Shown here: positions 1 through 64,000 of the stretch, piece by piece
How positions within the stretch are numbered: position 1 is the first letter of the stretch
How the letters are laid out: each line of letters opens with the position of its first letter
Assembly (NCBI GenBank): GCA_014237145.1
Contig: JAAXOC010000110.1
Coordinates: 25,639-89,638, forward strand
DNA from: ANME-2 cluster archaeon
GTDB lineage: Archaea; Halobacteriota; Methanosarcinia; Methanosarcinales; Methanocomedenaceae
Direction: 5' to 3'
DNA length: 64,000 bases
Notes under the pieces: generated by a model
Database searches by the model: none
Told to the model about the DNA's origin: nothing
What the model saw: only the letters and a program-made list of their open reading frames with translations
Program-made: the position numbers and the translations under genes

Positions 1-1769
1 AGCCTTGTATCAGGTCATGTATGGTGTCTGCGATGGTATCAGCAGGGGCGCGGACCTGCTTCATGGAATCGCGGTCACGGATGGTGATCGTACCGTCCTC
101 CAGGGTATCGTAATCTACTGTAATGGAATACGGCGTGCCGATCTCGTCATTCCTGCGGTAACGTCTGCCGATAGTGCCCGAATCATCATAGGCCGCCATC
201 ACACCTTTGTGCTTGAGCGCGGATTCTATATTTCGTGCAGGCTCTATCAGTTCCTCACGGGTCAACAGCGGCAGCACGGCAGCCTGTACCGGCGCTACTT
301 CGCTCTTCAGTCCAAGTACGATCCTACCTTCATCCTCGCTCTTCACCTTGTCTTTACCCTGTACTTCGTCCTCGCCCTTCACCACGTCTTCGCCATGCAC
401 TTCCTCTTCCCTGAAAGCATGTTCGAGCACCGCATAGATAATACGGTCTATACCGAATGAGGGTTCAATAACATGGGGCACGATGTTCTCACCGTGTATG
501 GTCTCGGTCACCTGCTGTATCTCGTACATATCAGGAGGTATGTCCACCTGTTCTCCGTCAACCTGGATACTGATCATCTGATTGCTTTTTGAATCTAATT
601 TATTTCCGGCATCCATTGACTTCAATGCATCCATTACGGCCTTTGCCTTGCCCTTGAATGCAGGTCCTATCTTACCCATATCAGGTTTGACCACCACTTT
701 TTCCACAACCCTGGGTTCATCATATTCCACGTACACTGACAGGTCGGCCTTGCTCACCCTGCTGTGGGCTTTAAGGTCATAGTCGGTACGGTCGGCTATA
801 CCCACGATCTCCACCCAGCCGAACCTGTCCGACAGTATTTCGGCATCCCAACAGTCTATTGCATAATGGGCCATCTCATCCTTCATATGCTGCCTGAAGC
901 GCAGCCGTTCAGGGGATACGCCCACCCGCACCAGGAACTGGTGGGTCATTGCAAGTGCATATGCCAGGAACTGGTGGGCGATTATACCCTGCTCCACTGC
1001 CTCGCCCAGGCTCATCTCGATCTGGTCCTTGCCTGATGACTGGGCCGGGTCTGAATACAGGATCAGCACATTATCCCGGATGCTGTCGAAGCCGGGATGA
1101 CTCTTGTCCCTGGGGTCTACGAAGATCTCAGCCTCTGCCTGGGTGAACTCCCGCAACCTGATGACACCCTGGCGTGGTGATATCTCATTGCGGTATGCTT
1201 TTCCTATCTGGGTGACGCCAAAGGGCAGTTTTTCCCTGTAAAAGCGCAGCAGCCTGGGGAAATCCACGAACATGCCCTGTGCGGTTTCAGGACGCAGGTA
1301 ACCGACACGTTTGGAGCCGGGACCGATGGATGTGCTGAACATGAGGTTGAACTCGTACACGCCGCCCAGTTCGCCACCGCAGTCAGGACATCTGATATTA
1401 TTCTCCTTGATAATAACAGAAAGTTCATCCGGGGTTAGCGTGTCAGGATTGCGGGCAAAATCCTCTACGAGATGGTCTGCCCTGAAAGATTCGTGGCACT
1501 TCACACATTCGGTCAGCGGGTCTGAGAACCCACCAACGTGTCCTGAAGCTACGAACACGTCCTCTATACCGATGGTAGGCACCTCAATTTCGTAGTAACC
1601 TTCGTTAATGACATAAATATCGCGCCAGATATTTTCTATCCTGCGCTTAAGCATGGCGCCCAGAGGCCCGTAGTCATAGAACCCGGCTGTTCCGCCGTAA
1701 ATTTCGAACGAGTTCCAGAGGAAGCCGCGCCTCTTGGCCAGTTCGATAACACTGTCATATATATCCATA
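1..1769 (-). CDS. glyS: glycyl-tRNA synthetase, archaeal/eukaryotic alpha2 type (C-terminal end runs off window start)
   Basis: Reverse-strand translation from ATG at 1767-1769 reads MDIYDSVIELAKRRGFLWNSFEIYGGTAGFYDYGPLGA... with class II aaRS core and anticodon-binding region; frame stays open to position 1, so it is absent from the ORF track; + strand ORFs 5..1595 are antisense artefacts. Confidence 0.8.
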
Positions 1770-1848
1770 GTTTATCACTTGCTTGCTATCAGATGTTTGT
1801 TTAAGATTTGATTTGTAATGTCGGGAGGTTAAATATTATTTACCCTGA

Positions 1849-2763
1849 TCACTCCCAATCACCTGTCAGGAGTTCATCAATATGAATGTCCTTTCCGGTC
1901 CTGACCATATACAGCCGGGTCCACCAGATCACTATTAACGGCTGGATGGTCACCAGTATCAATACCTGGCTGCCCAGTGACCAGATCATGTTCAACCCAT
2001 CACTGCCAATAAGGGCAATTACCTTACCCGCAAAAAAGAAAATAACTGTCACCACAGTGGAAAGTAGGAAGATGACCAGCCACAGGATAAATACACTAAG
2101 CTTGTTCTCCATGAAGAACTCATATCCCCTTATGATCCCATCCATGGCCCCGGTTCTTTCTATCACTATGGAATAGAGCACGATTGCAAGGACCACATTC
2201 AGGACCAGCAGGTAAATAACCCATATTACTATGCCCATGAGCAGTAGAAGTATGCCGGATGTGAACTGGGTGGATTCCACAACCTCCATGTAATTCCTGG
2301 TCAAAATGGCACCTGGCACCACGAAAATGATCCCTGCGATCATCATCAGCATTATCAGGAAATTAGCCAAAAAGATATTGATAAAATTGCTGCTGCCTGC
2401 ATTGAACATATCTGTAATAGAGGTATCACCCCTTGAAGTTGCGTTCTGGCTCATACCCACCGCACCTGCAAAGAAATATGCATCGAACAGTACCAGTATA
2501 AGGAAGACCAAAAAGGCTATGATTATTACGCCTGTGAGATTCTCCATAATGGAAACCGACATCAGGTCAAATAATTCATCCTCTGTCATGGAAGCCATAC
2601 CTGAGAGGTTCTGGCCGAAAAATAACAACATTGCTGCTATGGCAGCAAAGAACATGACAGTGAACTGTACCACATAGTTGATGAGCAGTGGGATACAGAT
2701 GTTAAGATTATGGGTCCAGGAATGGAATCCCTTGGTTATGATATTCTCCAGGTTCTCGCTCAT
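1849..2763 (-). CDS. polytopic integral membrane protein, function unknown
   Basis: 304 aa ORF with about 8 hydrophobic helices; no recognisable catalytic motif. Confidence 0.5.
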   Translation of the reverse strand: MSENLENIITKGFHSWTHNLNICIPLLINYVVQFTVMFFAAIAAMLLFFGQNLSGMASMTEDELFDLMSVSIMENLTGVIIIAFLVFLILVLFDAYFFAGAVGMSQNATSRGDTSITDMFNAGSSNFINIFLANFLIMLMMIAGIIFVVPGAILTRNYMEVVESTQFTSGILLLLMGIVIWVIYLLVLNVVLAIVLYSIVIERTGAMDGIIRGYEFFMENKLSVFILWLVIFLLSTVVTVIFFFAGKVIALIGSDGLNMIWSLGSQVLILVTIQPLIVIWWTRLYMVRTGKDIHIDELLTGDWE

Positions 2764-2789
2764 GCATACTAATATATGATTTCACTATA

Positions 2790-2953
2790 AAAAATATGCG
2801 AATTCCATGGGCCTTGGGATAAAATGTATATGAATTCTATGCCATGGGACAAAATGTATATGAATTCTATGCCATGGGATAAAATGTATATGAATTCTAT
2901 GCCATGGGATAAAATGTATATGAATTCTATGCCATGGGACAAAATGTATACTA
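2790..2953. repeat. tandem array of a 30-bp unit (aaaatgtatatgaattctatgccatgggaY), 4 perfect copies plus degenerate flanking copies
   Basis: Direct reading of 2821-2940 shows 4 head-to-tail units differing only at the last base; a degenerate unit precedes (2790-2820) and a partial unit follows (2941-2953); lies just upstream of the start of the 1849..2763 gene. Confidence 0.9.
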
Positions 2954-2972
2954 ATTCAGATGTGTACCAAAG

Positions 2973-4130
2973 TTAATTCTCTCTTTTATCTGCTATGAAA
3001 TCCTCTGTGTACTGGTATGCCACATCATCAGTATATTGTTCCGGAGGATGCTTCATGAAAAAGGATGAAGGAGATAAAAGTGCACCACCAATGCCCCTTT
3101 CGAGCGCCAGCTTGCAGCACCTGATGGCATCAATGGATACTCCTGCCGAATTAGGGGAGTCCTCAACAGACAACCGCAGTTCCAGGTCCATGGGAACATC
3201 GCCGAAAAGCCTGCCCTCCATCCTGATAAAACAAACCTTGTTATCCTTCTGCCAGGGAACATAATCACTTGGCCCGATATGGATGTTGTCAGGATCAAGT
3301 CTTTCACCAAGTACTGATTGGACTGCTTCTGTTTTTGATGTCTTCTTAGAAGCAAGCCTGTTCCTGTTGAGCATATTAAGAAAGTCAGTATTGCCGCCTG
3401 TATTCAACTGGTAGGTTCTATCCAGTTTAACTCCCCTCTTTTCGAACAGGTCCACCAGTGTCCTGTGTGTGATAGTGGCACCGATCTGGGCCTTTATGTC
3501 ATCCCCGATTATTGGGATACCCTTTTCCTCAAACTTTGCCGCCCACACAGGGTCACTGGCAATAAAGACAGGAATATTATTAATAAAACCCACACCTGCT
3601 TCCAGGGCACATTCAGCATAGAATTTTGAAGCATCTTCTGAGCCAACCGGGCAGTAGTTCAGGAGCATCTCAGCACCGGATTCCTGTAATATCCTTACTA
3701 CGTCTTCTTTTGATGGTTCTTTCTCATCGGACAGTATGAATGTACGATCTTCGTCATAATCCGCCATATGGGAAGAATAGCCGTCAAGTGCCTTTCCCAT
3801 ACTTACCCTGATACCTGTTTTTGGGATTTCACTGCAAAATGTTGTTGTACAGTTCGGCAATGTAAAAATGGCTTTGGAAACATCCACACCCACTTTACGC
3901 TTGTCAATATCAAAAGCAGCAACTACTTCGATATTATAAGGCTTATAACCGCTGATATCCCAGTGCATCAATCCATTTGAATCATTGCTGTCCCTGTTTT
4001 TATAGTACTCAAGGCCCTGGATCAATGAACTTGCACAATTACCGATCCCTACAATCCCGATTTTAATATTTCCCATCCGTAGTTTCCACCATTTTTTACT
4101 TTGTTCAAAGGGGAGATACATCCAGCCCAA
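2973..4130 (-). CDS. myo-inositol-1-phosphate synthase
   Basis: 385 aa; N-terminal Rossmann motif GIVGIGNCASSLIQG and overall archaeal MIPS-like sequence. Confidence 0.85.
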   Translation of the reverse strand: MGWMYLPFEQSKKWWKLRMGNIKIGIVGIGNCASSLIQGLEYYKNRDSNDSNGLMHWDISGYKPYNIEVVAAFDIDKRKVGVDVSKAIFTLPNCTTTFCSEIPKTGIRVSMGKALDGYSSHMADYDEDRTFILSDEKEPSKEDVVRILQESGAEMLLNYCPVGSEDASKFYAECALEAGVGFINNIPVFIASDPVWAAKFEEKGIPIIGDDIKAQIGATITHRTLVDLFEKRGVKLDRTYQLNTGGNTDFLNMLNRNRLASKKTSKTEAVQSVLGERLDPDNIHIGPSDYVPWQKDNKVCFIRMEGRLFGDVPMDLELRLSVEDSPNSAGVSIDAIRCCKLALERGIGGALLSPSSFFMKHPPEQYTDDVAYQYTEDFIADKREN

Positions 4131-4390
4131 TAGAATTTCAAACTTTTATTAATAATTCATATGTACATAAAGTTTACCTGATATGGTTATTTAAGCACAA
4201 AGAGATAAAACAATTGCCCCTGTATTATATTAATTGATTGTATGCCATTATCTGCCCTTAAGATTAAATTTGCGGTTTTCTGCTGTATCTAATCTATAAG
4301 ATTATGACTCCAAGCAAATGTGACCGAAGGGAGCATTTTCTTGCTGTAATCGTGTAGTTCAGAATGTTTTCGACTGTAATAATGTATGAT

Positions 4391-6301
4391 TTACATATCA
4401 TTATCCATGACCTTACCGCTCATGTTATATGTCCTCATACCTGCAGGCAAACTGTCACAAAATTCGTCACTTTGCAGTACTTCAAGGAATATCTTGCCCA
4501 TCTCACTTTCAATGAACTTTTCCTGTACGACAAAATCATATTCCTCATCAGCAATATAGATGAATTTCAACCCGTTCAATTCAGCCGCCGACCTGATCCC
4601 TACACCCACATCAGCTCTTCCCAAACGAACGGACGCCGCAACTGCACTGTGTGTTCTGGCCTCTGTATCATATCCTTCGATTGCAGCACACAGTTCATCA
4701 AATCCTGTTTTTCTCTTTTTGGCCACTTCCTTTAGTTTCATATCCGTAAACACCCTTGTGCCCGAACCCCGCGTACGGTTTATCATCCTTCTGCCCACAA
4801 TGTCTTCAAATCCCACAATGTCACTGCCAGGTTCTACAATAAGTCCCTGGTCCCGCAGGTAACCTTTGACAAGCACGGCATTATCCAGTCCAAAGGTCTT
4901 GAAGAACGAGAGGTTGTACTTCCCTGTTTCGTCCATCAGATGCACTCCGCCCATGTCAGCGATCCCATCCCTTACCGCTATCATTCCTCCTGTACTGCCG
5001 GTATTTATCATTCTCACACTAAAGGGCAAAAGGCGCATCAGTGCCTCAAAACCCAGGCAATGGCTGCCTATGAAAAGCACGTCAGGGGATTTTACATCCC
5101 CCATCAGGGTAACTACCACTTCATCACCTGCATCAAGCATCTCTACCCTGGGGTCTATCTCAATGAAACCATCTGCATCTGCCAGTGTTGTTATGGCACC
5201 GGACCCCTTATCTACCGGATATGCCTGGCCTCTTACAAGACCCACTGTTAGTAACTGCCGCCGCCCTGGTGAATGATAATCCACTGCCATTTGTGCCCTT
5301 ACCGTGGACCTTGAGCTGGATAATCCCAGGGTATGCCTGATAAGAGGTGCAGTGAATTCATTGAAAATTGTGAGTGCGGATGTTGGATAACCTGGCAGCC
5401 CGAAGACTGGTGTGTCATCCACTATGCCAACTATTACTGGTTTTCCTGGCTTGATATCGATACCATGGATAAGTTCCTTGCCACGCTCACCTATGATACG
5501 GTACATCATATCACCTGCACCAGCCGAAGTGCTGCCCGATGTTATTACGAGCTGGCATTCATCCACGGCACGGCCCAGTATCTCTTCCATATAGGGACGG
5601 TTGTCCCTGACAATACCATAGTACTTGACCTCTGCACCACATTCCCTGGCTGCTGCACCAATAGAATATGAATTGATATCATAGACCATACCCGACCCCA
5701 GTTTGCTGCCTGGCGGGACAAGTTCCGACCCTGTTGATATTATTCCTACGACCAGATTCCTGGCCTTAATGTGCTGCACTCCTACTGCAGACAGCACACC
5801 GATCTCCCTTGGTGTCAACCTGGTACCTGCCTGCAGCACTCTTTCTCCCACCATGATATCCGAGCCCGCATGGATAACATTCTCATTAACAGAGACCGGA
5901 CGCATAATATGGACGCTGCTGCCTTCAGTCCTGGTGTATTCTACCATCACTACCGCATCGGCACCGACAGGCATCATGGCACCGGTTGATATCTCCACTG
6001 CCGTACCTTTGCTTACCTTAACATCAGGAACAGAGCCTGTATCAACACTGCCTGCAAGTTTTAGTGTTACCGGCTTGTCCTCTCTTGCCAGATATGTATC
6101 TTTTGCACGTACGGCATATCCATCCATAGAGGCACGGTCAAAACCCGGGACATCCACCTCTGCAGTAATATCCTCAGCCAGCACTCTACCCAGGGCTTCT
6201 TTCAATCCCAGTTCCAATATCCCGGGCTCAAGGTGTATCTGGCTGATAACCTGCCTGGCATGCTGTGATGATATCAGTTCCCTGAACTCTTTTCTTTCCA
6301 T
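4391..6301 (-). CDS. moeA: molybdopterin molybdenumtransferase MoeA with C-terminal periplasmic-binding-protein-like domain
   Basis: 636 aa; MoeA N-domain and MPT-binding core (ITSGSTSAGAGD region) followed by ~200 aa PBP-like extension typical of archaeal MoeA paralogs. Confidence 0.75.
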   Translation of the reverse strand: MERKEFRELISSQHARQVISQIHLEPGILELGLKEALGRVLAEDITAEVDVPGFDRASMDGYAVRAKDTYLAREDKPVTLKLAGSVDTGSVPDVKVSKGTAVEISTGAMMPVGADAVVMVEYTRTEGSSVHIMRPVSVNENVIHAGSDIMVGERVLQAGTRLTPREIGVLSAVGVQHIKARNLVVGIISTGSELVPPGSKLGSGMVYDINSYSIGAAARECGAEVKYYGIVRDNRPYMEEILGRAVDECQLVITSGSTSAGAGDMMYRIIGERGKELIHGIDIKPGKPVIVGIVDDTPVFGLPGYPTSALTIFNEFTAPLIRHTLGLSSSRSTVRAQMAVDYHSPGRRQLLTVGLVRGQAYPVDKGSGAITTLADADGFIEIDPRVEMLDAGDEVVVTLMGDVKSPDVLFIGSHCLGFEALMRLLPFSVRMINTGSTGGMIAVRDGIADMGGVHLMDETGKYNLSFFKTFGLDNAVLVKGYLRDQGLIVEPGSDIVGFEDIVGRRMINRTRGSGTRVFTDMKLKEVAKKRKTGFDELCAAIEGYDTEARTHSAVAASVRLGRADVGVGIRSAAELNGLKFIYIADEEYDFVVQEKFIESEMGKIFLEVLQSDEFCDSLPAGMRTYNMSGKVMDNDM

Positions 6302-6495
6302 CTTAAAACCTGAAGTAGTTACAGCATTAGAAAAGATAAGTTTGGTGATTTGATCGGATGATGATTTATTCCCACAAAATAACTAACGGTTACGTTTAGA
6401 TCCGGCAATACCCTTGAATACCCGTAAAACTCAAAGCTATCCGGAAATACAGGAAATTGTCCGGAATGAACATGTTCCGGTAAAGTTACAGCAGA

Positions 6496-6708
6496 TCAAC
6501 AAGAATTATGACTAATGGCGCTTGCCGGACATGAGTCCACGCACAGGCAGCATTCAGTGCATTCTTCGATATTGGGCGCTGTGGCTTTGTCGTCAACCAG
6601 TTCAAATACTTCTACCGGACATACGTCCACACATTCGCCAGCACCTACACATTTGTCATTATCTATCTCGAGCGTAATACCATTAGCTTCATACTTTTTT
6701 ACTACCAT
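6496..6708 (-). CDS. 2x[4Fe-4S] ferredoxin
   Basis: 70 aa with two CxxCxxCxxxCP motifs (CVGAGECVDVCP, CTECCLCVDSCP). Confidence 0.8.
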   Translation of the reverse strand: MVVKKYEANGITLEIDNDKCVGAGECVDVCPVEVFELVDDKATAPNIEECTECCLCVDSCPASAISHNSC

Positions 6709-6881
6709 TCTTAACCTCCTGTTAATGTACTGATAAATCCCATCTGAGGGATCTTATCCTATTAAAACAATATTCAACTACTTCTTAATATGTTTTTCTT
6801 GCTGATGAATTTGTGGATGCAATGATAGTGTTTTGATGCAACTTGCCAGATATAGTGATGGTGTCCCCACAACTCCTATTG

Positions 6882-7874
6882 TTACTTCTGTTTTCTAAGA
6901 GCCCTCATTGTTTCCTTGTGAAGAGAAGCGATAAGATCACCCATCATAGCAAAGATGAACATCTGTATCCCGCCTATTATGATAAGTGTGGTCAACATCG
7001 CCAGCAAAACATGTGTGACCCCGGCCATCCACTCGTTCACAACGTATATACCGATGACCAATCCGATAAGAATGGTCACTCCTCCCATCACACTGAAATA
7101 AAATAAAGGATTATTCATTTTTGCCATTTTGAATATCGTCCTCCCTATCCTGAACCCGTCGGTTATAGGATTTAACTTAGTGGCTGCCCCTCCGGGCCTG
7201 GCAAGGTAAGTAATGGGTACCACTTTGATATCAACCTCTTGCCTGACACATTCAACAGTGATCTCGGTCTCTATCTCAAACCCGGTCTGGTTCAGTACCA
7301 TATTTGAGATTGTCTCCCTTGTGAAACCCCTGTATCCGGATAATATATCACTGAGCCATTCCCCATAAGCGAATCCAAAGAGCTTGTTAAGGATCCTGTT
7401 CCCTATCTTGTTCAATCTGGTGAAGGCATCTTTACCCGGGTTTGCAAACCTGTTACCTATAACATGTCCGGCCCCTTCTGCAAGTGCATCCATGATGAGG
7501 TTAACTTCACCAGGCAGGTATGTACCATCACCGTCTATCATGATCAGATACGGGCTGTCGATAATGTCAAAGGCCTGCATAACAGCCTGTCCTTTTCCCT
7601 TACCGGTCTGCATTACGACATTGGCACCCTTCTCCCTGGCAATATCTGCCGTACCATCCTTGCTGTGGCCGTCCAGTACCAGGATATTGGAAAATCCCAT
7701 TGACATGAATTCGTCGACCAGATCACCTATGGTATGGGATTCATTCATTGTGGGGATGAAGATGCAAACCTCATCTGGTTGGATGCTCTGTACCTCATCC
7801 GGCTGAATACTCTTCATATCTGTCGTTCGCTTCATTATATTCCAACTACCCGCCACTACATCAATATTCATCAA
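6882..7874 (-). CDS. family 2 glycosyltransferase (dolichyl/polyprenyl-phosphate sugar transferase-like) with C-terminal TM helices
   Basis: 330 aa; GT2 fold signature (IPTMNESHTI...DGDGT) and two C-terminal hydrophobic helices. Confidence 0.8.
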   Translation of the reverse strand: MMNIDVVAGSWNIMKRTTDMKSIQPDEVQSIQPDEVCIFIPTMNESHTIGDLVDEFMSMGFSNILVLDGHSKDGTADIAREKGANVVMQTGKGKGQAVMQAFDIIDSPYLIMIDGDGTYLPGEVNLIMDALAEGAGHVIGNRFANPGKDAFTRLNKIGNRILNKLFGFAYGEWLSDILSGYRGFTRETISNMVLNQTGFEIETEITVECVRQEVDIKVVPITYLARPGGAATKLNPITDGFRIGRTIFKMAKMNNPLFYFSVMGGVTILIGLVIGIYVVNEWMAGVTHVLLAMLTTLIIIGGIQMFIFAMMGDLIASLHKETMRALRKQK

Positions 7875-7886
7875 TATTAAATGTAT

Positions 7887-8807
7887 TCAATCTTTTAATA
7901 ATAATACCGCGGCTGCTATCACCAATAGCACGTAAACGGCCCCCATGAATGGCATTTCAGTGGGAACAGGGATTGTGGACTCGTTCTCTCCCGGCTCTTC
8001 TGACAGGTTGTTTTGCGGTGGCGGAACTATATCTATAATGTAAGTTATTTCTGCTCCCTCTGCATCGGCACCTTCATTGTCAGTTGCACTTACATTGTCA
8101 GTCATACCCTCATCAGTTGCACTTACATTGTCAGTCGCACCTTCAACAGTTGCACTTACATTGTCAGTCGCACCTTCAACAGTTGCACTTACATTGTTAG
8201 TCGCATCAATACTCTCATTTATTGCACCGAACCTACCAGAAAGATCAGATGTCCTGATGCTCACATTATCAATACCCTTGGTCGATATGATCTGCATACC
8301 TTCAGGGAAACTAACTGACAGCAGCGACCCGGGTTCTCCAAGGAACCATATGGTACTGCCATTTTCCAGCAGTCCTCCCGAAAATGAGTATGTTACCCTG
8401 TAGGTGTTTGTCAATTCTGTCATGCTCTTGACGGGGCCCAGTGCATTTTTAGAAAGTGAAGCATCGATATCCAGTACCTCAATACCAAGTGAAGAATTGT
8501 CTATCCTGACATCCGTTTCACGTTCAATAGCATCCCTGAAACGTTCCCTCATCCGCTTGTCTGCCTTCATCAGTTCCGATGTACTGACAAAATCGTCCTT
8601 GTTCCCCTGCTTGTTATCGATATCGTATTTGAATACAAAGGAATCCATATCAGACAGCTCTTCTGTGTACTGCCATTCCATGCCGTCCAAATGAATAATG
8701 ACCTGGTTGCTCCAGTTATATTCGGCGCTGGCACTTCCGGTAACCAGGGCTGCAAATATTGTTATTCCAAATAGTCCTGCAATTATTCTAAGACGTACCA
8801 TGATCAC
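7887..8807 (-). CDS. secreted cell-surface protein with 11-aa tandem repeats and C-terminal TM anchor
   Basis: 306 aa; signal peptide, four copies of TDNVSATVEGA encoded by 33-bp DNA repeats at ~8079-8215, C-terminal hydrophobic helix followed by LLKD. Confidence 0.55.
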   Translation of the reverse strand: MIMVRLRIIAGLFGITIFAALVTGSASAEYNWSNQVIIHLDGMEWQYTEELSDMDSFVFKYDIDNKQGNKDDFVSTSELMKADKRMRERFRDAIERETDVRIDNSSLGIEVLDIDASLSKNALGPVKSMTELTNTYRVTYSFSGGLLENGSTIWFLGEPGSLLSVSFPEGMQIISTKGIDNVSIRTSDLSGRFGAINESIDATNNVSATVEGATDNVSATVEGATDNVSATDEGMTDNVSATDNEGADAEGAEITYIIDIVPPPQNNLSEEPGENESTIPVPTEMPFMGAVYVLLVIAAAVLLLKD

Positions 8808-9712
8808 CTGGTTATTACCGTACAGCCGTCCTCTTCGACCATTAAGGTATGTTCTGCCTGGGAGACCAGTTTCCCAGTTTCCTCTTTCAGTACCGGATAA
8901 GAGGAAATGTTCCCGTTCTTTTCAAGCTGCAGCATTGCAAAGTCCAGGTGCTTTGAATTGAGCCACCGCTTTGCAAAGGGCAGTGTCCTGAATGGTTCGA
9001 TCTCTTTTAAGATGGCCCTGGCAGCGGGAGCCCGGATGGGCTTGTTGCCAACCTTATTATATATCTCAGTACCTGCCCCCTCACTCACATATCCCCTGCC
9101 GTCGGTGGCAAAAGGTTCTATGGCCACCACCTGCCCCACTTCAAGGATAACACCGGAATCAACAGGGATATTGGGTATAGTAGGCGGCACATGCTGCATA
9201 TACTGGGCCAGACCGTGCCCTGTCAGGTTAGCCACGGGTTTATACCCAAAACCTGTAATGGTATCATTGATGATCACTCCCAGTTCTGCTGTGTTAATTC
9301 CTGCATGTACGGCCTGGATGGCAGCTTCAAGGGCTGCTTCGGCTGCATCAACCAGTTCAGGGTGCCCTGATAAGTCCACAGTGATGGCTGTATCGGCAAT
9401 GTATCCATCGATATGCACACCGATATCCAGTTTGACCATATCCTCGCCGAACACATCAGTATCTTCCTTTGTGGGTGTGGCATGGGCAGCCTCCTCGTTG
9501 CAGGATATGTTTATTGGAAATGCCGGCTCACCCCCTTCTTTACGGATCATGTTCTCGCCGAAGTTTGCCACATCAAGCAGGGACGCACCCACCTGAACCT
9601 GTTTTGCGGTCTCTTTCCTGACACGGGCAAGTATCTTACCGGCAGTTGTGTATTTCGTGACTATTTCATTGATTTCCTTGACCAACTCGTTTTCGTCCAT
9701 TACTAACATCAC
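8804..9712 (-). CDS. map: methionine aminopeptidase, type 2 (archaeal)
   Basis: 302 aa M24A peptidase with conserved metal-ligand residues; typical archaeal MetAP2 length. Confidence 0.9.
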   Translation of the reverse strand: MMLVMDENELVKEINEIVTKYTTAGKILARVRKETAKQVQVGASLLDVANFGENMIRKEGGEPAFPINISCNEEAAHATPTKEDTDVFGEDMVKLDIGVHIDGYIADTAITVDLSGHPELVDAAEAALEAAIQAVHAGINTAELGVIINDTITGFGYKPVANLTGHGLAQYMQHVPPTIPNIPVDSGVILEVGQVVAIEPFATDGRGYVSEGAGTEIYNKVGNKPIRAPAARAILKEIEPFRTLPFAKRWLNSKHLDFAMLQLEKNGNISSYPVLKEETGKLVSQAEHTLMVEEDGCTVITR

Positions 9713-9722
9713 CTGTGATTAT

Positions 9723-10865
9723 TCATAACTGTAGATTCTTATCAAATATAGTTAAATTCTTGCATCCGACATCAGTGACCACTACCATATCCTCCACACG
9801 TACGCCACCCACGTCCTTATAATACAGTCCGGGTTCCACTGTCACCACATTCCCCACCTCCAGTTCAACATCCTGCAAACCCAGGCCCGGTTTTTCATGT
9901 ACTTCAAGCCCCACGCCGTGACCCGTAGAATGGATAAAACCTTCATCATCCCCAACCTTAAAACCGGCATCGTCCAGTGTATCGCATACCGCCTGGTGCA
10001 CATCACTGCCATTTACCCCGGGTCTGATAAGCCCAAATGCGGTCTCCTGTGCTTCCACTACTGCGCTATGCATTTCTACGATCCTGGGATCCGGCTCACC
10101 AATGACAACGGTCCTGCTCATGTCGCAGTAATACCGGCTCACCATATGACGGGGGAACACGTCCAGTACGATAGGCTGGTGGGCCTTCAGTACTCCGCTT
10201 CCCTGCCAGTGGGGGTCAGCAGAACCGGGTCCGCAGGCCACAATAGTGTCATCAGCCTCGCAGCTGTGATCCAGCAAAGAGTGGTGTATGACTGCCCTGA
10301 CTGCTTCGGCAGTGAGGGGGGTGCCATTATGGATCAATTCATCATCACTGACCTGTGCCCTGCTAATAAATTCAATGGCCAGTGCCACAGCTTGTTCGCA
10401 TATGCGCTGGACCGCCGTGATGGCCCGGATCTCTGATCCGGTCTTATTTTCCCTCAACCTTGCAATAGGGCTCTTGACACTTGTGATCTTGAAACCCTCA
10501 GCCTTCAGGCATTCACCAAAGAACAGTGGAAAGTCCCTGGGCACTGCAATGGTGCTGCACCCTTCTTTTTCCAGCAGCCTGGCCAGCACTTTGCAGTATA
10601 CTACGCCGCTGTCATTGTGCCACTTCAATTCATCCATGAGTCCGTAATCGGACGAAGACCTGACATCGTTTATCCCGGATTCCTTCTCAGCCCGGCCTTT
10701 TTCCATACTTGATACCAGCAGGATATCCCCTCCGGCATGCAGGTATGTGAAAGCGTCAGGTGCCAGGAACCTGGTGGCATAGTATATATCCGGGCTGCGG
10801 TGGCTGTCGGCATGCAGCAGGTAGGCATCAAAACCGTTCTGCTGTAAAAAATTTTTAAGTTCCAT
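9723..10865 (-). CDS. M24B family Xaa-Pro aminopeptidase/dipeptidase
   Basis: 380 aa with creatinase-like N-domain and pita-bread C-domain (HSTGHGVGLEVHE). Confidence 0.8.
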   Translation of the reverse strand: MELKNFLQQNGFDAYLLHADSHRSPDIYYATRFLAPDAFTYLHAGGDILLVSSMEKGRAEKESGINDVRSSSDYGLMDELKWHNDSGVVYCKVLARLLEKEGCSTIAVPRDFPLFFGECLKAEGFKITSVKSPIARLRENKTGSEIRAITAVQRICEQAVALAIEFISRAQVSDDELIHNGTPLTAEAVRAVIHHSLLDHSCEADDTIVACGPGSADPHWQGSGVLKAHQPIVLDVFPRHMVSRYYCDMSRTVVIGEPDPRIVEMHSAVVEAQETAFGLIRPGVNGSDVHQAVCDTLDDAGFKVGDDEGFIHSTGHGVGLEVHEKPGLGLQDVELEVGNVVTVEPGLYYKDVGGVRVEDMVVVTDVGCKNLTIFDKNLQL

Positions 10866-10958
10866 AATATCCCTGCATATTGTTCTTTAACCCCCTGGCA
10901 GCCAGTACGCCAGTGACTGCTGCATTGATAATATCATGGATTGTATCATGCGTCTTAT

Positions 10959-12047
10959 TCAAGACAGTACCTCTTCAAGTTTATCGTGCTTCACTGCCTT
11001 TTTGATCTCCCTGGCTATCCTGCGTCCTGTGGAAAAGTTGGGACCTATCAGGTCTGAGTAGGGTGAACCTGACATATACAGGTTGGTGCCTGCAACGATG
11101 CGTGCCGATATTTCGAAGATGCGGAATTCCAGTTCATCTGTGCACACGGTCTCAAGGCAGAACGGTCCTATCATGCCTCCGAACAGGTCAAGGGAACTTT
11201 CCACTACCTGTTCGCCCAGTTCAAATATCTTGGGCAGCAGGGACTCGCGGGCGACCAGTGGTATGTTGCCTGTTACCACGAAGGTGGGATACACACCCGC
11301 ATCCTCCAGTTCACGGGGCGAGCCCAGCCTGAATATCTCATCGGCATTGGATTCCACACGCCGGTCCATGCTCATTAGCTCAAGGGTGCCTTTGCTCAGT
11401 GTATATCCTTCGGTCGGTAAGGGGGAGTAGAAGTAATGCAGGTAGTAGCGGGTGCCCACAATGAATTCCTGGATGGTGTAGGGCTGGGATTCGTCAAGAC
11501 GCTGGTAGAACTCTGATTTGTTCTTGGCTACAAAGAAGCCACGCCCGCCTTTGGCACCGTGGTACTTGACCATGACAGGGGATTTGATATCCTTTGGGTC
11601 ATCGATCTTTTTTGGCATTGATATGCCTGCGCCTTCCAGCCAGTGGCGTTCTTTGTCTCGGTCCGATTCCCATTCAAGTACGTGCCGGTTGCCGAAGGTG
11701 GGCAGTTCCAGGTCCATGAATTTCTCGTGCCCCAGGTATTCCACAAATGAGCCGGTAGGGATGACTATAGCGTTTTTCTCTGCCAGTTCCGGGGCTTTAT
11801 CCAGGATTTCGGCATAGCTGTCCACGATTATGAATTCATCGGGTTTTGCAAGGGGAAAAGCGTCATAGAATTTAGGGGGTTTACCGATGGAGATGCCGAT
11901 GGTCTTTAAGCCTTCCTTGCGTGCGCCGTCGAATAATTGAAGGCTGGTGTGACTTGTTACTGTAGCAATGGTGAGGTTGTCCCGGTCGTATCCTGAGAGG
12001 ATCTTTGCGATGGTGGGACTCATGATCGGGTTGTTAGTTTGTGCCAT
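10959..12047 (-). CDS. purP: 5-formaminoimidazole-4-carboxamide ribonucleotide synthetase (PurP, ATP-grasp)
   Basis: 362 aa archaeal-specific ATP-grasp enzyme; TIATVTSHTSLQ N-terminal motif and length fit PurP. Confidence 0.7.
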   Translation of the reverse strand: MAQTNNPIMSPTIAKILSGYDRDNLTIATVTSHTSLQLFDGARKEGLKTIGISIGKPPKFYDAFPLAKPDEFIIVDSYAEILDKAPELAEKNAIVIPTGSFVEYLGHEKFMDLELPTFGNRHVLEWESDRDKERHWLEGAGISMPKKIDDPKDIKSPVMVKYHGAKGGRGFFVAKNKSEFYQRLDESQPYTIQEFIVGTRYYLHYFYSPLPTEGYTLSKGTLELMSMDRRVESNADEIFRLGSPRELEDAGVYPTFVVTGNIPLVARESLLPKIFELGEQVVESSLDLFGGMIGPFCLETVCTDELEFRIFEISARIVAGTNLYMSGSPYSDLIGPNFSTGRRIAREIKKAVKHDKLEEVLS

Positions 12048-12250
12048 TAAACATAATTGTTTAAGGAAGTATTTAAGGATGGGGGATATGGATTTGGAGA
12101 TTCAGCCAGGTTCACTCTATAACCTCCCTCCTGAGCAGCATATATACCAGCCTCAGCTTATTTTATACAAAAAGAAATTCAAATATTTCACGGTTAGTTT
12201 CACATAAGATTAAAAAAGTATATATTGTATGATTGTAATTTACCTTTTAG

Positions 12251-13060
12251 GTGTCTACTATGAATCGAATTTATATCGGTCTTATGATCTTATCAGTAAT
12301 TTTAATCTCAGGTTGCACATCAGGTACACAACCTGTTGATCCTGTTAATCCGGATAACATTACAGTAAACAGCATTTATATATCTATGGCAGAATACCAG
12401 GAACAGTATGTTAGTGTGACTATTGTTAATACCGCCAATGAACCCATTGATTCTGTTACAGTAACCTCGTTTGGAAATTTTAAGGTCCTTGATAGCGGGA
12501 TGTTAAATATTCCTGGAAAAACAGATGATGTTACAGTTGCATTACCGTTAGGTTTTAATATCGAGTCACCTGGTTATCAAATAGCCTCAGATACCAATGA
12601 CCTTACCATATCCTATGCTTCCGGGAGGGATGGGAAAGGAAAGCCTATAGTTCAAACAAAAACCGTTCCTGTTGAAACCATTGTGTTTCCAGATGCTGAA
12701 CTCCAGTCCGTTGGTTTTGTAAAGGATATGCAAAACCTGCTTGATTCCCCTGTGGAAAAATGGGAACTTAAAAAAGGTGAAAATGCCACAATATCCTTTT
12801 TTGTGAAGAACAATGGACAGACCACGATAGACGAAAATACCCTGGTCGTACATTACAATGTGGAAAATGAAAGAATCGGCGGCAATGACAGCTTTACTAT
12901 TCAACAGGCGATGGCAAAGGGCGGGACATCCTATACACGTGGATTATTAGTTCCTGTGATGAAGGATGCACCCAATGGCGAAACAGATGTTATTGTATCA
13001 CTTCTGTATGGAGATATTTTGATAGATACTGAAGTGCTGCTACTTAAGGTAAAACTGTGA
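12251..13060 (+). CDS. secreted lipoprotein, function unknown
   Basis: 269 aa; signal peptide with lipobox LISGC; beta-rich, no catalytic motifs. Confidence 0.5.
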   Translation: MSTMNRIYIGLMILSVILISGCTSGTQPVDPVNPDNITVNSIYISMAEYQEQYVSVTIVNTANEPIDSVTVTSFGNFKVLDSGMLNIPGKTDDVTVALPLGFNIESPGYQIASDTNDLTISYASGRDGKGKPIVQTKTVPVETIVFPDAELQSVGFVKDMQNLLDSPVEKWELKKGENATISFFVKNNGQTTIDENTLVVHYNVENERIGGNDSFTIQQAMAKGGTSYTRGLLVPVMKDAPNGETDVIVSLLYGDILIDTEVLLLKVKL

Positions 13061-13070
13061 AGTAGATATT

Positions 13071-13982
13071 ATGAGACATATGAAATTTTCAATTTTAATT
13101 TTAATATTTATCTTTATATGTCTCATTTTTAGCGGATGTCTTAGGGAATATGATGAAATCCACATAACAGATATGGATATAATGTCTGTTCCAAAAGACA
13201 TAGGGGCCGAACTGACAATTACCTCTTACATACAGAATAACCAGAACACTGATAGCGGTTCTCTTTTTTTGAAGGTCACGGTAGAAGATCCTTCCACTAA
13301 TCTCAATGTGGCTGAAAAGGAAACAGGTATCGGGTACATTAAAAGCAAATCGCAAACACACTACAGTGTATCCCTGAGTGTTCCGGAACCTGGTGAATAC
13401 TTAATAGAAGTTGAACTGCTTGAAAACGGGAATGTCCTTAGCAGTAACGGAGAATTTATAACCGTCAAAGCCGGGAAAGATGCGAAAGAACCTGCAGATA
13501 TTCTGCTTACTGATATGAACCTGGTGATCAAACAATATGTGGACGGTGTATCGAAAGTTGTAGTGGATGTTTCCCCTGGCATATATAACCAGGGAGGGGA
13601 TTCCGGACCTCTCACTATGGAGGTCAGGGCAATGGTCGATCCTTATTCTGTTTATACAAAGAGCGATGAAATGGGTATGATCCAGGGTTCCGGCCGGGTC
13701 AGAGGCAATGTCCAATTTATCCTTCCGAAAAATAGTGAGTATTCATTTTCCATAAATATAGAAGAAAATGGAAAAACAGTTGTCAGTGGGAACGTTGATG
13801 AGAAAATAAGACTTAATGAAATAATGTTCAATACTCCCATGACCTACAGAATCGTCGAGGAAGGCAAAGCACCTGTGCCCACTCCGGCAGATGCAGAAAC
13901 TCCGGGATTCCATGGATCAACTGCAATTTTGTGTCTTTTACTGGTATTCAGCACAATAGTCATGAGTCGAAATAAAAATTAA
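13071..13982 (+). CDS. cell-surface protein with PGF-CTERM sorting signal (archaeosortase A target)
   Basis: 303 aa; signal peptide plus FSGC lipobox; C-terminus PGFHGSTAILCLLLVFSTIVMSRNKN matches PGF-CTERM architecture. Confidence 0.6.
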   Translation: MRHMKFSILILIFIFICLIFSGCLREYDEIHITDMDIMSVPKDIGAELTITSYIQNNQNTDSGSLFLKVTVEDPSTNLNVAEKETGIGYIKSKSQTHYSVSLSVPEPGEYLIEVELLENGNVLSSNGEFITVKAGKDAKEPADILLTDMNLVIKQYVDGVSKVVVDVSPGIYNQGGDSGPLTMEVRAMVDPYSVYTKSDEMGMIQGSGRVRGNVQFILPKNSEYSFSINIEENGKTVVSGNVDEKIRLNEIMFNTPMTYRIVEEGKAPVPTPADAETPGFHGSTAILCLLLVFSTIVMSRNKN

Positions 13983-14100
13983 AATCTTCATAAACAAATT
14001 TCTGAGATACTTTTTACTTCCTTAATTTGAAAGGCTCAATACATCGTTTACACTTTTTCAAGTGCTTAATAATTATACGAATCCATAAATGTTCTGAATA

Positions 14101-14289
14101 TTAGAACATCTCGATTCCTCTCAGGTCTATTTCAATTCCAAGCGACTCAGAAGCTTTTTTCAATCCAGCATAGCATGCTTTTATGTCCAGTGTTTCGGGA
14201 AAAGCAGTCTCGCCTAATAGAACTATTCCTTTTATTCCCATATGCTGTGCATATTCGATAACCAGACCATTAACTCCGCCTATTTGCAT
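14101..14289 (-). CDS. small hypothetical protein
   Basis: 62 aa ORF in a 240-bp gap; no recognisable family. Confidence 0.3.
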   Translation of the reverse strand: MQIGGVNGLVIEYAQHMGIKGIVLLGETAFPETLDIKACYAGLKKASESLGIEIDLRGIEMF

Positions 14290-14337
14290 ACTGGTGTCTG
14301 CTATTTTGAGAGCGTGGCCATAACTGCAAAACAGCTT

Positions 14338-15339
14338 CTACTGCACTGACCTGATATATTCCACAATTGCTTTTGCTATATCATTTGTGGATGCCGAACC
14401 GCCCAGGTCAGCAGTTCTTAAACCTTTATGAAGTACATCATCAACTGCTGACTGCACAAGTCCAGCTTTTTCAAATTCCCCTGCCCATTCCAGCATCATT
14501 TTTACACTCAGGATGGCTGCCAGTGGATTGGCTATACCCTTGCCTGCAATGTCGGGTGCCGAGCCATGTACAGGCTCAAACAGGGCATACTTATCACCAA
14601 TATTTGCACTGGGGCACAGGCCGAGACTGCCCACCAGTGCAGCGCAAAGATCACTGAGTATATCCCCGAACAGGTTGGTGGTTACTACCACGTCATATCT
14701 TTCAGGGTTAAGGACCAGGCTGTAAGCCATGGCATCCACCAGCATCTCATTATAGCATACACTGTTCTCATTGGCCACTTCAATACAAAGCTCCCTGAAA
14801 AAGCCGCATGATTTCAGTATATTTGCCTTGTGGACGATGGTTATACTATTCCCTCTCCCCTTTGCCAGCTTGCATGCAGTCTTTGCAATACGAAGGCATC
14901 CCTTCCTGGTTACCACACGGGTACTGCAGGCCCTGTTCTGGGTCACATCTTCTATGCCTGCGTAAAGTCCTTCGGTATTCTCCCTGACAATAATGATATC
15001 AAATGGTTCCAGGGGGTGGTAGGGAATGTCCATGGTAATACCCAACGGCCTGAAAGGCCTGATATTGGCATACAGGTCAAGTTCCTGCCTGATACGCAGC
15101 AGGACACTCTGGTAATTTGGGTCATTTGGTGTGGTAATTGCACCGAACAAGATGCAGTCGCAGCTGCGCATTAATTCCAGGTCAGCATCATCCATTGCCA
15201 GGCCGGTGCGCTCCCATTTACCAGATCCAACTTCTACAGGTACCGATTCAAAATCCAGGTTCACAGCGTTCAATACATCGACAGCAGCAGGAATTACTTC
15301 CTTTCCTATACCGTCGCCCTCAATCACTGCTATTTTCAT
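14338..15339 (-). CDS. 3-isopropylmalate/homoisocitrate dehydrogenase family (beta-decarboxylating dehydrogenase)
   Basis: 333 aa; [16 protein letters not shown]-terminus and conserved IDH/IPMDH core; LeuB versus AksF cannot be resolved from sequence alone. Confidence 0.85.
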
Positions 15340-16193
15340 AGGTCCTCGTCCAGTCTACTTACCAGCAGTCGTATGGCATCCACAATATCATATTCTGATG
15401 CCCCCCAGTGGACTACCACACCATCATGGCCGTTGATATTGATAAGTCCGGTCTTTTTTGTCTGGCAGCATCTTGTAATAAAAGGTTTTGAAGGTTTGAC
15501 AAATTCAGTCCTAAGTGGACACATGTTGATCTGTTTGTATGTATAATCAGGGAACCGCAGTTCAAATAGCTCCCTGGATATATCGCAGCCCACCAATAAC
15601 GAACCGTCTTCAATATCATCGTCGGAGTCAAGGTACTTGCCGTTTAATTCAGATGCATTACAGGGGTACACTATTTTATCCCCTTCGAACTGCCGTATAT
15701 CAATGAATGTTCTTTCAAAGACAATATTCAATTCACCCAGGATGCCACTATCTACAAGACGCTGGATGGCAAATGACAACCATGGGGGTTCGGGCGGGAT
15801 GAGATCGATGATCTCGATCTTTATGACATCCAGCATCGTGGGTTTGTGTACAAAAGTTATGTGTTTGTCCCTGCCTGTGAAGATCACTGTGTTCACCGGA
15901 CCTTTACAATCCTCAATTGCAAGTAGTATCAATTTGGTCCTGTTATGGGCATCATGCTCGGCCTTGTGTAGTATTACCTCTTTACCTTCTGCAATAATCT
16001 CCAGCTTTATGGGTTTTGTGAGCAGGGTTTCTGTCGGTTCGGTTTCTACCTTTATTATCTTGATATTCCCGTCAGGTAGATAAGCGACCATGTATTTTGT
16101 TGCAAAATAGATTGGAGCCTTTTTTTTCAATTTCTCGATGGGGTCCTCATATGAGATGCCTACCACCTTGTAATCTTCCGGAAATACCATCAT
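15336..16193 (-). CDS. conserved hypothetical protein
   Basis: 285 aa ORF overlapping neighbours by 4 nt; no identifiable domain. Confidence 0.5.
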   Translation of the reverse strand: MMVFPEDYKVVGISYEDPIEKLKKKAPIYFATKYMVAYLPDGNIKIIKVETEPTETLLTKPIKLEIIAEGKEVILHKAEHDAHNRTKLILLAIEDCKGPVNTVIFTGRDKHITFVHKPTMLDVIKIEIIDLIPPEPPWLSFAIQRLVDSGILGELNIVFERTFIDIRQFEGDKIVYPCNASELNGKYLDSDDDIEDGSLLVGCDISRELFELRFPDYTYKQINMCPLRTEFVKPSKPFITRCCQTKKTGLININGHDGVVVHWGASEYDIVDAIRLLVSRLDEDL

Positions 16194-16208
16194 TGTACTT
16201 TTCCGCCC

Positions 16209-16721
16209 TCAATTCTTTGCATGTTTTTTCCTGTGTGCGACAAGGCCGCCGTCAGATAGTATCTCTTGCAGGAAATCAGGAAGTTTTGTGCCTCTATAAT
16301 CCTTCCCATTGCACTGAACCCTGCCCTGCCCCAGATCGACGGTGCATATATCACCCTGCTCGCACCTGACATCTGCCTCGATAATTGGGAGGCCTACATT
16401 TATGGCATTCCTGAAAAATATCCTGGCAAACGACCTGGCCACTACACATGATATGCCGGCATATTTCAAAGCTAGGGGAGCCTGTTCCCGCGAAGAACCA
16501 CACCCGAAATTCTCACCCGCAACTATGATGTCACCGGGACTTACTTTTTTTGAAAAATCAGGGTCAATGCCTTCCATGGCATGTTCTGCAAATACCTTCA
16601 TATCTGTGGTGCGCAGGTATTTCCCTGGGATTATCACATCAGTATCGATGTGGTCGGCAAATTTCCATACTTTGCCGGAAATATTAGGGTTCATTGAATC
16701 ACTGATGCCGATATTATACAT
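16209..16721 (-). CDS. 3-isopropylmalate/homoaconitate dehydratase small subunit (LeuD-like)
   Basis: 170 aa aconitase swivel domain ([14 protein letters not shown]). Confidence 0.85.
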
Positions 16722-16826
16722 ACAGTATATATATTTTTGTACTTATGTGCCAGAGGTAATTATAGTCAAGATCATAATATTTAATACTAATGTCTTGACA
16801 TTTTGATCTTCAGATAATTTTAATTT

Positions 16827-16891
16827 AACCACAGAGAACACAGAGCTTGTATCTGATTTCACTCTCTGTACCCTCTGTGCTCTCTGTGGTT
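16827..16891. repeat. short palindromic CACAGAG-type intergenic repeat, copy 1
   Basis: aaccacagagaacacagagc...gtgctctctgtggtt; terminal inverted repeats AACCACAGAG/CTCTGTGGTT; near-identical ends and internal ctctgtRccctctgtg shared with copy at 25010-25077. Confidence 0.7.
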
Positions 16892-16997
16892 TATTGCTTA
16901 TCACTTGTTGGAATTTGAATTTTATTAGTCAATATTGTTTGGCTTCTAACTATACATAATGTATTTTCGTAATACATGCCCCTTATCCATTTCGTCC

Positions 16998-17414
16998 TCA
17001 TTTACCTGTCACCTGGACTACCAGTTTCCTTGAACGTGATCTGTTATCCATATCAATAAATATGATCTGCTGCCATGTTCCAAGTGTCATCTTCCCGTCC
17101 ACGAAAGGAACGGTGAGGCTGGGGCCCATCAGTGATGCCCTTACGTGAGAATGACCGTTGCCGTCCCCCCATTTGAGGTTATGTGCATATTCCAGTCCCT
17201 TGGGCGCGATCCTCTCAAGTGCATCCTGCAGGTCATTTACCAGGCCCGATTCATATTCAATGGTGGTCATCGCACCAGTGGCGCCCGGCACGAATATCAA
17301 TACTGAACCATTGTTCAGCCCTGAATTTCTGATCTTCTGCTGCACCTGCTGGGTGATATCGATGATATCTGAGTGACCCTTGGTATCGAATGTTATATAT
17401 TCTGTAATGATTTC
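16998..17414 (-). CDS. YjbQ/UPF0047 family protein (secondary thiamine-phosphate synthase-like)
   Basis: ORF track gives 16998..17474; a likely start is the internal Met (MEIITEYITFDTKGHSDIIDIT...); conserved GHSHVRASL motif. Confidence 0.75.
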   Translation of the reverse strand, partial: EIITEYITFDTKGHSDIIDITQQVQQKIRNSGLNNGSVLIFVPGATGAMTTIEYESGLVNDLQDALERIAPKGLEYAHNLKWGDGNGHSHVRASLMGPSLTVPFVDGKMTLGTWQQIIFIDMDNRSRSRKLVVQVTGK

Positions 17415-17526
17415 CATGACAATCACTGTGAAATATATAGATTGTACGACTATATAAATATCACAAATATTCACAACACGTTAAATTTGGAGGTACCTGA
17501 CCATTGACACACTGACCATTAACACA

Positions 17527-19191
17527 ATGATCATCGACGGATACGTAGACGAGCCCGCATGTTTAGGCGTCCCCCCGTACATCTCACCCTACCCGAGATA
17601 CATTGCCGGCGCCATGATCGACCAGGGCATCCCCCAGGCACATATCCATTACATAACCATAGACCAGATACGCAAAGGCCAGGGCCATGACATGCTCAAT
17701 GCCGCCGGATTAATGGTCATTATCGCAGGCATGACCGTGCCCGGAAAGTACCTGCGGGGAACCCCTATCAACCTATCCGAGATCAGCGATATAACCAGGG
17801 CAGCAGCTGGCACTCCCGTCATACTCGGCGGCCCGATCAGGCTGGGATACGGCAGTCAGGGCGGCATGCGGGCATCAGGCTTCGAACTTGCCGGGCTGAC
17901 CCTGGCACAGTCAGATATCGAGGCTTTCGTCTATGACATGCTCGCTCCGGTGGGGGGATTGAAAGACCCGGATTCAGTAGACCACAGGGAGCGCACCACA
18001 CAGGAGATTGCACGGTGGGGAGTCAAAGGTGCATTCATGATCAGGCAGCATCCGGACTACCCCAATGTTATGTGTGAACTAGAGACCTACAGGGGATGCG
18101 CCCGGCCAGAACACTGCTCCTTTTGCACCGAACCCTTCTATGGTGAACCTAATTTCAGGGACATCAAGGATGTAGTATCCGAGGTTGGGGCACTGTACCA
18201 TCACGGAGCCAGGTATTTCAGGATAGGCAGGCAGCCAGACCTGTTCTCCTATCATGCAAGGGACTGGGGCGGGGAACTGCTTGTACCAGACCCGGATGCC
18301 ATCGAGCAGCTGTACAGGGGTATCCGTAATTCTGCGCCGGGACTGAAAGTCCTGCATATGGACAATGCAAATCCCGGTACCATTGCCGCCTATCCTGTGG
18401 AATCAGAACAGATCGCCCGGATTATCGTGAAATACCACACATCCGGGGATGTGGCGGCCATGGGTATGGAATCTGCCGACCCTGCTGTGGTCAGGGCAAA
18501 CTGCCTGAAGGCCATGCCTGAGGATGTGCTGGAAGCAATCAAGCTGGTCAACCGGGTAGGGGACCGGCGTGGTGATAACGGCCTGCCCGAACTACTGCCG
18601 GGCCTGAATATCATCCACGGATTAAAGGGTGAGAATAAAGAGACCTTCGACCATAACTTCCGGTTCCTTAAGATGCTGCTGGATAGCGGTCTTATGGTCA
18701 GGAGGATCAATATCAGGCAGGTCATGGCATTTCCCGGCACTTCCATGTGGCAGGATGAAGGAACAGGCAAATATCATGACCTGTTTATGAGATCCAAGGA
18801 CAAGGTCCGCAAGGAGATAGACCTGCCCATGCTTGAGCGATTAGTACCTGTAGGAACAGTGCTTAAGAAAGTTATGTGCGAGGTGCATGACGGCATCACC
18901 TTTGGCAGGCAGATGGCATCATATCCCCTGCTGGTGGGTATACCTGACAGGCTGCCACTCGGCAAGTTCATTGATGTTACAGTTACCGGTCACGGTCACC
19001 GGTCAATAACCGCAATACCGTATCCACTTGACATCAACAGTGCAGGGGCCAAGCTCATAAGCCAGCTTCCGGGTGTGGGGAAAAAACGTACCAGGAATAT
19101 TATCAGGGGAAGACCTTACTGGGATGAGGACGATCTTGCCGAGAAGCTGGGAGATGTAGAAGGAATTCTGCCGTTTATTAAAATAGAATAA
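17527..19191 (+). CDS. radical SAM domain protein with C-terminal helix-hairpin-helix motif
   Basis: 554 aa; cysteine cluster RGCARPEHCSFC and radical SAM core; C-terminal LISQLPGVGKKRTRNII HhH-like motif. Confidence 0.7.
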   Translation: MIIDGYVDEPACLGVPPYISPYPRYIAGAMIDQGIPQAHIHYITIDQIRKGQGHDMLNAAGLMVIIAGMTVPGKYLRGTPINLSEISDITRAAAGTPVILGGPIRLGYGSQGGMRASGFELAGLTLAQSDIEAFVYDMLAPVGGLKDPDSVDHRERTTQEIARWGVKGAFMIRQHPDYPNVMCELETYRGCARPEHCSFCTEPFYGEPNFRDIKDVVSEVGALYHHGARYFRIGRQPDLFSYHARDWGGELLVPDPDAIEQLYRGIRNSAPGLKVLHMDNANPGTIAAYPVESEQIARIIVKYHTSGDVAAMGMESADPAVVRANCLKAMPEDVLEAIKLVNRVGDRRGDNGLPELLPGLNIIHGLKGENKETFDHNFRFLKMLLDSGLMVRRINIRQVMAFPGTSMWQDEGTGKYHDLFMRSKDKVRKEIDLPMLERLVPVGTVLKKVMCEVHDGITFGRQMASYPLLVGIPDRLPLGKFIDVTVTGHGHRSITAIPYPLDINSAGAKLISQLPGVGKKRTRNIIRGRPYWDEDDLAEKLGDVEGILPFIKIE

Positions 19192-19283
19192 GAATACCCA
19201 CCCCTCCAATACACCCTATATTGTCCATCCTCTGGATGTTGCCTCCACCCTCATGAAGAATAATGCACCAAAATAATGCACCA

Positions 19284-19412
19284 GAACATGTGGTTATCGC
19301 GGGATTGATGCATGATGTTATAGAAGATGAGGATTACACACTCCCCGATATTAAAGATGAGTTAGGGGTTGAGGTGGCGACCCTGATAGATGTGGTTTTT
19401 GAGCCGGAATAA
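19284..19412 (+). pseudogene. remnant of an HD-domain (RelA/SpoT-like ppGpp hydrolase-type) gene
   Basis: Frame translates to EHVVIAGLMHDVIEDEDYTLPDIKDELGVEVATLIDVVFEPE*, the conserved HD motif segment only; preceded by in-frame stops. Confidence 0.35.
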
Positions 19413-19689
19413 CTGATAAATGCGGACGTGGGAATAAGTAATACCTGGAATGAGTGCAAGGCACATAGCATTGACTTTATCGATAGGCTGGGAGATGGTG
19501 TGTGGGATATATTCAATGCATTAAAGGACTCGGTTGCATGGTATTACATTTCTATGCTGGATGCATTTGGTAATGGGGTTGAAGGGATTCGTGATATGCC
19601 TGCGTTTAAGGAGTTCGAGAAATCACCACTATTTTGCATCAGCTCGCACCGTCCCGGTTACTATATATCGATTTTTTGGCATTTCCTGT

Positions 19690-21381
19690 TTACTGTAACT
19701 TCTCCCCGCATTCCATGCAGAACTTCTCCCCTTCCTCCACAGCCCTGCCGCAATTTGGACAAGTGCGCCCACCTGCATCCATACCGGTCTCAATGTTCGA
19801 GCGCTGGACAACACTGTCTTTTATGGTAGTACTCCTGATATTATATTGAGTAATACTATCGTCCACAAATATCTTAATATCAGTCCTCTTTTCGATCTCC
19901 TCAAGCATCTTATGGTAAAAACCAATCAGTGCCTCCTGCTTTTCTGCCCATGCCTTGAGGATAAGCCGTGACTTGCGCTTACCCACTACCTCAACATAAG
20001 CAGCATACTGCAATCCGGTCGCCCCTTTTGCATAGAATCTGGCAACACCTGTGAATAACTGGGGGGTTGAAGTTGTCTCAGGTTGTAGCATGAACAGGTT
20101 CATGTCCTTGAGCACTCTTGTTGATATATCGAACAGGTTTTCGGCAGGTATCTCCAGATCCTTTGAATCCTCTTCAGCTATGATCATTTTATTGACTGCC
20201 TCCCTCCATGCTTTCTCATCAGTCTCTTTTCTGGTGAGAACGGGACACACAATACTGACCATTTTATTCTCCATATCCATCTTGATTCGTTTCTTTGTGC
20301 TGTAATCGTAATAATCGATGCTGCCTGAGACTATGCAATCACCGCATTCGCCTGTTGGCCTGATCTCAAAGGTAACGGTCTTCCCCTCACCTGATTCAAG
20401 CATTGAGATGGATTTTTTCCTATCTTTCATAAAGAAAACATCAGGGACAAATAATGTAAATTTAATATCCCCGATAGGTTCAGGACCGTGGTTTTCCACC
20501 TTAACCTTATAATGGATTACAGCGCCCGGGTATTCAAAAGCTGATTTAACTTCAATAGGCTCTTCCCCTGACTTGAGTTGTGATGCTGGTGGTGCCGGCG
20601 GTTGGGAGGCGGCCGGCAGCGGCTCCGATTTGGACGCTGTTTTCCTGGATTTTTTCTTCCGCAATAAAAGTACCAGAATGAGCAGGAAGAATAATGGTAC
20701 CAGTATAATGGTTGCCAGAAAGATCAAACTCAAGATGGTAACAAAAAAATCTTCATCCCCGTTATCCACATAATAATCGTCACTGATAGCAGTTTCACCT
20801 ACTGTTGTCAGGTACTTTGTATAGTATGTGGTCTCCCCTGCATACACATAGATATCTTCTGTAATAGTGTAGAAGCCGTCCTTTACCAGTTCTACTTCAT
20901 AGTAACCTTCATTCAAGTTATCAATCCACAAATAGCCGGTGTTTACACCCTGATATTCACCGTCCAGGTACACATCCACATAAGCAGGGTCTGTATAAAT
21001 GGAAATAGTACCGTAGTTGATCGGTATGACATACTGGTGAACATTGGAGATCTTAACAACATTACCTGAAATGCCTGTGAATATATTCTCGATATCAAAA
21101 CTGAGGGTTAAATAACTGTCATCATAATAAAACTCAGACTCCAGATTGTAAGTCTGATATAGAACCTCTCCGCTGTTTGTTTTTAAAGAAAAAGTAACCT
21201 CACCATAATATGTATCGATATCCACCACATTCAGGTAATACCCCTGGGCGATCTCGATTGAATCCCCTTCATAAAGCATGTAAATGCTGTCTTGCCCGCT
21301 GGCTTGACTGAGAAAAATAAGGGACAAAATGAGTATTGCAATTGAAATTAATTTATGAGTTTGTATCAGCATTTTCAACAC
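19690..21381 (-). CDS. single-pass membrane protein: signal peptide + extracellular PEGA-like domain + TM + cytoplasmic conserved module + C-terminal zinc ribbon
   Basis: 563 aa; PEGA-like YVDVYLDGEYQGVNTGY...GYYEVELVKDGFY; TM ILSLIFLATIILVPLFFLLILVLLLRKKK; cytoplasmic ~150-aa domain (SIVCPVLTRKE...PQLFTGVARFYAKGATGLQYAAYVEVVGKRKSRLILKAWAEK...) shared with 26096..26692 and 28141..31173; ends VVQRSNIETG...CPNCGRAVEEGEKFCMECGEKLQ. Confidence 0.7.
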   Translation of the reverse strand: MLKMLIQTHKLISIAILILSLIFLSQASGQDSIYMLYEGDSIEIAQGYYLNVVDIDTYYGEVTFSLKTNSGEVLYQTYNLESEFYYDDSYLTLSFDIENIFTGISGNVVKISNVHQYVIPINYGTISIYTDPAYVDVYLDGEYQGVNTGYLWIDNLNEGYYEVELVKDGFYTITEDIYVYAGETTYYTKYLTTVGETAISDDYYVDNGDEDFFVTILSLIFLATIILVPLFFLLILVLLLRKKKSRKTASKSEPLPAASQPPAPPASQLKSGEEPIEVKSAFEYPGAVIHYKVKVENHGPEPIGDIKFTLFVPDVFFMKDRKKSISMLESGEGKTVTFEIRPTGECGDCIVSGSIDYYDYSTKKRIKMDMENKMVSIVCPVLTRKETDEKAWREAVNKMIIAEEDSKDLEIPAENLFDISTRVLKDMNLFMLQPETTSTPQLFTGVARFYAKGATGLQYAAYVEVVGKRKSRLILKAWAEKQEALIGFYHKMLEEIEKRTDIKIFVDDSITQYNIRSTTIKDSVVQRSNIETGMDAGGRTCPNCGRAVEEGEKFCMECGEKLQ

Positions 21382-21384
21382 ATA

Positions 21385-22485
21385 CTATATATTGTTATTT
21401 TTTGTCTCTTTTGGTTTTGCCTTAATATATTTTGGATTTTTCTCGCCAAAGGTCACATCCAGGATAGTACCTTTCCTAAGCTGTATTTTGATAAGTTTTT
21501 CAGCCCCATTATAATTCAAACCAAGTGCATCTTCCAGTTCCTGCACAGTGAAATGTTCATGGCTGTCCAGGAAACTTTCGAATATCTCGTCCAGTTTCTG
21601 TTTGTCATGTTCTGTATTGAACCAGCAGGCATAATGTTGTGCCATTTCATTTTTCCTATTAAAAGTTAGCTCCTCATTCAGGTCATAGAGATACAGGACA
21701 AAATTCGGATGCACAAATCTGAGAGTAAAATCTTTTATTTCCTCATCCCATGACCTGCTGAAAAGGCATACACATTTATGCTGGCCTTTTTTCAATTTAT
21801 TTGCATCTTTTTGTATCAGCTCGATCAACCGAACATCCTTTTTCTGATAGCGGGCTTCCAATACCAGCGGAACCTCAAGTAATGAACTTAATTTTGCTTT
21901 TATGTTATCATGTTCCTGGATATATTTCCAGTTCAAATCTCCGGCATAATCCCCGCCAAACAGGATTTCCGGCCTGTTCTTGCTGTACTTAGTCTGAAGC
22001 ATGTTCAGATAAAGATGTAATTCGTTCTTCAGATCCCGGGGTATCAATCCAATAGGGGACTCCTCTTTATTTGTGGATGCCTGGGATTGGTTTTTCAGTT
22101 CATCGGTTGGAATGAGCCTTGAATTGATGCTGTTTTCAAGATTATCAACTAAAATTGAGATACTTTTAACATGAATTTTCCCATTCAAATGTTCTTCTAA
22201 TCCGGAAATAAGTTCATAAGATGCTTGTTGTAATTGGTTTTCAGCAGTTATGAAATTGTCGTATGAATATATTTTTTTCTTAAATGCTGTAAGGTTTTTA
22301 TCTTGAACTTCCGCGGATAGGTTTGATAGTTTTTTTCGTAACTTTCGAAGTTCATGCGGTTTTTCAAAACTCCGGATCAATTTATAAAGGATTTGATTTG
22401 ATAATTCTATATTCTTCACTACACATTCAGTATTTACAGCCTGGACATTTACAAGTGAATTTATTTCCGGGGCATTATCTTGCAT
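21385..22485 (-). CDS. hypothetical protein in AT-rich island; coiled-coil N-half, possible PD-(D/E)xK-like nuclease C-half
   Basis: ORF 21385..22533 in track, likely start at internal ATG (MQDNAPEINS...); strongly AT-rich relative to flanks; GDYAGD...LEARYQKK segment weakly resembles restriction-endonuclease-like core. Confidence 0.4.
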   Translation of the reverse strand: MQDNAPEINSLVNVQAVNTECVVKNIELSNQILYKLIRSFEKPHELRKLRKKLSNLSAEVQDKNLTAFKKKIYSYDNFITAENQLQQASYELISGLEEHLNGKIHVKSISILVDNLENSINSRLIPTDELKNQSQASTNKEESPIGLIPRDLKNELHLYLNMLQTKYSKNRPEILFGGDYAGDLNWKYIQEHDNIKAKLSSLLEVPLVLEARYQKKDVRLIELIQKDANKLKKGQHKCVCLFSRSWDEEIKDFTLRFVHPNFVLYLYDLNEELTFNRKNEMAQHYACWFNTEHDKQKLDEIFESFLDSHEHFTVQELEDALGLNYNGAEKLIKIQLRKGTILDVTFGEKNPKYIKAKPKETKNNNI

Positions 22486-22747
22486 AATTTCACCCTCCAC
22501 TTTTAAAATTTTCAACTTTTCACCCCCATTCAAGATAAAACCTTTGAAGCCTTTGCTTGATGTGTTGCTGGCAAGAATGTTTGGATTATCATCTACATCC
22601 CTATGTGCGACCTGGGAACCAGATGCAATATGTTCTGCATGATGCCATTATCAATGTATTATTTGACCTGCATGCCCTTTTAGATTTCATTAAGCATTGC
22701 TGATAGAATCCTGCCACCTATTCGCATGCTATGACTGCCTGTCTTTA

Positions 22748-22925
22748 TCAGGCGTAGATCAATCTGCCCTTTGATGTTGGAATATTCCATCCCAGTTCTT
22801 TGGCTGTTTCTATCCATTCTTCAATTACAATAAGGGCGTTTCGAACGGCTTTTTTGCATGTCCTGCCGTCTGCCGTACCCTTACTGCTAATCCGTGGAGC
22901 ATACTTCGTGCTTCATAGGTCATTT
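22748..22925 (-). pseudogene. frameshifted remnant of a HicB-like (UPF0150) antitoxin
   Basis: Two frames on the reverse strand read MTYEARSMLHGLAVRVRQTAGHAKKPFETPLL* and KKAVRNALIVIEEWIETAKELGWNIPTSKGRLIYA*, together resembling a HicB-type antitoxin broken by a frameshift. Confidence 0.3.
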
Positions 22926-22935
22926 TAAAAACACC

Positions 22936-23232
22936 TTATGTGATCCGGGAATATTTTTTCAATTTTTCCCTTGCTTTTATACATTCATCGATCCAGTTTT
23001 TCAGAAGAACATTTGAACTGATACCTTCTTCAAGCGCAATTCCCCGCACTGACCTTGCACGTTCCTCACCCAGTGGAATGACCAGAACACCTTTATCCCG
23101 CTTAAATTCAACAGATATCTCATCATCATCCATGTCTTCAAAATAATCAGCTGAATCGTGGGTGTCCCAGAAGTCCCTCATTTCCTGTTCCGTCTTGAAC
23201 TGTGGAATTTTTTTCATCATTATACTATTCAC
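22936..23232 (-). CDS. BrnA-like antitoxin (type II TA)
   Basis: 98 aa; DSADYFED...LVIPLGEERARSVRGIALEEGIS pattern of BrnA family; overlaps toxin gene by 4 nt. Confidence 0.6.
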   Translation of the reverse strand: MNSIMMKKIPQFKTEQEMRDFWDTHDSADYFEDMDDDEISVEFKRDKGVLVIPLGEERARSVRGIALEEGISSNVLLKNWIDECIKAREKLKKYSRIT

Positions 23233-23498
23233 CTCTTAAGATATAATTTTTTTTCGCGTTTTGTCATATCTCTTGCAGTAATTATCCGGACAACTCCTGT
23301 CCCGAGATATAAATATACAACAAACAAATACCGCCCACTACTTGTTTGACCATAAACATACCGCGTCCCATCCCTCCCGATCCTGAAATATGGATCACCA
23401 ATGAACACACTTTCAACTTCGAATTTGGTTACGTTATGCCTCCACTGAATGTGTTTTTCATTTTCTTCATCCCATTGAAATTCTATTATTTTAATCAA
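23229..23498 (-). CDS. BrnT-like (DUF497) toxin
   Basis: 89 aa; FEWDEEK-type N-terminus (FQWDEENEKHIQWRHNV) and RIITARDMTKREKKLY C-terminus. Confidence 0.65.
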   Translation of the reverse strand: MIKIIEFQWDEENEKHIQWRHNVTKFEVESVFIGDPYFRIGRDGTRYVYGQTSSGRYLFVVYLYLGTGVVRIITARDMTKREKKLYLKR

Positions 23499-23650
23499 AA
23501 TGTTCCGCCTCGTTTAAGAAGTTCTCCAATCTCTCCCTTATCAATAACGACCTGGATATTGTGATCACACTTGATCCTGACTGTCGATTCATGTGCTATA
23601 CTTAGTATTTCATCCTTGTCGAGCTTTACTGGCCATATAATCTCCTTTTC

Positions 23651-24952
23651 TTACAATTTCGCTCCACATTCAAAGCAGAATTTCTCATCACCTTCAACCT
23701 CCTTACCACAATTTGAACACGTGATCTTACCTGCTCCTAAATTGGAACGCTGGATTACGGAATCACTTACTTGACTCCCGATTTTATCGCCTATATGAAT
23801 ATATTGTACTGTGCCATTGGTCGCAGGTTTCTCAATTGCTTCAGGCTTTCGCTTATATCGAAGAAGTAAACCGATTAACAGTAAAATAATTATTATACTA
23901 CCGATCAACACCCAGCCGGGTGGTATTGACAAAGTTCCGGGAGGTGTTGAACCTAGTGGATTTTCAGCTCCAATTATAACTGTAGGTTCCGGAGAAGTAT
24001 ATTTACGGACACGTACCCAATCTATATAATGGATTTCGCCACCCCATGAATATAACTGCAAATAGAGTTGATCATTTGGTATATTTTTTGTAACTGTTAT
24101 TTTAGGATCATATTGCCGGAATGTCTCTATTTTTTCTGATGACCTTGTCATTCCGAGAACTTCAAAGGAAGTTGGGAATCTTTCGTTATTTGTATTCGAA
24201 TGAAATATCTTATCATTAAGTGTTACCAAAAGCATTTCATCAGTATTTTCCCAGCTACCAAACTCAAATCTGTCGTTTGCATCAAGTATATTATAGTCAT
24301 TCGTTGAACGCAGCAAGGACTTTGGCAGATTGCCAGTATCGCTTATTTTTGAGAATGATTCGAAAATATGATCATATCCAAAGGCTTCGACCTTCTCAGA
24401 TACAATACAATCACCATTTAAACTCAAAACACTATCAGAAACTGAAGGTTTTCCGTAATTTATATGCCATTTCGATTCGTCTATTCCGGTCCCGCCAAAA
24501 TCATCAAAGAAATCAAATGTTGCTTCGCCATTACTTACTTCGATTGCTGACGGATTGTTATAGTACATCAGCAATTTGGTTTCACCATTTGCCGGGATTC
24601 TTGGTACTTTTACCCAAATTATTGCTTTATTGCTGCTGTAATCCCACAATTCGATCCAGTGAGTGAGTTCCTTACTATTTTCATCTGCAAATCTTATGTC
24701 AATACCATCGGGTTTTGCTTCAAGTGGGAAATTCGTTCCTGAAAGTTCTACAAGCACTTGAAAATCTACAAGGGTTTTTCCACTATTTTCCTGTACGCTT
24801 ATCTCCTCATAGTCCTCCCATGATCCACCTCCCGAATTCGACAATGTGGGAGATGCCACGTGCTTATGAGACCTGCTATCAGCACCAACGCAATAATCCC
24901 TATCGCAAAGGTGTGCACCGCAGAACGCATTCGTATTGTCATAATATTTCAC
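23651..24952 (-). CDS. membrane protein with DUF2341 + concanavalin/LamG-like ectodomain, single TM and C-terminal zinc ribbon tail
   Basis: 433 aa; DUF2341 signature (DGIDIRFADENSKELTHWIELWD...AIIWVKVPRIPANGETKLLMYYNN); TM GWVLIGSIIIILLLIGLLLRYKRK; tail SVIQRSNLGAGKITCSNCGKEVEGDEKFCFECGAKL. Confidence 0.7.
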   Translation of the reverse strand: MKYYDNTNAFCGAHLCDRDYCVGADSRSHKHVASPTLSNSGGGSWEDYEEISVQENSGKTLVDFQVLVELSGTNFPLEAKPDGIDIRFADENSKELTHWIELWDYSSNKAIIWVKVPRIPANGETKLLMYYNNPSAIEVSNGEATFDFFDDFGGTGIDESKWHINYGKPSVSDSVLSLNGDCIVSEKVEAFGYDHIFESFSKISDTGNLPKSLLRSTNDYNILDANDRFEFGSWENTDEMLLVTLNDKIFHSNTNNERFPTSFEVLGMTRSSEKIETFRQYDPKITVTKNIPNDQLYLQLYSWGGEIHYIDWVRVRKYTSPEPTVIIGAENPLGSTPPGTLSIPPGWVLIGSIIIILLLIGLLLRYKRKPEAIEKPATNGTVQYIHIGDKIGSQVSDSVIQRSNLGAGKITCSNCGKEVEGDEKFCFECGAKL

Positions 24953-25009
24953 CGCTCTTAATTTCGCTTCATACTCAGATAGTTTTTATTATTTCCTGGA
25001 ACGGTTTAT

Positions 25010-25077
25010 AACCACAGAGTGCACAGAGAGCACAGAGAAAACAATAACGCTCTGTGCCCTCTGTGTTCTCCGTGGTT
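25010..25077. repeat. short palindromic CACAGAG-type intergenic repeat, copy 2
   Basis: aaccacagagtgcacagagagcacagag...ctctgtgccctctgtgttctccgtggtt; same termini and core as 16827-16891. Confidence 0.7.
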
Positions 25078-25134
25078 GATCTTCTTTGCCATGATCCATA
25101 AGGTTTGCATCTACTACTACCGCTACTTAACGAA

Positions 25135-25383
25135 CTATGCTTTCGCAGCAATTCGAAATACCGATTCTTGATGAGATTTTATTTTTTTTACAGATATTTC
25201 TTCCACTGTTTTTTCTATGTACTCATCCGACTCTGCTGTTAAGTATTCCATGCCGCAGATCGTGCAAATATCTGCATCAACATTTTCAATCGCAATTAAT
25301 CCTTGTTCAGATTCGGTGATGAATTTGGTTTTACTTCGTTCCATTTTTCCACCGCAATCAGGACATTTTTTTAATCTTGCCAT
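25135..25383 (-). CDS. YgiT-type zinc-finger protein (MqsA-like antitoxin N-domain)
   Basis: 82 aa; CPDCGG...CTICGMEY four-cysteine arrangement. Confidence 0.55.
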   Translation of the reverse strand: MARLKKCPDCGGKMERSKTKFITESEQGLIAIENVDADICTICGMEYLTAESDEYIEKTVEEISVKKIKSHQESVFRIAAKA

Positions 25384-25516
25384 ATCTACCTACTTTTCAG
25401 CCCATGGGGTCTGGTTTATTATTTTAACTTTGTACTGGATAATAGCACCCTTTTCTTCGACTTTCTCTGAAACAATCCATTCACCACCGTGATTCCAGAT
25501 CGGTTCACCATATATT

Positions 25517-25774
25517 TCAGGCAACAACCTCCTCGTATGCGTAGGTATGCCCGATCAAGCGATATGCTTCAGTAAATCCCTGCTCAAGCTCTTTTCGGAT
25601 TTTCTGCATATTCTCATTAGTTTTTTTTGCATAGTAACGTTCTCCGCATTTCGTGCATACACCAGCTTCGATCGTGAGTACTGCTGAATTACAGCCTCCT
25701 ATAACGACCTTTTCTACTGTTTTCTCGACCACCTCGCCTCCGCAGTGGGGACAGACCGGGATTATCTTTTTCAT
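25517..25774 (-). CDS. YgiT-type zinc-finger protein (putative antitoxin partner of DUF4258)
   Basis: 85 aa; CPHCGG...CTKCGERYY. Confidence 0.6.
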   Translation of the reverse strand: MKKIIPVCPHCGGEVVEKTVEKVVIGGCNSAVLTIEAGVCTKCGERYYAKKTNENMQKIRKELEQGFTEAYRLIGHTYAYEEVVA

Positions 25775-25779
25775 TTATT

Positions 25780-26112
25780 TCACCTCTTTGGTTTTCTCAT
25801 TTTATAATTAATCCACCTTTCAGGGTCAGGTATATATGCAGCTATAAGCACTGCGATTTCATGCTTTTCTGAATGTGCCCAAACACTGTGGATATGCCTG
25901 TTATTTTTATCATTACCACATATAAGACAGCTTGGAAATGGTTTATCGTCAGCATAGTCTTCTATCACTTCACCATGCAGTACTGAAAAATACAGGTCAT
26001 TATCTTCGATAGCATCATTTGCAAGCTCATCATCTGCATGGTCTGAGATGTTTACATTTCCTTTTCGTATAGCTTCCTGTATTTTTGCATTTCCATCAGC
26101 TATTTCCTCCAA
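25780..26112 (-). CDS. DUF4258-family protein (putative toxin)
   Basis: ORF 25780..26190 in track overlaps upstream gene; a TTG at 26110-26112 is a plausible start; C-terminal HIHSVWAHSEKHEIAVLIAAYIPDPERW resembles DUF4258. Confidence 0.45.
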   Translation of the reverse strand: MEEIADGNAKIQEAIRKGNVNISDHADDELANDAIEDNDLYFSVLHGEVIEDYADDKPFPSCLICGNDKNNRHIHSVWAHSEKHEIAVLIAAYIPDPERWINYKMRKPKR

Positions 26113-26692
26113 GTTTCGCCCCGCACCCAAGGCAGAATTTCTCGTTAGCTTCCACTTCCCTGCCGCATTCGGGACATTGTGCCCTTGCACCGAGGTCGAT
26201 GTTTGAGCGCTGGATGATGTTATCTTTTATTTCAGTCTTGTGTACATGATACTGGATTATCCCCTCTTCAATGAATATCTTGATGTCAAGCCTTTTCTCG
26301 ATCTCATCCAGAATCCTGTGATAAAAGCCAGTCAGAGCTTCCTCCTTCTCAGCCCATGCCTTGAGTATCATCCTGGATCTGCGCCCGCCTACTACTTCAA
26401 TATAGGCGGCATAACGCAGTCCGGCAGCACCTTCGGCATAGAACATGCCCACGCCTGTGAATAACTGGGGTGTGGATGTGATCTCCGGCGGTATCATGTA
26501 CATGCTCATATCTTTCAGTATACGGGTGGCTATATTGAACAGGTTCTCTGCCGGGATGTCAAGGTCTTTGGTGTTCTCTTCGGCTTTTATCAGTTCTTCG
26601 GTTGCATTTCTCCAGCTGTCCTCGTCGATATCTTTTCTTTTCAGGACCGGGCAGACAATGCTTATCATTTTCTTTTTGATGTCAATAAACAC
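26096..26692 (-). CDS. soluble paralog consisting only of the conserved cytoplasmic module + zinc ribbon
   Basis: 198 aa; roughly two-thirds identical by eye to residues ~365-563 of the 19690..21381 product (SIVCPVLKRKD...PQLFTGVGMFYAEGAAGLRYAAYIEVVGGRRSRMILKAWAEKEEAL...IIQRSNIDLGARAQCPECGREVEANEKFCLGCGAKL); no TM. Confidence 0.65.
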   Translation of the reverse strand: MFIDIKKKMISIVCPVLKRKDIDEDSWRNATEELIKAEENTKDLDIPAENLFNIATRILKDMSMYMIPPEITSTPQLFTGVGMFYAEGAAGLRYAAYIEVVGGRRSRMILKAWAEKEEALTGFYHRILDEIEKRLDIKIFIEEGIIQYHVHKTEIKDNIIQRSNIDLGARAQCPECGREVEANEKFCLGCGAKLGGNS

Positions 26693-26710
26693 CGGACTGC
26701 GACCCCAATT

Positions 26711-27775
26711 CTACGTATCCGCAATCACCTCTCGCACCGCAAGCAAATCCAGTCTCGACTGGGCCCTCATCATATTCTCTGATGGGTCTACGAAAATAAT
26801 GTTATTTCTTACAAGATAGCTTATCTCTGGCGTAATATGCCCATACGCATGGTTCACGTTCTCTTTTAACTTTGATAACTCCTCTACTAAGTTATCATAG
26901 ACAACTTCGTGAAGTTCTCCTCGAAACTCGATCTCCTCTCCGTAAGCCAGAAGAGAATTTAATAATTCGCTTATCTGGCTCATTCTGACCTTTAGCATCT
27001 TCGCAACCATTTTCTCCACATCTTCTACCCTTGTTAGTTCTACAAGGTAAACTGGCTTACCCCCGCAATAATTCCATGCAAGTTCCTTCTCTTTCTCGCT
27101 AAATTCATAGTTCTCCAAAAAACCCATTGTCGTATCTTTATCAAAATCGTCCACCAGCAGATATCTGCACCGCCCGGAGAGCATCGCCTCACTATAAACC
27201 TGCTCGATGAAGAGTGAATCCGATGAAACAGCAAAAATGTGGCACAGATGTAATTCCTTTGTCAGTCTGATAAAAAAATTAAATAATTTATACATCAATA
27301 ATTCATTGATCTTTATGTCTCCAATCACCTGCAGCTCATCGATGATCAACACCGGAATGCGGTTTTTTGATATCTCTGTAAAGAACTGCTCGATGTATTT
27401 GAACATATCTTTGCTTTTATCTTTCTTTTCAAATATCCGCTCAAACAGATTTATTGGTATCGGAATTCCACTGACTGCTCCCAGATCCTTTATTATCGAT
27501 TTCGCATACTCGGAAACGTTATCAACCCCGCCCCTCTCGTCGATCTCGAATAGGATGTTTAAGAAGTCTTCATAGTCAGTAATGAACCTCCCACGCAGAT
27601 TGACGTAGAAAGGGGCATAATCATCTGGCAGTTCTTTAACCAGATGGCTAATCATTGTGGTCTTTCCGCTGTTGATCGGACCGTAGACAAACGTTATCAG
27701 GGATGGCTCTGCATTCAGAATATCCATGATCTCTTTCGTCTCCTTTTCCCTATCGTAAAATTCAATTCGTCTCAT
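26711..27775 (-). CDS. archaeal ATPase (PF01637-like P-loop NTPase with C-terminal wHTH)
   Basis: 354 aa; RRIEFYDREKE...FVYGPINSGKTT Walker A, LIIDELQ Walker B context typical of Arch_ATPase. Confidence 0.75.
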   Translation of the reverse strand: MRRIEFYDREKETKEIMDILNAEPSLITFVYGPINSGKTTMISHLVKELPDDYAPFYVNLRGRFITDYEDFLNILFEIDERGGVDNVSEYAKSIIKDLGAVSGIPIPINLFERIFEKKDKSKDMFKYIEQFFTEISKNRIPVLIIDELQVIGDIKINELLMYKLFNFFIRLTKELHLCHIFAVSSDSLFIEQVYSEAMLSGRCRYLLVDDFDKDTTMGFLENYEFSEKEKELAWNYCGGKPVYLVELTRVEDVEKMVAKMLKVRMSQISELLNSLLAYGEEIEFRGELHEVVYDNLVEELSKLKENVNHAYGHITPEISYLVRNNIIFVDPSENMMRAQSRLDLLAVREVIADT

Positions 27776-27857
27776 ATTCTTTCCCTCCTCATGTATGCCG
27801 CCAGCAACCCGATGATCGCGCCAACCACCACGAATCCGGGCGTGCTCATCCCATGGA

Positions 27858-28094
27858 TCACCCCATTATCCCCATTCCCTGAACTATCCACCAAATCATT
27901 CCCTGACCCTTATCGAAATGCCACTTTGCGACAAGCCCGGCATTCCCCTGCACCGACACCATAGCCCCGCAGTGTGGACACTTACTCACCTTTGCACCTG
28001 CCCCTACCCCTGCCGAAACCGGCTTAGCCGCATCCATCAACTTAGCATCCAGCTCCTGCCTGCGGTAGGCATCCTTGCGCTCCCTATCCTTCAT
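27858..28094 (-). pseudogene. orphan duplicated 3' fragment of the SPFH-zinc-ribbon gene (zinc-ribbon tail cassette), frameshifted
   Basis: DNA 27900-28094 aligns at about 90% identity by eye with 31350-31560 (3' end of 31347..32654); translation MKDRERKDAYRRQELDAKLMDAAKPVSAGVGAGAKVSKCPHCGAMVSVQ then diverges by frameshift. Confidence 0.65.
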
Positions 28095-28140
28095 AAATAT
28101 GATCTTGTCCTCCTTTCATACTCAGTATAATCTCCTCTTT

Positions 28141-31100
28141 TCACAATTTTGCCCCGCACTCAAGACAGAACTTCTGTTCATCCTCAACCTCTATGCCGCA
28201 GTTTGGGCACTTCTTCGTACCTGCGCCAATAGTTGACCGCTCGACATTAGAATCCTTAATGTGGATGCTTACATTGTTGGCATTATTTGCAATACTACTC
28301 CTACGCACCCAGCTATCCTCTATTACCACATTTCCATCGCATATTCCATTAATATCGCAGGCGCCTAAAAGGTTGCTCCGCATTATTTGGGAATCTTTGA
28401 TGGAGACATTGAATACAGGTGCGAGTTTTCCAAGAGCTTCTCCTCTTTTTGAAAAATTTCGTCCAAGCTCAGCAAACAAACCTATTATATCTTCCTGATC
28501 CGGAGCTGCCACAAAGATTTCAATTCTTTCAGTCTCTTTGCTTACACTTGCCTTGATTACAAGATCGATCATCTTAACCTTTGTCTTTCCGTAGTACCAT
28601 GTCTCATAGGTCTTGTCATCAGTAGTCTTAAAAGTCCTCACATGGCGCACATCATGCATTTGGATGACCTCGCGGCACAGTGTCAGTGCCTTATTTATAC
28701 TAACTCCACTGGGCAGTAAAAATTCCTTACTGCTCTGGGCAGGAAGCGAGGCAACAAGTTCCTTCAGCCTGCCAATATTTATGTCCTGCTCGGTTTTGAA
28801 CAATGGGCATACGATTGGAATTTTTACAGGTTCCATTCTAACCAAATCAGGTTTACCATAAGCATCTTTGTAGTCAATCCTGCAATTAATTACCCCACCC
28901 TTCGAGCAGATTAAGCCCTCAAAATACAATACGATTGTTTTATCGCCATTTGATGCTATATTTCCAAGCTGAATCTTTTCCTTTTTCATAGCATAAGTAT
29001 TTGGTTCGTGATGATCGAATCTCAAGACGTTCTCATCATGCTCGATATCAAGGGAGACATCTGTGGCTGTAAGCTGCATTTTGTTTTGTACTGATATTTT
29101 AAGACGGATAAACCCATTGAAGAAATCATCTTTTCGGAGAACCACAAACTTATTGGAATCAGTCATAACCTTTTCACTTGGACTCGTAACACTTTCCCCT
29201 GCCGTCTCTATGTCTGTACTTATCTGGATTATTGCTGTATCCTCAGTCTTGTAGACTCTATCCAAAATATCTTTAAATTCTACAACGTAGTCGACTGGAA
29301 CTTCTCCTTTTTCAGTTGGTTTTATGTTAACATTTATAGTTTTTTGCTTACCAGCCTCAAGTCTTTTGATAATTTTAAAGTCTCGCACCTCAAGAGCTGT
29401 TAAGAAAGTAATCGTTATGGCTACGGCATGAGCAGTTCCCTTGTTTGTTACTATTAAATCCCGATGTTTCCAGGCTTTGTACTCCATCTTTGGTGGCAGT
29501 TCTATGCTAATTGAAGGCTTGCTTTCGTCAATTAATTGTTCAGTTGTGCCCCTACTCTTATTAGCGTAACTTATCGCACTGTTGTAATCATTTGCATCAA
29601 AAGCAGACTGTGCTTTGGTGTTTAGTTCTTCACCACTCTGCACTGTGACGCCAAGCTTTTTGGCTTTTTCCAGTGAATTTTTCGCAATTTTTATTTTTTC
29701 TGCTGTATCAGTTCGCAACTGCTCTAACTCTCTCTGCTTGCGTGCCTGTTCTGCTTTTTGTTGTTCATAATCCTTCACTGCAATATTTATATTTTCACTG
29801 CATTTGTGTGCATACTCTTTAGCAGTTGCAAAATGTCCTGCATCAACTTCTTTTCGTGCGTCCTGCAACAATTGTTGAATACTCTGTTGAATATTCACGC
29901 CTCTGTTCATCGCATCCTGTAAATCAATTTCTACATCTTGAATGGCTGACTTTGCTTTTTCTAGCGGTGAATAGTTTTTAGTAGGTATAAAATTAGGTTC
30001 TAATGCTGAACGTTTTGCTGGCTTATGTGACTTTTGGGATGAAGTTTGTATCACTTCCGGCGCCATTCTCCTTCTTTTTCCAACAGCGACAATGCCACCT
30101 AATACAATCATAGCGCCTACCCCAATAAATAACCAGTTTGTATCATTTATATCACTTGTGGCTGGTATGGAATTAACGTTTAACAGATGGACACCATTGC
30201 CCCCAACTGCAAGAAAAGATCCGTCAGGAGAGGTTGAAACACTATGGACAAAAAAAGGTGTGTTATAAGTCCATAGTTTTTTGCCATTTCGGTTAAAGAA
30301 GTGGACTAAGCCGCCATTGCCTCCTGCTGCCACAAAGGAGCCATCTGTTGAGATAGAAACTCCCCAGATATCCTCATGCTTTATATTTCCCCAGAAATCT
30401 TTCTTCGCATTATAATTCCAGAGTTCAGCGCCATTATGGTCTAATAGGTAGATATTTCCATTCGTACCTCCTGCTGCCACATAGGAACCATCAGCAGATA
30501 TGGAAATTTTTTGGACACTTCTGTCATCATTTATAGCATATAAATCATAGTTCCAGAGTTTTTTACCATCGCCATTAAAGAGATATATATCAGAATCCAT
30601 TACAGCGGCGATAGAAGAACCATCTGCAGATATAGCGATGTCGTCTACTTCATGAACTGTATCATAAGTCCAAAGTATTTCACCATTGAGATTGAAAAGG
30701 TAGATGGTCCCATTTGGATGGTTTCGCCAGTCACCACTACCGACTGCCACATAGGCTCCATCTGAGGACATTGCGATGCCATTAACTTTATCAGATATAT
30801 TATAGTTCCATAGTTTCTCACCATCAAGATTAAACAGATAAACATTGTTATTATCCCAACCAACTCCCGCTGCCACATAAGAACCATCGTCGGATATAGC
30901 GACATCCCAAACAGCATATTCCATTTTATAGTTCCATAATTTTTCACCATTATTATTGAGGAGGATAACATTACCCATCTGTTCACCATAGCTATCACCA
31001 CTACCAACCGCAATATAGGAACCGTCAGCAGACATGGCGACATCCCAAGCAATCTGATCAAGTTCATAATTCCAATCGAAGTAATCTATTGGCTCTGTAG

Positions 31101-31173
31101 CTACTACACCTTGGACTTGACAAATAATAAGAATTAAAAAAAATAGTGATTTTTTACTTAATGACATATTCAT
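28141..31173 (-). CDS. large single-pass membrane protein: extracellular multi-blade beta-propeller + TM + coiled coil + beta-sandwich domains + conserved module + zinc ribbon
   Basis: ORF 28141..31248; likely start MNMSLSKKSLFFLILIICQVQG (signal peptide); ~8 repeats of SxDGSYVAxG...LWNY; TM WLFIGVGAMIVLGGIVAVGKRRR; QQKAEQARKQRELEQLR coiled coil; IVCPLFKTEQD segment; C-term SNVERSTIGAGTKKCPNCGIEVEDEQKFCLECGAKL. Confidence 0.7.
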   Translation of the reverse strand: MNMSLSKKSLFFLILIICQVQGVVATEPIDYFDWNYELDQIAWDVAMSADGSYIAVGSGDSYGEQMGNVILLNNNGEKLWNYKMEYAVWDVAISDDGSYVAAGVGWDNNNVYLFNLDGEKLWNYNISDKVNGIAMSSDGAYVAVGSGDWRNHPNGTIYLFNLNGEILWTYDTVHEVDDIAISADGSSIAAVMDSDIYLFNGDGKKLWNYDLYAINDDRSVQKISISADGSYVAAGGTNGNIYLLDHNGAELWNYNAKKDFWGNIKHEDIWGVSISTDGSFVAAGGNGGLVHFFNRNGKKLWTYNTPFFVHSVSTSPDGSFLAVGGNGVHLLNVNSIPATSDINDTNWLFIGVGAMIVLGGIVAVGKRRRMAPEVIQTSSQKSHKPAKRSALEPNFIPTKNYSPLEKAKSAIQDVEIDLQDAMNRGVNIQQSIQQLLQDARKEVDAGHFATAKEYAHKCSENINIAVKDYEQQKAEQARKQRELEQLRTDTAEKIKIAKNSLEKAKKLGVTVQSGEELNTKAQSAFDANDYNSAISYANKSRGTTEQLIDESKPSISIELPPKMEYKAWKHRDLIVTNKGTAHAVAITITFLTALEVRDFKIIKRLEAGKQKTINVNIKPTEKGEVPVDYVVEFKDILDRVYKTEDTAIIQISTDIETAGESVTSPSEKVMTDSNKFVVLRKDDFFNGFIRLKISVQNKMQLTATDVSLDIEHDENVLRFDHHEPNTYAMKKEKIQLGNIASNGDKTIVLYFEGLICSKGGVINCRIDYKDAYGKPDLVRMEPVKIPIVCPLFKTEQDINIGRLKELVASLPAQSSKEFLLPSGVSINKALTLCREVIQMHDVRHVRTFKTTDDKTYETWYYGKTKVKMIDLVIKASVSKETERIEIFVAAPDQEDIIGLFAELGRNFSKRGEALGKLAPVFNVSIKDSQIMRSNLLGACDINGICDGNVVIEDSWVRRSSIANNANNVSIHIKDSNVERSTIGAGTKKCPNCGIEVEDEQKFCLECGAKL

Positions 31174-31346
31174 AATACCCCATGAAGTTGGTTTAATTTC
31201 AAGTCTTATTATGTTCTTCCCACAGTTTATACACTTGCGGACACCCATACCAATATTTAACCGTTAGATGTCGTATATTTTACTTAAAAACACGTGTTTA
31301 CTACCAATATATAGATTTATTTCCAAATATCAATACCCTTTTTTTT

Positions 31347-32654
31347 TCAATCCATCTTCCCCCCACACTCCCCACAGAACTTCGCCTGCACCGGCACCAT
31401 AGCCCCGCAGTGTGGACACTTCCTCAACTTCGCACCAGAACTTGCACCTACCCCTGCCGATACCGGCTTGGCCGCATCCATCAATTTAGCATCCAGTTCC
31501 TGCCTTCGGTAAGCATCCTTGCGCTCCCTGTCCTCAACCCCCTTCATAAACTCAACCTTTTCATCTTTCGCTTTTGCCTCGCTTTCCCTAACCTTAGCCA
31601 GCGCCTCGATCTGCTCCGCCGAAAGATTACTCAACTCACGCCCTTCACTAATAGTCTTCGCAACATCGGCACCGTCCGCCTCAGTAACAGTCTTCATATA
31701 CTCCATATCCCGGCCGTGCTCTCTATCCTTCATATCCTGCTCAACCTCAAGCTCGGCACGCATACCCCTGGCCTTTGAAAGGTGCATCTCCTCCTTTAGC
31801 TTCAATGCCTCACGGGCCGCCTTGATATCTGCCTCGTCCTCTCGCTGCTCTCTTTCAATCTGTGCCCGAACATCTTTAAGCTCCTGCTCCCGCCTGAAAT
31901 CCTTTTCAACTGATATGGGAGCATGTCTGGCCCGTACTCCAGCCACATCCACCCTGCCTTCCCTTTCCAGTCCCCCCTCCTTCGAGATAGTATCAAGTTC
32001 AGCCAGTTCTTCCCCTGTCTGGAACTCCTGGTGAGCTTCAAGTATAGTCTTGTATTCGCCAAGGTCCCACTCTGCCGTATGTTTCAACAGTTCCAGGCCC
32101 CACATATCCAGTGTCTGTTCAAGCTGGGATTCCAGTTCATTCTCGATTGTGATCTGCAAGTCCCGGTTGCCGTATATATCTTCCATAGGCATACGGCTGA
32201 TCTCAGGTTCAAGTACCCGTGTCAATACCTCGCTCTGCAGGCGTGCGTATATATCCCGGACTCCAAGGGCACGTTCACCTTTCTTATCAGTAGTTGAATA
32301 AGCATATACCATTGAAAAGAACCGTTTTATATCCCCTATCTTGAAACGAATTAACCCGCTGCAACCAAGTTTCTGTTTATCTGCTGTCCAGAGTTCACCC
32401 ATGTTCCAGTTAAGGTCTTTGGGCGAAGTGTCCATTATGACTACATCCACGTCCTTTAAAAAATTCCCGGGTTTCAGCAATCCGCCGACACGGATCTTCC
32501 CGCTGTCCAGTACATCTGTTACCTCGCCGTTCTTGACTATCACAGCTTTTTCATTAGGCTGGATGATCAGGTCCTTTTTAAGGATACCACCCACCTGGTT
32601 TTTCGGTATATTCCTGGCAATATCACTTACATCTCGCAACCATTTCCGGGCCAT
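31347..32654 (-). CDS. SPFH/band-7 (flotillin-like) domain protein with long coiled coil and C-terminal zinc ribbon
   Basis: 435 aa; N-terminal SPFH-like segment (NEKAVIVKNGEVTDVLDSGKIRV...DVDVVIMDTSPKDLNWN...LIRFKIGDIKRFF), E/R/K-rich coiled coil, tail KCPHCGAMVPVQAKFCGECGGKMD; no TM helix. Confidence 0.6.
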   Translation of the reverse strand: MARKWLRDVSDIARNIPKNQVGGILKKDLIIQPNEKAVIVKNGEVTDVLDSGKIRVGGLLKPGNFLKDVDVVIMDTSPKDLNWNMGELWTADKQKLGCSGLIRFKIGDIKRFFSMVYAYSTTDKKGERALGVRDIYARLQSEVLTRVLEPEISRMPMEDIYGNRDLQITIENELESQLEQTLDMWGLELLKHTAEWDLGEYKTILEAHQEFQTGEELAELDTISKEGGLEREGRVDVAGVRARHAPISVEKDFRREQELKDVRAQIEREQREDEADIKAAREALKLKEEMHLSKARGMRAELEVEQDMKDREHGRDMEYMKTVTEADGADVAKTISEGRELSNLSAEQIEALAKVRESEAKAKDEKVEFMKGVEDRERKDAYRRQELDAKLMDAAKPVSAGVGASSGAKLRKCPHCGAMVPVQAKFCGECGGKMD

Positions 32655-32776
32655 TCTCTGTAAACCTCCTTGATATTATTAATGAGAAAATATTATATAT
32701 AATGTTTTCTATTGTATACAATTGAAGACAAGGAGGTAGTCACATCACCATAAGATCACATGCAATCAGTGCAAGG

Positions 32777-32902
32777 GTGTCCGGGGACCTGAAAAATTAC
32801 CTCGATGCTCTTGTCGAACGCGGAATTGCAATAAACACCTCTGAGGCTGTCAAGATATGTATCAGGTATGCTAAACAAAAAAAGATGGAGGAGGAACTTT
32901 AA
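32777..32902 (+). CDS. possible small ribbon-helix-helix (CopG/Arc-like) protein, start uncertain
   Basis: Unlisted ORF (<60 aa): (ITIRSHAIS)ARVSGDLKNYLDALVERGIAINTSEAVKICIRYAKQKKMEEEL* ends one codon before the ESCRT-III-like gene; only in-frame canonical start is GTG at 32777, which would truncate the beta-strand, so it may be non-canonical or decayed. Confidence 0.3.
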   Translation: MSGDLKNYLDALVERGIAINTSEAVKICIRYAKQKKMEEEL

Positions 32903-33460
32903 ATGGGATTGTTAAGTAAAAAAATATCACCGGATGAACTGAAAACAAAATTGTCTATCCACGAGCAGCGGCTCACAGCCAGGGAAAACGAACTAAAGAA
33001 AAAGAAAGACAGATCCAGGGAAGAGTCAAAACAGGCCCTGGCGTCCGGTAACGACAGAGAGTACAGGGTATCTTCACGCAGGTACAGCATGCTTGACGGG
33101 CAGGTCGGCACCATAAGCAATATGGTGGAGATGGCACAGAGCATGACCGATGTCATAGAAATGCAGCAGGGTCTGAAAGAAGTAGTGGAGATCGGGAACG
33201 ACCTGGGCAAATACCAGAAGCAGCTGGGTATCAATACCGGACAACTTGAAGGTGCTATCACAAATATCAGGACAAGCATGGAGAAGGTCAACGTTGCTAC
33301 TAACACCATGACATCAGCCATGGATGCAGCTATGAGCGGGGGCCAGGAACTGACTGATGTGCAGGACAGTTTAAGAGCCGAACTGATGGCTGAGATCGAA
33401 GGCGATTCAGTCGATAAGCAGGAACTGGACAAGCAGATCAAGGAAGAGTTGAAGCAGTAA
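32903..33460 (+). CDS. ESCRT-III family protein (Snf7/CHMP-like)
   Basis: 185 aa; N-terminus MGLLSKKISPDELKTKLSIHEQRL... closely parallels CHMP2 (MDLLFGRRKTPEELLRQNQRALNRAMRELDRE...); basic N-half, acidic C-half, all coiled coil. Confidence 0.7.
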   Translation: MGLLSKKISPDELKTKLSIHEQRLTARENELKKKKDRSREESKQALASGNDREYRVSSRRYSMLDGQVGTISNMVEMAQSMTDVIEMQQGLKEVVEIGNDLGKYQKQLGINTGQLEGAITNIRTSMEKVNVATNTMTSAMDAAMSGGQELTDVQDSLRAELMAEIEGDSVDKQELDKQIKEELKQ

Positions 33461-33509
33461 ATATTTCTGGGCGAATGCATTATTTGCTCCCTGGAAAGGA
33501 AAGTGGTCT

Positions 33510-33989
33510 ATGGCAAGCGATATTGACTTAGATAATGAAATATCTGTAACACCTGAACAGATCATCTGGATGTTAAGTTCATGTGACAAGGACTTTATTA
33601 TTGATATTCCAACCATATTGATCAACAATGCAGATCGAATTGATTTTAATGAATTGATCAATATTGCTTTTGAAGCTGGATCAGGTTACAGTTTACTTGC
33701 GCTTATCGATGTGGCAAATAAGTTGGAGCACAATGATGCTTTTTTCAAGGTACTGTCCCGGCAGTATCCTTCTAACATTGAGGGAAATGTAATTGAAGAT
33801 AATATTTTTCCAGTCCATAAGTTCAGGCAGCTGATAAAGCGGTCTTTTTTAGAGAGGATCGAGGAGCGGTGGAATGTTCGTATTGCTTTCACATTTGATG
33901 ATTTCTATAAAATATACCGTGACTATCATCTGCTGCCTGTGCATGGTGAGGGATTAAGGAAATATTTTGGTGATATTATTGAGATTTAA
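33510..33989 (+). CDS. hypothetical protein between ESCRT-III-like and Vps4-like genes
   Basis: 159 aa, acidic, no recognisable domain. Confidence 0.4.
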   Translation: MASDIDLDNEISVTPEQIIWMLSSCDKDFIIDIPTILINNADRIDFNELINIAFEAGSGYSLLALIDVANKLEHNDAFFKVLSRQYPSNIEGNVIEDNIFPVHKFRQLIKRSFLERIEERWNVRIAFTFDDFYKIYRDYHLLPVHGEGLRKYFGDIIEI

Positions 33990-34035
33990 AGCGAATCAAT
34001 TTCGGTATCAGAGAATCTAATGAAAATATTTACAT

Positions 34036-34170
34036 TATAGTCTACTGAATAACAATCAATAAAATATTAACCTCATATAAACGCGATAAACACAGATAGG
34101 ATGCAGCAAATCTGCGTTCATTTGCGTTTATCTGCGGTTCGATTTCCCATAAGTTTGGTGGGAGACTATA
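34036..34170. mobile_element. ~135-bp MITE-like element, copy 1 (TIR tatagtct / agactata; palindromic core ataaacacagat...gcgttcatttgcgtttatctgcggtt)
   Basis: Inverted termini tatagtct (34036-34043) and agactata (34163-34170); core shares ataaacacagat, gcgttcatYtgcg and atctgcggtt with the copy at 59241-59373. Confidence 0.6.
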
Positions 34171-34230
34171 ATACTCACGACAGTATCGTTTAGAAAAGCA
34201 ATTTAAAGAAATACAAATAAGGAATAAAAA

Positions 34231-35373
34231 ATGCCCACATCATCATCCCTCTCTGCCGAAGCCCGTGGCCTTGCAAAAGCAGCAAAAACAGCAGAGCAGG
34301 CTGGAAATATCGAAAAAGCACGTTCACTATACCTCAAGGCAGCAGACAAGTTCAACCAGGCCTCCTCCCTTAACCCTGAGAAGCTGGATAAGAACACCCA
34401 ACACGGTCTGGCAAAACATTTCTATGAACACGGCCGCTCGCTGGGCAAACAACCAGCTTCAATTGGAGGCAGTTCCGGGTCACTGGACGAACCCATTCTC
34501 TCAAAAGATGAACTGATAGTAAGTGAAAAACCCGACATCGGATTTAGTGACATAGGCGGCCTTGATAGCGTAAAAGAAGATATGAAAAAAGCCATCATCT
34601 ATCCCTTCACGCATAAAAAACTCTACGATTACTATAATCAAAAACCAGGTGGGGGCGTACTTCTCTACGGACCGCCCGGGTGTGGCAAGACCATGATCGC
34701 AAAAGCAGCAGCATCCGAGTGTGATGCTGATTTCATCAATGTTGAGACCAGTACCATAATGAGCAAATGGGTCGGTGAATCCGAAAAAAGCATTAAACAG
34801 GTATTCTCGATTGCCAGGGAATGCAACCGTGCGATCATATTTTTCGATGAGTTCGATGCAGTGGCTGGAAGACGCGGGGAGTTAGAGGATTATGCCAAGC
34901 GCATAGTCAATGAACTGCTCCAGCAGATGGACGGCATGGACAAAAATGATAACATCCTTGTGCTTGCAGCAACCAACGAACCGTGGGCTATCGATCCTGC
35001 ACTACGCCGTCCCGGCAGGTTTAAAAAACTGATATTCATACCACCACCCGACCTTGAAGCAAGAAAAGCGATATTCAATATTTATCTTCAAAAACTTCCA
35101 CTCGAAAACAATGTAGACGCTGGAACTCTGTCAAATAAGACAGATATGTATTCAGGAGCAGATATAAAGGCCATTTGTGACGATGCGGCAGAGATACCAT
35201 TACAGGAAGCATTGGAAGGGAAAGAAGCTAGGAAGATAGCTCTAAATGATTTTAGTACTGTACTCTCAAGTAGAAGGTCTTCCATCATACCATGGCAGAG
35301 GCTGGCAGTGGAGCAGGTAAGGAAAAGCGGTGAGGAAAATATTTTCAAAGAGATTATCGAACTTGAAAAATAA
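34231..35373 (+). CDS. Vps4/CdvC-like AAA+ ATPase with N-terminal MIT domain
   Basis: 380 aa; N-terminal three-helix MIT-like region (AEARGLAKAAKTAEQAGNIEKARSLYLKAADKFNQA), Walker A LLYGPPGCGKTM, Walker B IIFFDEFD, second region of homology, Vps4-type C-terminal helix. Confidence 0.8.
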   Translation: MPTSSSLSAEARGLAKAAKTAEQAGNIEKARSLYLKAADKFNQASSLNPEKLDKNTQHGLAKHFYEHGRSLGKQPASIGGSSGSLDEPILSKDELIVSEKPDIGFSDIGGLDSVKEDMKKAIIYPFTHKKLYDYYNQKPGGGVLLYGPPGCGKTMIAKAAASECDADFINVETSTIMSKWVGESEKSIKQVFSIARECNRAIIFFDEFDAVAGRRGELEDYAKRIVNELLQQMDGMDKNDNILVLAATNEPWAIDPALRRPGRFKKLIFIPPPDLEARKAIFNIYLQKLPLENNVDAGTLSNKTDMYSGADIKAICDDAAEIPLQEALEGKEARKIALNDFSTVLSSRRSSIIPWQRLAVEQVRKSGEENIFKEIIELEK

Positions 35374-36004
35374 AACCTGAAAGTTGATGACATAATATTC
35401 CCGTGTGGACATTACTTCTCCTTTTTTGCAATACTCCCTATTCCCATCCACTCCCCGGCTCATGGACAGCAGGTATATTCATTCATTCAGCCGGCGTAAT
35501 ATTCCTCCATTTCCTGCCCTCCGAACCCATGCTACCCATACTACTCGAATCCACAAGGCTGGCTGCTGGTCAGTTGCACAGGGCGGGCGTCAGGTGAAGT
35601 GCAGCTAAAGTTTAGTTTTACCATGAAAAGCACTCACTGTAAATGTCACCGATTAAGAAGGAATCAGGTAAGGTTAAAGAGCAAAAGGCTGATGCAGACC
35701 GGGAATTTCTTGAACAGATGAAACAGCGGAGCACATTAATAGTATGTATTGATACCAATATTGCCATTTATATTTTGTATCTAATATTTGCTTACGTGGA
35801 TGCCTCATTTTATTGATACAGAAATTATATTGACGCCATAGGCTTAAACAGGTTAACGAAAGAAAACTTAATAAACTATAATGTTTAATATACATATTGG
35901 CAAAAGTCGAGTATGATTTATCCCCTCATATCCCGTTCATAAACTTGGCTTTTGCCCTCTTTTCCAATATATTATTTTCACATTCATTCTGTGAGTACGG
36001 ATTG

Positions 36005-36877
36005 TTACAACAGGCCGTAATGTTCAATGTTCCAGTTGGCAATATCCTGTATCTTGGATATCTCCTCTTTTCCGCCTTCCATTGTGAACAAGTGCTTGAA
36101 CCTACCCTGTGCTTTGAGGTATTCTTCCACAGGCTTTGGCTTTTTTACCTTCCTGACTGAAGTTATCTCACCATCTTCTACCTCGTACAAAGGCCACAGT
36201 GCAGTCTCGACTGCCAGTTTACCGATCTCCACAGTCTTAGAGGTATCAAACCTCCAGCCCGTTGCACAAGGAGCATGGGCATGGATATAAGTAGCCCCCT
36301 CAATGTCCACTGCCTTTTTGACCTTGCGCATCATATCCTTTGGATAGGAGATAGACGTGGTGGCCACATAAGGCGAACCGTGGGCAAGTATAATGGCAGG
36401 CATGTTCTTCTTGGGCCTGGAGTTGCCAAAACTCTGGCTGCCAGGCGGGCTGGTTGAAGTTGAAGCATTAAATGGAGTGGCTCCACTGCGCTGTACACCT
36501 GTGTTCATGTATGCCTCGTTATCGATACACACATAGGTGATATCGTCACCGCGCTCGAAAGCCCCTGATATTCCAAGTATTCCTATATCCACTGTAGCGC
36601 CGTCGCCACCCATGGCTATGACTTTTGTATCACCTTTACGTCCAAGTGCCCGCAAGGCCGCCTCAATACCCGAAGCTACAGATGCGGTGTTCTCGAACAA
36701 TGAATGTATCCAGGGCACTTCCCAGGCTGATTCAGGGTACGGTGTGGTCATCACTTCCAGACAGCCGGTGGGATTTACAACTATGGCATCGTATCCTACC
36801 GCTTCCAGTACGAAATTTGCTGCCATTGCATCGCAACAGCCCGCGCATCCCCTATGTCCAGGTGCCAGTCTGCTCAT
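36005..36877 (-). CDS. porB: pyruvate:ferredoxin oxidoreductase beta subunit (TPP-binding)
   Basis: 290 aa; GHRGCAGC and GGDG TPP/Mg-binding motifs. Confidence 0.9.
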
Positions 36878-38067
36878 AAGAGTTCACCTCGCAGATCAGC
36901 ATATTCACTTTCAACCTTAATACCGGATTTTATAGCCTGTGCGGCCTTATCAATGATCATTTGAATGGTGCTCATCGGAATATCCCGCCCGCCGTGTCCC
37001 AGCATGAAACCCATCACAGGTACATTGATATCTGTATTATATAAGCAGGATTTAACCTCGGTAAACAAGGCACCTTCGTTCAGGCCAACTGAAATGTTCT
37101 TATCCAGGGTCACGACTATGGCAGCATCTGAGATCGCACTAGGTATGACTTCCACCGGGAAAGGCCTAAATGTCCTGACCTTGATCAGGCCCACCTTGAT
37201 ACCCTGGCTGCGGGCTTTATCAATTACATCCTTAATAGTGCCCACCACCGAGCCCATTGCCATTAACAGGATCTCGGCATCCTCTGCCATATATGGTTCA
37301 ATGAGTCCGCCGTAGTAACGGCCGAATATCGTCTTGAAATCCTCGGCAGCCTTCTCTATCTTACCAAGGGCTACATCCATTCCTTTTTGTTGCAGGTACC
37401 TGAATTCCGTATAGGCGGACGGATCAGCAAAAGTGCCAAATGACAATGGGTTACGGGTGTCAAGCACATGCTCCGGGTCATAGGTAGGCAGGAACTCATC
37501 AGTCAGGTCCTGCTCAAGTAATATCACAGGTTCAAATACATGTGAAAGGATGAAACCGTCCATGCAGACCATGGCTGGCAGCATGACATCTTTGTCCTCT
37601 GCTATTTTGAAGGACTGGGCTGTCATATCGCTCATTTCCTGGATATTTTCCGCATATAACTGTATCCAGCCCGTATCACGCTGGGATATGCTGTCCTGGT
37701 GATCATTCCATATACTGATGGGTGCACTCACGGCCCGGTTTACTACTGTCATAACAATCGGCAGTCGCATACCTGAAGCATTGAACAGCACTTCGTGCAT
37801 CAGTTCCAGTCCCTGGGAAGATGTGGACGAATATGTCCTGGCGCCCGTAGCACTGGCACCTACCAGTGCGGAAAGCGCAGAGAACTCGCTCTCTACATTT
37901 ATATATTCACAATTGGGTATTTTACCATCGGCCATGAACTGAGACAGGTCTTCTACGATATGGGTCTGTGGTGTGATGGGATATGCCGATATTACATTGG
38001 GCCTGCAAACCTTTACAGAATGGGCTATTGCATAAGAACCTTCTACCACTGTCATTTTACCAGACAT
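36874..38067 (-). CDS. porA: pyruvate:ferredoxin oxidoreductase alpha subunit
   Basis: 397 aa; 4-nt overlap with porB; typical PorA length and sequence. Confidence 0.9.
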
Positions 38068-38068
38068 A

Positions 38069-38329
38069 TTATTTCTCCTCCAGCACCATTTCTATGGCAT
38101 CCTTGGGACATTCATTGGCACAGATGCCGCAGCCTTTACAGTAATCATAATCAAAGATAACGTACTTGTCTTCCTGCTCTTGGATACTGCTGTCCGGGCA
38201 TAACAATGAACACAGCCCGCATTTGACACACTTATCCTTATTGTACAGGGGCCTGAAATTCCTCCAGCCACCGGTCTTATTGACCCTGGTAGTACCGGGC
38301 TTTACAGCTCCACCGATCGTGACCTTCAT
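38069..38329 (-). CDS. porD: pyruvate:ferredoxin oxidoreductase delta subunit (2x[4Fe-4S])
   Basis: 86 aa; [12 protein letters not shown] and [12 protein letters not shown]. Confidence 0.9.
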
Positions 38330-38871
38330 TGTCTCGCCTCCATGCGGAGATAAGCTTCAAGCACGGCCTGGGAATTCTTTTCGCCCACTTTACCGGGGAA
38401 GCGTTCAGCTACAGCATTCTGGATGCTTTTAACTTTGATTTCGCCTGTGGCGCCAGCAAAAGCACCCAGCAGAATGGTATTAACAATGGGACGGCCAATA
38501 ATGTCAAGGGCAATCCTGGTTGCATCTATTGTTATGACCTCTGCTTCTGTGTCAAGGTCAAAGGTATCAGGTGAAAACTCAGTGTTTATCAATATCTTAC
38601 CGTCAGGCTTAGCACCCGATGCCACGTCCACTGTCTCGATGAGTGTGGCATCCTGTACGATCACATAATCAGGTTCGTATATCTGGCTGCGAAGCCTGAT
38701 GGGTTGTTCGCTGATTCTTGTAAAAGCCATTATCGGAGCGCCCCTCCGCTCCACTCCGAAGGCAGGGAATGCCTGGGAATATTTTCCATCTTCAAATGCT
38801 GCAACTGCCAGCAGTTCGGCGGCAGTAACTGAACCCTGTCCTCCACGGCCATGGATACGTATTTCCTTCAA
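38326..38871 (-). CDS. porG: pyruvate:ferredoxin oxidoreductase gamma subunit
   Basis: 181 aa; HGRGGQG motif; first gene of porGDAB order on the minus strand. Confidence 0.9.
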
Positions 38872-39050
38872 GTAAAGCTTCCTCCAAATTATTATAAAAT
38901 GTGTTGTTTTCTTAACAGATGATGATAAGTGATTCGTAATTGTTTAGTTATTATTTATTACTTATGATAGATTAAGGGACTTAGGGGGCTTAATGAACAA
39001 AAAGGTAATGTTCGAAATCTTTTTTAACACTTCTAACGTAACTTAGTCCA

Positions 39051-39716
39051 ATGCGACTTGACCTACACATCCATTCATGTTATTCCAAGGATTGCGCCTC
39101 ACCGGTAGCAGCAATCCTAAAACAGGCTATTAGGGCAGGACTTAACGGAATTGCTATTTGTGATCATGACACAGTGGAAGGATCGCTTGAAGCCAGGCGT
39201 CTGGTAGATGAGATGGGGCTTGACCTGGTGGTAATTCCCGGGATTGAAGTAACAACTAACCGTGGTCATCTGTTGGTATTGGGTGCAGATAAAGCGTTCC
39301 CAATAAATTCTGACCCAAACGACATTATTAAAATGGCCAGGGAGCGTGATTGTCTTATCGTGGCACCCCATCCCTACAAGGGCTACCCAAAAAGTTTAGG
39401 CGATGTATCTGACCTGGACGTGGATGCAATCGAGGTCCTGAACTCCAGGTTCATCCTTGGTAAATTCAATAAAAGGGCAGTGAAAATGGCAGAAGCCCTG
39501 GGTCTGCCTATGCTGGGCAACAGTGATGCTCATTTTGTAGAGATGGTGGGCAGGGCTTACACTGAAATTGACGCTAATCCGTCGGTTGAGGCCGTATTTA
39601 AAGCAATAATGGACAAAAAAACTGTGGTACATGGTACCAGGACTCCACTTGGAGTTCAGTTCTACCAAGCATGCCTGGGAGTTAAAAGAAGGATGCTGAA
39701 CCTTATATATGAATGA
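39051..39716 (+). CDS. PHP-domain metal-dependent phosphoesterase
   Basis: 221 aa; LHIHSCYSKDC and ICDHD PHP motifs. Confidence 0.75.
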   Translation: MRLDLHIHSCYSKDCASPVAAILKQAIRAGLNGIAICDHDTVEGSLEARRLVDEMGLDLVVIPGIEVTTNRGHLLVLGADKAFPINSDPNDIIKMARERDCLIVAPHPYKGYPKSLGDVSDLDVDAIEVLNSRFILGKFNKRAVKMAEALGLPMLGNSDAHFVEMVGRAYTEIDANPSVEAVFKAIMDKKTVVHGTRTPLGVQFYQACLGVKRRMLNLIYE

Positions 39717-39826
39717 AAGATGCTGAATAGTAATGACGGATAAAAGAAATCATTCATTGATCTAAAAACAATTTAAAAAAAAAGAAGGGAAGATAGAATA
39801 ACTATCTTCCGGATGGCAGTTAAAAT

Positions 39827-40771
39827 TTAATTCTTGATTTTCCTTATCACAAATAACATAGCCAGTGATGTCAATGCAGCCAAGACTCCAAACCCTGGAG
39901 TCCCTGATGTTCCCTCGTCACCTTCGGTTGTAGTGTCCGCAGGCCCTGATGTGTCAGTATCGACCGGAGTCGTTGCTGTTGCATCTGGTGCATCTGGTTC
40001 ATCTGCTACCATCGGGTGGCATACAGAACACTTTAAACCAGTACTGGAGGTTTTAAGAGCTATCTGGTTGTATCCGTGAAGTGTTTCAACATTGTGGCAT
40101 AGTATACATTCCGGGATCATGATCTTTTCCGTAGCCTGGTCTATATGACATTTTTCACATGCCACATCAGGAATATGGATAAAGTGAGGAATCTCACTTG
40201 CACTCACATTGACAGAACCAGGCCTATGACATTTGTAACATGAATTCGGATCAGAAGCCTCGCCATGAAGCACTGCAACATCAGAAGAGACGTGGCAGCC
40301 CTGGCAGACAATTATATCGCCCGCACCTGTAACTGGTGAAACAATATTCGCTGCTGAACCATGGCACGCACTACAGGATTCTGTTGGTCCACCGTGAACG
40401 TCCAGCAGGTCACCGTGGCAGTGTGCACACAGAGTATCTGACATCATTTCCAAATGTAAACTATCAAGCCCTACATGGCAGTACGAACAATCCTCAGTTT
40501 GTACCTTTTTAATGTGAACATTATGTATCGAACCTGTATGGCATTTGTAACATGAAGGATCTCGATCGGTTAATGTTGCACCGTGACATCCTTGGCATGT
40601 GGCTGATGTCATTTCATGTATCACATGCGTATCTAGATTATGGCAGACCGCCTTACAGTTCGTGTCTTCTGCCATTTTGCTTACTGTATCATATTCTGGC
40701 CCTTCTGCTTGAACCGCAGTGACCATTGAGAATATTACTATTAATAATAGCAAAGCTTTGATTTGCTTCAA
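39827..40771 (-). CDS. secreted multiheme c-type cytochrome (about 10-11 heme motifs) with Thr/Asp/Pro-rich linker and PGF-CTERM anchor
   Basis: 314 aa; signal peptide; CxxCH motifs CQGCHG, CYKCHT, CSYCHV, CAHCHG, CSACHG, CQGCHV, CYKCHR, CEKCHI, CILCHN, CSVCHP plus a CxxxCH (CKAVCHN); C-terminus TPGFGVLAALTSLAMLFVIRKIKN. Confidence 0.85.
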   Translation of the reverse strand: MKQIKALLLLIVIFSMVTAVQAEGPEYDTVSKMAEDTNCKAVCHNLDTHVIHEMTSATCQGCHGATLTDRDPSCYKCHTGSIHNVHIKKVQTEDCSYCHVGLDSLHLEMMSDTLCAHCHGDLLDVHGGPTESCSACHGSAANIVSPVTGAGDIIVCQGCHVSSDVAVLHGEASDPNSCYKCHRPGSVNVSASEIPHFIHIPDVACEKCHIDQATEKIMIPECILCHNVETLHGYNQIALKTSSTGLKCSVCHPMVADEPDAPDATATTPVDTDTSGPADTTTEGDEGTSGTPGFGVLAALTSLAMLFVIRKIKN

Positions 40772-40887
40772 ATTTTCTCCTCCTTTTATTATTTTGTATT
40801 TAATAATTGATTTCCATCTCCCTTATGCTATTATTAACTTTTCGTTTTAATCATAGCATAAAGTAGGTACTCATTATTGTCAAGTGT

Positions 40888-41724
40888 TCACCTGAATACA
40901 ATCAGTGGTCTTTTCTCCCGTGGTTTTTTCTCATGTTCTTCGTGTGCACCCTCAACAATTTCTACATATTCGTTCATAGTTTCCTTACCGGTTAAGAACA
41001 GGGCCTTAACATTTTGTGACATCCTCGGATCAGTTCCCAGGAATCCCAGATGAATGATGAGTTCAAGCACGAACCAGTATGTTGCCCACAAGTGTAATGA
41101 CCTGATCAACTGCACCCCGCTCATGCCGATAATTGCAGCTGCACTACCGGTTATGTCATTAACGAACCAGGCCATGAAATTATTCCATACAGGTATATCA
41201 AAATTCACAAATCCGAATTTCAGGTCTATCATTATGATTCCTGTCAGTCCGATAAAGAGAATGGCCATTGCTTCAAATACCACCATCAGTTTATAGCCCG
41301 GATGAAGTTTATTTTTATAATGACCAGTGGTTTTATCGTAAATCGTGTATTTTGGATATTCCTCTGGTGGTTTAAATACGCCAACAATGGCTTGATAAAG
41401 CCTGGTAAAATCTTTCAGGCCGAATAAGTCATTCAACAGGTGACCGCTGGTTATCAGATTGAACGGTATAAATGACCAGTTGATCACCAGGAACAGGATA
41501 CCTGCAATCACATGGATCAGACGGAGAGTTTGATATGACATCAAATCCCATGCATGTAAGCTACAAGTATTGAACTGTATAGCCATGTACAGTCCTGTAA
41601 TTAAAAGCAGAACACAAGTTATCATATGTGACTGGTGAGCTATCATATCCCTCAGTCTATACCGTCTTCCTACAACATCATTATCAAAGTTTTGATTTCC
41701 CTGCATACACATCCTCCATTTCAA
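40888..41724 (-). CDS. membrane-integral b-type cytochrome-like protein (di-heme cytochrome b / FdnI-like)
   Basis: 278 aa; 5-6 TM helices with conserved His in helices (RLIHVIAG, HLWATYWF, IIHLGF); immediately downstream of the multiheme cytochrome c gene. Confidence 0.55.
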   Translation of the reverse strand: MKWRMCMQGNQNFDNDVVGRRYRLRDMIAHQSHMITCVLLLITGLYMAIQFNTCSLHAWDLMSYQTLRLIHVIAGILFLVINWSFIPFNLITSGHLLNDLFGLKDFTRLYQAIVGVFKPPEEYPKYTIYDKTTGHYKNKLHPGYKLMVVFEAMAILFIGLTGIIMIDLKFGFVNFDIPVWNNFMAWFVNDITGSAAAIIGMSGVQLIRSLHLWATYWFVLELIIHLGFLGTDPRMSQNVKALFLTGKETMNEYVEIVEGAHEEHEKKPREKRPLIVFR

Positions 41725-41897
41725 ACATATAATTGTAAATCACCGATTTGGAAGCTCAATACACTCCACAAACGTACACAGATGTTTTACTCTATATTTA
41801 TCAGATTATATTTTTGTAGATTACATTGTTAGATATAGTTTTCGTTTAAGTTCTGCTGAATCGCTTATATTATACTCTCATATACCCTGTCAATCTA

Positions 41898-42458
41898 TCA
41901 AATGTGCTTGATAATATGGGGTGCCTCGGGAATAATCAACTCCTTTAAGGCAAGCTCTACCGCTGCCGGTGATCCGGGTAAACAGAATACCACGCATCTA
42001 CCCACAATCCCGGCAGATGCCCTGGAGAGCATAGCAGCAGTCCCTACGTCTTCCAGGCTTTTCAGCCTGAACAGTTCGCCAAAACCGGGAATGGTCTTGT
42101 CAAAAAGTGGTTCCACCGCTTCCAGGGTCACGTCTTCGGGCGCAAGTCCGGTGCCGCCACTGATAACGATAGCATCGACATCCACACCCATGTCTGCATC
42201 TATATCTGTGCCTGTCAGTTCCCGGACATGCCAGGCAATCAAGGTCTCATCATCAGGCAGCAGTGAATATGTCTTTACATCAAAACCTGAACCTGATATC
42301 AGGTCTATCATGACCGTTCCTGATATGTCATCAGCAAGCTGGGGCCTGGATACACTGCCATAGGTCTCATACCTGGATGTGCTCACTGTGATAATTGCGA
42401 ATTTCACTGATGCAGGAGCATTCTTCTTGTGTATTGCAGGCGTATCGTCCCAGGGCAT
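41898..42458 (-). CDS. moaB: molybdenum cofactor biosynthesis protein MoaB/MogA
   Basis: 186 aa; FAIITVSTSR...VISGGTG signature. Confidence 0.8.
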   Translation of the reverse strand: MPWDDTPAIHKKNAPASVKFAIITVSTSRYETYGSVSRPQLADDISGTVMIDLISGSGFDVKTYSLLPDDETLIAWHVRELTGTDIDADMGVDVDAIVISGGTGLAPEDVTLEAVEPLFDKTIPGFGELFRLKSLEDVGTAAMLSRASAGIVGRCVVFCLPGSPAAVELALKELIIPEAPHIIKHI

Positions 42459-42501
42459 GAAGAGATTTATGTGTCATGGATTATATGAACTAATCTATTC
42501 T

Positions 42502-43563
42502 ATGCAGATAATAGCTATTGACGTAGGAATGGGTACACAGGACATACTGCTGTATGACGATGCACAGCATATTGAGAATAATATCAAGATGGTGCTCCCC
42601 TCCCAGACCCGGATAATTGCACAGCGTATCAGCCATGCCACAGGCGCAGGGCATGATATCTTCCTCACTGGTACTACCATGGGCGGCGGTCCATCGGGCA
42701 AGGCCATACGTGAACATATCAAGACGGGGTTGAAAGTTTATGCCCGGCCGGATGCTGCCCTGACCCTGCACGATAACCTGGAGAAAGTGACGCAAATGGG
42801 TGTGACGCTGGTGGGCGAGGAGGAGTCTGTACCCGGGGGGGCAGAGCAGATCGAAATGTGCGATGTGGATACCCATGCCCTTGGCACAGCACTGGAGCTG
42901 TTCGAGACACAACTGCCCAGGGACTTCGCAGTGGCGGTCCAGGACCACGGTGAAGCTCCTGACATGAGCAATCGCGTGTTCAGGTTCCGGCATTTCAGGG
43001 AGCTGCTAAAGCAAGGCGGTGAACTGGAGCGCTTCGCCCATTTGAATAAGGTGCCCCCTCACCTTTCCAGGATGCAGGCAGTCATAGAGACCTTGAAACA
43101 GCCCGGGAATAATGTACTGCTCATGGATACGGGGCCTGCTGCCATTTGCGGGGCGCTGGCAGGCAAATCCGGCGACCCGGTAGCTGTAGTGAACATAGGC
43201 AACGGGCATACCCTGGCTGCCGTGGTGGCCGGGAACAGGATGCTGGCATTGTTCGAGCATCACACCCGGTATGTGGATGCACAAAAGATTGATGGACTTA
43301 TCAGGCGGTTATGTGATGGAGAACTTGGTTTCGATGACATTTTCAACGATGGTGGGCATGGTTGTTATATCCAGCAGGCCGTGGGGTTCTTAAACATCGA
43401 ATCAGTGATAGTGACAGGTCCCAACCGCCAGATCATGGAAGATTCGGCGCTTGATGTGGAATTTGCAGCACCTCACGGAGATATGATGCTTACCGGATGT
43501 TTCGGGCTTGTAGAAATGTTTGGGAAGAATATGGAAAAGACCATTGTTGCAAATGATGAGTAA
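42502..43563 (+). CDS. ASKHA-fold ATPase-like protein (DUF1786-like)
   Basis: ORF 42379..43563 in track overlaps moaB; probable start MQIIAIDVGMGTQD at 42502; actin/sugar-kinase-like phosphate-1 motif. Confidence 0.5.
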   Translation: MQIIAIDVGMGTQDILLYDDAQHIENNIKMVLPSQTRIIAQRISHATGAGHDIFLTGTTMGGGPSGKAIREHIKTGLKVYARPDAALTLHDNLEKVTQMGVTLVGEEESVPGGAEQIEMCDVDTHALGTALELFETQLPRDFAVAVQDHGEAPDMSNRVFRFRHFRELLKQGGELERFAHLNKVPPHLSRMQAVIETLKQPGNNVLLMDTGPAAICGALAGKSGDPVAVVNIGNGHTLAAVVAGNRMLALFEHHTRYVDAQKIDGLIRRLCDGELGFDDIFNDGGHGCYIQQAVGFLNIESVIVTGPNRQIMEDSALDVEFAAPHGDMMLTGCFGLVEMFGKNMEKTIVANDE

Positions 43564-43995
43564 AAGAAATAAAGAATGATGAGGCAGACCAACCCTTTTT
43601 TGTATCTATTTCAAAAAGTATGGTAAAATGCAAAATAAATATAGACATAGATTTCACAGATTACACTGATTTCACTCGTCATCTATTTTTGGATCGTTCT
43701 CTATCTGTTTTACAAGATAATGGACTACAAGGATGATGCCCGCCATGACCCCATGCTGAATGAGGATATTGCGGCGGCGCTGGGTCTTGCCACAAGGAGG
43801 AACTGGCAGATATCAAGAAGACTGCATTGAAGATAAATAATATTCTCAAGTCATACCTGGATGGGAAGGGACTTCTGCTGCCGTCCCATTTGTTTTGGAT
43901 AATGATCTTTTTCAATCTGTGTATTTGCAGATATCTGTGAATGCAAATCTTTATGTGTCCAAATATCCTACAATATAAGCAATTAAGGTGATCTC

Positions 43996-44151
43996 ATGCC
44001 CACAATCACAGTATCAATGCCTGACAGATTCAACAGAATTAAAAAAGAATTCCCTGAAATTAACTGGAACGAAGTAATGAAAGCAGGGATACTGAAACGT
44101 CTGGATGAGTTAAAAAAGTTCGAAGAACTTAAAACCAGAGGTGCGTTGTGA
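43996..44151 (+). CDS. small protein paralogous to N-terminus of the 44152..44442 product (antitoxin-like)
   Basis: Unlisted 51-aa ORF MPTITVSMPDRFNRIKKEFPEINWNEVMKAGILKRLDELKKFEELKTRGAL; shares VxxPDxxxxExxxxNWxEVxxxxxLK pattern with next gene. Confidence 0.3.
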   Translation: MPTITVSMPDRFNRIKKEFPEINWNEVMKAGILKRLDELKKFEELKTRGAL

Positions 44152-44442
44152 ATGGTAAATGTGGTATTGACTGTACCTGACCATGTGAAAAATGAAATTG
44201 GTCTGTTTCCATGGGTCAACTGGTCTGAAGTTGCCAGGGAAGAAGTTCTTAAAAAAGATATATTTGAAAGATATCTTAAAAGCGGAGGATTGACAGATGA
44301 AGACTGGGAATTCTGCGAAAAGATAGACTGGCATCCGGTTGATGAACTTCCGCTGAAGGACGAATTTATTAAAAGATTGAAGGAGGCCGAAAAAGGCAGA
44401 TTTATTAAAGTGGGATCCCTTGATGAGCTGTTTGAGGACTGA
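44152..44442 (+). CDS. putative antitoxin of RelE/ParE-type TA pair
   Basis: 96 aa acidic protein immediately upstream (3-nt gap) of a RelE/ParE-like toxin gene. Confidence 0.4.
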   Translation: MVNVVLTVPDHVKNEIGLFPWVNWSEVAREEVLKKDIFERYLKSGGLTDEDWEFCEKIDWHPVDELPLKDEFIKRLKEAEKGRFIKVGSLDELFED

Positions 44443-44444
44443 GA

Positions 44445-44702
44445 ATGGAATGCTTTATTGAGGAAAATTGTAAGAGAAAGATCAATAAGGCATGTAAAAA
44501 GAATCCAATATTAAAGGGGGTTCTTGAAAGTAAGATTTCTGAGATACTCTCTTTTCCTGAACGTTTCAAGCCATTAAAGAATCTGGATAAGGGGATAAGA
44601 AGAGTTCATATCCTGAAGAGTTTTGTTCTTACCTATAAACTGGATGATGGTATTGTCTATTTTATTGATTTTGACCATCACGATAAAATCTACAAAAGAT
44701 GA
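44445..44702 (+). CDS. RelE/ParE-superfamily toxin
   Basis: 85 aa; FKPLKN...RRVHILKSFVLTYKLDDGIVYFIDFDHHDKIY matches RelE/ParE fold pattern. Confidence 0.6.
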   Translation: MECFIEENCKRKINKACKKNPILKGVLESKISEILSFPERFKPLKNLDKGIRRVHILKSFVLTYKLDDGIVYFIDFDHHDKIYKR

Positions 44703-44719
44703 ATGTATGTTTATCCCAT

Positions 44720-45545
44720 TCATCTGATAGTGACCTTGCGGCGGCGTAAAGGCAAGTTGCGCGAAGGATTGTGCATTAGGGCAATGTACAGGATACCGTG
44801 GCTGTATCTCACAAAACCTGCATATCGAAAGGTGTTTTACGACATGGCCAAGATGCCGGGAACATGATAAAGCATTTTACGAAATATTAAGGGCGCGGCA
44901 TATATGCGGGCAGGAAGCCTTTGTGACACCGCTGCTTTAGTCCATCTATTTCTTTATTGAACTGCGTAGGAGGGGGAACAGGTCGTAAACTGCCTGCTTA
45001 AATTCGTCTCCCACGTCCTCCCAGGTTATTGCTTACCTGGTTTTGGCGGCAGCAGTATCCTGCCTGGGTTCTGTTTCTTTCTTTGGTGACTGTTCGGTCC
45101 GGACCAGATTATGGAGGATTAAGATATACCCGCCAAGCATCAGCTTGATGCTCCAGATTAGAGTGTAGCGAAATCCGGGGTCGGTGACTGGCGTGCCTTG
45201 AAGCATAAAAGAGAAAGACAAAGAAACAGGACATCGAAAAAAAAATCATGTCCCACTGCTGGCGAAAATCCCCCAGCCCGGGTCTGCTCCCCATCGAAGA
45301 TAACGAGCAGTGCGGCACTGTGAAGTATCGTGCAAAGTTCCCCGGTATCGGCAGCCGCAGCCCAAAGCGTAGGCAAACCAGAGGTGGGCTTGGTGGTTGG
45401 CGACATTCGCGTTACAAATAGAAGCCCGATCTAACAGGAAATCCATACATGCGATTTTATGAGGGAAATGGTCGCGAGACATTTCCTTTACACTACCAAG
45501 AAAGCTAATCTCTTATTCAAGTAGTGGCAAGATTACTTTTTGAAA
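44720..45545. other. ~0.8-kb GC-rich non-coding segment (candidate structured RNA or decayed element)
   Basis: Only short overlapping ORFs in several frames on both strands; GC clearly above flanks; internal inverted repeat ctgtttctttSKctttc ~130 nt apart. Confidence 0.4.
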
Positions 45546-45553
45546 AAAAATAG

Positions 45554-46159
45554 TCAACCCCTCTTCTTACCCCACACCAGCGCCACCAGGTCAAACATCT
45601 CCCACTGCACATTGAATCCATCAGCAGCCTTAAAAGCATCCTTCAACTCTGATATATCAACATAAGTAGCTGTCCGCATCTCAACAAAAGTATGGAACAT
45701 CTCCAGCAGTACCCTCTTTGAGAACCTGGTTTGCCGCACCACATCCATAACCGCAATCTCTCCACCCGGCCCCAGTACCCTGAACATCTCACCCATCACA
45801 TCAGAAGGCTGTGCCACCTCATGCATGGCAAAACTTGAGACTGCAGTATCGAAAACCCCATCCTTGAAGGGTAGCCTGTGGGCATCGGCAAGCACAAAAT
45901 CCCCTTTCGACTTGGCCCTGGCACGTCTAATCATCTCAATGGAAATATCAGTACATACAAGGTCAACCACGCCCAGCCGCTCAGCCAGATATCCCGTACC
46001 CGAGGCCATATCCAGTACACGCCTACCTTTTTTTATCTCGATCTTTCCAAGTAACTGGTTCCTCAACCTGTCATACTGCCCCATCATTGCAATCCTTGCC
46101 CCGATATCGTAAATAGGTGCCAGGAACTTAAAAAAACCATGACTGTTAACTTTTTCCAT
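45554..46159 (-). CDS. class I SAM-dependent methyltransferase (UbiE/COQ5-like)
   Basis: 201 aa; motif I VLDMASGTGY, motif post-I and II present. Confidence 0.8.
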   Translation of the reverse strand: MEKVNSHGFFKFLAPIYDIGARIAMMGQYDRLRNQLLGKIEIKKGRRVLDMASGTGYLAERLGVVDLVCTDISIEMIRRARAKSKGDFVLADAHRLPFKDGVFDTAVSSFAMHEVAQPSDVMGEMFRVLGPGGEIAVMDVVRQTRFSKRVLLEMFHTFVEMRTATYVDISELKDAFKAADGFNVQWEMFDLVALVWGKKRG

Positions 46160-46253
46160 GTTCTTCTTCCTGTTTCTTCTTACTGTTTCTTCTTACTGTT
46201 AATATCCCACATAATTATTAATACAATACTATAGTAAAAGGCAGGATGGTAAA

Positions 46254-46598
46254 ATGAGGTTCAAAAATAAAAAAAACAGACTGGCAGCTTTAGGTACTCT
46301 TTTCCTGTTAGCAGGTATAATAATATCACTGGATGGCCAGGATGGTTCTTCGTTCATCTATTTCGGTGTTGGGACATTGACTGCCACCCTGCTGTACTAT
46401 GGCATCGTCGCAGGCAGGCCCCAGATATCTACGTTTATTGTTGGTCTTATCATACTGCATACAGGAGTCCTGTTGATAGTGAAAGGCGAATTAATATACC
46501 CAAGTGAGTTTGGATTCATCACATTCGTTTCAGGAATTCTGGTACTGCTTAATTCAGGTTTTTCAGAATACATGCAGGACAGGAAGAAAAAGAACTGA
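46254..46598 (+). CDS. small membrane protein
   Basis: 114 aa with 3-4 hydrophobic helices. Confidence 0.45.
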   Translation: MRFKNKKNRLAALGTLFLLAGIIISLDGQDGSSFIYFGVGTLTATLLYYGIVAGRPQISTFIVGLIILHTGVLLIVKGELIYPSEFGFITFVSGILVLLNSGFSEYMQDRKKKN

Positions 46599-46601
46599 CA
46601 T

Positions 46602-48011
46602 TTATTCAATATGATGGTCCTCACGCAAGACCTTCAATAATCCCAGAACCGAATAACCGGCCCTGGTAATACCCATACTCCTGCTATCAGTATCAGTACC
46701 TGCAAGATACAGGTTCGTGACAGGAGTCCTGGTATCTGCAAAGTAGCCATTAATGGTCACAGCAGCTTTTTCGGGAATAGTATACTGGTAGTGGGTCATA
46801 TCGATATGGTCCTCGATACCAGGCAGTGCAGTCAGTATGGTATTATACATCCGCTTCCTGTCCTTTGCCAGTGGTATGGATTCGTCAACAATGAAAGTGA
46901 ACCCGACAAGCTGCTTGCCCGGAGGTGCCAGTGACTTGTCGTAGTTGCTAATTGGCATGGCCCAGAAAGCCCTGCGCTTGAACCATACTTCTGAGCCAGT
47001 GTAGTCGAACTCAGGTAACTTTGTATCAAGACCCAGCCATATTGTCATACTATGGGTCTGCACTATCCTGCCAATATCCTGTATATATGATGGTGGCAGA
47101 TTATCCGTCAACGCAGGCAGGTCCTTTGCAAAGCCTGTAAAAACCACAACATCAGCCTGATAAGTCCCTTCAGGGGTGACCACTTCTTTCACAACCCCTT
47201 GTGTGGTATTTATTCCTGTCACCCTGGATGAAGTCTTTATTTGAACAGAATCATTCATGGAAAATAAAACTGCATTCAAAAACGCCTTGAGACCCTTGCG
47301 CGGATATGCCTGGGAATACCCAATATCATTATTGCCAAGCCTGCTCAGGATCGATAGGTGTCCTTTCAACTGGCTCATAGTAAGATGATTTGCAAGTAAG
47401 GCCATATAGGATTTGGCGAGATCTTCATCCTCAAGGAATTTCTCAGGCACACTATCCCGCATATAACCACTGCCTGTCAGCACCCTATGTACTGAGGTCT
47501 CATACATGGATTTACCAGACAATGAGTAACACATAGCATTGATAAAATCCAGTGAATCCTCTGAAAGCCCACCAGGCAGGTAATCATATACTGACTGGTT
47601 GCTAAGGTCAGACCCAAGCGTGGACTGGGTAAAAGCCTTTGTAATGGACTGGCTGAGCAGCAACCTGTCCATTTTTGGCAGGACATCGAATGTGGCAAAC
47701 TCCTTTAAGTTGGACGGTATCTTTGACAATCTATTTGGAGTCCTGACGTGATAAGCCCCGTGATCAAGGAACATGGGGGTATAATCGAAATATGTATCAA
47801 TAAGACGGCGCAACGGCCCGACCCGCAGGTGGGTTATCGCATGGACACCCGTGTCTACCTGGAATCCATTTACATCGTAACTATTGCAGTTTCCACCCAC
47901 ATAACTACGTTTTTCCAGGACAAGTACCTTTTTCCCATGTTTTGAAAGCGTCATAGCAGACATCAGGCCGCTAATACCACCGCCCACTACAATCACATCA
48001 TGATCAGCCAT
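46602..48011 (-). CDS. FAD-dependent oxidoreductase (phytoene desaturase/amine oxidase superfamily)
   Basis: 469 aa; N-terminal dinucleotide-binding motif VIVVGGGISGL...VLVLEK. Confidence 0.75.
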   Translation of the reverse strand: MADHDVIVVGGGISGLMSAMTLSKHGKKVLVLEKRSYVGGNCNSYDVNGFQVDTGVHAITHLRVGPLRRLIDTYFDYTPMFLDHGAYHVRTPNRLSKIPSNLKEFATFDVLPKMDRLLLSQSITKAFTQSTLGSDLSNQSVYDYLPGGLSEDSLDFINAMCYSLSGKSMYETSVHRVLTGSGYMRDSVPEKFLEDEDLAKSYMALLANHLTMSQLKGHLSILSRLGNNDIGYSQAYPRKGLKAFLNAVLFSMNDSVQIKTSSRVTGINTTQGVVKEVVTPEGTYQADVVVFTGFAKDLPALTDNLPPSYIQDIGRIVQTHSMTIWLGLDTKLPEFDYTGSEVWFKRRAFWAMPISNYDKSLAPPGKQLVGFTFIVDESIPLAKDRKRMYNTILTALPGIEDHIDMTHYQYTIPEKAAVTINGYFADTRTPVTNLYLAGTDTDSRSMGITRAGYSVLGLLKVLREDHHIE

Positions 48012-48034
48012 ATTGTATCCAGTAATAATAATGA

Positions 48035-49303
48035 TCAGACCTTAAAATCTTTTTTGGCAATCCTATTGTCAGTCTCGTTAGCAATCCCGTTGCCAGTCCC
48101 GTTGCCAGTCCCGTTGTCAGTCCCGTTGTCAGTCCCGTTAGCAGTCCCGTTAGCAGTCCCGTTAGCAGTCCCGTTAGCAATCCCGTCAGTAGTTTCGTTA
48201 GCAGTTCCGCTGGCAATCCCGTTAATAATTGCATCATAGCGCTGGCATACACGCTTAACAATATCATCTGCGGCATTCTGGTGTGAGGGCACCAGTATAT
48301 CCGCACCTGATGATACGTCTACTCCCTCACTCGATAATCCATAATCAGGGGCTATCAGCAGCCCGCCGGAAGATACATTGAGCTTCATATCGGTGATGAG
48401 CCGGGCCACCATATCAGTAGCAGGCTTCACCCTGGTAGTAATGCCAGGGGTCTTGGATAAATATTGTTCCTTTAATTCGCTTACCTTTTCAACTGCTGCT
48501 TTTACCTTGTCCTTATTACCAAGAAGTGAGAGTTTTTCTATAGTCTCAAGCAGGTCATCGAAAGTAACAGCCTGCACCTCTATAATCTCTCCATTAAAGT
48601 ATTCGGCAACCTTCTCCCCGTACCCCTTTGAGATTACCAGCTTGCCCACGTCTTTTATTCGCAGGATCTCTTTGTCTGTGGGTTTATACGGCTCCACAAC
48701 CTTGAAATTATCAATACCCAGCAAGAACATTAGGGACAAATATCCCATTGTAACACCTACGGTGGGCTTCACACCCAGCCACTTGTCAAGCCCGGTCTGC
48801 CCTTGCTCGGATACCAGCTCGATAATCTTCTGCTTAATATACTCAGGATCACTGGATCTTAGCCCGAAATATTCGGCAAATCCCTGTGTGGTCGTAAGTA
48901 TCCGGCTTCTCCCCTCCGGGCTCCTGCTTATCAGTCCCCTGGCCTCCAGTTCCTTTACATGGTCATAGGTGGCATTGCCGCGTTTCTCTACCAGGTCGCT
49001 CTGGAGCAGTGGCTGGTGGTAGGCTATCATGGAAAGAGTCCTGAGTACAGGGGATGGCAGTTCCTTCGGAGCCACACTCCTTACCTGGTCTGCACATTCA
49101 GGTTTGACCTGCATAACGTACTTGCCTTCCACCTCAATGATATCCAGTCCTGATTGCCGCTCTTTGTATTCCTGTATGAGTGAGAGTACAATAGCACGGG
49201 TTTTTTTCTTTTTACTTACCAGTTCCTTTAATGTGGCAAGATCTACCGGTCCGCCGGCAGCGAATAATGCAGCCTCAATTATCTCACGGTCCCCTATGAA
49301 CAT
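48035..49303 (-). CDS. scpB: segregation and condensation protein B homolog with long C-terminal extension and (GTAN)n repeat tail
   Basis: 422 aa; N-terminal ScpB-like tandem wHTH (IEAALFAAGGPVDLATLKELV); C-terminal GTANGTANGTANGTDNGTDNGTGNGTGNG encoded by 12-nt DNA tandem repeats at ~48063-48230. Confidence 0.7.
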   Translation of the reverse strand: MFIGDREIIEAALFAAGGPVDLATLKELVSKKKKTRAIVLSLIQEYKERQSGLDIIEVEGKYVMQVKPECADQVRSVAPKELPSPVLRTLSMIAYHQPLLQSDLVEKRGNATYDHVKELEARGLISRSPEGRSRILTTTQGFAEYFGLRSSDPEYIKQKIIELVSEQGQTGLDKWLGVKPTVGVTMGYLSLMFLLGIDNFKVVEPYKPTDKEILRIKDVGKLVISKGYGEKVAEYFNGEIIEVQAVTFDDLLETIEKLSLLGNKDKVKAAVEKVSELKEQYLSKTPGITTRVKPATDMVARLITDMKLNVSSGGLLIAPDYGLSSEGVDVSSGADILVPSHQNAADDIVKRVCQRYDAIINGIASGTANETTDGIANGTANGTANGTANGTDNGTDNGTGNGTGNGIANETDNRIAKKDFKV

Positions 49304-50034
49304 ACCCCCGGTGAATCAGGATACCTGATATATAACTCACCGAATAGTTCTTCCTGTTCAAGCCATATCTCCTTATTTGTTGCAAGGAACAGTAGTGATA
49401 TATAGGTCATCAGTTTATTTGAACGGTCCCCGGACAGCAGTTCACTAAGCGCGATATATGTCCTGTCTTCCAGGATGTTGCTAAGTGTTTCCCTCATTGA
49501 ATCCAACCTGCCTTCGATATCCTCCTCATGGGCGATACCCAGTACCTGTTCTGTGGTCGGCCGGGCCAGTTCAATGGTTTCCCTCGCTTTTTCACGGATG
49601 GTCTTTCGCCGTTCGACCACTTCTGCTTTCTCCAGCTCAAGTATCAGTTCATCCAGTGTGACCGAGCGCTGGGAATGGCGCCTCACAGGTGGTTTGGGTA
49701 CAGGATAATCGTTCACATCAAAAAAGTCCAGATCATCGACCCATGAATCATCCTCAATAACAGGTTCATCCACCAGGATATTGGACTTCATGCGCAGCAG
49801 GATAGCTGCATAATGGAGTGTCCTGCCTGATATCCTTAGATCCATACGCTCCAGTTCTTCAATATGGTGCAGGAACTTATCAGTTATTTCTACTATATCA
49901 ATGTTCCAGGGGTTTATCTCCCCTTCACGGACAAGGTTCACCAGTATCTCAACAGGCTCTTCATAAATATCCTGTGCATCCGAACCCACTGGTAAATAAT
50001 CATAAATAAACGGTATCTCGACTAATTCTTCCAT
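49294..50034 (-). CDS. scpA: segregation and condensation protein A (kleisin)
   Basis: 246 aa; N-terminal ScpA motif (INPWNIDIVEITDKFL) and C-terminal winged helix. Confidence 0.8.
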   Translation of the reverse strand: MEELVEIPFIYDYLPVGSDAQDIYEEPVEILVNLVREGEINPWNIDIVEITDKFLHHIEELERMDLRISGRTLHYAAILLRMKSNILVDEPVIEDDSWVDDLDFFDVNDYPVPKPPVRRHSQRSVTLDELILELEKAEVVERRKTIREKARETIELARPTTEQVLGIAHEEDIEGRLDSMRETLSNILEDRTYIALSELLSGDRSNKLMTYISLLFLATNKEIWLEQEELFGELYIRYPDSPGVCS

Positions 50035-50105
50035 TCAGTTCATCCCCTCTGAATTCCAGAATTTTTGTAAAATTCTTATAATATTGTAATATATTTACGT
50101 TGTTA

Positions 50106-54528
<4,423 letters not shown>

Positions 54529-54532
54529 TTAT

Positions 54533-55636
54533 TCAAATTATACCCATTTCGGTTAGCCGGTCGGGTAGGTACCGCTGGGTCACGAAATCCAGGCCCTTGC
54601 CTGCAAAAGCCTGCTGTTCTGCCTTCTTGCCGATATCAAGCTGGAGTTTTATCTGGGTCTTCCAGTATTCGGAATCGAACCTTGGGTCTGACAGTTCGCT
54701 TCGCAGTGCCTTTATATCCTGTTCTGTAAGCTTGTCAGTGGACAGATCGTAATCAACTATGTCACTTGGCTGCACGCCTATGAACTGCGCTGCCGGAGCA
54801 GCCAGGTACTCGGACAGGTGTGCGCTCTTGATGGCACCGTATGCAACGCTGGCAAATATCCTGTAACTCCAGGGGTCGCCATCAGTGAATACCAGTACAG
54901 ACAGGCCCAGTTCCTCACTAAGCCGTTTCAGGATGCGTCGTGTGCTTCGGGCAGGCTGCCCTTTAAGGTGCACCAGTACGGCATTATAATCTTCATCAAA
55001 CCCGTTCTCGATAAGCCTGGCCATCATACCGCCGGTCTCAATGGCTACCACAAATTTGGCATCGTGGTCAAGGAACTCGATATTGTCAACATTGAAGGGT
55101 ATCTGGTAGCCGCCCTCACCCACATCGTCCCGGCAGTGGATGATGCGCTCGCCCCGCTTTGTGGTCTCCTTGAGCCTGATAGACCCGAACATGGTGGCAC
55201 CGTCCTCTTCGGGCCTCATGTGGAAATCCTCCCTCTGCATTGCGGTGATGATCTCCAAATCTTCTATCATGCGGTCGCTTTCCGGCTGTTCCCTGAACTT
55301 GGCTATGTCCCAGTTCTCTGAAATGTAATACAGCTCCCTCAGTGTAGAACCCCTGTTGTTCTCCAGGTGCTCTTTTATGAGCATCTCTGAAGTATAGGAC
55401 ATTTTCAATATCTGGTTTGCACCCTTGACTGTTTTGGCACTGCGCGTGCTTGTGCTGTTGCCGTACACCCAGACTTCGCTGTTATTATTATACTCGATGT
55501 TGGCCTTGGTACGTGTAGGCAGCACGATATTGGGTACTGCCTGGTCCTCAAACTGCTTGTAAAATGATCCCACTATACCCAGCAGGGCCTCCTTTGCCAG
55601 TTTATCCCGTTCCTCTCGCAGGTTATTCATCCACAT
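54533..55636 (-). CDS. top6A: DNA topoisomerase VI subunit A (Spo11-like)
   Basis: 367 aa; CAP/Spo11 domain and TOPRIM; overlaps top6B by 14 nt. Confidence 0.9.
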
Positions 55637-57494
55637 ATCCCCTTACGGCTTTGGCGCCGTTGACCATTCCTTCATCTACACCTTCCACGATAAGGTCTGG
55701 GAGTGAGGTGGCCTCTTCATCTGATACGAAAGGCATGTTGTACCTGATGTTCATGCTGCTTCCAGGTTTTACGTCAAGTCTCCAGATATGATCGCTATCA
55801 TTACCCAGTGATATGACCTTTGGTTCAGGATCTGCATCCCTTACCGGATACTTGTGTGTATCGTGCAGTTTAAATGCCATTGAAGCGCTGCTGTAGTTCT
55901 TTACAGTGATATTCACCTGCACCCCGTCCCCGTTGTGTGAGATACTGCGATACACCAGCAGGTTGCCCATGACCTTTGCCACTACCGGGGTAATATCAGG
56001 GGTTGGCCTGTCTAGTATTGTGGATACCTTGTCAGCTATTCTGGGCAGTATTTTCTTTATGATCTCTTCTTTTTCCCTGCGCTTGGACAGATGCTGCTGT
56101 TTTGACAGGAAGGTCTTGAGCTTGCGGGCCACGTCCTTTAGTGCCAGTTCGACCTCGTTCATGATCTCTGGGACGTCTGCCACAGCATCCTTGCTCTCTG
56201 AAGTGAATGGTATATGAGTGGAGGCGACATGCACTACGAACACGGCAGGACCTGTGGGAAGACCGCCGCCGGGCTGGTTCAGGGAGTAGTTCTTCCACCT
56301 GATGTTCTCGACTGCATGGGTGATGGCACAGCCGCCCTGCTGGTAGAGCAGAGGCACCCGGTTGGCAAATCTTAATATGTGTACCCTGTCCTCTTTCCCA
56401 AGGCTGCCGCCATAGGAAATGCCTGCCTCTACCAGGAAGGGATGGCCTGTGTGCACCGACGCTGACCGGCTGACAGTAGCTATAAAATCCACGCTGAACT
56501 CTTTTTCAAGCCCCTTGTAGATGAGTGACTCGGTGATGGGGGACAGACAGTCAGTGGGTGGTGCCATGATCTTGACTTTCGTAAAGGCATCCAGGAGTTT
56601 TTTTGCATCTTCCAGTTCAATGGACCGGGGATCGGTTTCAGGGTCAAGATGGGCAGCTTTGCATATTTCCTCTGCGGTCAGGAGGCCGATCCGGGAAAAG
56701 CTGTATCTTAAAAATGGGGCGAGTTTCTGCCTGTCGGTGTAGCGCAGCATCTTGATAAGCGTGCCCAGTTCGATTCCCTCTGGGTGGGGCAGGATCTCCT
56801 TTGCCGGTTCGGGCAGGGTGTCCACTGCACGCTCGAATATGATCGTATTGCCGTCCGGTTCCACCAGGGTAAGCCTGGCATGGGTGTTGACGATGGCTGT
56901 ACTTTTTAAATATTCCAGCACGCTCTGCCGTCGTCCCTTGACGTATGAAGCTTTCATCTCCATCTCAACACGGGTGCCTCTGGGTCTGTCCCAGTCCACA
57001 ACTTTATCCTCAAGTATCTCTGGCTCGTTGGTGCTGGTATTTATGACAAGTTCATAATAATGGGCAGGTTTGTCCCGGTCTATCTTGGATATGATGCGTG
57101 TGGGCTTACCTGTGGTGAGCTGGCTGTACAGGACTGCGGCTGATATGCCTATACCCTGCTGTCCCCTGCTCTGCTTGATGGCATGGAAGCGGGAGCCGTA
57201 CAGGAGCTTGGCAAATGTACTGGGTATTTGCTCCTTGACTATGCCAGGACCATTGTCCTCTATTATAATTGCAACATTATCGCCGCCAGCATCTTCTATG
57301 CTGACCATGATGTCAGGCAGTATCCCTGCTTCTTCGCATGCGTCAAGGGAATTGTCCACACCTTCCTTGACTGCGGTTAGCAGGCTGCGGGGTGCGGAAT
57401 CAAAACCCAGTATCTGCCTGTTCTTTTCAAAAAATTCTGCGATACTTATGGCACGTTGTTTTTTTGCAAGCTCTTCAGCTATTGGTACTGCCAC
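55623..57494 (-). CDS. top6B: DNA topoisomerase VI subunit B
   Basis: 623 aa; GHKL (Bergerat) ATPase motifs, H2TH and transducer domains. Confidence 0.9.
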
Positions 57495-57610
57495 TAATTC
57501 ATCCCCTCTGTAAATGAAAAATTGACATCCATCTTTAAATGACCTACAGTATGGCAGTTATTAAATATTAAATTATTTATTTATTATATTTTACTGAAAA
57601 ACGATATGCA

Positions 57611-57841
57611 TCAAAGTTCTGCGCCTACGACTGTCTGGGTGGCGGTGACGTTCTCGCTCTCACGTATTGTATCTACCAGTTTGTTCAATGTACTCAAGCC
57701 TTCTACTTCGCTGATGACTATAAAATCATATTCACCGAACACGTGGTATATTTCCTTGATGCCATTGACATTCATAAGTTGGTTGTATGCAGCCTTCTCC
57801 TGGCCTGGTACAACATTGACCATTATCACACCTATTACCAT
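57611..57841 (-). CDS. stand-alone Lrp/AsnC C-terminal (RAM) domain protein
   Basis: 76 aa; corresponds to AsnC-type ligand-binding domain without HTH. Confidence 0.6.
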   Translation of the reverse strand: MVIGVIMVNVVPGQEKAAYNQLMNVNGIKEIYHVFGEYDFIVISEVEGLSTLNKLVDTIRESENVTATQTVVGAEL

Positions 57842-58130
57842 ATATTGTCACCATCCTTTTTAGTTGGTATCGTCATGCGATTTTCTACTGATGACTAATA
57901 GTTTTAATGTGTTTTAAATGTATTGTTTAATGTGTGGAGAGGCTATTTTTTTACAGATTATCATCTGGAGATATCCCATTCCATTATTTATTGCAAGCTT
58001 GTATAGTCCCGTAATTATTTCGCATTGAACTCTTTTCAGGACTATACAGTGTTCAATTCCGGTGCTACAAAGCTTATAAGAAAAATCTGCTATACTATCT
58101 TATAGAGGACTATAGTAATTTATAAATATA

Positions 58131-58370
58131 TTGGAAGAAAAAAATACAATCATGGTTACAACAATCCAAATAAAAGAAGATACCAAATCGACATTAACGC
58201 AAATGAAACTCTTTGAAAGAGAGACTTATAACGATGTTTTAGAGCGACTCATTGAGGACGTTCACGAACTCAATGATGAAACAAAAAAAGAGATTGAATC
58301 CGCAATAAATGAGATCAAGAGCGGCAAATACATTACACATGAAAAGCTTGCTGAAGAAATGGGATTCTGA
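58131..58370 (+). CDS. antitoxin of RelE/ParE-type TA pair
   Basis: 79 aa; stop overlaps start of toxin gene (58370). Confidence 0.5.
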   Translation: MEEKNTIMVTTIQIKEDTKSTLTQMKLFERETYNDVLERLIEDVHELNDETKKEIESAINEIKSGKYITHEKLAEEMGF

Positions 58371-58627
58371 TGATATTTCAAATAATATGGTCAGAATCAG
58401 CAGCAAAGAAACTTAAAAAATTAGATAAAACCGTTGCAAAACGAATTTTCAAAAAAGTTTCAGAACTTAGCGAAAATCCATATCATTCTGACGTAACAAA
58501 AATGGTAGGAGATCCTTATTTTCGACTACGCATTGGTGATTATCGTTTCATTTTTAATATACAGAATGACATGCTTCGAATGCTTATTCTTAATGTAGGT
58601 CATCGAAAGAATGTCTATATAAAATAA
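58370..58627 (+). CDS. RelE/ParE family toxin
   Basis: 85 aa; YFRLRIGDYRFIFNIQNDMLRMLILNVGHRKNVY is a classical RelE/ParE C-terminal pattern. Confidence 0.75.
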   Translation: MIFQIIWSESAAKKLKKLDKTVAKRIFKKVSELSENPYHSDVTKMVGDPYFRLRIGDYRFIFNIQNDMLRMLILNVGHRKNVYIK

Positions 58628-58739
58628 TTGAACCGTCACTTTTGTAAAAATGCGCACATGAATTTGGACTGCACAATTTAAATCTCCAATTCGTCTCCTT
58701 TTCCGTTGGATTTTGAATTACTGGACCGCCTCTTTGAGC

Positions 58740-58797
58740 TGAAGAACATCCGGTGGTCCGTATTTTGTGTATACAATCGCTTTCACTGGGGTATCCT
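58740..58797 (-). pseudogene. stub of a third copy of the zinc-type alcohol dehydrogenase-like gene (first ~19 codons only)
   Basis: ctctttgagctgaagaacatccggtggtccgtattttgtgtatacaatcgctttca matches 5' ends of the genes at 60811 and 62643. Confidence 0.55.
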
Positions 58798-58817
58798 TCC
58801 TTTTTGATTAATAATAA

Positions 58818-59804
58818 TTATAATCGCGCGAGTACATTAATCAGTTTATCGCAGCCACCGTTTTTTATAAATTCCGTATGATCGTCTATTGTCTTAAAAC
58901 ACTGTCCACATATTTTATGACATAGAATTTCAGAATCGGTCGCACCATAGAATGCTTTTAATGTGTTTGTCGCGTTTGGATTAAGATTTGCGGATTTCTC
59001 AGGATGTTTTCTACACCAAGCGAGAGTGTTCATCCATATCGTAGCACTCAGCGCGCCACAAGCATTACCGCTCAAACCAAGACCTCCGGCAAATCCGGCA
59101 ACCATAACCATTTCTTCATCACTAGCTCCCATTTTTTTGGCGACTTCAGAAGCGCAACTTATAGGCAGTTGAGGTAGATCAGTTTGTTCGTTGGATAATC
59201 CTTCAGTTGCTGATTGGATCGCTTCCGGAGTCCTTTTTCCGAGACCGTTACAATTTGTGTTGGTGAATCTAATTAAACCACAGATAAACACAGATGAACA
59301 CAGATTTTCAGGCAGCGTATCCGCGTTCATCTGCGGTTAGTTTGATAATACTAACATTTAATGTAACGGTCTCATTTTTCCGCAAGTTTAAAGCAGGATA
59401 TAAATCTACCAGATAAAAAGTATTTCACCAGACTAAATTTGCTTGAAAAATCACAACCAGTTATGTCCGAACAGTTGACGCTTTTTGCCCTATTTGAAAA
59501 TGATTCCATAAGGTGCCACGTTGCCGTTATGGCAATACCGATGGCTTGACCGCGGTCATTGCTCCTACGAAAGGATTCCGCTCCTACAGCCAATGCAGAC
59601 CCCCCAAAGCATTCCGCATTGATATCCTTCTTTCATTAATCCACCCGCTAATGGGTCCGCAGCACGCTCCTCAGTTTCTAGTGGATAACCGAATTCGCGG
59701 TTTAATATATAAAAGAATGTGCGAGAGCAAGTACCTAATTTTCGAAATACTTTTTTGGTGTCTTGTTGAGCGGTCTTTTTGTTTGAATTCATTTTTTTCA
59801 CCAT
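58818..59804 (-). pseudogene. C_GCAxxG_C_C family gene disrupted by MITE insertion and frameshifts
   Basis: Three consecutive ORFs in different frames (59565..59804, 59372..59593, 58818..59330) together align to the intact C_GCAxxG_C_C region of 60868..62643; N-terminus of the 58818..59330 ORF is read from the inserted element. Confidence 0.75.
59241..59373. mobile_element. 133-bp MITE, copy 2, inserted into C_GCAxxG_C_C gene; 12-bp TIRs gagaccgttaca/tgtaacggtctc; 8-bp TSD tttttccg
   Basis: Comparison with the intact paralog (61290-61330) shows a clean insertion flanked by direct tttttccg (59233-59240 and 59375-59382); core aaccacagataaacacagatgaacacag...gcgttcatctgcggtt. Confidence 0.8.
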
Positions 59805-60811
59805 TTCTTTTTATTATGTTCCAAAGTTATGACTACATTTCCCTTTTTGTGTCCTTTTTCGACATACCTGTGAGCCTCAGCAGTCTGTTCCAGCGGATAG
59901 CATCGATCTATGACCGATATTATCTTCCCCGCCTCAACAAGCTCTTTGAGGAAAATTAGATCTTCAGACTTTTCGCTTGCCAACGCACATATTACTTTCT
60001 TGCTGCCTATAATCGAAGTCCCTAACATTTGAATAAGTTTTCTCATCTTAAAGCTGGCTAAAAGATAACGTCCGTTCTGCGTTAGCGAGCCTTTACAACG
60101 TGAGAATGAACTCCTGCCTAATATGTCAAAAATTAGATTATATTTCTCACCGTTCTTGGTAAAATCCTCCTTGGTATAATCGATTACTTTATCAGCTCCC
60201 AGAGATTTCACCAATTCTAATCTCGGGGTACTGCATACCCCGGTAACTTCTGCTCCATAATACTTGGCAAGCTGCACTGCGAGTGACCCTATCCCTCCGG
60301 AAGCTCCATTGATAAGGACCTTTTGTCCGCTCTGAATATTTACTTTTCTAAGGAGGCTTAACGCCATTATTCCCCCGTAAGGAACGCAAGCGGCTTCCTC
60401 ATAGGTCATATTGGCCGGTTTGATCCCCACCATCCCATCTTCAGGCATACATAGATACTCGGCATTGGCACCCATGCTCATACCACGATATGCAAAAACT
60501 TGGTCTCCTCTCCGAAATTTTTTTACACCTTTGCCTATCGCTTCAATTTCCCCGGCTAACTCGCTCCCCAGTATAGGGTTTTTTGGTTTTCTGAGACCAA
60601 ATGACATTCGTGCGGGGAGCCAGAGGAGCATAGGCATATTGAACTCGCTGGGAGAGATATTGCTAAAATTTCGAGCTGTAATATCCCCGTAATTTACTGG
60701 CGTCGCATATACACTTATCAGTATTTCATTATCCTTGGGAGTAGGTTTTTCTACCTCTTTGAGCTGAAGAACATCGGGTGATCCGTATTTTGTATATACA
60801 ATCGCTTTCAT
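59798..60811 (-). CDS. zinc-type alcohol dehydrogenase-like / quinone oxidoreductase (MDR superfamily)
   Basis: 337 aa; [24 protein letters not shown]-terminus, NAD(P)-binding [15 protein letters not shown]. Confidence 0.8.
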
Positions 60812-60867
60812 AAGTACTCCTCCTAATTTATTTTATTATTTCAGTAACCTGATCAGAGAACAATAGT

Positions 60868-62643
60868 CTATTGAAGAGAATTCGTGTCCGCGAGTACATT
60901 AATCAGTTTATTGCAGCCACTGTTTTTTATAAATTCAATATGATCGTCTATTGTCTTAAAACACTGTCCACATATTTTATGACATAGAATTTCAGAATCG
61001 GTCACTTCATAGAATGCTTTTAATGTATTTGTCGCGTTTGGATTAGGATTTGAAGATTTTCCAGGATGTTTTCTACACCAGTCAAGTGTGTCTATCCATA
61101 TAGCGGCGCTCAGTGCGCCACAAGCATTGCCGCTCAAACCAAGACCTCCAGCAAATCCGGCAACCATAACCATTTCTTCATCACTAACTCCCATTTTTTT
61201 AGCGACTTCAGAAGCGCAACTTATTGGCAGTTGAGTTAAATCCGTTTGTTCGTAGGATAATCCTTCAGTTGCTGATTGGATCGCTTCCGGAGCCCATTTT
61301 TCCGCGAGTTTAAGGCAGGATATGACTTTACCAAAGAGAAAGTATTTCGCCATACTGATTTTGCTTGAAAAATCACAACCAGTTATATCCCTACAATTGA
61401 CGCTTTTAGCCCTTTTTGAAAATGATTCCATAAGGTGCCCCGTTGCCGTTATGGCTATACCGATGGCTTGATCGTGATTATCGTGCCTACGAAAGGATTC
61501 CGCCCCCACAGCCAATGCAGATCCCCAAAGCATTCCGCATTGATATCCTTGTTGCAATATTCCACCACATAATGGATCCGCGGCACGCTCCTCAGTTTCT
61601 TTTAGATAACCGAATTCACGGTTTAATATATAAAAGAATGCGCTAGAGCAAGGGCCTTTTTTTAGAAATACTTTTTTGGTGTCTCTTTTAATCACTTTCG
61701 TAATGATTTCTTCAATTCGTTGGATTTTATTATTATGTTTCAAAGTTATGACTACATTTCCCTTTTTGTGTCCTTTTTCAACATACCTGTGAGCCTCGGC
61801 AATTCGTTCCAAAGGATAGCGTCTATCTATGACCGGTTTTATCTTTCCCGCCTCAATAAGCTCTTTGAGGAAAATTAAATCTTCGGCACTTTCCTTATAT
61901 GTCACCTTATGAATTGACACGAATGTCCCGTTCGGAATTAGTGCTTTCTTGCACTTTGATTTCGAGAGTTTTCCAACGGCATCAAAGATGCAACCATAAA
62001 GCTCTCCGCTTTGGGTAAAATCCTCTTTGGTGTAATCAATTACGTTATCGGCTCCCAGAGATTTCACGAACTCTAAATTGGTGGTACTGCATACCCCGGT
62101 AATTTCTGCCCCAAAGTGCTTGGCAAGCTGCACCGCAAAAGTACCTACACTCCCAGAAGCTCCATAGATTAAAACTTTTTGTCCGCTCTGGATATTTCCT
62201 TTTCTAAGAACCTGCAATGCCCCAATTCCCCCGGTAGGAACGGCGGCAGCTTCCTCATAGGTCATGTTGGCCGGTTTTATTGCCACCACCCCTTCTTCAG
62301 GCAGACATTTGTATTCGGCATGAGCGCCAAAATCCAAACCGCAAGATGCAAAAACTTGGTCACCTTTCTTGAACAGCTTTACATCTTTACCTACTGCTTC
62401 AATTTCCCCGGCTAGCTGCATCCCTAGTATAGCTCTCTTTGGTTTTCTAAGACCTAAATATATTCGCGCGGGGAGCCATTCCCAGAAAGGGACTGTGAAA
62501 CTTCGCATTCTCACGTCCCCTGCTGAAACGGTTGTCGCGTGTACTTTTACCAGTATTTCATTGTCCTTGGGAGTAGGTTTTTCCACCTCTTTGAGCTGAA
62601 GAACATCCGGTGGTCCGTATTTTGTGCATACAATAGCTTTCAT
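60868..62643 (-). CDS. fusion ORF: MDR-superfamily oxidoreductase (N-terminal ~330 aa) + C_GCAxxG_C_C family domain (C-terminal ~250 aa)
   Basis: 591 aa continuous frame; N-half ~75% identical by eye to 59798..60811 product; C-half contains intact [22 protein letters not shown] motif; no stop between halves, unlike the paralogous pair. Confidence 0.65.
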
Positions 62644-63099
62644 AAGTATTTCTCCAAGGTTGTTTTGTTTCGGTCATTTTTAGAATAGTTTAGCACAATA
62701 GTTGCACCCTAAAGTCAGGGGATATAATTATCCGAATTCAATTTTTCACCACCATTCGTGATATTGGAATAATATGTCATAGGTAAGTCCCCTGTAATTG
62801 TTTGCAACCCTGAACTAACTTAAAAAAATCTTTATTAGACAGTCTGGAAGCCAGATGGATTAATTTTTCATTTTCTTCTAATGTTTCTAATTCATTTCTT
62901 GAACTTACAATTCTTATTTTCATTTCCATATACGCGTCATTTGATATTTAAATCTTTCGATAAATAGTCACGTTTGGTATTTAATTCCGTGTAATCTCAA
63001 TTTTGAAGCCAATATTTGTAACAATAATGGATGAAGTGAAGAACTAGCGAGAAAAGCCGCTGCCAGTCTAATTACAACCATCCTAGATCGTAAACTGTA

Positions 63100-63420
63100 T
63101 TGGGGATTGGCTACACTGTTTGCCTTTACCCTTCCCGCATCCCCTCCCGATCAGCTCCGACCGCCCATGTTGTGAGGGGGCTGGCAGGCGCTTGGTGCTT
63201 TTCTCACTTAGTACCCTTAATGGTCAACCAGATCCCAAGACCAAGCTGTCAGAGTCCCACCGGACTTGCCAATATCACGAAAATGGGATACAATGTCACT
63301 TCAATACAGGGCAGCCAGAGCCCAACTGTAATCAGGATACCTGGGATTTCAAAATGGAGCTGGTGGAGGGATTTGACAGGGGGCGCAGTGAGAGGGGGAC
63401 CGTTAAAAAGTGCCTGTCGT
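63100..63420. other. ~320-bp GC-rich non-coding segment, candidate structured ncRNA
   Basis: Abrupt GC rise; only two overlapping + strand ORFs with low-complexity products; runs of GGGGG and several hairpins (gggcagccagagccc). Confidence 0.35.
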
Positions 63421-63427
63421 TATCTTA

Positions 63428-64000
63428 TCATTGCCCTTTTGTCATTTCATCTGCAATCAGTTCTGCCTGTTTAAGCACTGTTTCTGTCGCAAGTGCCTGC
63501 ATATCAGGAGGGTAACCATATTGTCTCAATGTCCGTTTTACAATTACTCTTAATTTTGCCCTGACGTTTTCTTTTATTGTCCAGTCTATTGACGCATTCT
63601 GTTTGACTTTCTCAAATAGAACAACTGCTAATTCCCGAAGTGTATCTTTTTGCATCAATTCCCTGGCACTTTCATTATCAGCTATTGCTGTATAGAAAGC
63701 ATATTCATATTCTGATAAACCCATTTCTTTTGGTTCTTTATCTATTCTTTTAATTTCTTTGCTGAGTTCAATTAATTCTTCAATTACTTCTGCTGCAGTT
63801 ATCACCTTATTGTGATATCTCTTGATTGAATCCTCAAGCATTTCCATCAATGTTCTACCTTCCACCAGATTCTTTTTGACCCTTGCTTTTATCTCATCAT
63901 TGAGTAACTTCTTTAAAACTTCAAGAGCGATATTTTTGTGTTCCATACCCTGGACTTCTAAAAGAAAATCTTCCGAAAGTATAGATATATCTGGTTTTTT
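63428..64000 (-). CDS. hsdR: type I restriction enzyme R subunit (HsdR), C-terminal part; gene continues beyond window end
   Basis: Frame is open through 64000 (KKPDISILSEDFLLEVQGMEHKNIALEVLKKLLNDEIKARVKK...); LSEYEYAFYTAIADNESARELM...NVRAKLRVIVKRTLRQYGYPPD matches the HsdR C-terminal domain. Confidence 0.65.
   Translation of the reverse strand, partial: KKPDISILSEDFLLEVQGMEHKNIALEVLKKLLNDEIKARVKKNLVEGRTLMEMLEDSIKRYHNKVITAAEVIEELIELSKEIKRIDKEPKEMGLSEYEYAFYTAIADNESARELMQKDTLRELAVVLFEKVKQNASIDWTIKENVRAKLRVIVKRTLRQYGYPPDMQALATETVLKQAELIADEMTKGQ

Follow-up and report, generated by a model that had tools for sequence, protein, structure and literature searches.

Architecture of the array

The window, the whole 64,000-nucleotide stretch of DNA that was analysed, from a methane-oxidising ANME-2 cluster archaeon, carries on its minus strand three units built from an oxidoreductase of the MDR (medium-chain dehydrogenase/reductase) superfamily and a cysteine-rich protein of the C_GCAxxG_C_C family (CG): one fused, one broken and one reduced to a stub (Table 1). 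These three units in three states had been described in an earlier note on the same DNA; all are present, and each of the features it listed was located on the minus strand at or close to the position assigned there.

Table 1 Features of the MDR–CG array and its boundary (window coordinates)
Feature	Position	Strand	Basis
Copy A, MDR::CG fusion, 591 aa, one ORF	60868..62643	-	ORF list, Pfam
MDR-A domain, aa 1-306, 'short' subtype, GASGSVG at aa 161	61726..62643	-	Homologue alignment
Fusion linker (former stop, spacer, CG start)	61690..61725	-	Codon comparison with L092, L090, L094, L006
CG-A, tandem double C_GCAxxG_C_C, aa 318-591	60868..61692	-	Pfam and TIGR01909 above cut-off
MDR-B, intact, 337 aa, 'long' subtype	59798..60811	-	ORF, Pfam, homologue alignment
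CG-B, inactivated double C_GCAxxG_C_C gene	58818..59804	-	Three ORF pieces, two frames
CG-B ORF pieces	59565..59804, 59372..59593, 58818..59330	-	ORF list, alignment, Pfam
G6 run with the CG-B +1 frameshift	59600..59605	-	Alignment of A and B; L081 identical here
MITE-like insertion, 133 bp, non-coding, with flanking repeats	59234..59381 (element 59241-59373)	.	Alignment, terminal repeats
Stub C, ~72 nt of MDR 5' end, GTG start, including ribosome-binding-site region	58726..58797	-	Repeat family D10, alignment
ParE toxin and DUF7557 antitoxin-like pair, bounding the array (context only)	58131..58627	+	Pfam labels of called genes

The neighbourhood of the array holds this toxin–antitoxin pair together with type I restriction fragments. 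In the syntenic locus L091, a single MDR is followed by the same ParE/DUF7557 pair.

The array is also assembled in at least three sister metagenome-assembled genomes (MAGs), on contigs of JAAXOD (99.83% identical to the window), JAAXOE and JAAXOG; these MAGs have consecutive accessions, probably come from one study and are not fully independent replicates. The window and the near-identical MAG contig L081 differ at 19 positions, of which copy A and the G run of CG-B contain none and the inserted element contains five.

Identity of the two halves

In copies A and B, ADH_N, ADH_zinc_N and ADH_zinc_N_2 all score above their gathering cut-offs, as expected of the GroES-like and Rossmann domains of the MDR superfamily. 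The GxxGxxG motif, which reads GASGGIG at residue 169 of MDR-B, is invariant in the alignment. The earlier description of these enzymes as 'Zn-ADH-like' holds as a superfamily label only: where Zn-ADHs have the catalytic ligands Cys and His, the array proteins have SAGD and LAGEIEAVG (the positions being assigned from what is known of the GHE motif), and the structural-Zn Cys loop is absent from the MDR sequence. Their best NCBIfam similarity is to TIGR02824 (PIG3/quinone oxidoreductase), which they match with 153.4 and 162.1 bits (cut-off 296.8). Because these scores lie far below the cut-off, sequence comparison places the array MDRs in a separate, uncharacterised MDR subfamily.

The C_GCAxxG_C_C family is widespread and its function is unassigned; it includes the DVU_1555-type proteins. 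Its TIGR01909 name carries the description 'putative redox-active'. CG-A belongs to this family, scoring 79.3 bits with the Pfam profile (PF09719; cut-off 27) and 49.2 bits with TIGR01909 (cut-off 47.4). In an alignment of 26 sequences of 65–88% identity, C19, C56, C104 and C130 and C163, C195, C241 and C264 are invariant, four per domain; all eight are present in copy A (fusion residues 332, 369, 417, 443, 476, 508, 554 and 577) and in a repaired copy B. The family motif appears as QCGMLWG in the first repeat and as ACGALSA in the second. An AF2 model of CG is all-helical, with moderate confidence (pLDDT 73), and searches of the PDB with the single sequence and with the 26-sequence profile returned nothing relevant at E ≤ 10. 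Some members of the family are selenoproteins (PMC9312934). The split-Soret cytochrome c of Desulfovibrio desulfuricans (PDB 1H21, 'A novel iron centre...') was considered as a relative and rejected, as these searches detected no sequence similarity and CG has no CXXCH haem motif.

Copy B, its inserted element and stub C

In copy B, the stop codon of MDR overlaps the start codon of CG (ATGGTGA). The exact MDR-B protein is in NCBI, titled 'NAD(P)-dependent alcohol dehydrogenase [ANME-2 cluster archaeon]', and its closest relatives are L104 (83% amino-acid identity), L110 and L007. The earlier note had this copy as an intact oxidoreductase followed by a CG gene broken into three frames; the intact MDR and the broken CG stand, and the pieces of the latter use two frames. 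The lesions are one additional G and an additional 140 nt. As they add 141 nt in total, the third piece returns to the frame of the first. Removal of one G and of the 140 nt yields an open 279-aa ORF in which all eight conserved Cys are restored, and the dN/dS of the repaired gene (0.34–0.44) is similar to that of intact relatives. The alignments indicate that CG-B was inactivated recently, by the extra G and a 133-bp element. On the proposed reading, insertion of this element, with its inverted-repeat ends, and a +1 slip of the G run destroyed the CG partner, the MDR itself staying intact. A deletion haplotype without this CG gene, L082, co-occurs with L173 in the same MAG.

Neither copy A nor relatives have the 133-bp element at this site. 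Its ends are perfect 12-bp terminal inverted repeats (GAGACCGTTACA), and it is flanked by a 7-nt direct repeat, GGAAAAA, at 59375-59381 and 59234-59240, with a one-T offset on one side. Its small size, lack of coding sequence, inverted ends and flanking target-site duplication give it the structure of a MITE. Further copies are absent both from the 64-kb window (searched with the element at up to 3 mismatches and by its terminal inverted repeat) and, save for copies of the same locus, from the 171 loci fetched. Its designation as a MITE in the earlier note is thus borne out in inverted ends, size and duplication, for an element found as a single copy in the window and the fetched loci. That five single-nucleotide differences from a 99.8%-identical assembly gather within it hints at a repeat nature.

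Stub C belongs to repeat family D10, in which it is 95% identical to copy A and 92% to copy B. It would be the 5' remnant of a third MDR, as had been supposed, extending over about 72 nt with a GTG start instead of the 58 bp given previously. L090 and L094 have the intact arrangement MDR–CG–MDR.

Probable mosaic structure of the units

The two halves of the units tell different histories. MDR-A and MDR-B share 75% nucleotide and 69.5% amino-acid identity, with a dS of 0.72 (0.88 in the core), whereas CG-A and CG-B are 88.5% identical in nucleotides (87–91%), with a dS of 0.24. The former pair also differs by an indel of about 20 aa that separates short and long subtypes common to bacterial homologues. 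Reading this indel as a deletion due to decay of MDR-A was ruled out, as the short form is a natural subtype of many homologues. On these comparisons, MDR-A and MDR-B are paralogues of long standing, one of each subtype. For each half, other genomes contain closer sequences than the adjoining unit does; CG-B, for example, is nearer to L092 and L001 than to CG-A. Because the MDR halves are old paralogues while the CG halves are much more alike, the pattern points to units that are mosaics, shaped by recombination or gene conversion between cassettes. Bacterial arrays with several MDR paralogues beside one CG gene occur in L007, L110 and L006. P0123, the closest stand-alone MDR (Methanosarcinaceae), was set aside as a guide to the locus: it lies among thioredoxin and molybdopterin genes, with no CG.

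The tandem triplication proposed in the earlier note would instead make the array the product of one recent event in situ, in which a single MDR+CG unit was triplicated and the copies then diverged differently. Three head-to-tail units, a 5' end common to all three (D10, 92–95%) and the 87–91% nucleotide identity of the CG halves would fit such an event. The MDR halves do not: their dS is three times that of the CG halves, their indels define subtypes found in bacterial homologues, and MDR-A is 94.7% identical in nucleotides to L092 and L091 while MDR-B is nearest to L104 and CG-B favours L092 and L001 over its neighbour. We consider a single recent triplication decidedly unlikely. Duplication by assembly, which the earlier note had named as fatal to its reading, is not the case, given the nucleotide identities of 75% and 88.5%.

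Origin of the fusion in copy A

Copy A had been described as a 591-aa MDR::C_GCAxxG_C_C read-through ORF, with which both the ORF and the Pfam matches (ADH_N, ADH_zinc_N and ADH_zinc_N_2, and C_GCAxxG_C_C in two stretches) agree. The exact protein stands under four NCBI accessions, titled 'zinc-binding dehydrogenase [ANME-2 cluster archaeon]', and is identical in contigs JAAXOD010000024, JAAXOG010000075 and JAAXOE010000062. The linkers of the two copies differ as previously noted, copy B having NKKKW followed by a TGA that overlaps the new ATG and copy A running through in frame.

The split relative L092 is collinear with copy A, with no indel between them. At the sites where L092 has the stop codon TAA, a ribosome-binding site GGAGGA and the start codon ATG, copy A has CAA (61720-61722), GAAGAA (61708-61713) and ACG (61699-61701). 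In all, six substitutions separate the linker of copy A from the split state, five of them besides the stop-codon change. The 120 best MDR matches and the 120 best CG matches are all stand-alone proteins, with no fusion among them; an exhaustive phmmer search of 1.84 billion representatives gave none spanning both halves among its best 150 matches. In the 90%-identity cluster of the fusion (27 members), the other 14 members listed are stand-alone proteins of 305–320 aa from Methanosarcinales. Because close and distant homologues of both halves alike are separate proteins and all three signals (stop, ribosome-binding site and ATG) persist in L092, we infer that the fused state is derived, from a TAA to CAA change at the MDR stop codon; this settles in favour of a split ancestor the comparison of orthologous loci that the earlier note had called for. 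L092 and copy A form the pair expected of gene fusion by stop loss (a collinear split homologue, a sense codon in place of the stop and no change of frame), as do L090 or L094 and L096, described below. Mechanistically, a T to C change would have turned TAA into CAA and, with CG already in frame, produced the 591-aa protein; the internal ribosome-binding site and ATG, useless after the fusion, would have decayed later.

As the source is a MAG, and its sister assemblies were probably made from common data or by common methods, the fusion could be an artefact of assembly or sequencing, the true genome having a stop between the two genes. The change is, however, a substitution without any homopolymer indel, and split relatives have the same frame, which rules out a sequencing frameshift as the cause. 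Also against an error are the recurrence of the identical protein under four accessions and in the three contigs examined, the five further linker substitutions that accompany the stop change and the presence of the same change in L096 on a different background. We find an artefact hardly credible.

L096 is a second MDR::CG fusion, open over at least 601 aa. Its MDR is a different paralogue from MDR-A (70% amino-acid identity, dS 1.06) and its linker is longer, of the 14-codon type found in L090 and L094; TAA has been replaced by CAA at the same codon as in copy A. Judged from the sequences, this fusion looks independent of that in copy A. The use of the very same codon by both fusions, together with six split pairs that are in frame (L090, L092, L094, L006, L025 and L151, the last with two stops), raises a further possibility, namely that the in-frame, single-stop layout of split pairs is kept for occasional read-through, which CAA alleles would make constitutive. 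Yet among 19 adjacent pairs about 8 are in frame when the two fusions are included, a share near the one-third that chance would give and no sign of enrichment for a programmed layout. The in-frame cases are moreover closely related, and the split forms retain a strong ribosome-binding site and ATG. Maintenance for read-through is accordingly a very improbable account.

Compared with the MDRs that stand alone in L092 and L091, MDR-A is 93% identical in amino acids and 94.7% in nucleotides, at a dN/dS of about 0.25 (dN 0.035 and dS 0.129 against L092), and CG-A has a dN/dS of 0.30 against L090 or L092; the values are pairwise and not assignable to the period after the fusion. Because both halves retain all diagnostic residues and look constrained, the predicted fusion most likely functions as an enzyme of two domains. 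The fused ORF might also be a neutral accident in a decaying region, its 591-aa product being useless or not made: the adjoining units are a pseudogene and a stub, the locus lies amid a toxin–antitoxin pair and type I restriction fragments, and fusions are very rare overall. This account has to accommodate 591 codons that stay open despite six linker substitutions, some of which abolished the ribosome-binding site and ATG, the intact eight Cys and NAD(P) motif, the dN/dS of about 0.25–0.30 against the nearest relatives, and the apparently independent second fusion, L096, which is also fully open. We judge it unlikely.

Association of MDR and CG in other genomes

An MDR of the same family lies near CG, within the fetched flanks, in 33 of 160 loci from bacteria and archaea (18/80 from genomes and 15/80 from metagenomes), making it the commonest CG neighbour in this set. 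In about 80% of the loci, CG stands without an MDR in its vicinity, and methyltransferases, a PQQ-type propeller and cysteine desulfurase–rhodanese genes also recur beside CG, so the pairing appears facultative. The earlier suggestion of a functional couple gains support from this adjacency and from L096, and on genomic context a couple is plausible. As the same cassette type is present in many bacterial phyla, the cassette probably moves horizontally.

Discussion

The locus is a case of ordinary gene-array turnover with a rare fusion, and it leaves the picture of ANME metabolism unchanged. It is also a textbook example, in an uncultured archaeon, of how a small cassette turns over, with stop-loss fusion, death by mobile element and frameshift, deletion haplotypes and recombination between paralogues. 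The array probably represents a set of gene-pair cassettes that turn over by fusion, CG death, reduction to a stub and mosaic recombination. They would lie in a variable part of the ANME-2 genome that is rich in defence and toxin genes, each cassette comprising a Zn-independent, quinone-oxidoreductase-like MDR and a tandem double C_GCAxxG_C_C protein of about 275 aa.

The lost stop codon joining MDR and CG is a modest clue to joint function. With NAD(P)H, the MDR half may reduce a substrate of the carbonyl, enone or quinone type, and the CG half may provide two four-Cys centres, metal/Fe-S or thiol-based, as a redox or substrate-handling partner; fusion would fix their ratio at 1:1 and hold them together. 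MDRs transfer hydride and lack a flavin; for such an enzyme to pass electrons directly to an Fe-S centre, which takes one at a time, would be unusual. On the strength of two apparently independent fusions and recurrent adjacency, we tentatively raise the possibility that C_GCAxxG_C_C proteins are dedicated physical partners of Zn-free, quinone-reductase-like MDRs in a new two-component, NAD(P)H-dependent redox system, with the Cys centres acting in catalysis or substrate delivery. A fusion that apparently arose twice, together with frequent adjacency, makes this a concrete and testable partner hypothesis for a family without a function, and, if it is true, the ANME-2 fusion offers in a single polypeptide a ready-made construct for learning what C_GCAxxG_C_C does.

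Comparison with known systems

The array MDRs resemble the quinone-oxidoreductase/zeta-crystallin/PIG3 MDRs in their GroES-like and Rossmann domains, GxxGxxG motif, length (about 305–337 aa) and lack of catalytic Zn ligands; they differ in scores far under the cut-off of that group and, in copy A, in a C-terminal extension of 285 aa. We know of no characterised QOR with such an extension. CG shares with the C_GCAxxG_C_C family its above-cut-off score and four-Cys pattern, whereas here the domain is a tandem duplicate of about 275 aa with eight invariant Cys, fused to an MDR in copy A. As in Rosetta-stone stop-loss fusions, a split relative, L092, has a stop, ribosome-binding site and start where the fusion has sense codons. 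The mechanism is ordinary in that context; what sets the present case apart is a change at one and the same codon in two different cassette backgrounds. Finally, two of the proteins that Desulfococcus biacutus forms when it grows on acetone are the C_GCAxxG_C_C protein 04510 and the Zn-dependent dehydrogenase 04514 (PMC4103992), which speaks in favour of a couple. That pair is similar in combining a C_GCAxxG_C_C protein with a dehydrogenase, the locus tags being four apart; it differs in that the dehydrogenase is annotated as threonine-dehydrogenase-like, and its C_GCAxxG_C_C protein may be related to CG at the level of the family label.

Architecture of the array

All features of the array lie on the minus strand of the window. 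Copy A, predicted by the earlier note to read through as a fusion of an oxidoreductase and a C_GCAxxG_C_C protein, is confirmed as such by its ORF and domain matches: the first ~306 residues match the Pfam domains ADH_N, ADH_zinc_N and ADH_zinc_N_2 of medium-chain dehydrogenases/reductases (MDRs), and the last ~275 match C_GCAxxG_C_C twice, with a TIGR01909 match also above cut-off. We term these parts MDR-A and CG-A, CG denoting a tandem double C_GCAxxG_C_C protein or domain. ORFs and alignment likewise agree with the description of copy B as an intact oxidoreductase (MDR-B) followed by a broken C_GCAxxG_C_C gene (CG-B) with an inserted element; the MDR-B stop and CG-B start overlap (ATGGTGA). 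Stub C is the remnant of a further, third MDR. It had been recognized as an oxidoreductase 5' stub of 58 bp, but extends over ~72 nt, its match to the MDR 5' end being lost beyond 58726. Overall, the earlier observation stands once these details are corrected, and its interpretation is partly right.

Features of the array and of related loci (window coordinates unless a locus is named)
Feature	Position	Strand	Basis or context
Copy A, single 591-aa ORF	60868..62643	-	ORF list
Former stop codon, now CAA	61720-61722	-	linker comparison with L092
Decayed ribosome-binding site, GGAGGA to GAAGAA	61708-61713	-	linker comparison with L092
Decayed start codon, ATG to ACG	61699-61701	-	linker comparison with L092
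Copy A linker			AAA ATC CAA CGA ATT GAA GAA ATC ATT ACG AAA GTG ATT AAA AGA
L092 linker			AAA ACC TAA CAA ATT GGA GGA ATC CTT ATG AAA GTG ATT AAA AGA
MDR-B, intact, 337 aa	59798..60811	-	downstream of copy A
CG-B ORF pieces	59565..59804, 59372..59593, 58818..59330	-	ORFs, A/B alignment and domain matches
G run with extra G in CG-B	59600-59605	-	A/B alignment
Inserted element, 133 bp	59241-59373		inside CG-B; A/B alignment
Stub C, third MDR start (GTG at 58795-58797) and ribosome-binding-site region	~72 nt to 58726	-	alignment
ParE/DUF7557 toxin-antitoxin-like pair	58131-58627		beyond stub C
Three MDRs beside one CG gene	L007, 2996-6813		bacterial
Four MDRs beside one CG gene	L110, 33-4816		bacterial
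MDR-CG-MDR-MDR	L006, 4951-8870		bacterial

Origin of the fusion

Apart from two unrelated longer proteins, the 120 best matches to the fusion consist of stand-alone MDRs, the 120 best matches to its CG half are all stand-alone (264–328 aa), and none of the best 150 matches in an exhaustive phmmer search of 1.84 billion cluster representatives covers both halves. The 90% cluster of the fusion has 27 members; among the 15 listed, the other 14 are 305–320-aa MDRs from Methanosarcinales. The split state is thus ancestral and the fusion derived. Decisive here is metagenome contig L092, where MDR and CG are separate genes. Its MDR is 94.7% identical to MDR-A at the nucleotide level, and the two linkers are collinear. 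Their comparison shows that the copy A fusion was made by a T-to-C substitution in the stop codon, with the frame unchanged. This answers whether a fusion was gained in A or a stop in B, and excludes an indel error behind copy A, because both genes already lay in one frame. The internal ribosome-binding site and ATG have decayed since, as expected when the downstream half is translated solely within the fusion.

Copy A retains a GxxGxxG motif and 8/8 invariant cysteines (fusion residues 332, 369, 417, 443, 476, 508, 554 and 577). Its dN/dS against the nearest split relatives is about 0.25–0.30, a pairwise value that is not assignable to the post-fusion period but is consistent with a functional protein. 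We conclude that copy A is a genuine fusion of derived origin, and that it is probably functional.

A second fusion, L096, has an ORF of at least 601 aa that runs off the contig edge at one end and reaches position 1807 at the other, and it keeps 8/8 cysteines in its CG domain. Its MDR is a different paralogue (70% amino acid identity to MDR-A, dS about 1.06), and its linker is of the 14-codon type seen in the split relatives L090 (TAA) and L094 (TGA), with CAA at the stop position, a decayed ribosome-binding site and a retained ATG. It is possible that one fusion spread to the other background through recombination; however, given the differences in both linker type and MDR lineage, it is more parsimonious to assume that the genes fused twice.

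Inactivation of CG-B

Relative to copy A, CG-B has two lesions: an extra G, and 140 extra nt composed of the 133-bp element, bounded by perfect 12-bp inverted repeats (GAGACCGTTACA), and a 7-nt direct repeat, GGAAAAA. Together they add 141 nt, which puts the third piece back in the frame of the first, so that the gene is in three pieces but occupies two frames rather than the three noted earlier. With both lesions taken out, an open 279-aa ORF with 8/8 conserved cysteines is recovered. Its dN/dS (0.34–0.44) is not above values between intact relatives, so the inactivation is recent; CG-B was broken very recently, by a frameshift and the insertion of a small mobile element.

NCBI annotates the third piece as intact, under the name 'C_GCAxxG_C_C family protein' (170 aa). 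The inserted element supplies the start codon of this piece and its first ~32 residues. The piece holds one complete four-cysteine repeat, is about as long as canonical family members with a single domain, and could still be expressed as one.

History of the array

The tandem triplication proposed earlier, if read as one recent event, is at odds with the divergence of the copies: dS is 0.72 (core 0.88) between MDR-A and MDR-B but 0.24 between CG-A and CG-B, and MDR-A is of a "short" subtype (~307 aa) whereas MDR-B is "long" (~330 aa), the ~20-aa indel between them being common to many bacterial homologues. The nearest relatives are found elsewhere, in L090 for CG-A (93.4% nucleotide identity), L092 and L001 for CG-B (about 91–92%) and L104 for MDR-B (83% amino acid identity). 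In bacterial loci, several divergent MDR paralogues already adjoin one double-CG gene, and the close relatives L090 and L094 have the order MDR-CG-MDR. The dS contrast, subtypes, outside relatives and bacterial arrays together show the array to be a mosaic of old, paralogous cassettes that recombine, with the CG part and gene ends probably homogenized in this way.

The structure of this region is fluid. At the syntenic locus L091, a single MDR (94.6% nucleotide identity to MDR-A) and the same toxin-antitoxin pair are flanked by type I restriction genes, an N-terminal HsdR fragment on one side and hsdM on the other (3727-9746), and the CG gene is absent. Just upstream of the array in the window is a gene for an HsdR C-terminal domain (63428-63946). 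A restriction locus may thus have received the cassette or been rearranged by it.

Assembly duplication of the copies is ruled out by their nucleotide identities of only 75% (MDR) and 88.5% (CG). The exact array proteins are in NCBI from "ANME-2 cluster archaeon" MAGs, the fusion under four accessions, and JAAXOE010000062 has the same array assembled. Over 11 kb, contig JAAXOD010000024 and the window share 99.83% identity; copy A and the G run are free of the 19 differences, five of which cluster within the inserted element. In JAAXOG, the locus is on two contigs. One (L173) starts within MDR-B and extends through the broken CG-B; the other (JAAXOG010000075, 4.9 kb) lacks CG-B and joins MDR-B, here 336 aa long and altered at its 3' end, straight to the stub (4587-4876 versus window 58521-59808), its toxin-side flank being only 95.8% identical to the window. 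Since this MAG also holds the CG-B pseudogene, the 4.9-kb contig suggests a co-existing deletion or recombinant haplotype, a chimeric assembly being possible.

Six of the 19 differences, including the sole indel, cluster at 63312-63421, where a 49-nt stretch (63335-63383) recurs elsewhere in the layout of L091 (5977-6026; 96% identity) and may be another small repeated element. Relative to the same JAAXOD contig, six C/A transversions cluster in a 100-nt stretch inside the topoisomerase VI B gene (57123-57223), the rest of which is identical; these may be strain variation or an assembly-consensus artefact. Unrelated to the array are tandem repeats of 12 nt (about 17 units, 48030-48235), 30 nt and 33 nt (2781-2960; 8081-8205), and a ~150-nt segment duplicated 3.4 kb apart (27943-28090 and 31381-31534).

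A possible MDR–CG couple

A same-family MDR is the commonest neighbour of CG, present within the fetched flanks of 33 of 160 CG loci (18/80 from genomes, 15/80 from metagenomes) and, in about 17 of the 33, immediately preceding CG in the same orientation. Class I SAM methyltransferases follow (17 and 14 loci), then a PQQ-type beta-propeller protein (13) and a cysteine desulfurase (Aminotran_5)–rhodanese fusion (11, for example L030 6827-8338). For a subfamily with few copies per genome, 20% adjacency would be far above chance, although the pairing is facultative. Adjacency and the two fusions support the functional couple suggested earlier, without defining its chemistry. MDRs perform hydride transfer and have no flavin, so it is not obvious how a simple flow of electrons from the MDR to an Fe-S protein could work; CG could equally well help to handle the substrate or product through thiols or a metal. 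The event is of an ordinary kind. The MDR::C_GCAxxG_C_C architecture is rare and offers a useful handle on the function of the C_GCAxxG_C_C family.

In CG, the domain is duplicated in tandem with four invariant cysteines per repeat (26-sequence alignment); the AlphaFold model made from this alignment is all-helical (pLDDT 73, pTM 0.77). CG is widespread and strongly conserved (65–88% identity), with hosts including Bacteroidota, Aminicenantes, Neomarinimicrobiota, KSB1, Bathyarchaeota and Methanosarcinales. The longer homologues P0185 and P0247 (322–328 aa) have an N-terminal extension with a weak TAT-signal-like match below the Pfam cut-off, and some members may be exported folded and cofactor-bound.

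The description 'Zn-ADH-like' suits the MDRs only as a superfamily label: they lack catalytic Zn ligands, with AGD and LAGE at what we take to be the Zn-ADH Cys and His positions. Quinone-oxidoreductase/PIG3-type enzymes are their closest likeness, yet scores are far below family cut-offs, and they form an uncharacterized, highly conserved MDR subfamily that occurs in many bacterial phyla. Our literature search on the C_GCAxxG_C_C family found almost nothing. The family includes some selenoproteins (PMC9312934), and in Desulfococcus biacutus the proteins formed on acetone include both a C_GCAxxG_C_C protein and a Zn-dependent dehydrogenase, whose locus tags (04510 and 04514) differ by four (PMC4103992).

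Follow-up and report, generated by a model that had tools for sequence, protein, structure and literature searches.

Genes and Features of the Locus

The window, meaning the whole 64,000-nucleotide stretch of DNA that was analyzed, carries on its minus strand two tandem units, in each of which an alcohol dehydrogenase precedes a C_GCAxxG_C_C domain. One unit is intact and the other is broken, as outlined in Table 1. Exact protein matches of genes in the window are found in the assemblies GCA_014237495.1, GCA_014237135.1, GCA_014237125.1, and GCA_014237115.1, as well as in the Logan assembly of SRR1237970.

Aligning the disrupted gene with positions 61212-61382 of the paralog reveals a single 140-nt gap, located at ATTTTTCC, and once the inserted MITE is excised in silico the disrupted gene region shows 86.5% identity to the paralog. 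An additional frame-breaking change is found at a run of six C residues (59600-59605), which reads TC4 in the paralog. The only ORFs that cross the MITE are read-through fragments of the host gene. A 170-aa remnant of the gene, on which Pfam PF09719 is recorded, has its start ATG inside the MITE; the insertion explains this mis-called ‘C_GCAxxG_C_C’ gene. Positions 59241-59373 are confirmed as a real MITE that disrupts a C_GCAxxG_C_C gene: it landed at ATTTTTCC in one of two tandem paralogs and inactivated that paralog. We infer that the gene decayed further after the insertion.

Table 1 Features of the window, and of two related loci (L111 and L112) used for comparison.
Feature	Position	Strand	Remarks
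Separate 140-bp hairpin-bearing segment, not a MITE copy	34030-34169		core at 34069-34139
Disrupted C_GCAxxG_C_C pseudogene	58818-59804	-	split by the MITE, plus a +1 frameshift; three reading-frame segments
Left target-site duplication copy, degraded, CTTTTTCC	59233-59240		most simply ATTTTTCC minus its A
133-bp MITE without transposase coding capacity	59241-59373		perfect 12-bp inverted ends; aligns end to end with 20 ANME-2/Methanosarcinales copies; absent from the paralog
Left terminal inverted repeat GAGACCGTTACA	59241-59252	+	in the parent IS, the end upstream of the transposase gene; 27/28 nt identical to an L112 IS end
Hairpin core of 10-nt units (CRCAGATRAA and inverse)	59276-59338	-	best pairing on the minus strand
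Right terminal inverted repeat TGTAACGGTCTC	59362-59373	-	subterminal TGTAAC; 24/24 nt of the family consensus identical to the other L112 IS end
Right 8-bp target-site duplication copy ATTTTTCC	59374-59381		one occurrence at the homologous paralog site, 61296-61303
337-aa dehydrogenase preceding the broken C_GCAxxG_C_C gene	59798-60811	-	
Intact paralog, 591-aa zinc alcohol dehydrogenase and C_GCAxxG_C_C fusion	60868-62643	-	empty-site reference
MITE with other ends and the same core	L111 2919-3075		ends GAGACTTTTT.../...AAAAAGTCTC; perfect 8-bp duplication TTAAATCC
Autonomous IS, 1,452 bp	L112 5389-6840		same ends as the MITE; perfect 8-bp duplication TTCTTATC; single 401-aa transposase ORF

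Boundaries and Age of the Window Copy

The original prediction described a 133-bp element with 12-bp terminal inverted repeats, no transposase inside, and a clean insertion relative to the paralog; all of this is seen in the sequence, together with the gene disruption and the palindromic core that it also proposed. Beyond the perfect 12 bp, the terminal repeats extend imperfectly to 24 nt, at 79%. Every copy of the family starts with G and ends with C, which sets the element at 59241-59373 and makes the adjoining 8 bp the duplicated target. An 8-bp target duplication had been predicted as an intact tttttccg; its length was right, but the sequence and the intactness were not, as that register does not account for two bases (ca) on the right and the left copy is one base short. 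The two copies match at 7 of 8 positions (CTTTTTCC versus ATTTTTCC), and the 140 nt gained in all are accounted for by 133 + 8 - 1. Most simply, the element inserted at ATTTTTCC and the left copy then lost its A, so the duplication is no longer intact. When the whole MITE is folded as a single strand and compared with shuffled sequences, the minus strand reaches -54.8 kcal/mol (z -9.3) and the plus strand -45.9 kcal/mol (z -6.2).

The insertion had also been regarded as caught in the act, with an intact duplication implying recent activity, and here both the 7/8 match and the sister assemblies speak against the claim. The MITE insertion and the C6-run frameshift are both present without gaps in two other assemblies (L004 and L024), whose sequence is separated from that of the window by 5-6 substitutions per 1,200 nt (~0.5%). 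This argues against an assembly error, and the insertion is fixed in no fewer than three assemblies. Two further points against an element caught in the act are that the window copy differs from its nearest relatives by 3 mismatches and by one 10-nt unit fewer, and that the window holds no homolog of the transposase. Searching the sister assemblies through the neighboring ADH and Topo VI-B proteins gave no orthologous empty site: they either carry the insertion (L004 and L024) or have contigs that end near the locus (L025 and L026). For this reason, the paralog was used as the empty-site reference.

A Dispersed MITE Family

Further copies of the element, which the original prediction proposed to look for, are numerous. 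One genome per species was scanned with the pattern AGACCGTTACA-N(94-124)-TGTAACGGTCT, and both ends were found in 20 copies on 19 stretches from ANME-2, Methanosarcinales, and Methanocomedens MAGs. At least 16 MITE copies are present in MAG SMBSF02, including one with a mismatched end and one cut by the locus end, and the remaining genome-scan copies belong to HMMV-459A3 (Candidatus Methanocomedens) and other ANME-2/Methanosarcinales bins. The genomes that share the MITE are labeled Methanosarcinales, ANME-2, or Candidatus Methanocomedens. One copy was seen on a low-coverage contig binned as ‘Stahlbacteria’. Taking these copies together with that of the window, 14 of 21 are flanked by perfect 8-bp duplications, all of them different, and 3 of 21 by a 7/8 match.

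A metagenome scan with one extended MITE end added at least 120 stretches. Pooling the genome and metagenome matches and removing redundant flanks left at least 85 distinct ANME-2/Methanosarcinales insertion sites, at which the same ends surround interiors of 121-383 bp. Among the 85 listed sites, 57 have perfect 8-bp duplications that differ from one another and 11 match at 7/8. The duplicated targets are ~85-90% A/T at positions 2-7, with an overall G+C content of 25%. Flanks matching at no more than 5/8 positions occur in 3 of the first 21 copies and at 17 of the 85 listed sites; recombination between copies, chimeric assemblies, or decay could account for these. Scanning viral contigs with the extended end sequence gave 0 matches.

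These counts bear directly on whether the insert could be a local palindromic duplication or repair scar, with a flanking direct repeat that arose through slippage. Slippage would be easy at a target that is a T-run, and the left repeat is imperfect, but this origin is hardly conceivable for a sequence of 121-153 bp that recurs in several genomes at dozens of loci unrelated to one another, with a different 8-bp duplication at each. Local rearrangement or slippage is refuted by dispersed copies that have their own duplications, and with at least 85 independent sites, 57 of them with differing perfect 8-bp duplications, chance and local duplication are excluded.

The family can be divided into several classes that share the same ends. 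Members of the hairpin class measure 121, 123, 133, 143, or 153 bp, lengths that differ by whole 10-nt CRCAGATRAA units, and the commonest length among the matches listed is 143 bp (41 sites). A subfamily of 199-209 bp, present at no fewer than 15 sites, has an unrelated interior with no hairpin, and the 210-335-bp subfamilies contain another hairpin, likewise built from 10-nt units (CTTTGCG.../...CGCAAAG). Both hairpins occur together in one 280-bp copy.

Most copies at the 85 listed sites are intergenic. An initial count of 10/85 gene-disrupting insertions was rejected as too high, since open frames continue on the 5' side of start codons. Under a strict in-silico-excision rule, three other sites fall well inside a long open frame. 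Of these, L107 is probably located a little before the true start, and the other two (L044 and L144) are, besides the window copy, the likely intragenic ones. The window copy is therefore among the rare gene-disrupting insertions of its family. As far as we found, the family has not previously been described or named in the literature searched, which also held nothing specific on MITEs in ANME, Methanoperedens, or Methanosarcina.

The Parent Insertion Sequence

The search for a cognate IS with matching ends, likewise suggested at the outset, led to the autonomous element at L112, one of the metagenome loci (Table 1). Further IS copies of 1,418-1,459 bp, some of them decayed, were recovered through the protein, and IS copies are present in L032, L118, and L147-L153. 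The MITE consensus and the IS have in common only the terminal 24-28 nt of each end; an interior derived from the IS was rejected because the match is limited to these termini. The MITE is thus best described as IS ends with foreign cargo and not as a simple internal deletion. In each copy, ~25-33 bp of each end of a ~1.45-kb IS are joined to an unrelated hairpin core. It is very improbable that a full-length IS inserted at the window site and was then reduced in place to 133 bp by internal deletion. The MITE ends are indeed identical to those of the IS, but the interior is a family-specific hairpin core, not IS sequence, and is common to copies elsewhere with duplications of their own; deletions occurring in place and independently could not have produced such a shared interior. 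No homolog of the transposase is found in the 64-kb window or in the retrieved genome loci.

Placing the 401-aa transposase in a family required remote relatives. Its Pfam matches are all below threshold and include DUF6431 at the zinc-finger N-terminus, Transposase_mut (19.5 versus a cut-off of 21), and MULE. The NCBIfam models score likewise, with 34.8 bits for transpos_IS256 (cut-off 150) and 35.3 bits for ISL3 (cut-off 180), both below the level for membership, and 0 of ten distant relatives reach any named-family cut-off in NCBIfam. Close homologs form 43 clusters, and those with a named source come from ANME-2, Methanoperedens, Argoarchaeum, and one Nitrospirota MAG. Relatives at E <= 0.001 number 259 clusters (50% identity) in a set of 1.84 billion representatives. 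In an alignment reaching down to 18% identity, D168, D226, C246, and H249 never vary, and T332, N334, and E337 hardly do; judged from the alignment, these residues make up the DDE triad together with the CxxH and TNxxE motifs known from Mutator/IS256 transposases.

Profile and structure matches were obtained only once the remote relatives had joined the alignment. With a shallow alignment of 14 close homologs, the predicted model has a pLDDT of 45 and a profile search of the PDB returns no transposase match. With the remote-relative alignment, the sequence profile matches PDB 6xg8 (ISCth4, IS256 family) with an E value of 1.5e-22 over 298 positions, with the motifs aligned, and the AlphaFold model has a pLDDT of 86 and a pTM of 0.77. 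In a Foldseek search of the PDB with this model, the best five matches are ISCth4 chains (E 1.6e-10, TM 0.52-0.54), followed by matches with a TM of ~0.2. Since the scores lie far below the curated NCBIfam cut-offs, the transposase represents a divergent lineage and not a standard IS256 member. The parent IS can accordingly be assigned to a divergent branch of the IS256/Mutator superfamily by its motifs, fold, and target duplication, with curated HMMs that fail to recognize it. The comparison of target-duplication length with IS families, also proposed in the original prediction, points the same way, as A/T-rich duplications of 8-9 bp are those of the IS256 family, and ISCth4 makes 8-bp ones.

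Proposed Mechanism of Mobilization

The reading that we favor, with a probability of roughly 0.93, is that the window element is a MITE of a multi-copy family moved by an IS256-type transposase encoded elsewhere, and that it inserted at ATTTTTCC. Mobilization in trans by the 401-aa transposase would begin with the enzyme, made elsewhere in the cell, recognizing and binding the GAGACCGTTACA... ends of the MITE. One 3' end would then attack the other end to produce a figure-eight, which replication would turn into a circle with abutted ends. This circle would integrate into an A/T-rich target with an 8-bp stagger, repair of which would leave the 8-bp duplication. Transposition probably follows such a copy-out/paste-in route through a circular intermediate, as IS256 and ISCth4 suggest by analogy; ISCth4, a 1,503-bp IS with 8-bp A/T-rich duplications, uses copy-out/paste-in via a double-stranded circle (PMC7780238). 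Because the donor copy would be retained, copy number would rise, in keeping with the burst of nearly identical 143-bp copies in SMBSF02.

A Shared Hairpin Core

The units of the hairpin can be written as AACCGCAGAT GAACGCAGAT ... followed by their inverse. The same core is enclosed by other ends in the MITE of L111 (Table 1), is present at L011, L043, and L056, and also occurs in the window at 34030-34169, which makes it a module shared between elements. In one MITE copy, the core is flipped relative to the ends. Relative to the transposase gene of the parent IS, the favored hairpin strand is the antisense one.

The two strands of the core differ in their pairing. Across the 143-bp class, non-Watson-Crick stem cells comprise 122 G.U on the strand that corresponds to the minus strand of the window copy and 15 on the other, and folding of the alignment gives -52 versus -21 kcal/mol for the two strands. 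Three CpG stem positions appear as G:C, G:U, or A:U, and the A.C intermediate is almost never seen. This G.U asymmetry is suggestive only: it could reflect a constraint acting on RNA or single-stranded DNA, or asymmetric C-to-T decay at CpG. A stronger proposal, which we consider doubtful, is that the hairpin is an independent module swapped between MITE families with different ends, under a strand-specific RNA or single-stranded DNA constraint. If this were true, transposons would seed ANME-2/Methanoperedens genomes with a functional structured element, beyond junk palindromes.

It is less probable still that the core is a functional unit used by the host, either as a structured RNA or as a series of protein-binding sites spaced by 10 nt, with the MITE as its vehicle. 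Such a role would suit the occurrence of the core with different ends, the presence of a second similar hairpin (CTTTGCG/CGCAAAG) in other same-end subfamilies, and the shift of stem positions from G:C through G:U to A:U together with the strand-biased pairing and folding. However, the pair counts are not independent events, since the copies are related by descent, and C-to-T changes at CpG could produce the G.U pattern. The orientation of the hairpin relative to flanking ORFs, which serves as a test for a terminator or 3'-UTR role, shows no significant bias (14 sense and 20 antisense downstream; 14 and 26 upstream). Rfam 15 at the gathering threshold gives no match over the whole window, where tRNA detection also found nothing. 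Nor is the hairpin needed for mobility, as the hairpin-less 199-209-bp subfamilies have spread to at least 15 sites.

The Segment at 34030-34169

A second copy of the MITE had been placed at 34036-34170. This identification did not hold, as the segment has only the hairpin core in common with the MITE. Allowing no more than one mismatch, GAGACCGTTACA-like sites in the window are limited to the two ends of the 59241-59373 element, and the flanks of 34030-34169 do not repeat, so that there is no 8-bp target duplication. In a BLAST search against 1.1 Mb of related DNA, the match is confined to 34108-34139, where 32/32 nt are identical to the hairpin arm of several MITE copies. The segment is a separate, older 140-bp insertion/deletion difference with the same kind of hairpin.

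Orthologous loci can be used to trace its history. L154, with a Vps4-like protein that is 90% identical, has the segment, and the hairpin is better there. In L156 (77% identical), the two flanks lie next to each other, with a single G in place of window positions 34030-34169 and no identifiable duplicated target. Two origins can be considered: another hairpin-carrying MITE may have inserted long ago and since decayed, or the segment may be ancestral intergenic sequence that the L156 lineage has lost by deletion. We give the decayed insertion an even chance. Its appeal lies in the 140-nt presence/absence difference, in a perfect 10-bp inverted repeat in the window (ATTATAGTCT/AGACTATAAT, at 34034-34043 and 34163-34172), in L048, which has in common with the segment the core and the right flank up to GGGAGACTATAAT, and in L111, according to which such hairpins travel in MITEs with other ends. 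Set against this, no target duplication can be identified at 34030-34169, a 10-bp inverted repeat says little in intergenic DNA that is rich in A/T, the repeat is not conserved in L154 (where its right half reads AAACTCTAAT), and the 1.1 Mb of related DNA contains one partial relative only.

Comparison with Known Systems

Like other IS-derived prokaryotic MITEs, such as SM of Sulfolobus and Correia of Neisseria, the family described here combines a size of 120-380 bp, TIRs identical to those of an IS, a duplication of fixed length, and no transposase with many mostly intergenic copies and a strong hairpin potential. It differs in its interior, which is non-IS and consists of a modular hairpin of 10-nt units that is also found in elements with other ends. 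A census of archaeal MITEs counts 18,091 (PMC11602168). The core alone, as seen at 34069-34139, L011, L043, and L056, resembles REP/BIME-type repeats in being a dispersed intergenic hairpin. In contrast to these repeats, the hairpin is bounded in no fewer than two families by inverted ends that have 8-bp duplications, implying that it moves as MITE cargo.

The parent IS shares with the IS256 family, including IS256 itself and ISCth4 (PDB 6xg8/6xgw/6xgx), a length of ~1.45-1.5 kb, a single transposase ORF of ~400 aa, a DDE core with CxxH and TNxxE, 8-bp A/T-rich duplications, and a subterminal TGTAA(A/C). Subterminal TGTAAA is reported as a conserved feature of IS256-family ends and is present in those of ISCth4 (PMC7780238). 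ISCth4 is the best match of the parent transposase in both sequence profile and fold, although identity between the two is only ~16%. Other differences from the IS256 family include the failed NCBIfam cut-off, an N-terminal four-cysteine zinc finger (DUF6431, below threshold), and the small size of the lineage. Elements of the ISL3 family make 8-bp duplications. The parent IS resembles them in this respect, in its N-terminal zinc finger, and in a weak HMM match of 35.3 bits; however, the ISL3 cut-off of 180 is far above this score, there is no structure or profile match of the ISL3 type, and both profile and fold favor IS256.

MITEs and IS256-type elements are textbook mobile DNA, and no concept is changed by the present findings. 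The parent transposase, as a deep and rare IS256/Mutator branch with a zinc-finger N-terminus, may interest transposon taxonomists. What the analysis defines is a previously unannotated repeat family, together with its parent IS, in uncultured methane-oxidizing archaea. MITE and IS repeats of this kind break assemblies: sister contigs end at this locus, and most IS copies lie on contigs of 1-2 kb. Knowledge of the family is useful for annotating and assembling ANME-2 genomes and provides markers for strain-level variation in ANME-2 populations.

The disrupted gene and its neighbours

Gene callers report a C_GCAxxG_C_C protein at the site of the insertion, a 170-aa ORF (window 58818-59330, minus strand) whose start ATG lies within the MITE. 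Since its first ~32 residues are translated MITE (MNADTLPENLCSSVFICGLIRFTNTNCNGLGK, followed by R at the remnant of the target duplication), the annotated gene is a chimera of the MITE and the pseudogene. Just downstream of the disrupted unit, the alcohol dehydrogenase 5' end occurs for a third time (Table), which suggests that the tandem array formerly held at least three units, the last of which has been reduced to a stub. A two-gene pair also sits directly downstream of the disrupted gene, and the weak DUF7557 match of its 79-aa protein is on record for a shorter, 72-aa gene call. Further toxin-antitoxin-like pairs are common at neighbouring loci.

Table. Repeats and neighbouring genes in the window
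Feature	Window position	Description
Alcohol dehydrogenase 5'-end copies	58726-58785, 60751-60810, 62583-62642	60 nt, 92-95% identity
Two-gene pair	58131-58627	79-aa protein + 85-aa ParE-toxin-family protein
Tandem array	2781-2960	~six 30-nt units, GCCATGGGATAAAATGTATATGAATTCTAT; 90-97% identity, spacers absent
12-nt tandem units	48030-48235	long run, TTGCCAGTCCCG-like
Repeats D7, D14-D16	23646-28209 and 27943-31534	join zinc-ribbon/Band_7-type genes

Other repeats and the Vps4-like ATPase region

Repeats D7 and D14-D16 connect zinc-ribbon/Band_7-type genes at ~19.7, 23.6, 26.1, 28.1 and 31.4 kb, which indicates that these form a paralogous gene family. The 30-nt array can be ruled out as CRISPR-like because its units follow one another without spacers.

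The labels 'ESCRT-III' and 'Vps4', which the original prediction used for genes that lie in window 32903-35373, are poorly founded: the 185-aa and 159-aa proteins there have no Pfam match on record, and the domains of the 380-aa ATPase are AAA and AAA_lid_3, its MIT match being faint. Homologs of this ATPase are common across Methanosarcinales (Methanolobus, Methanococcoides, Methanoperedens), where they are named generically as AAA ATPase. The 159-aa gene, flanked by the genes for the 185-aa protein and the ATPase, is mostly deleted in L154, a locus from a close relative whose Vps4-like protein is 90% identical to that of the window, while the hairpin segment is retained (L154 2254-2243 vs window 33609-33974).

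MITE copies at other loci

One MITE copy was found on a 3-kb low-coverage contig (JAUWCU010000168.1) placed in a bacterial bin (Candidatus Stahlbacteria), for which a binning error is more likely than inter-domain transfer. In L117, two MITEs of different subfamilies (1448-1590 and 1599-1806) are separated by 8 bp; in L143 (2261-2643), ~170-230 bp of other DNA separates a complete MITE copy from part of a left end; and the 280-bp copy in L130 (2813-3092) combines both hairpin types. These arrangements point to insertion of MITEs near or into other copies, as well as recombination between subfamilies.
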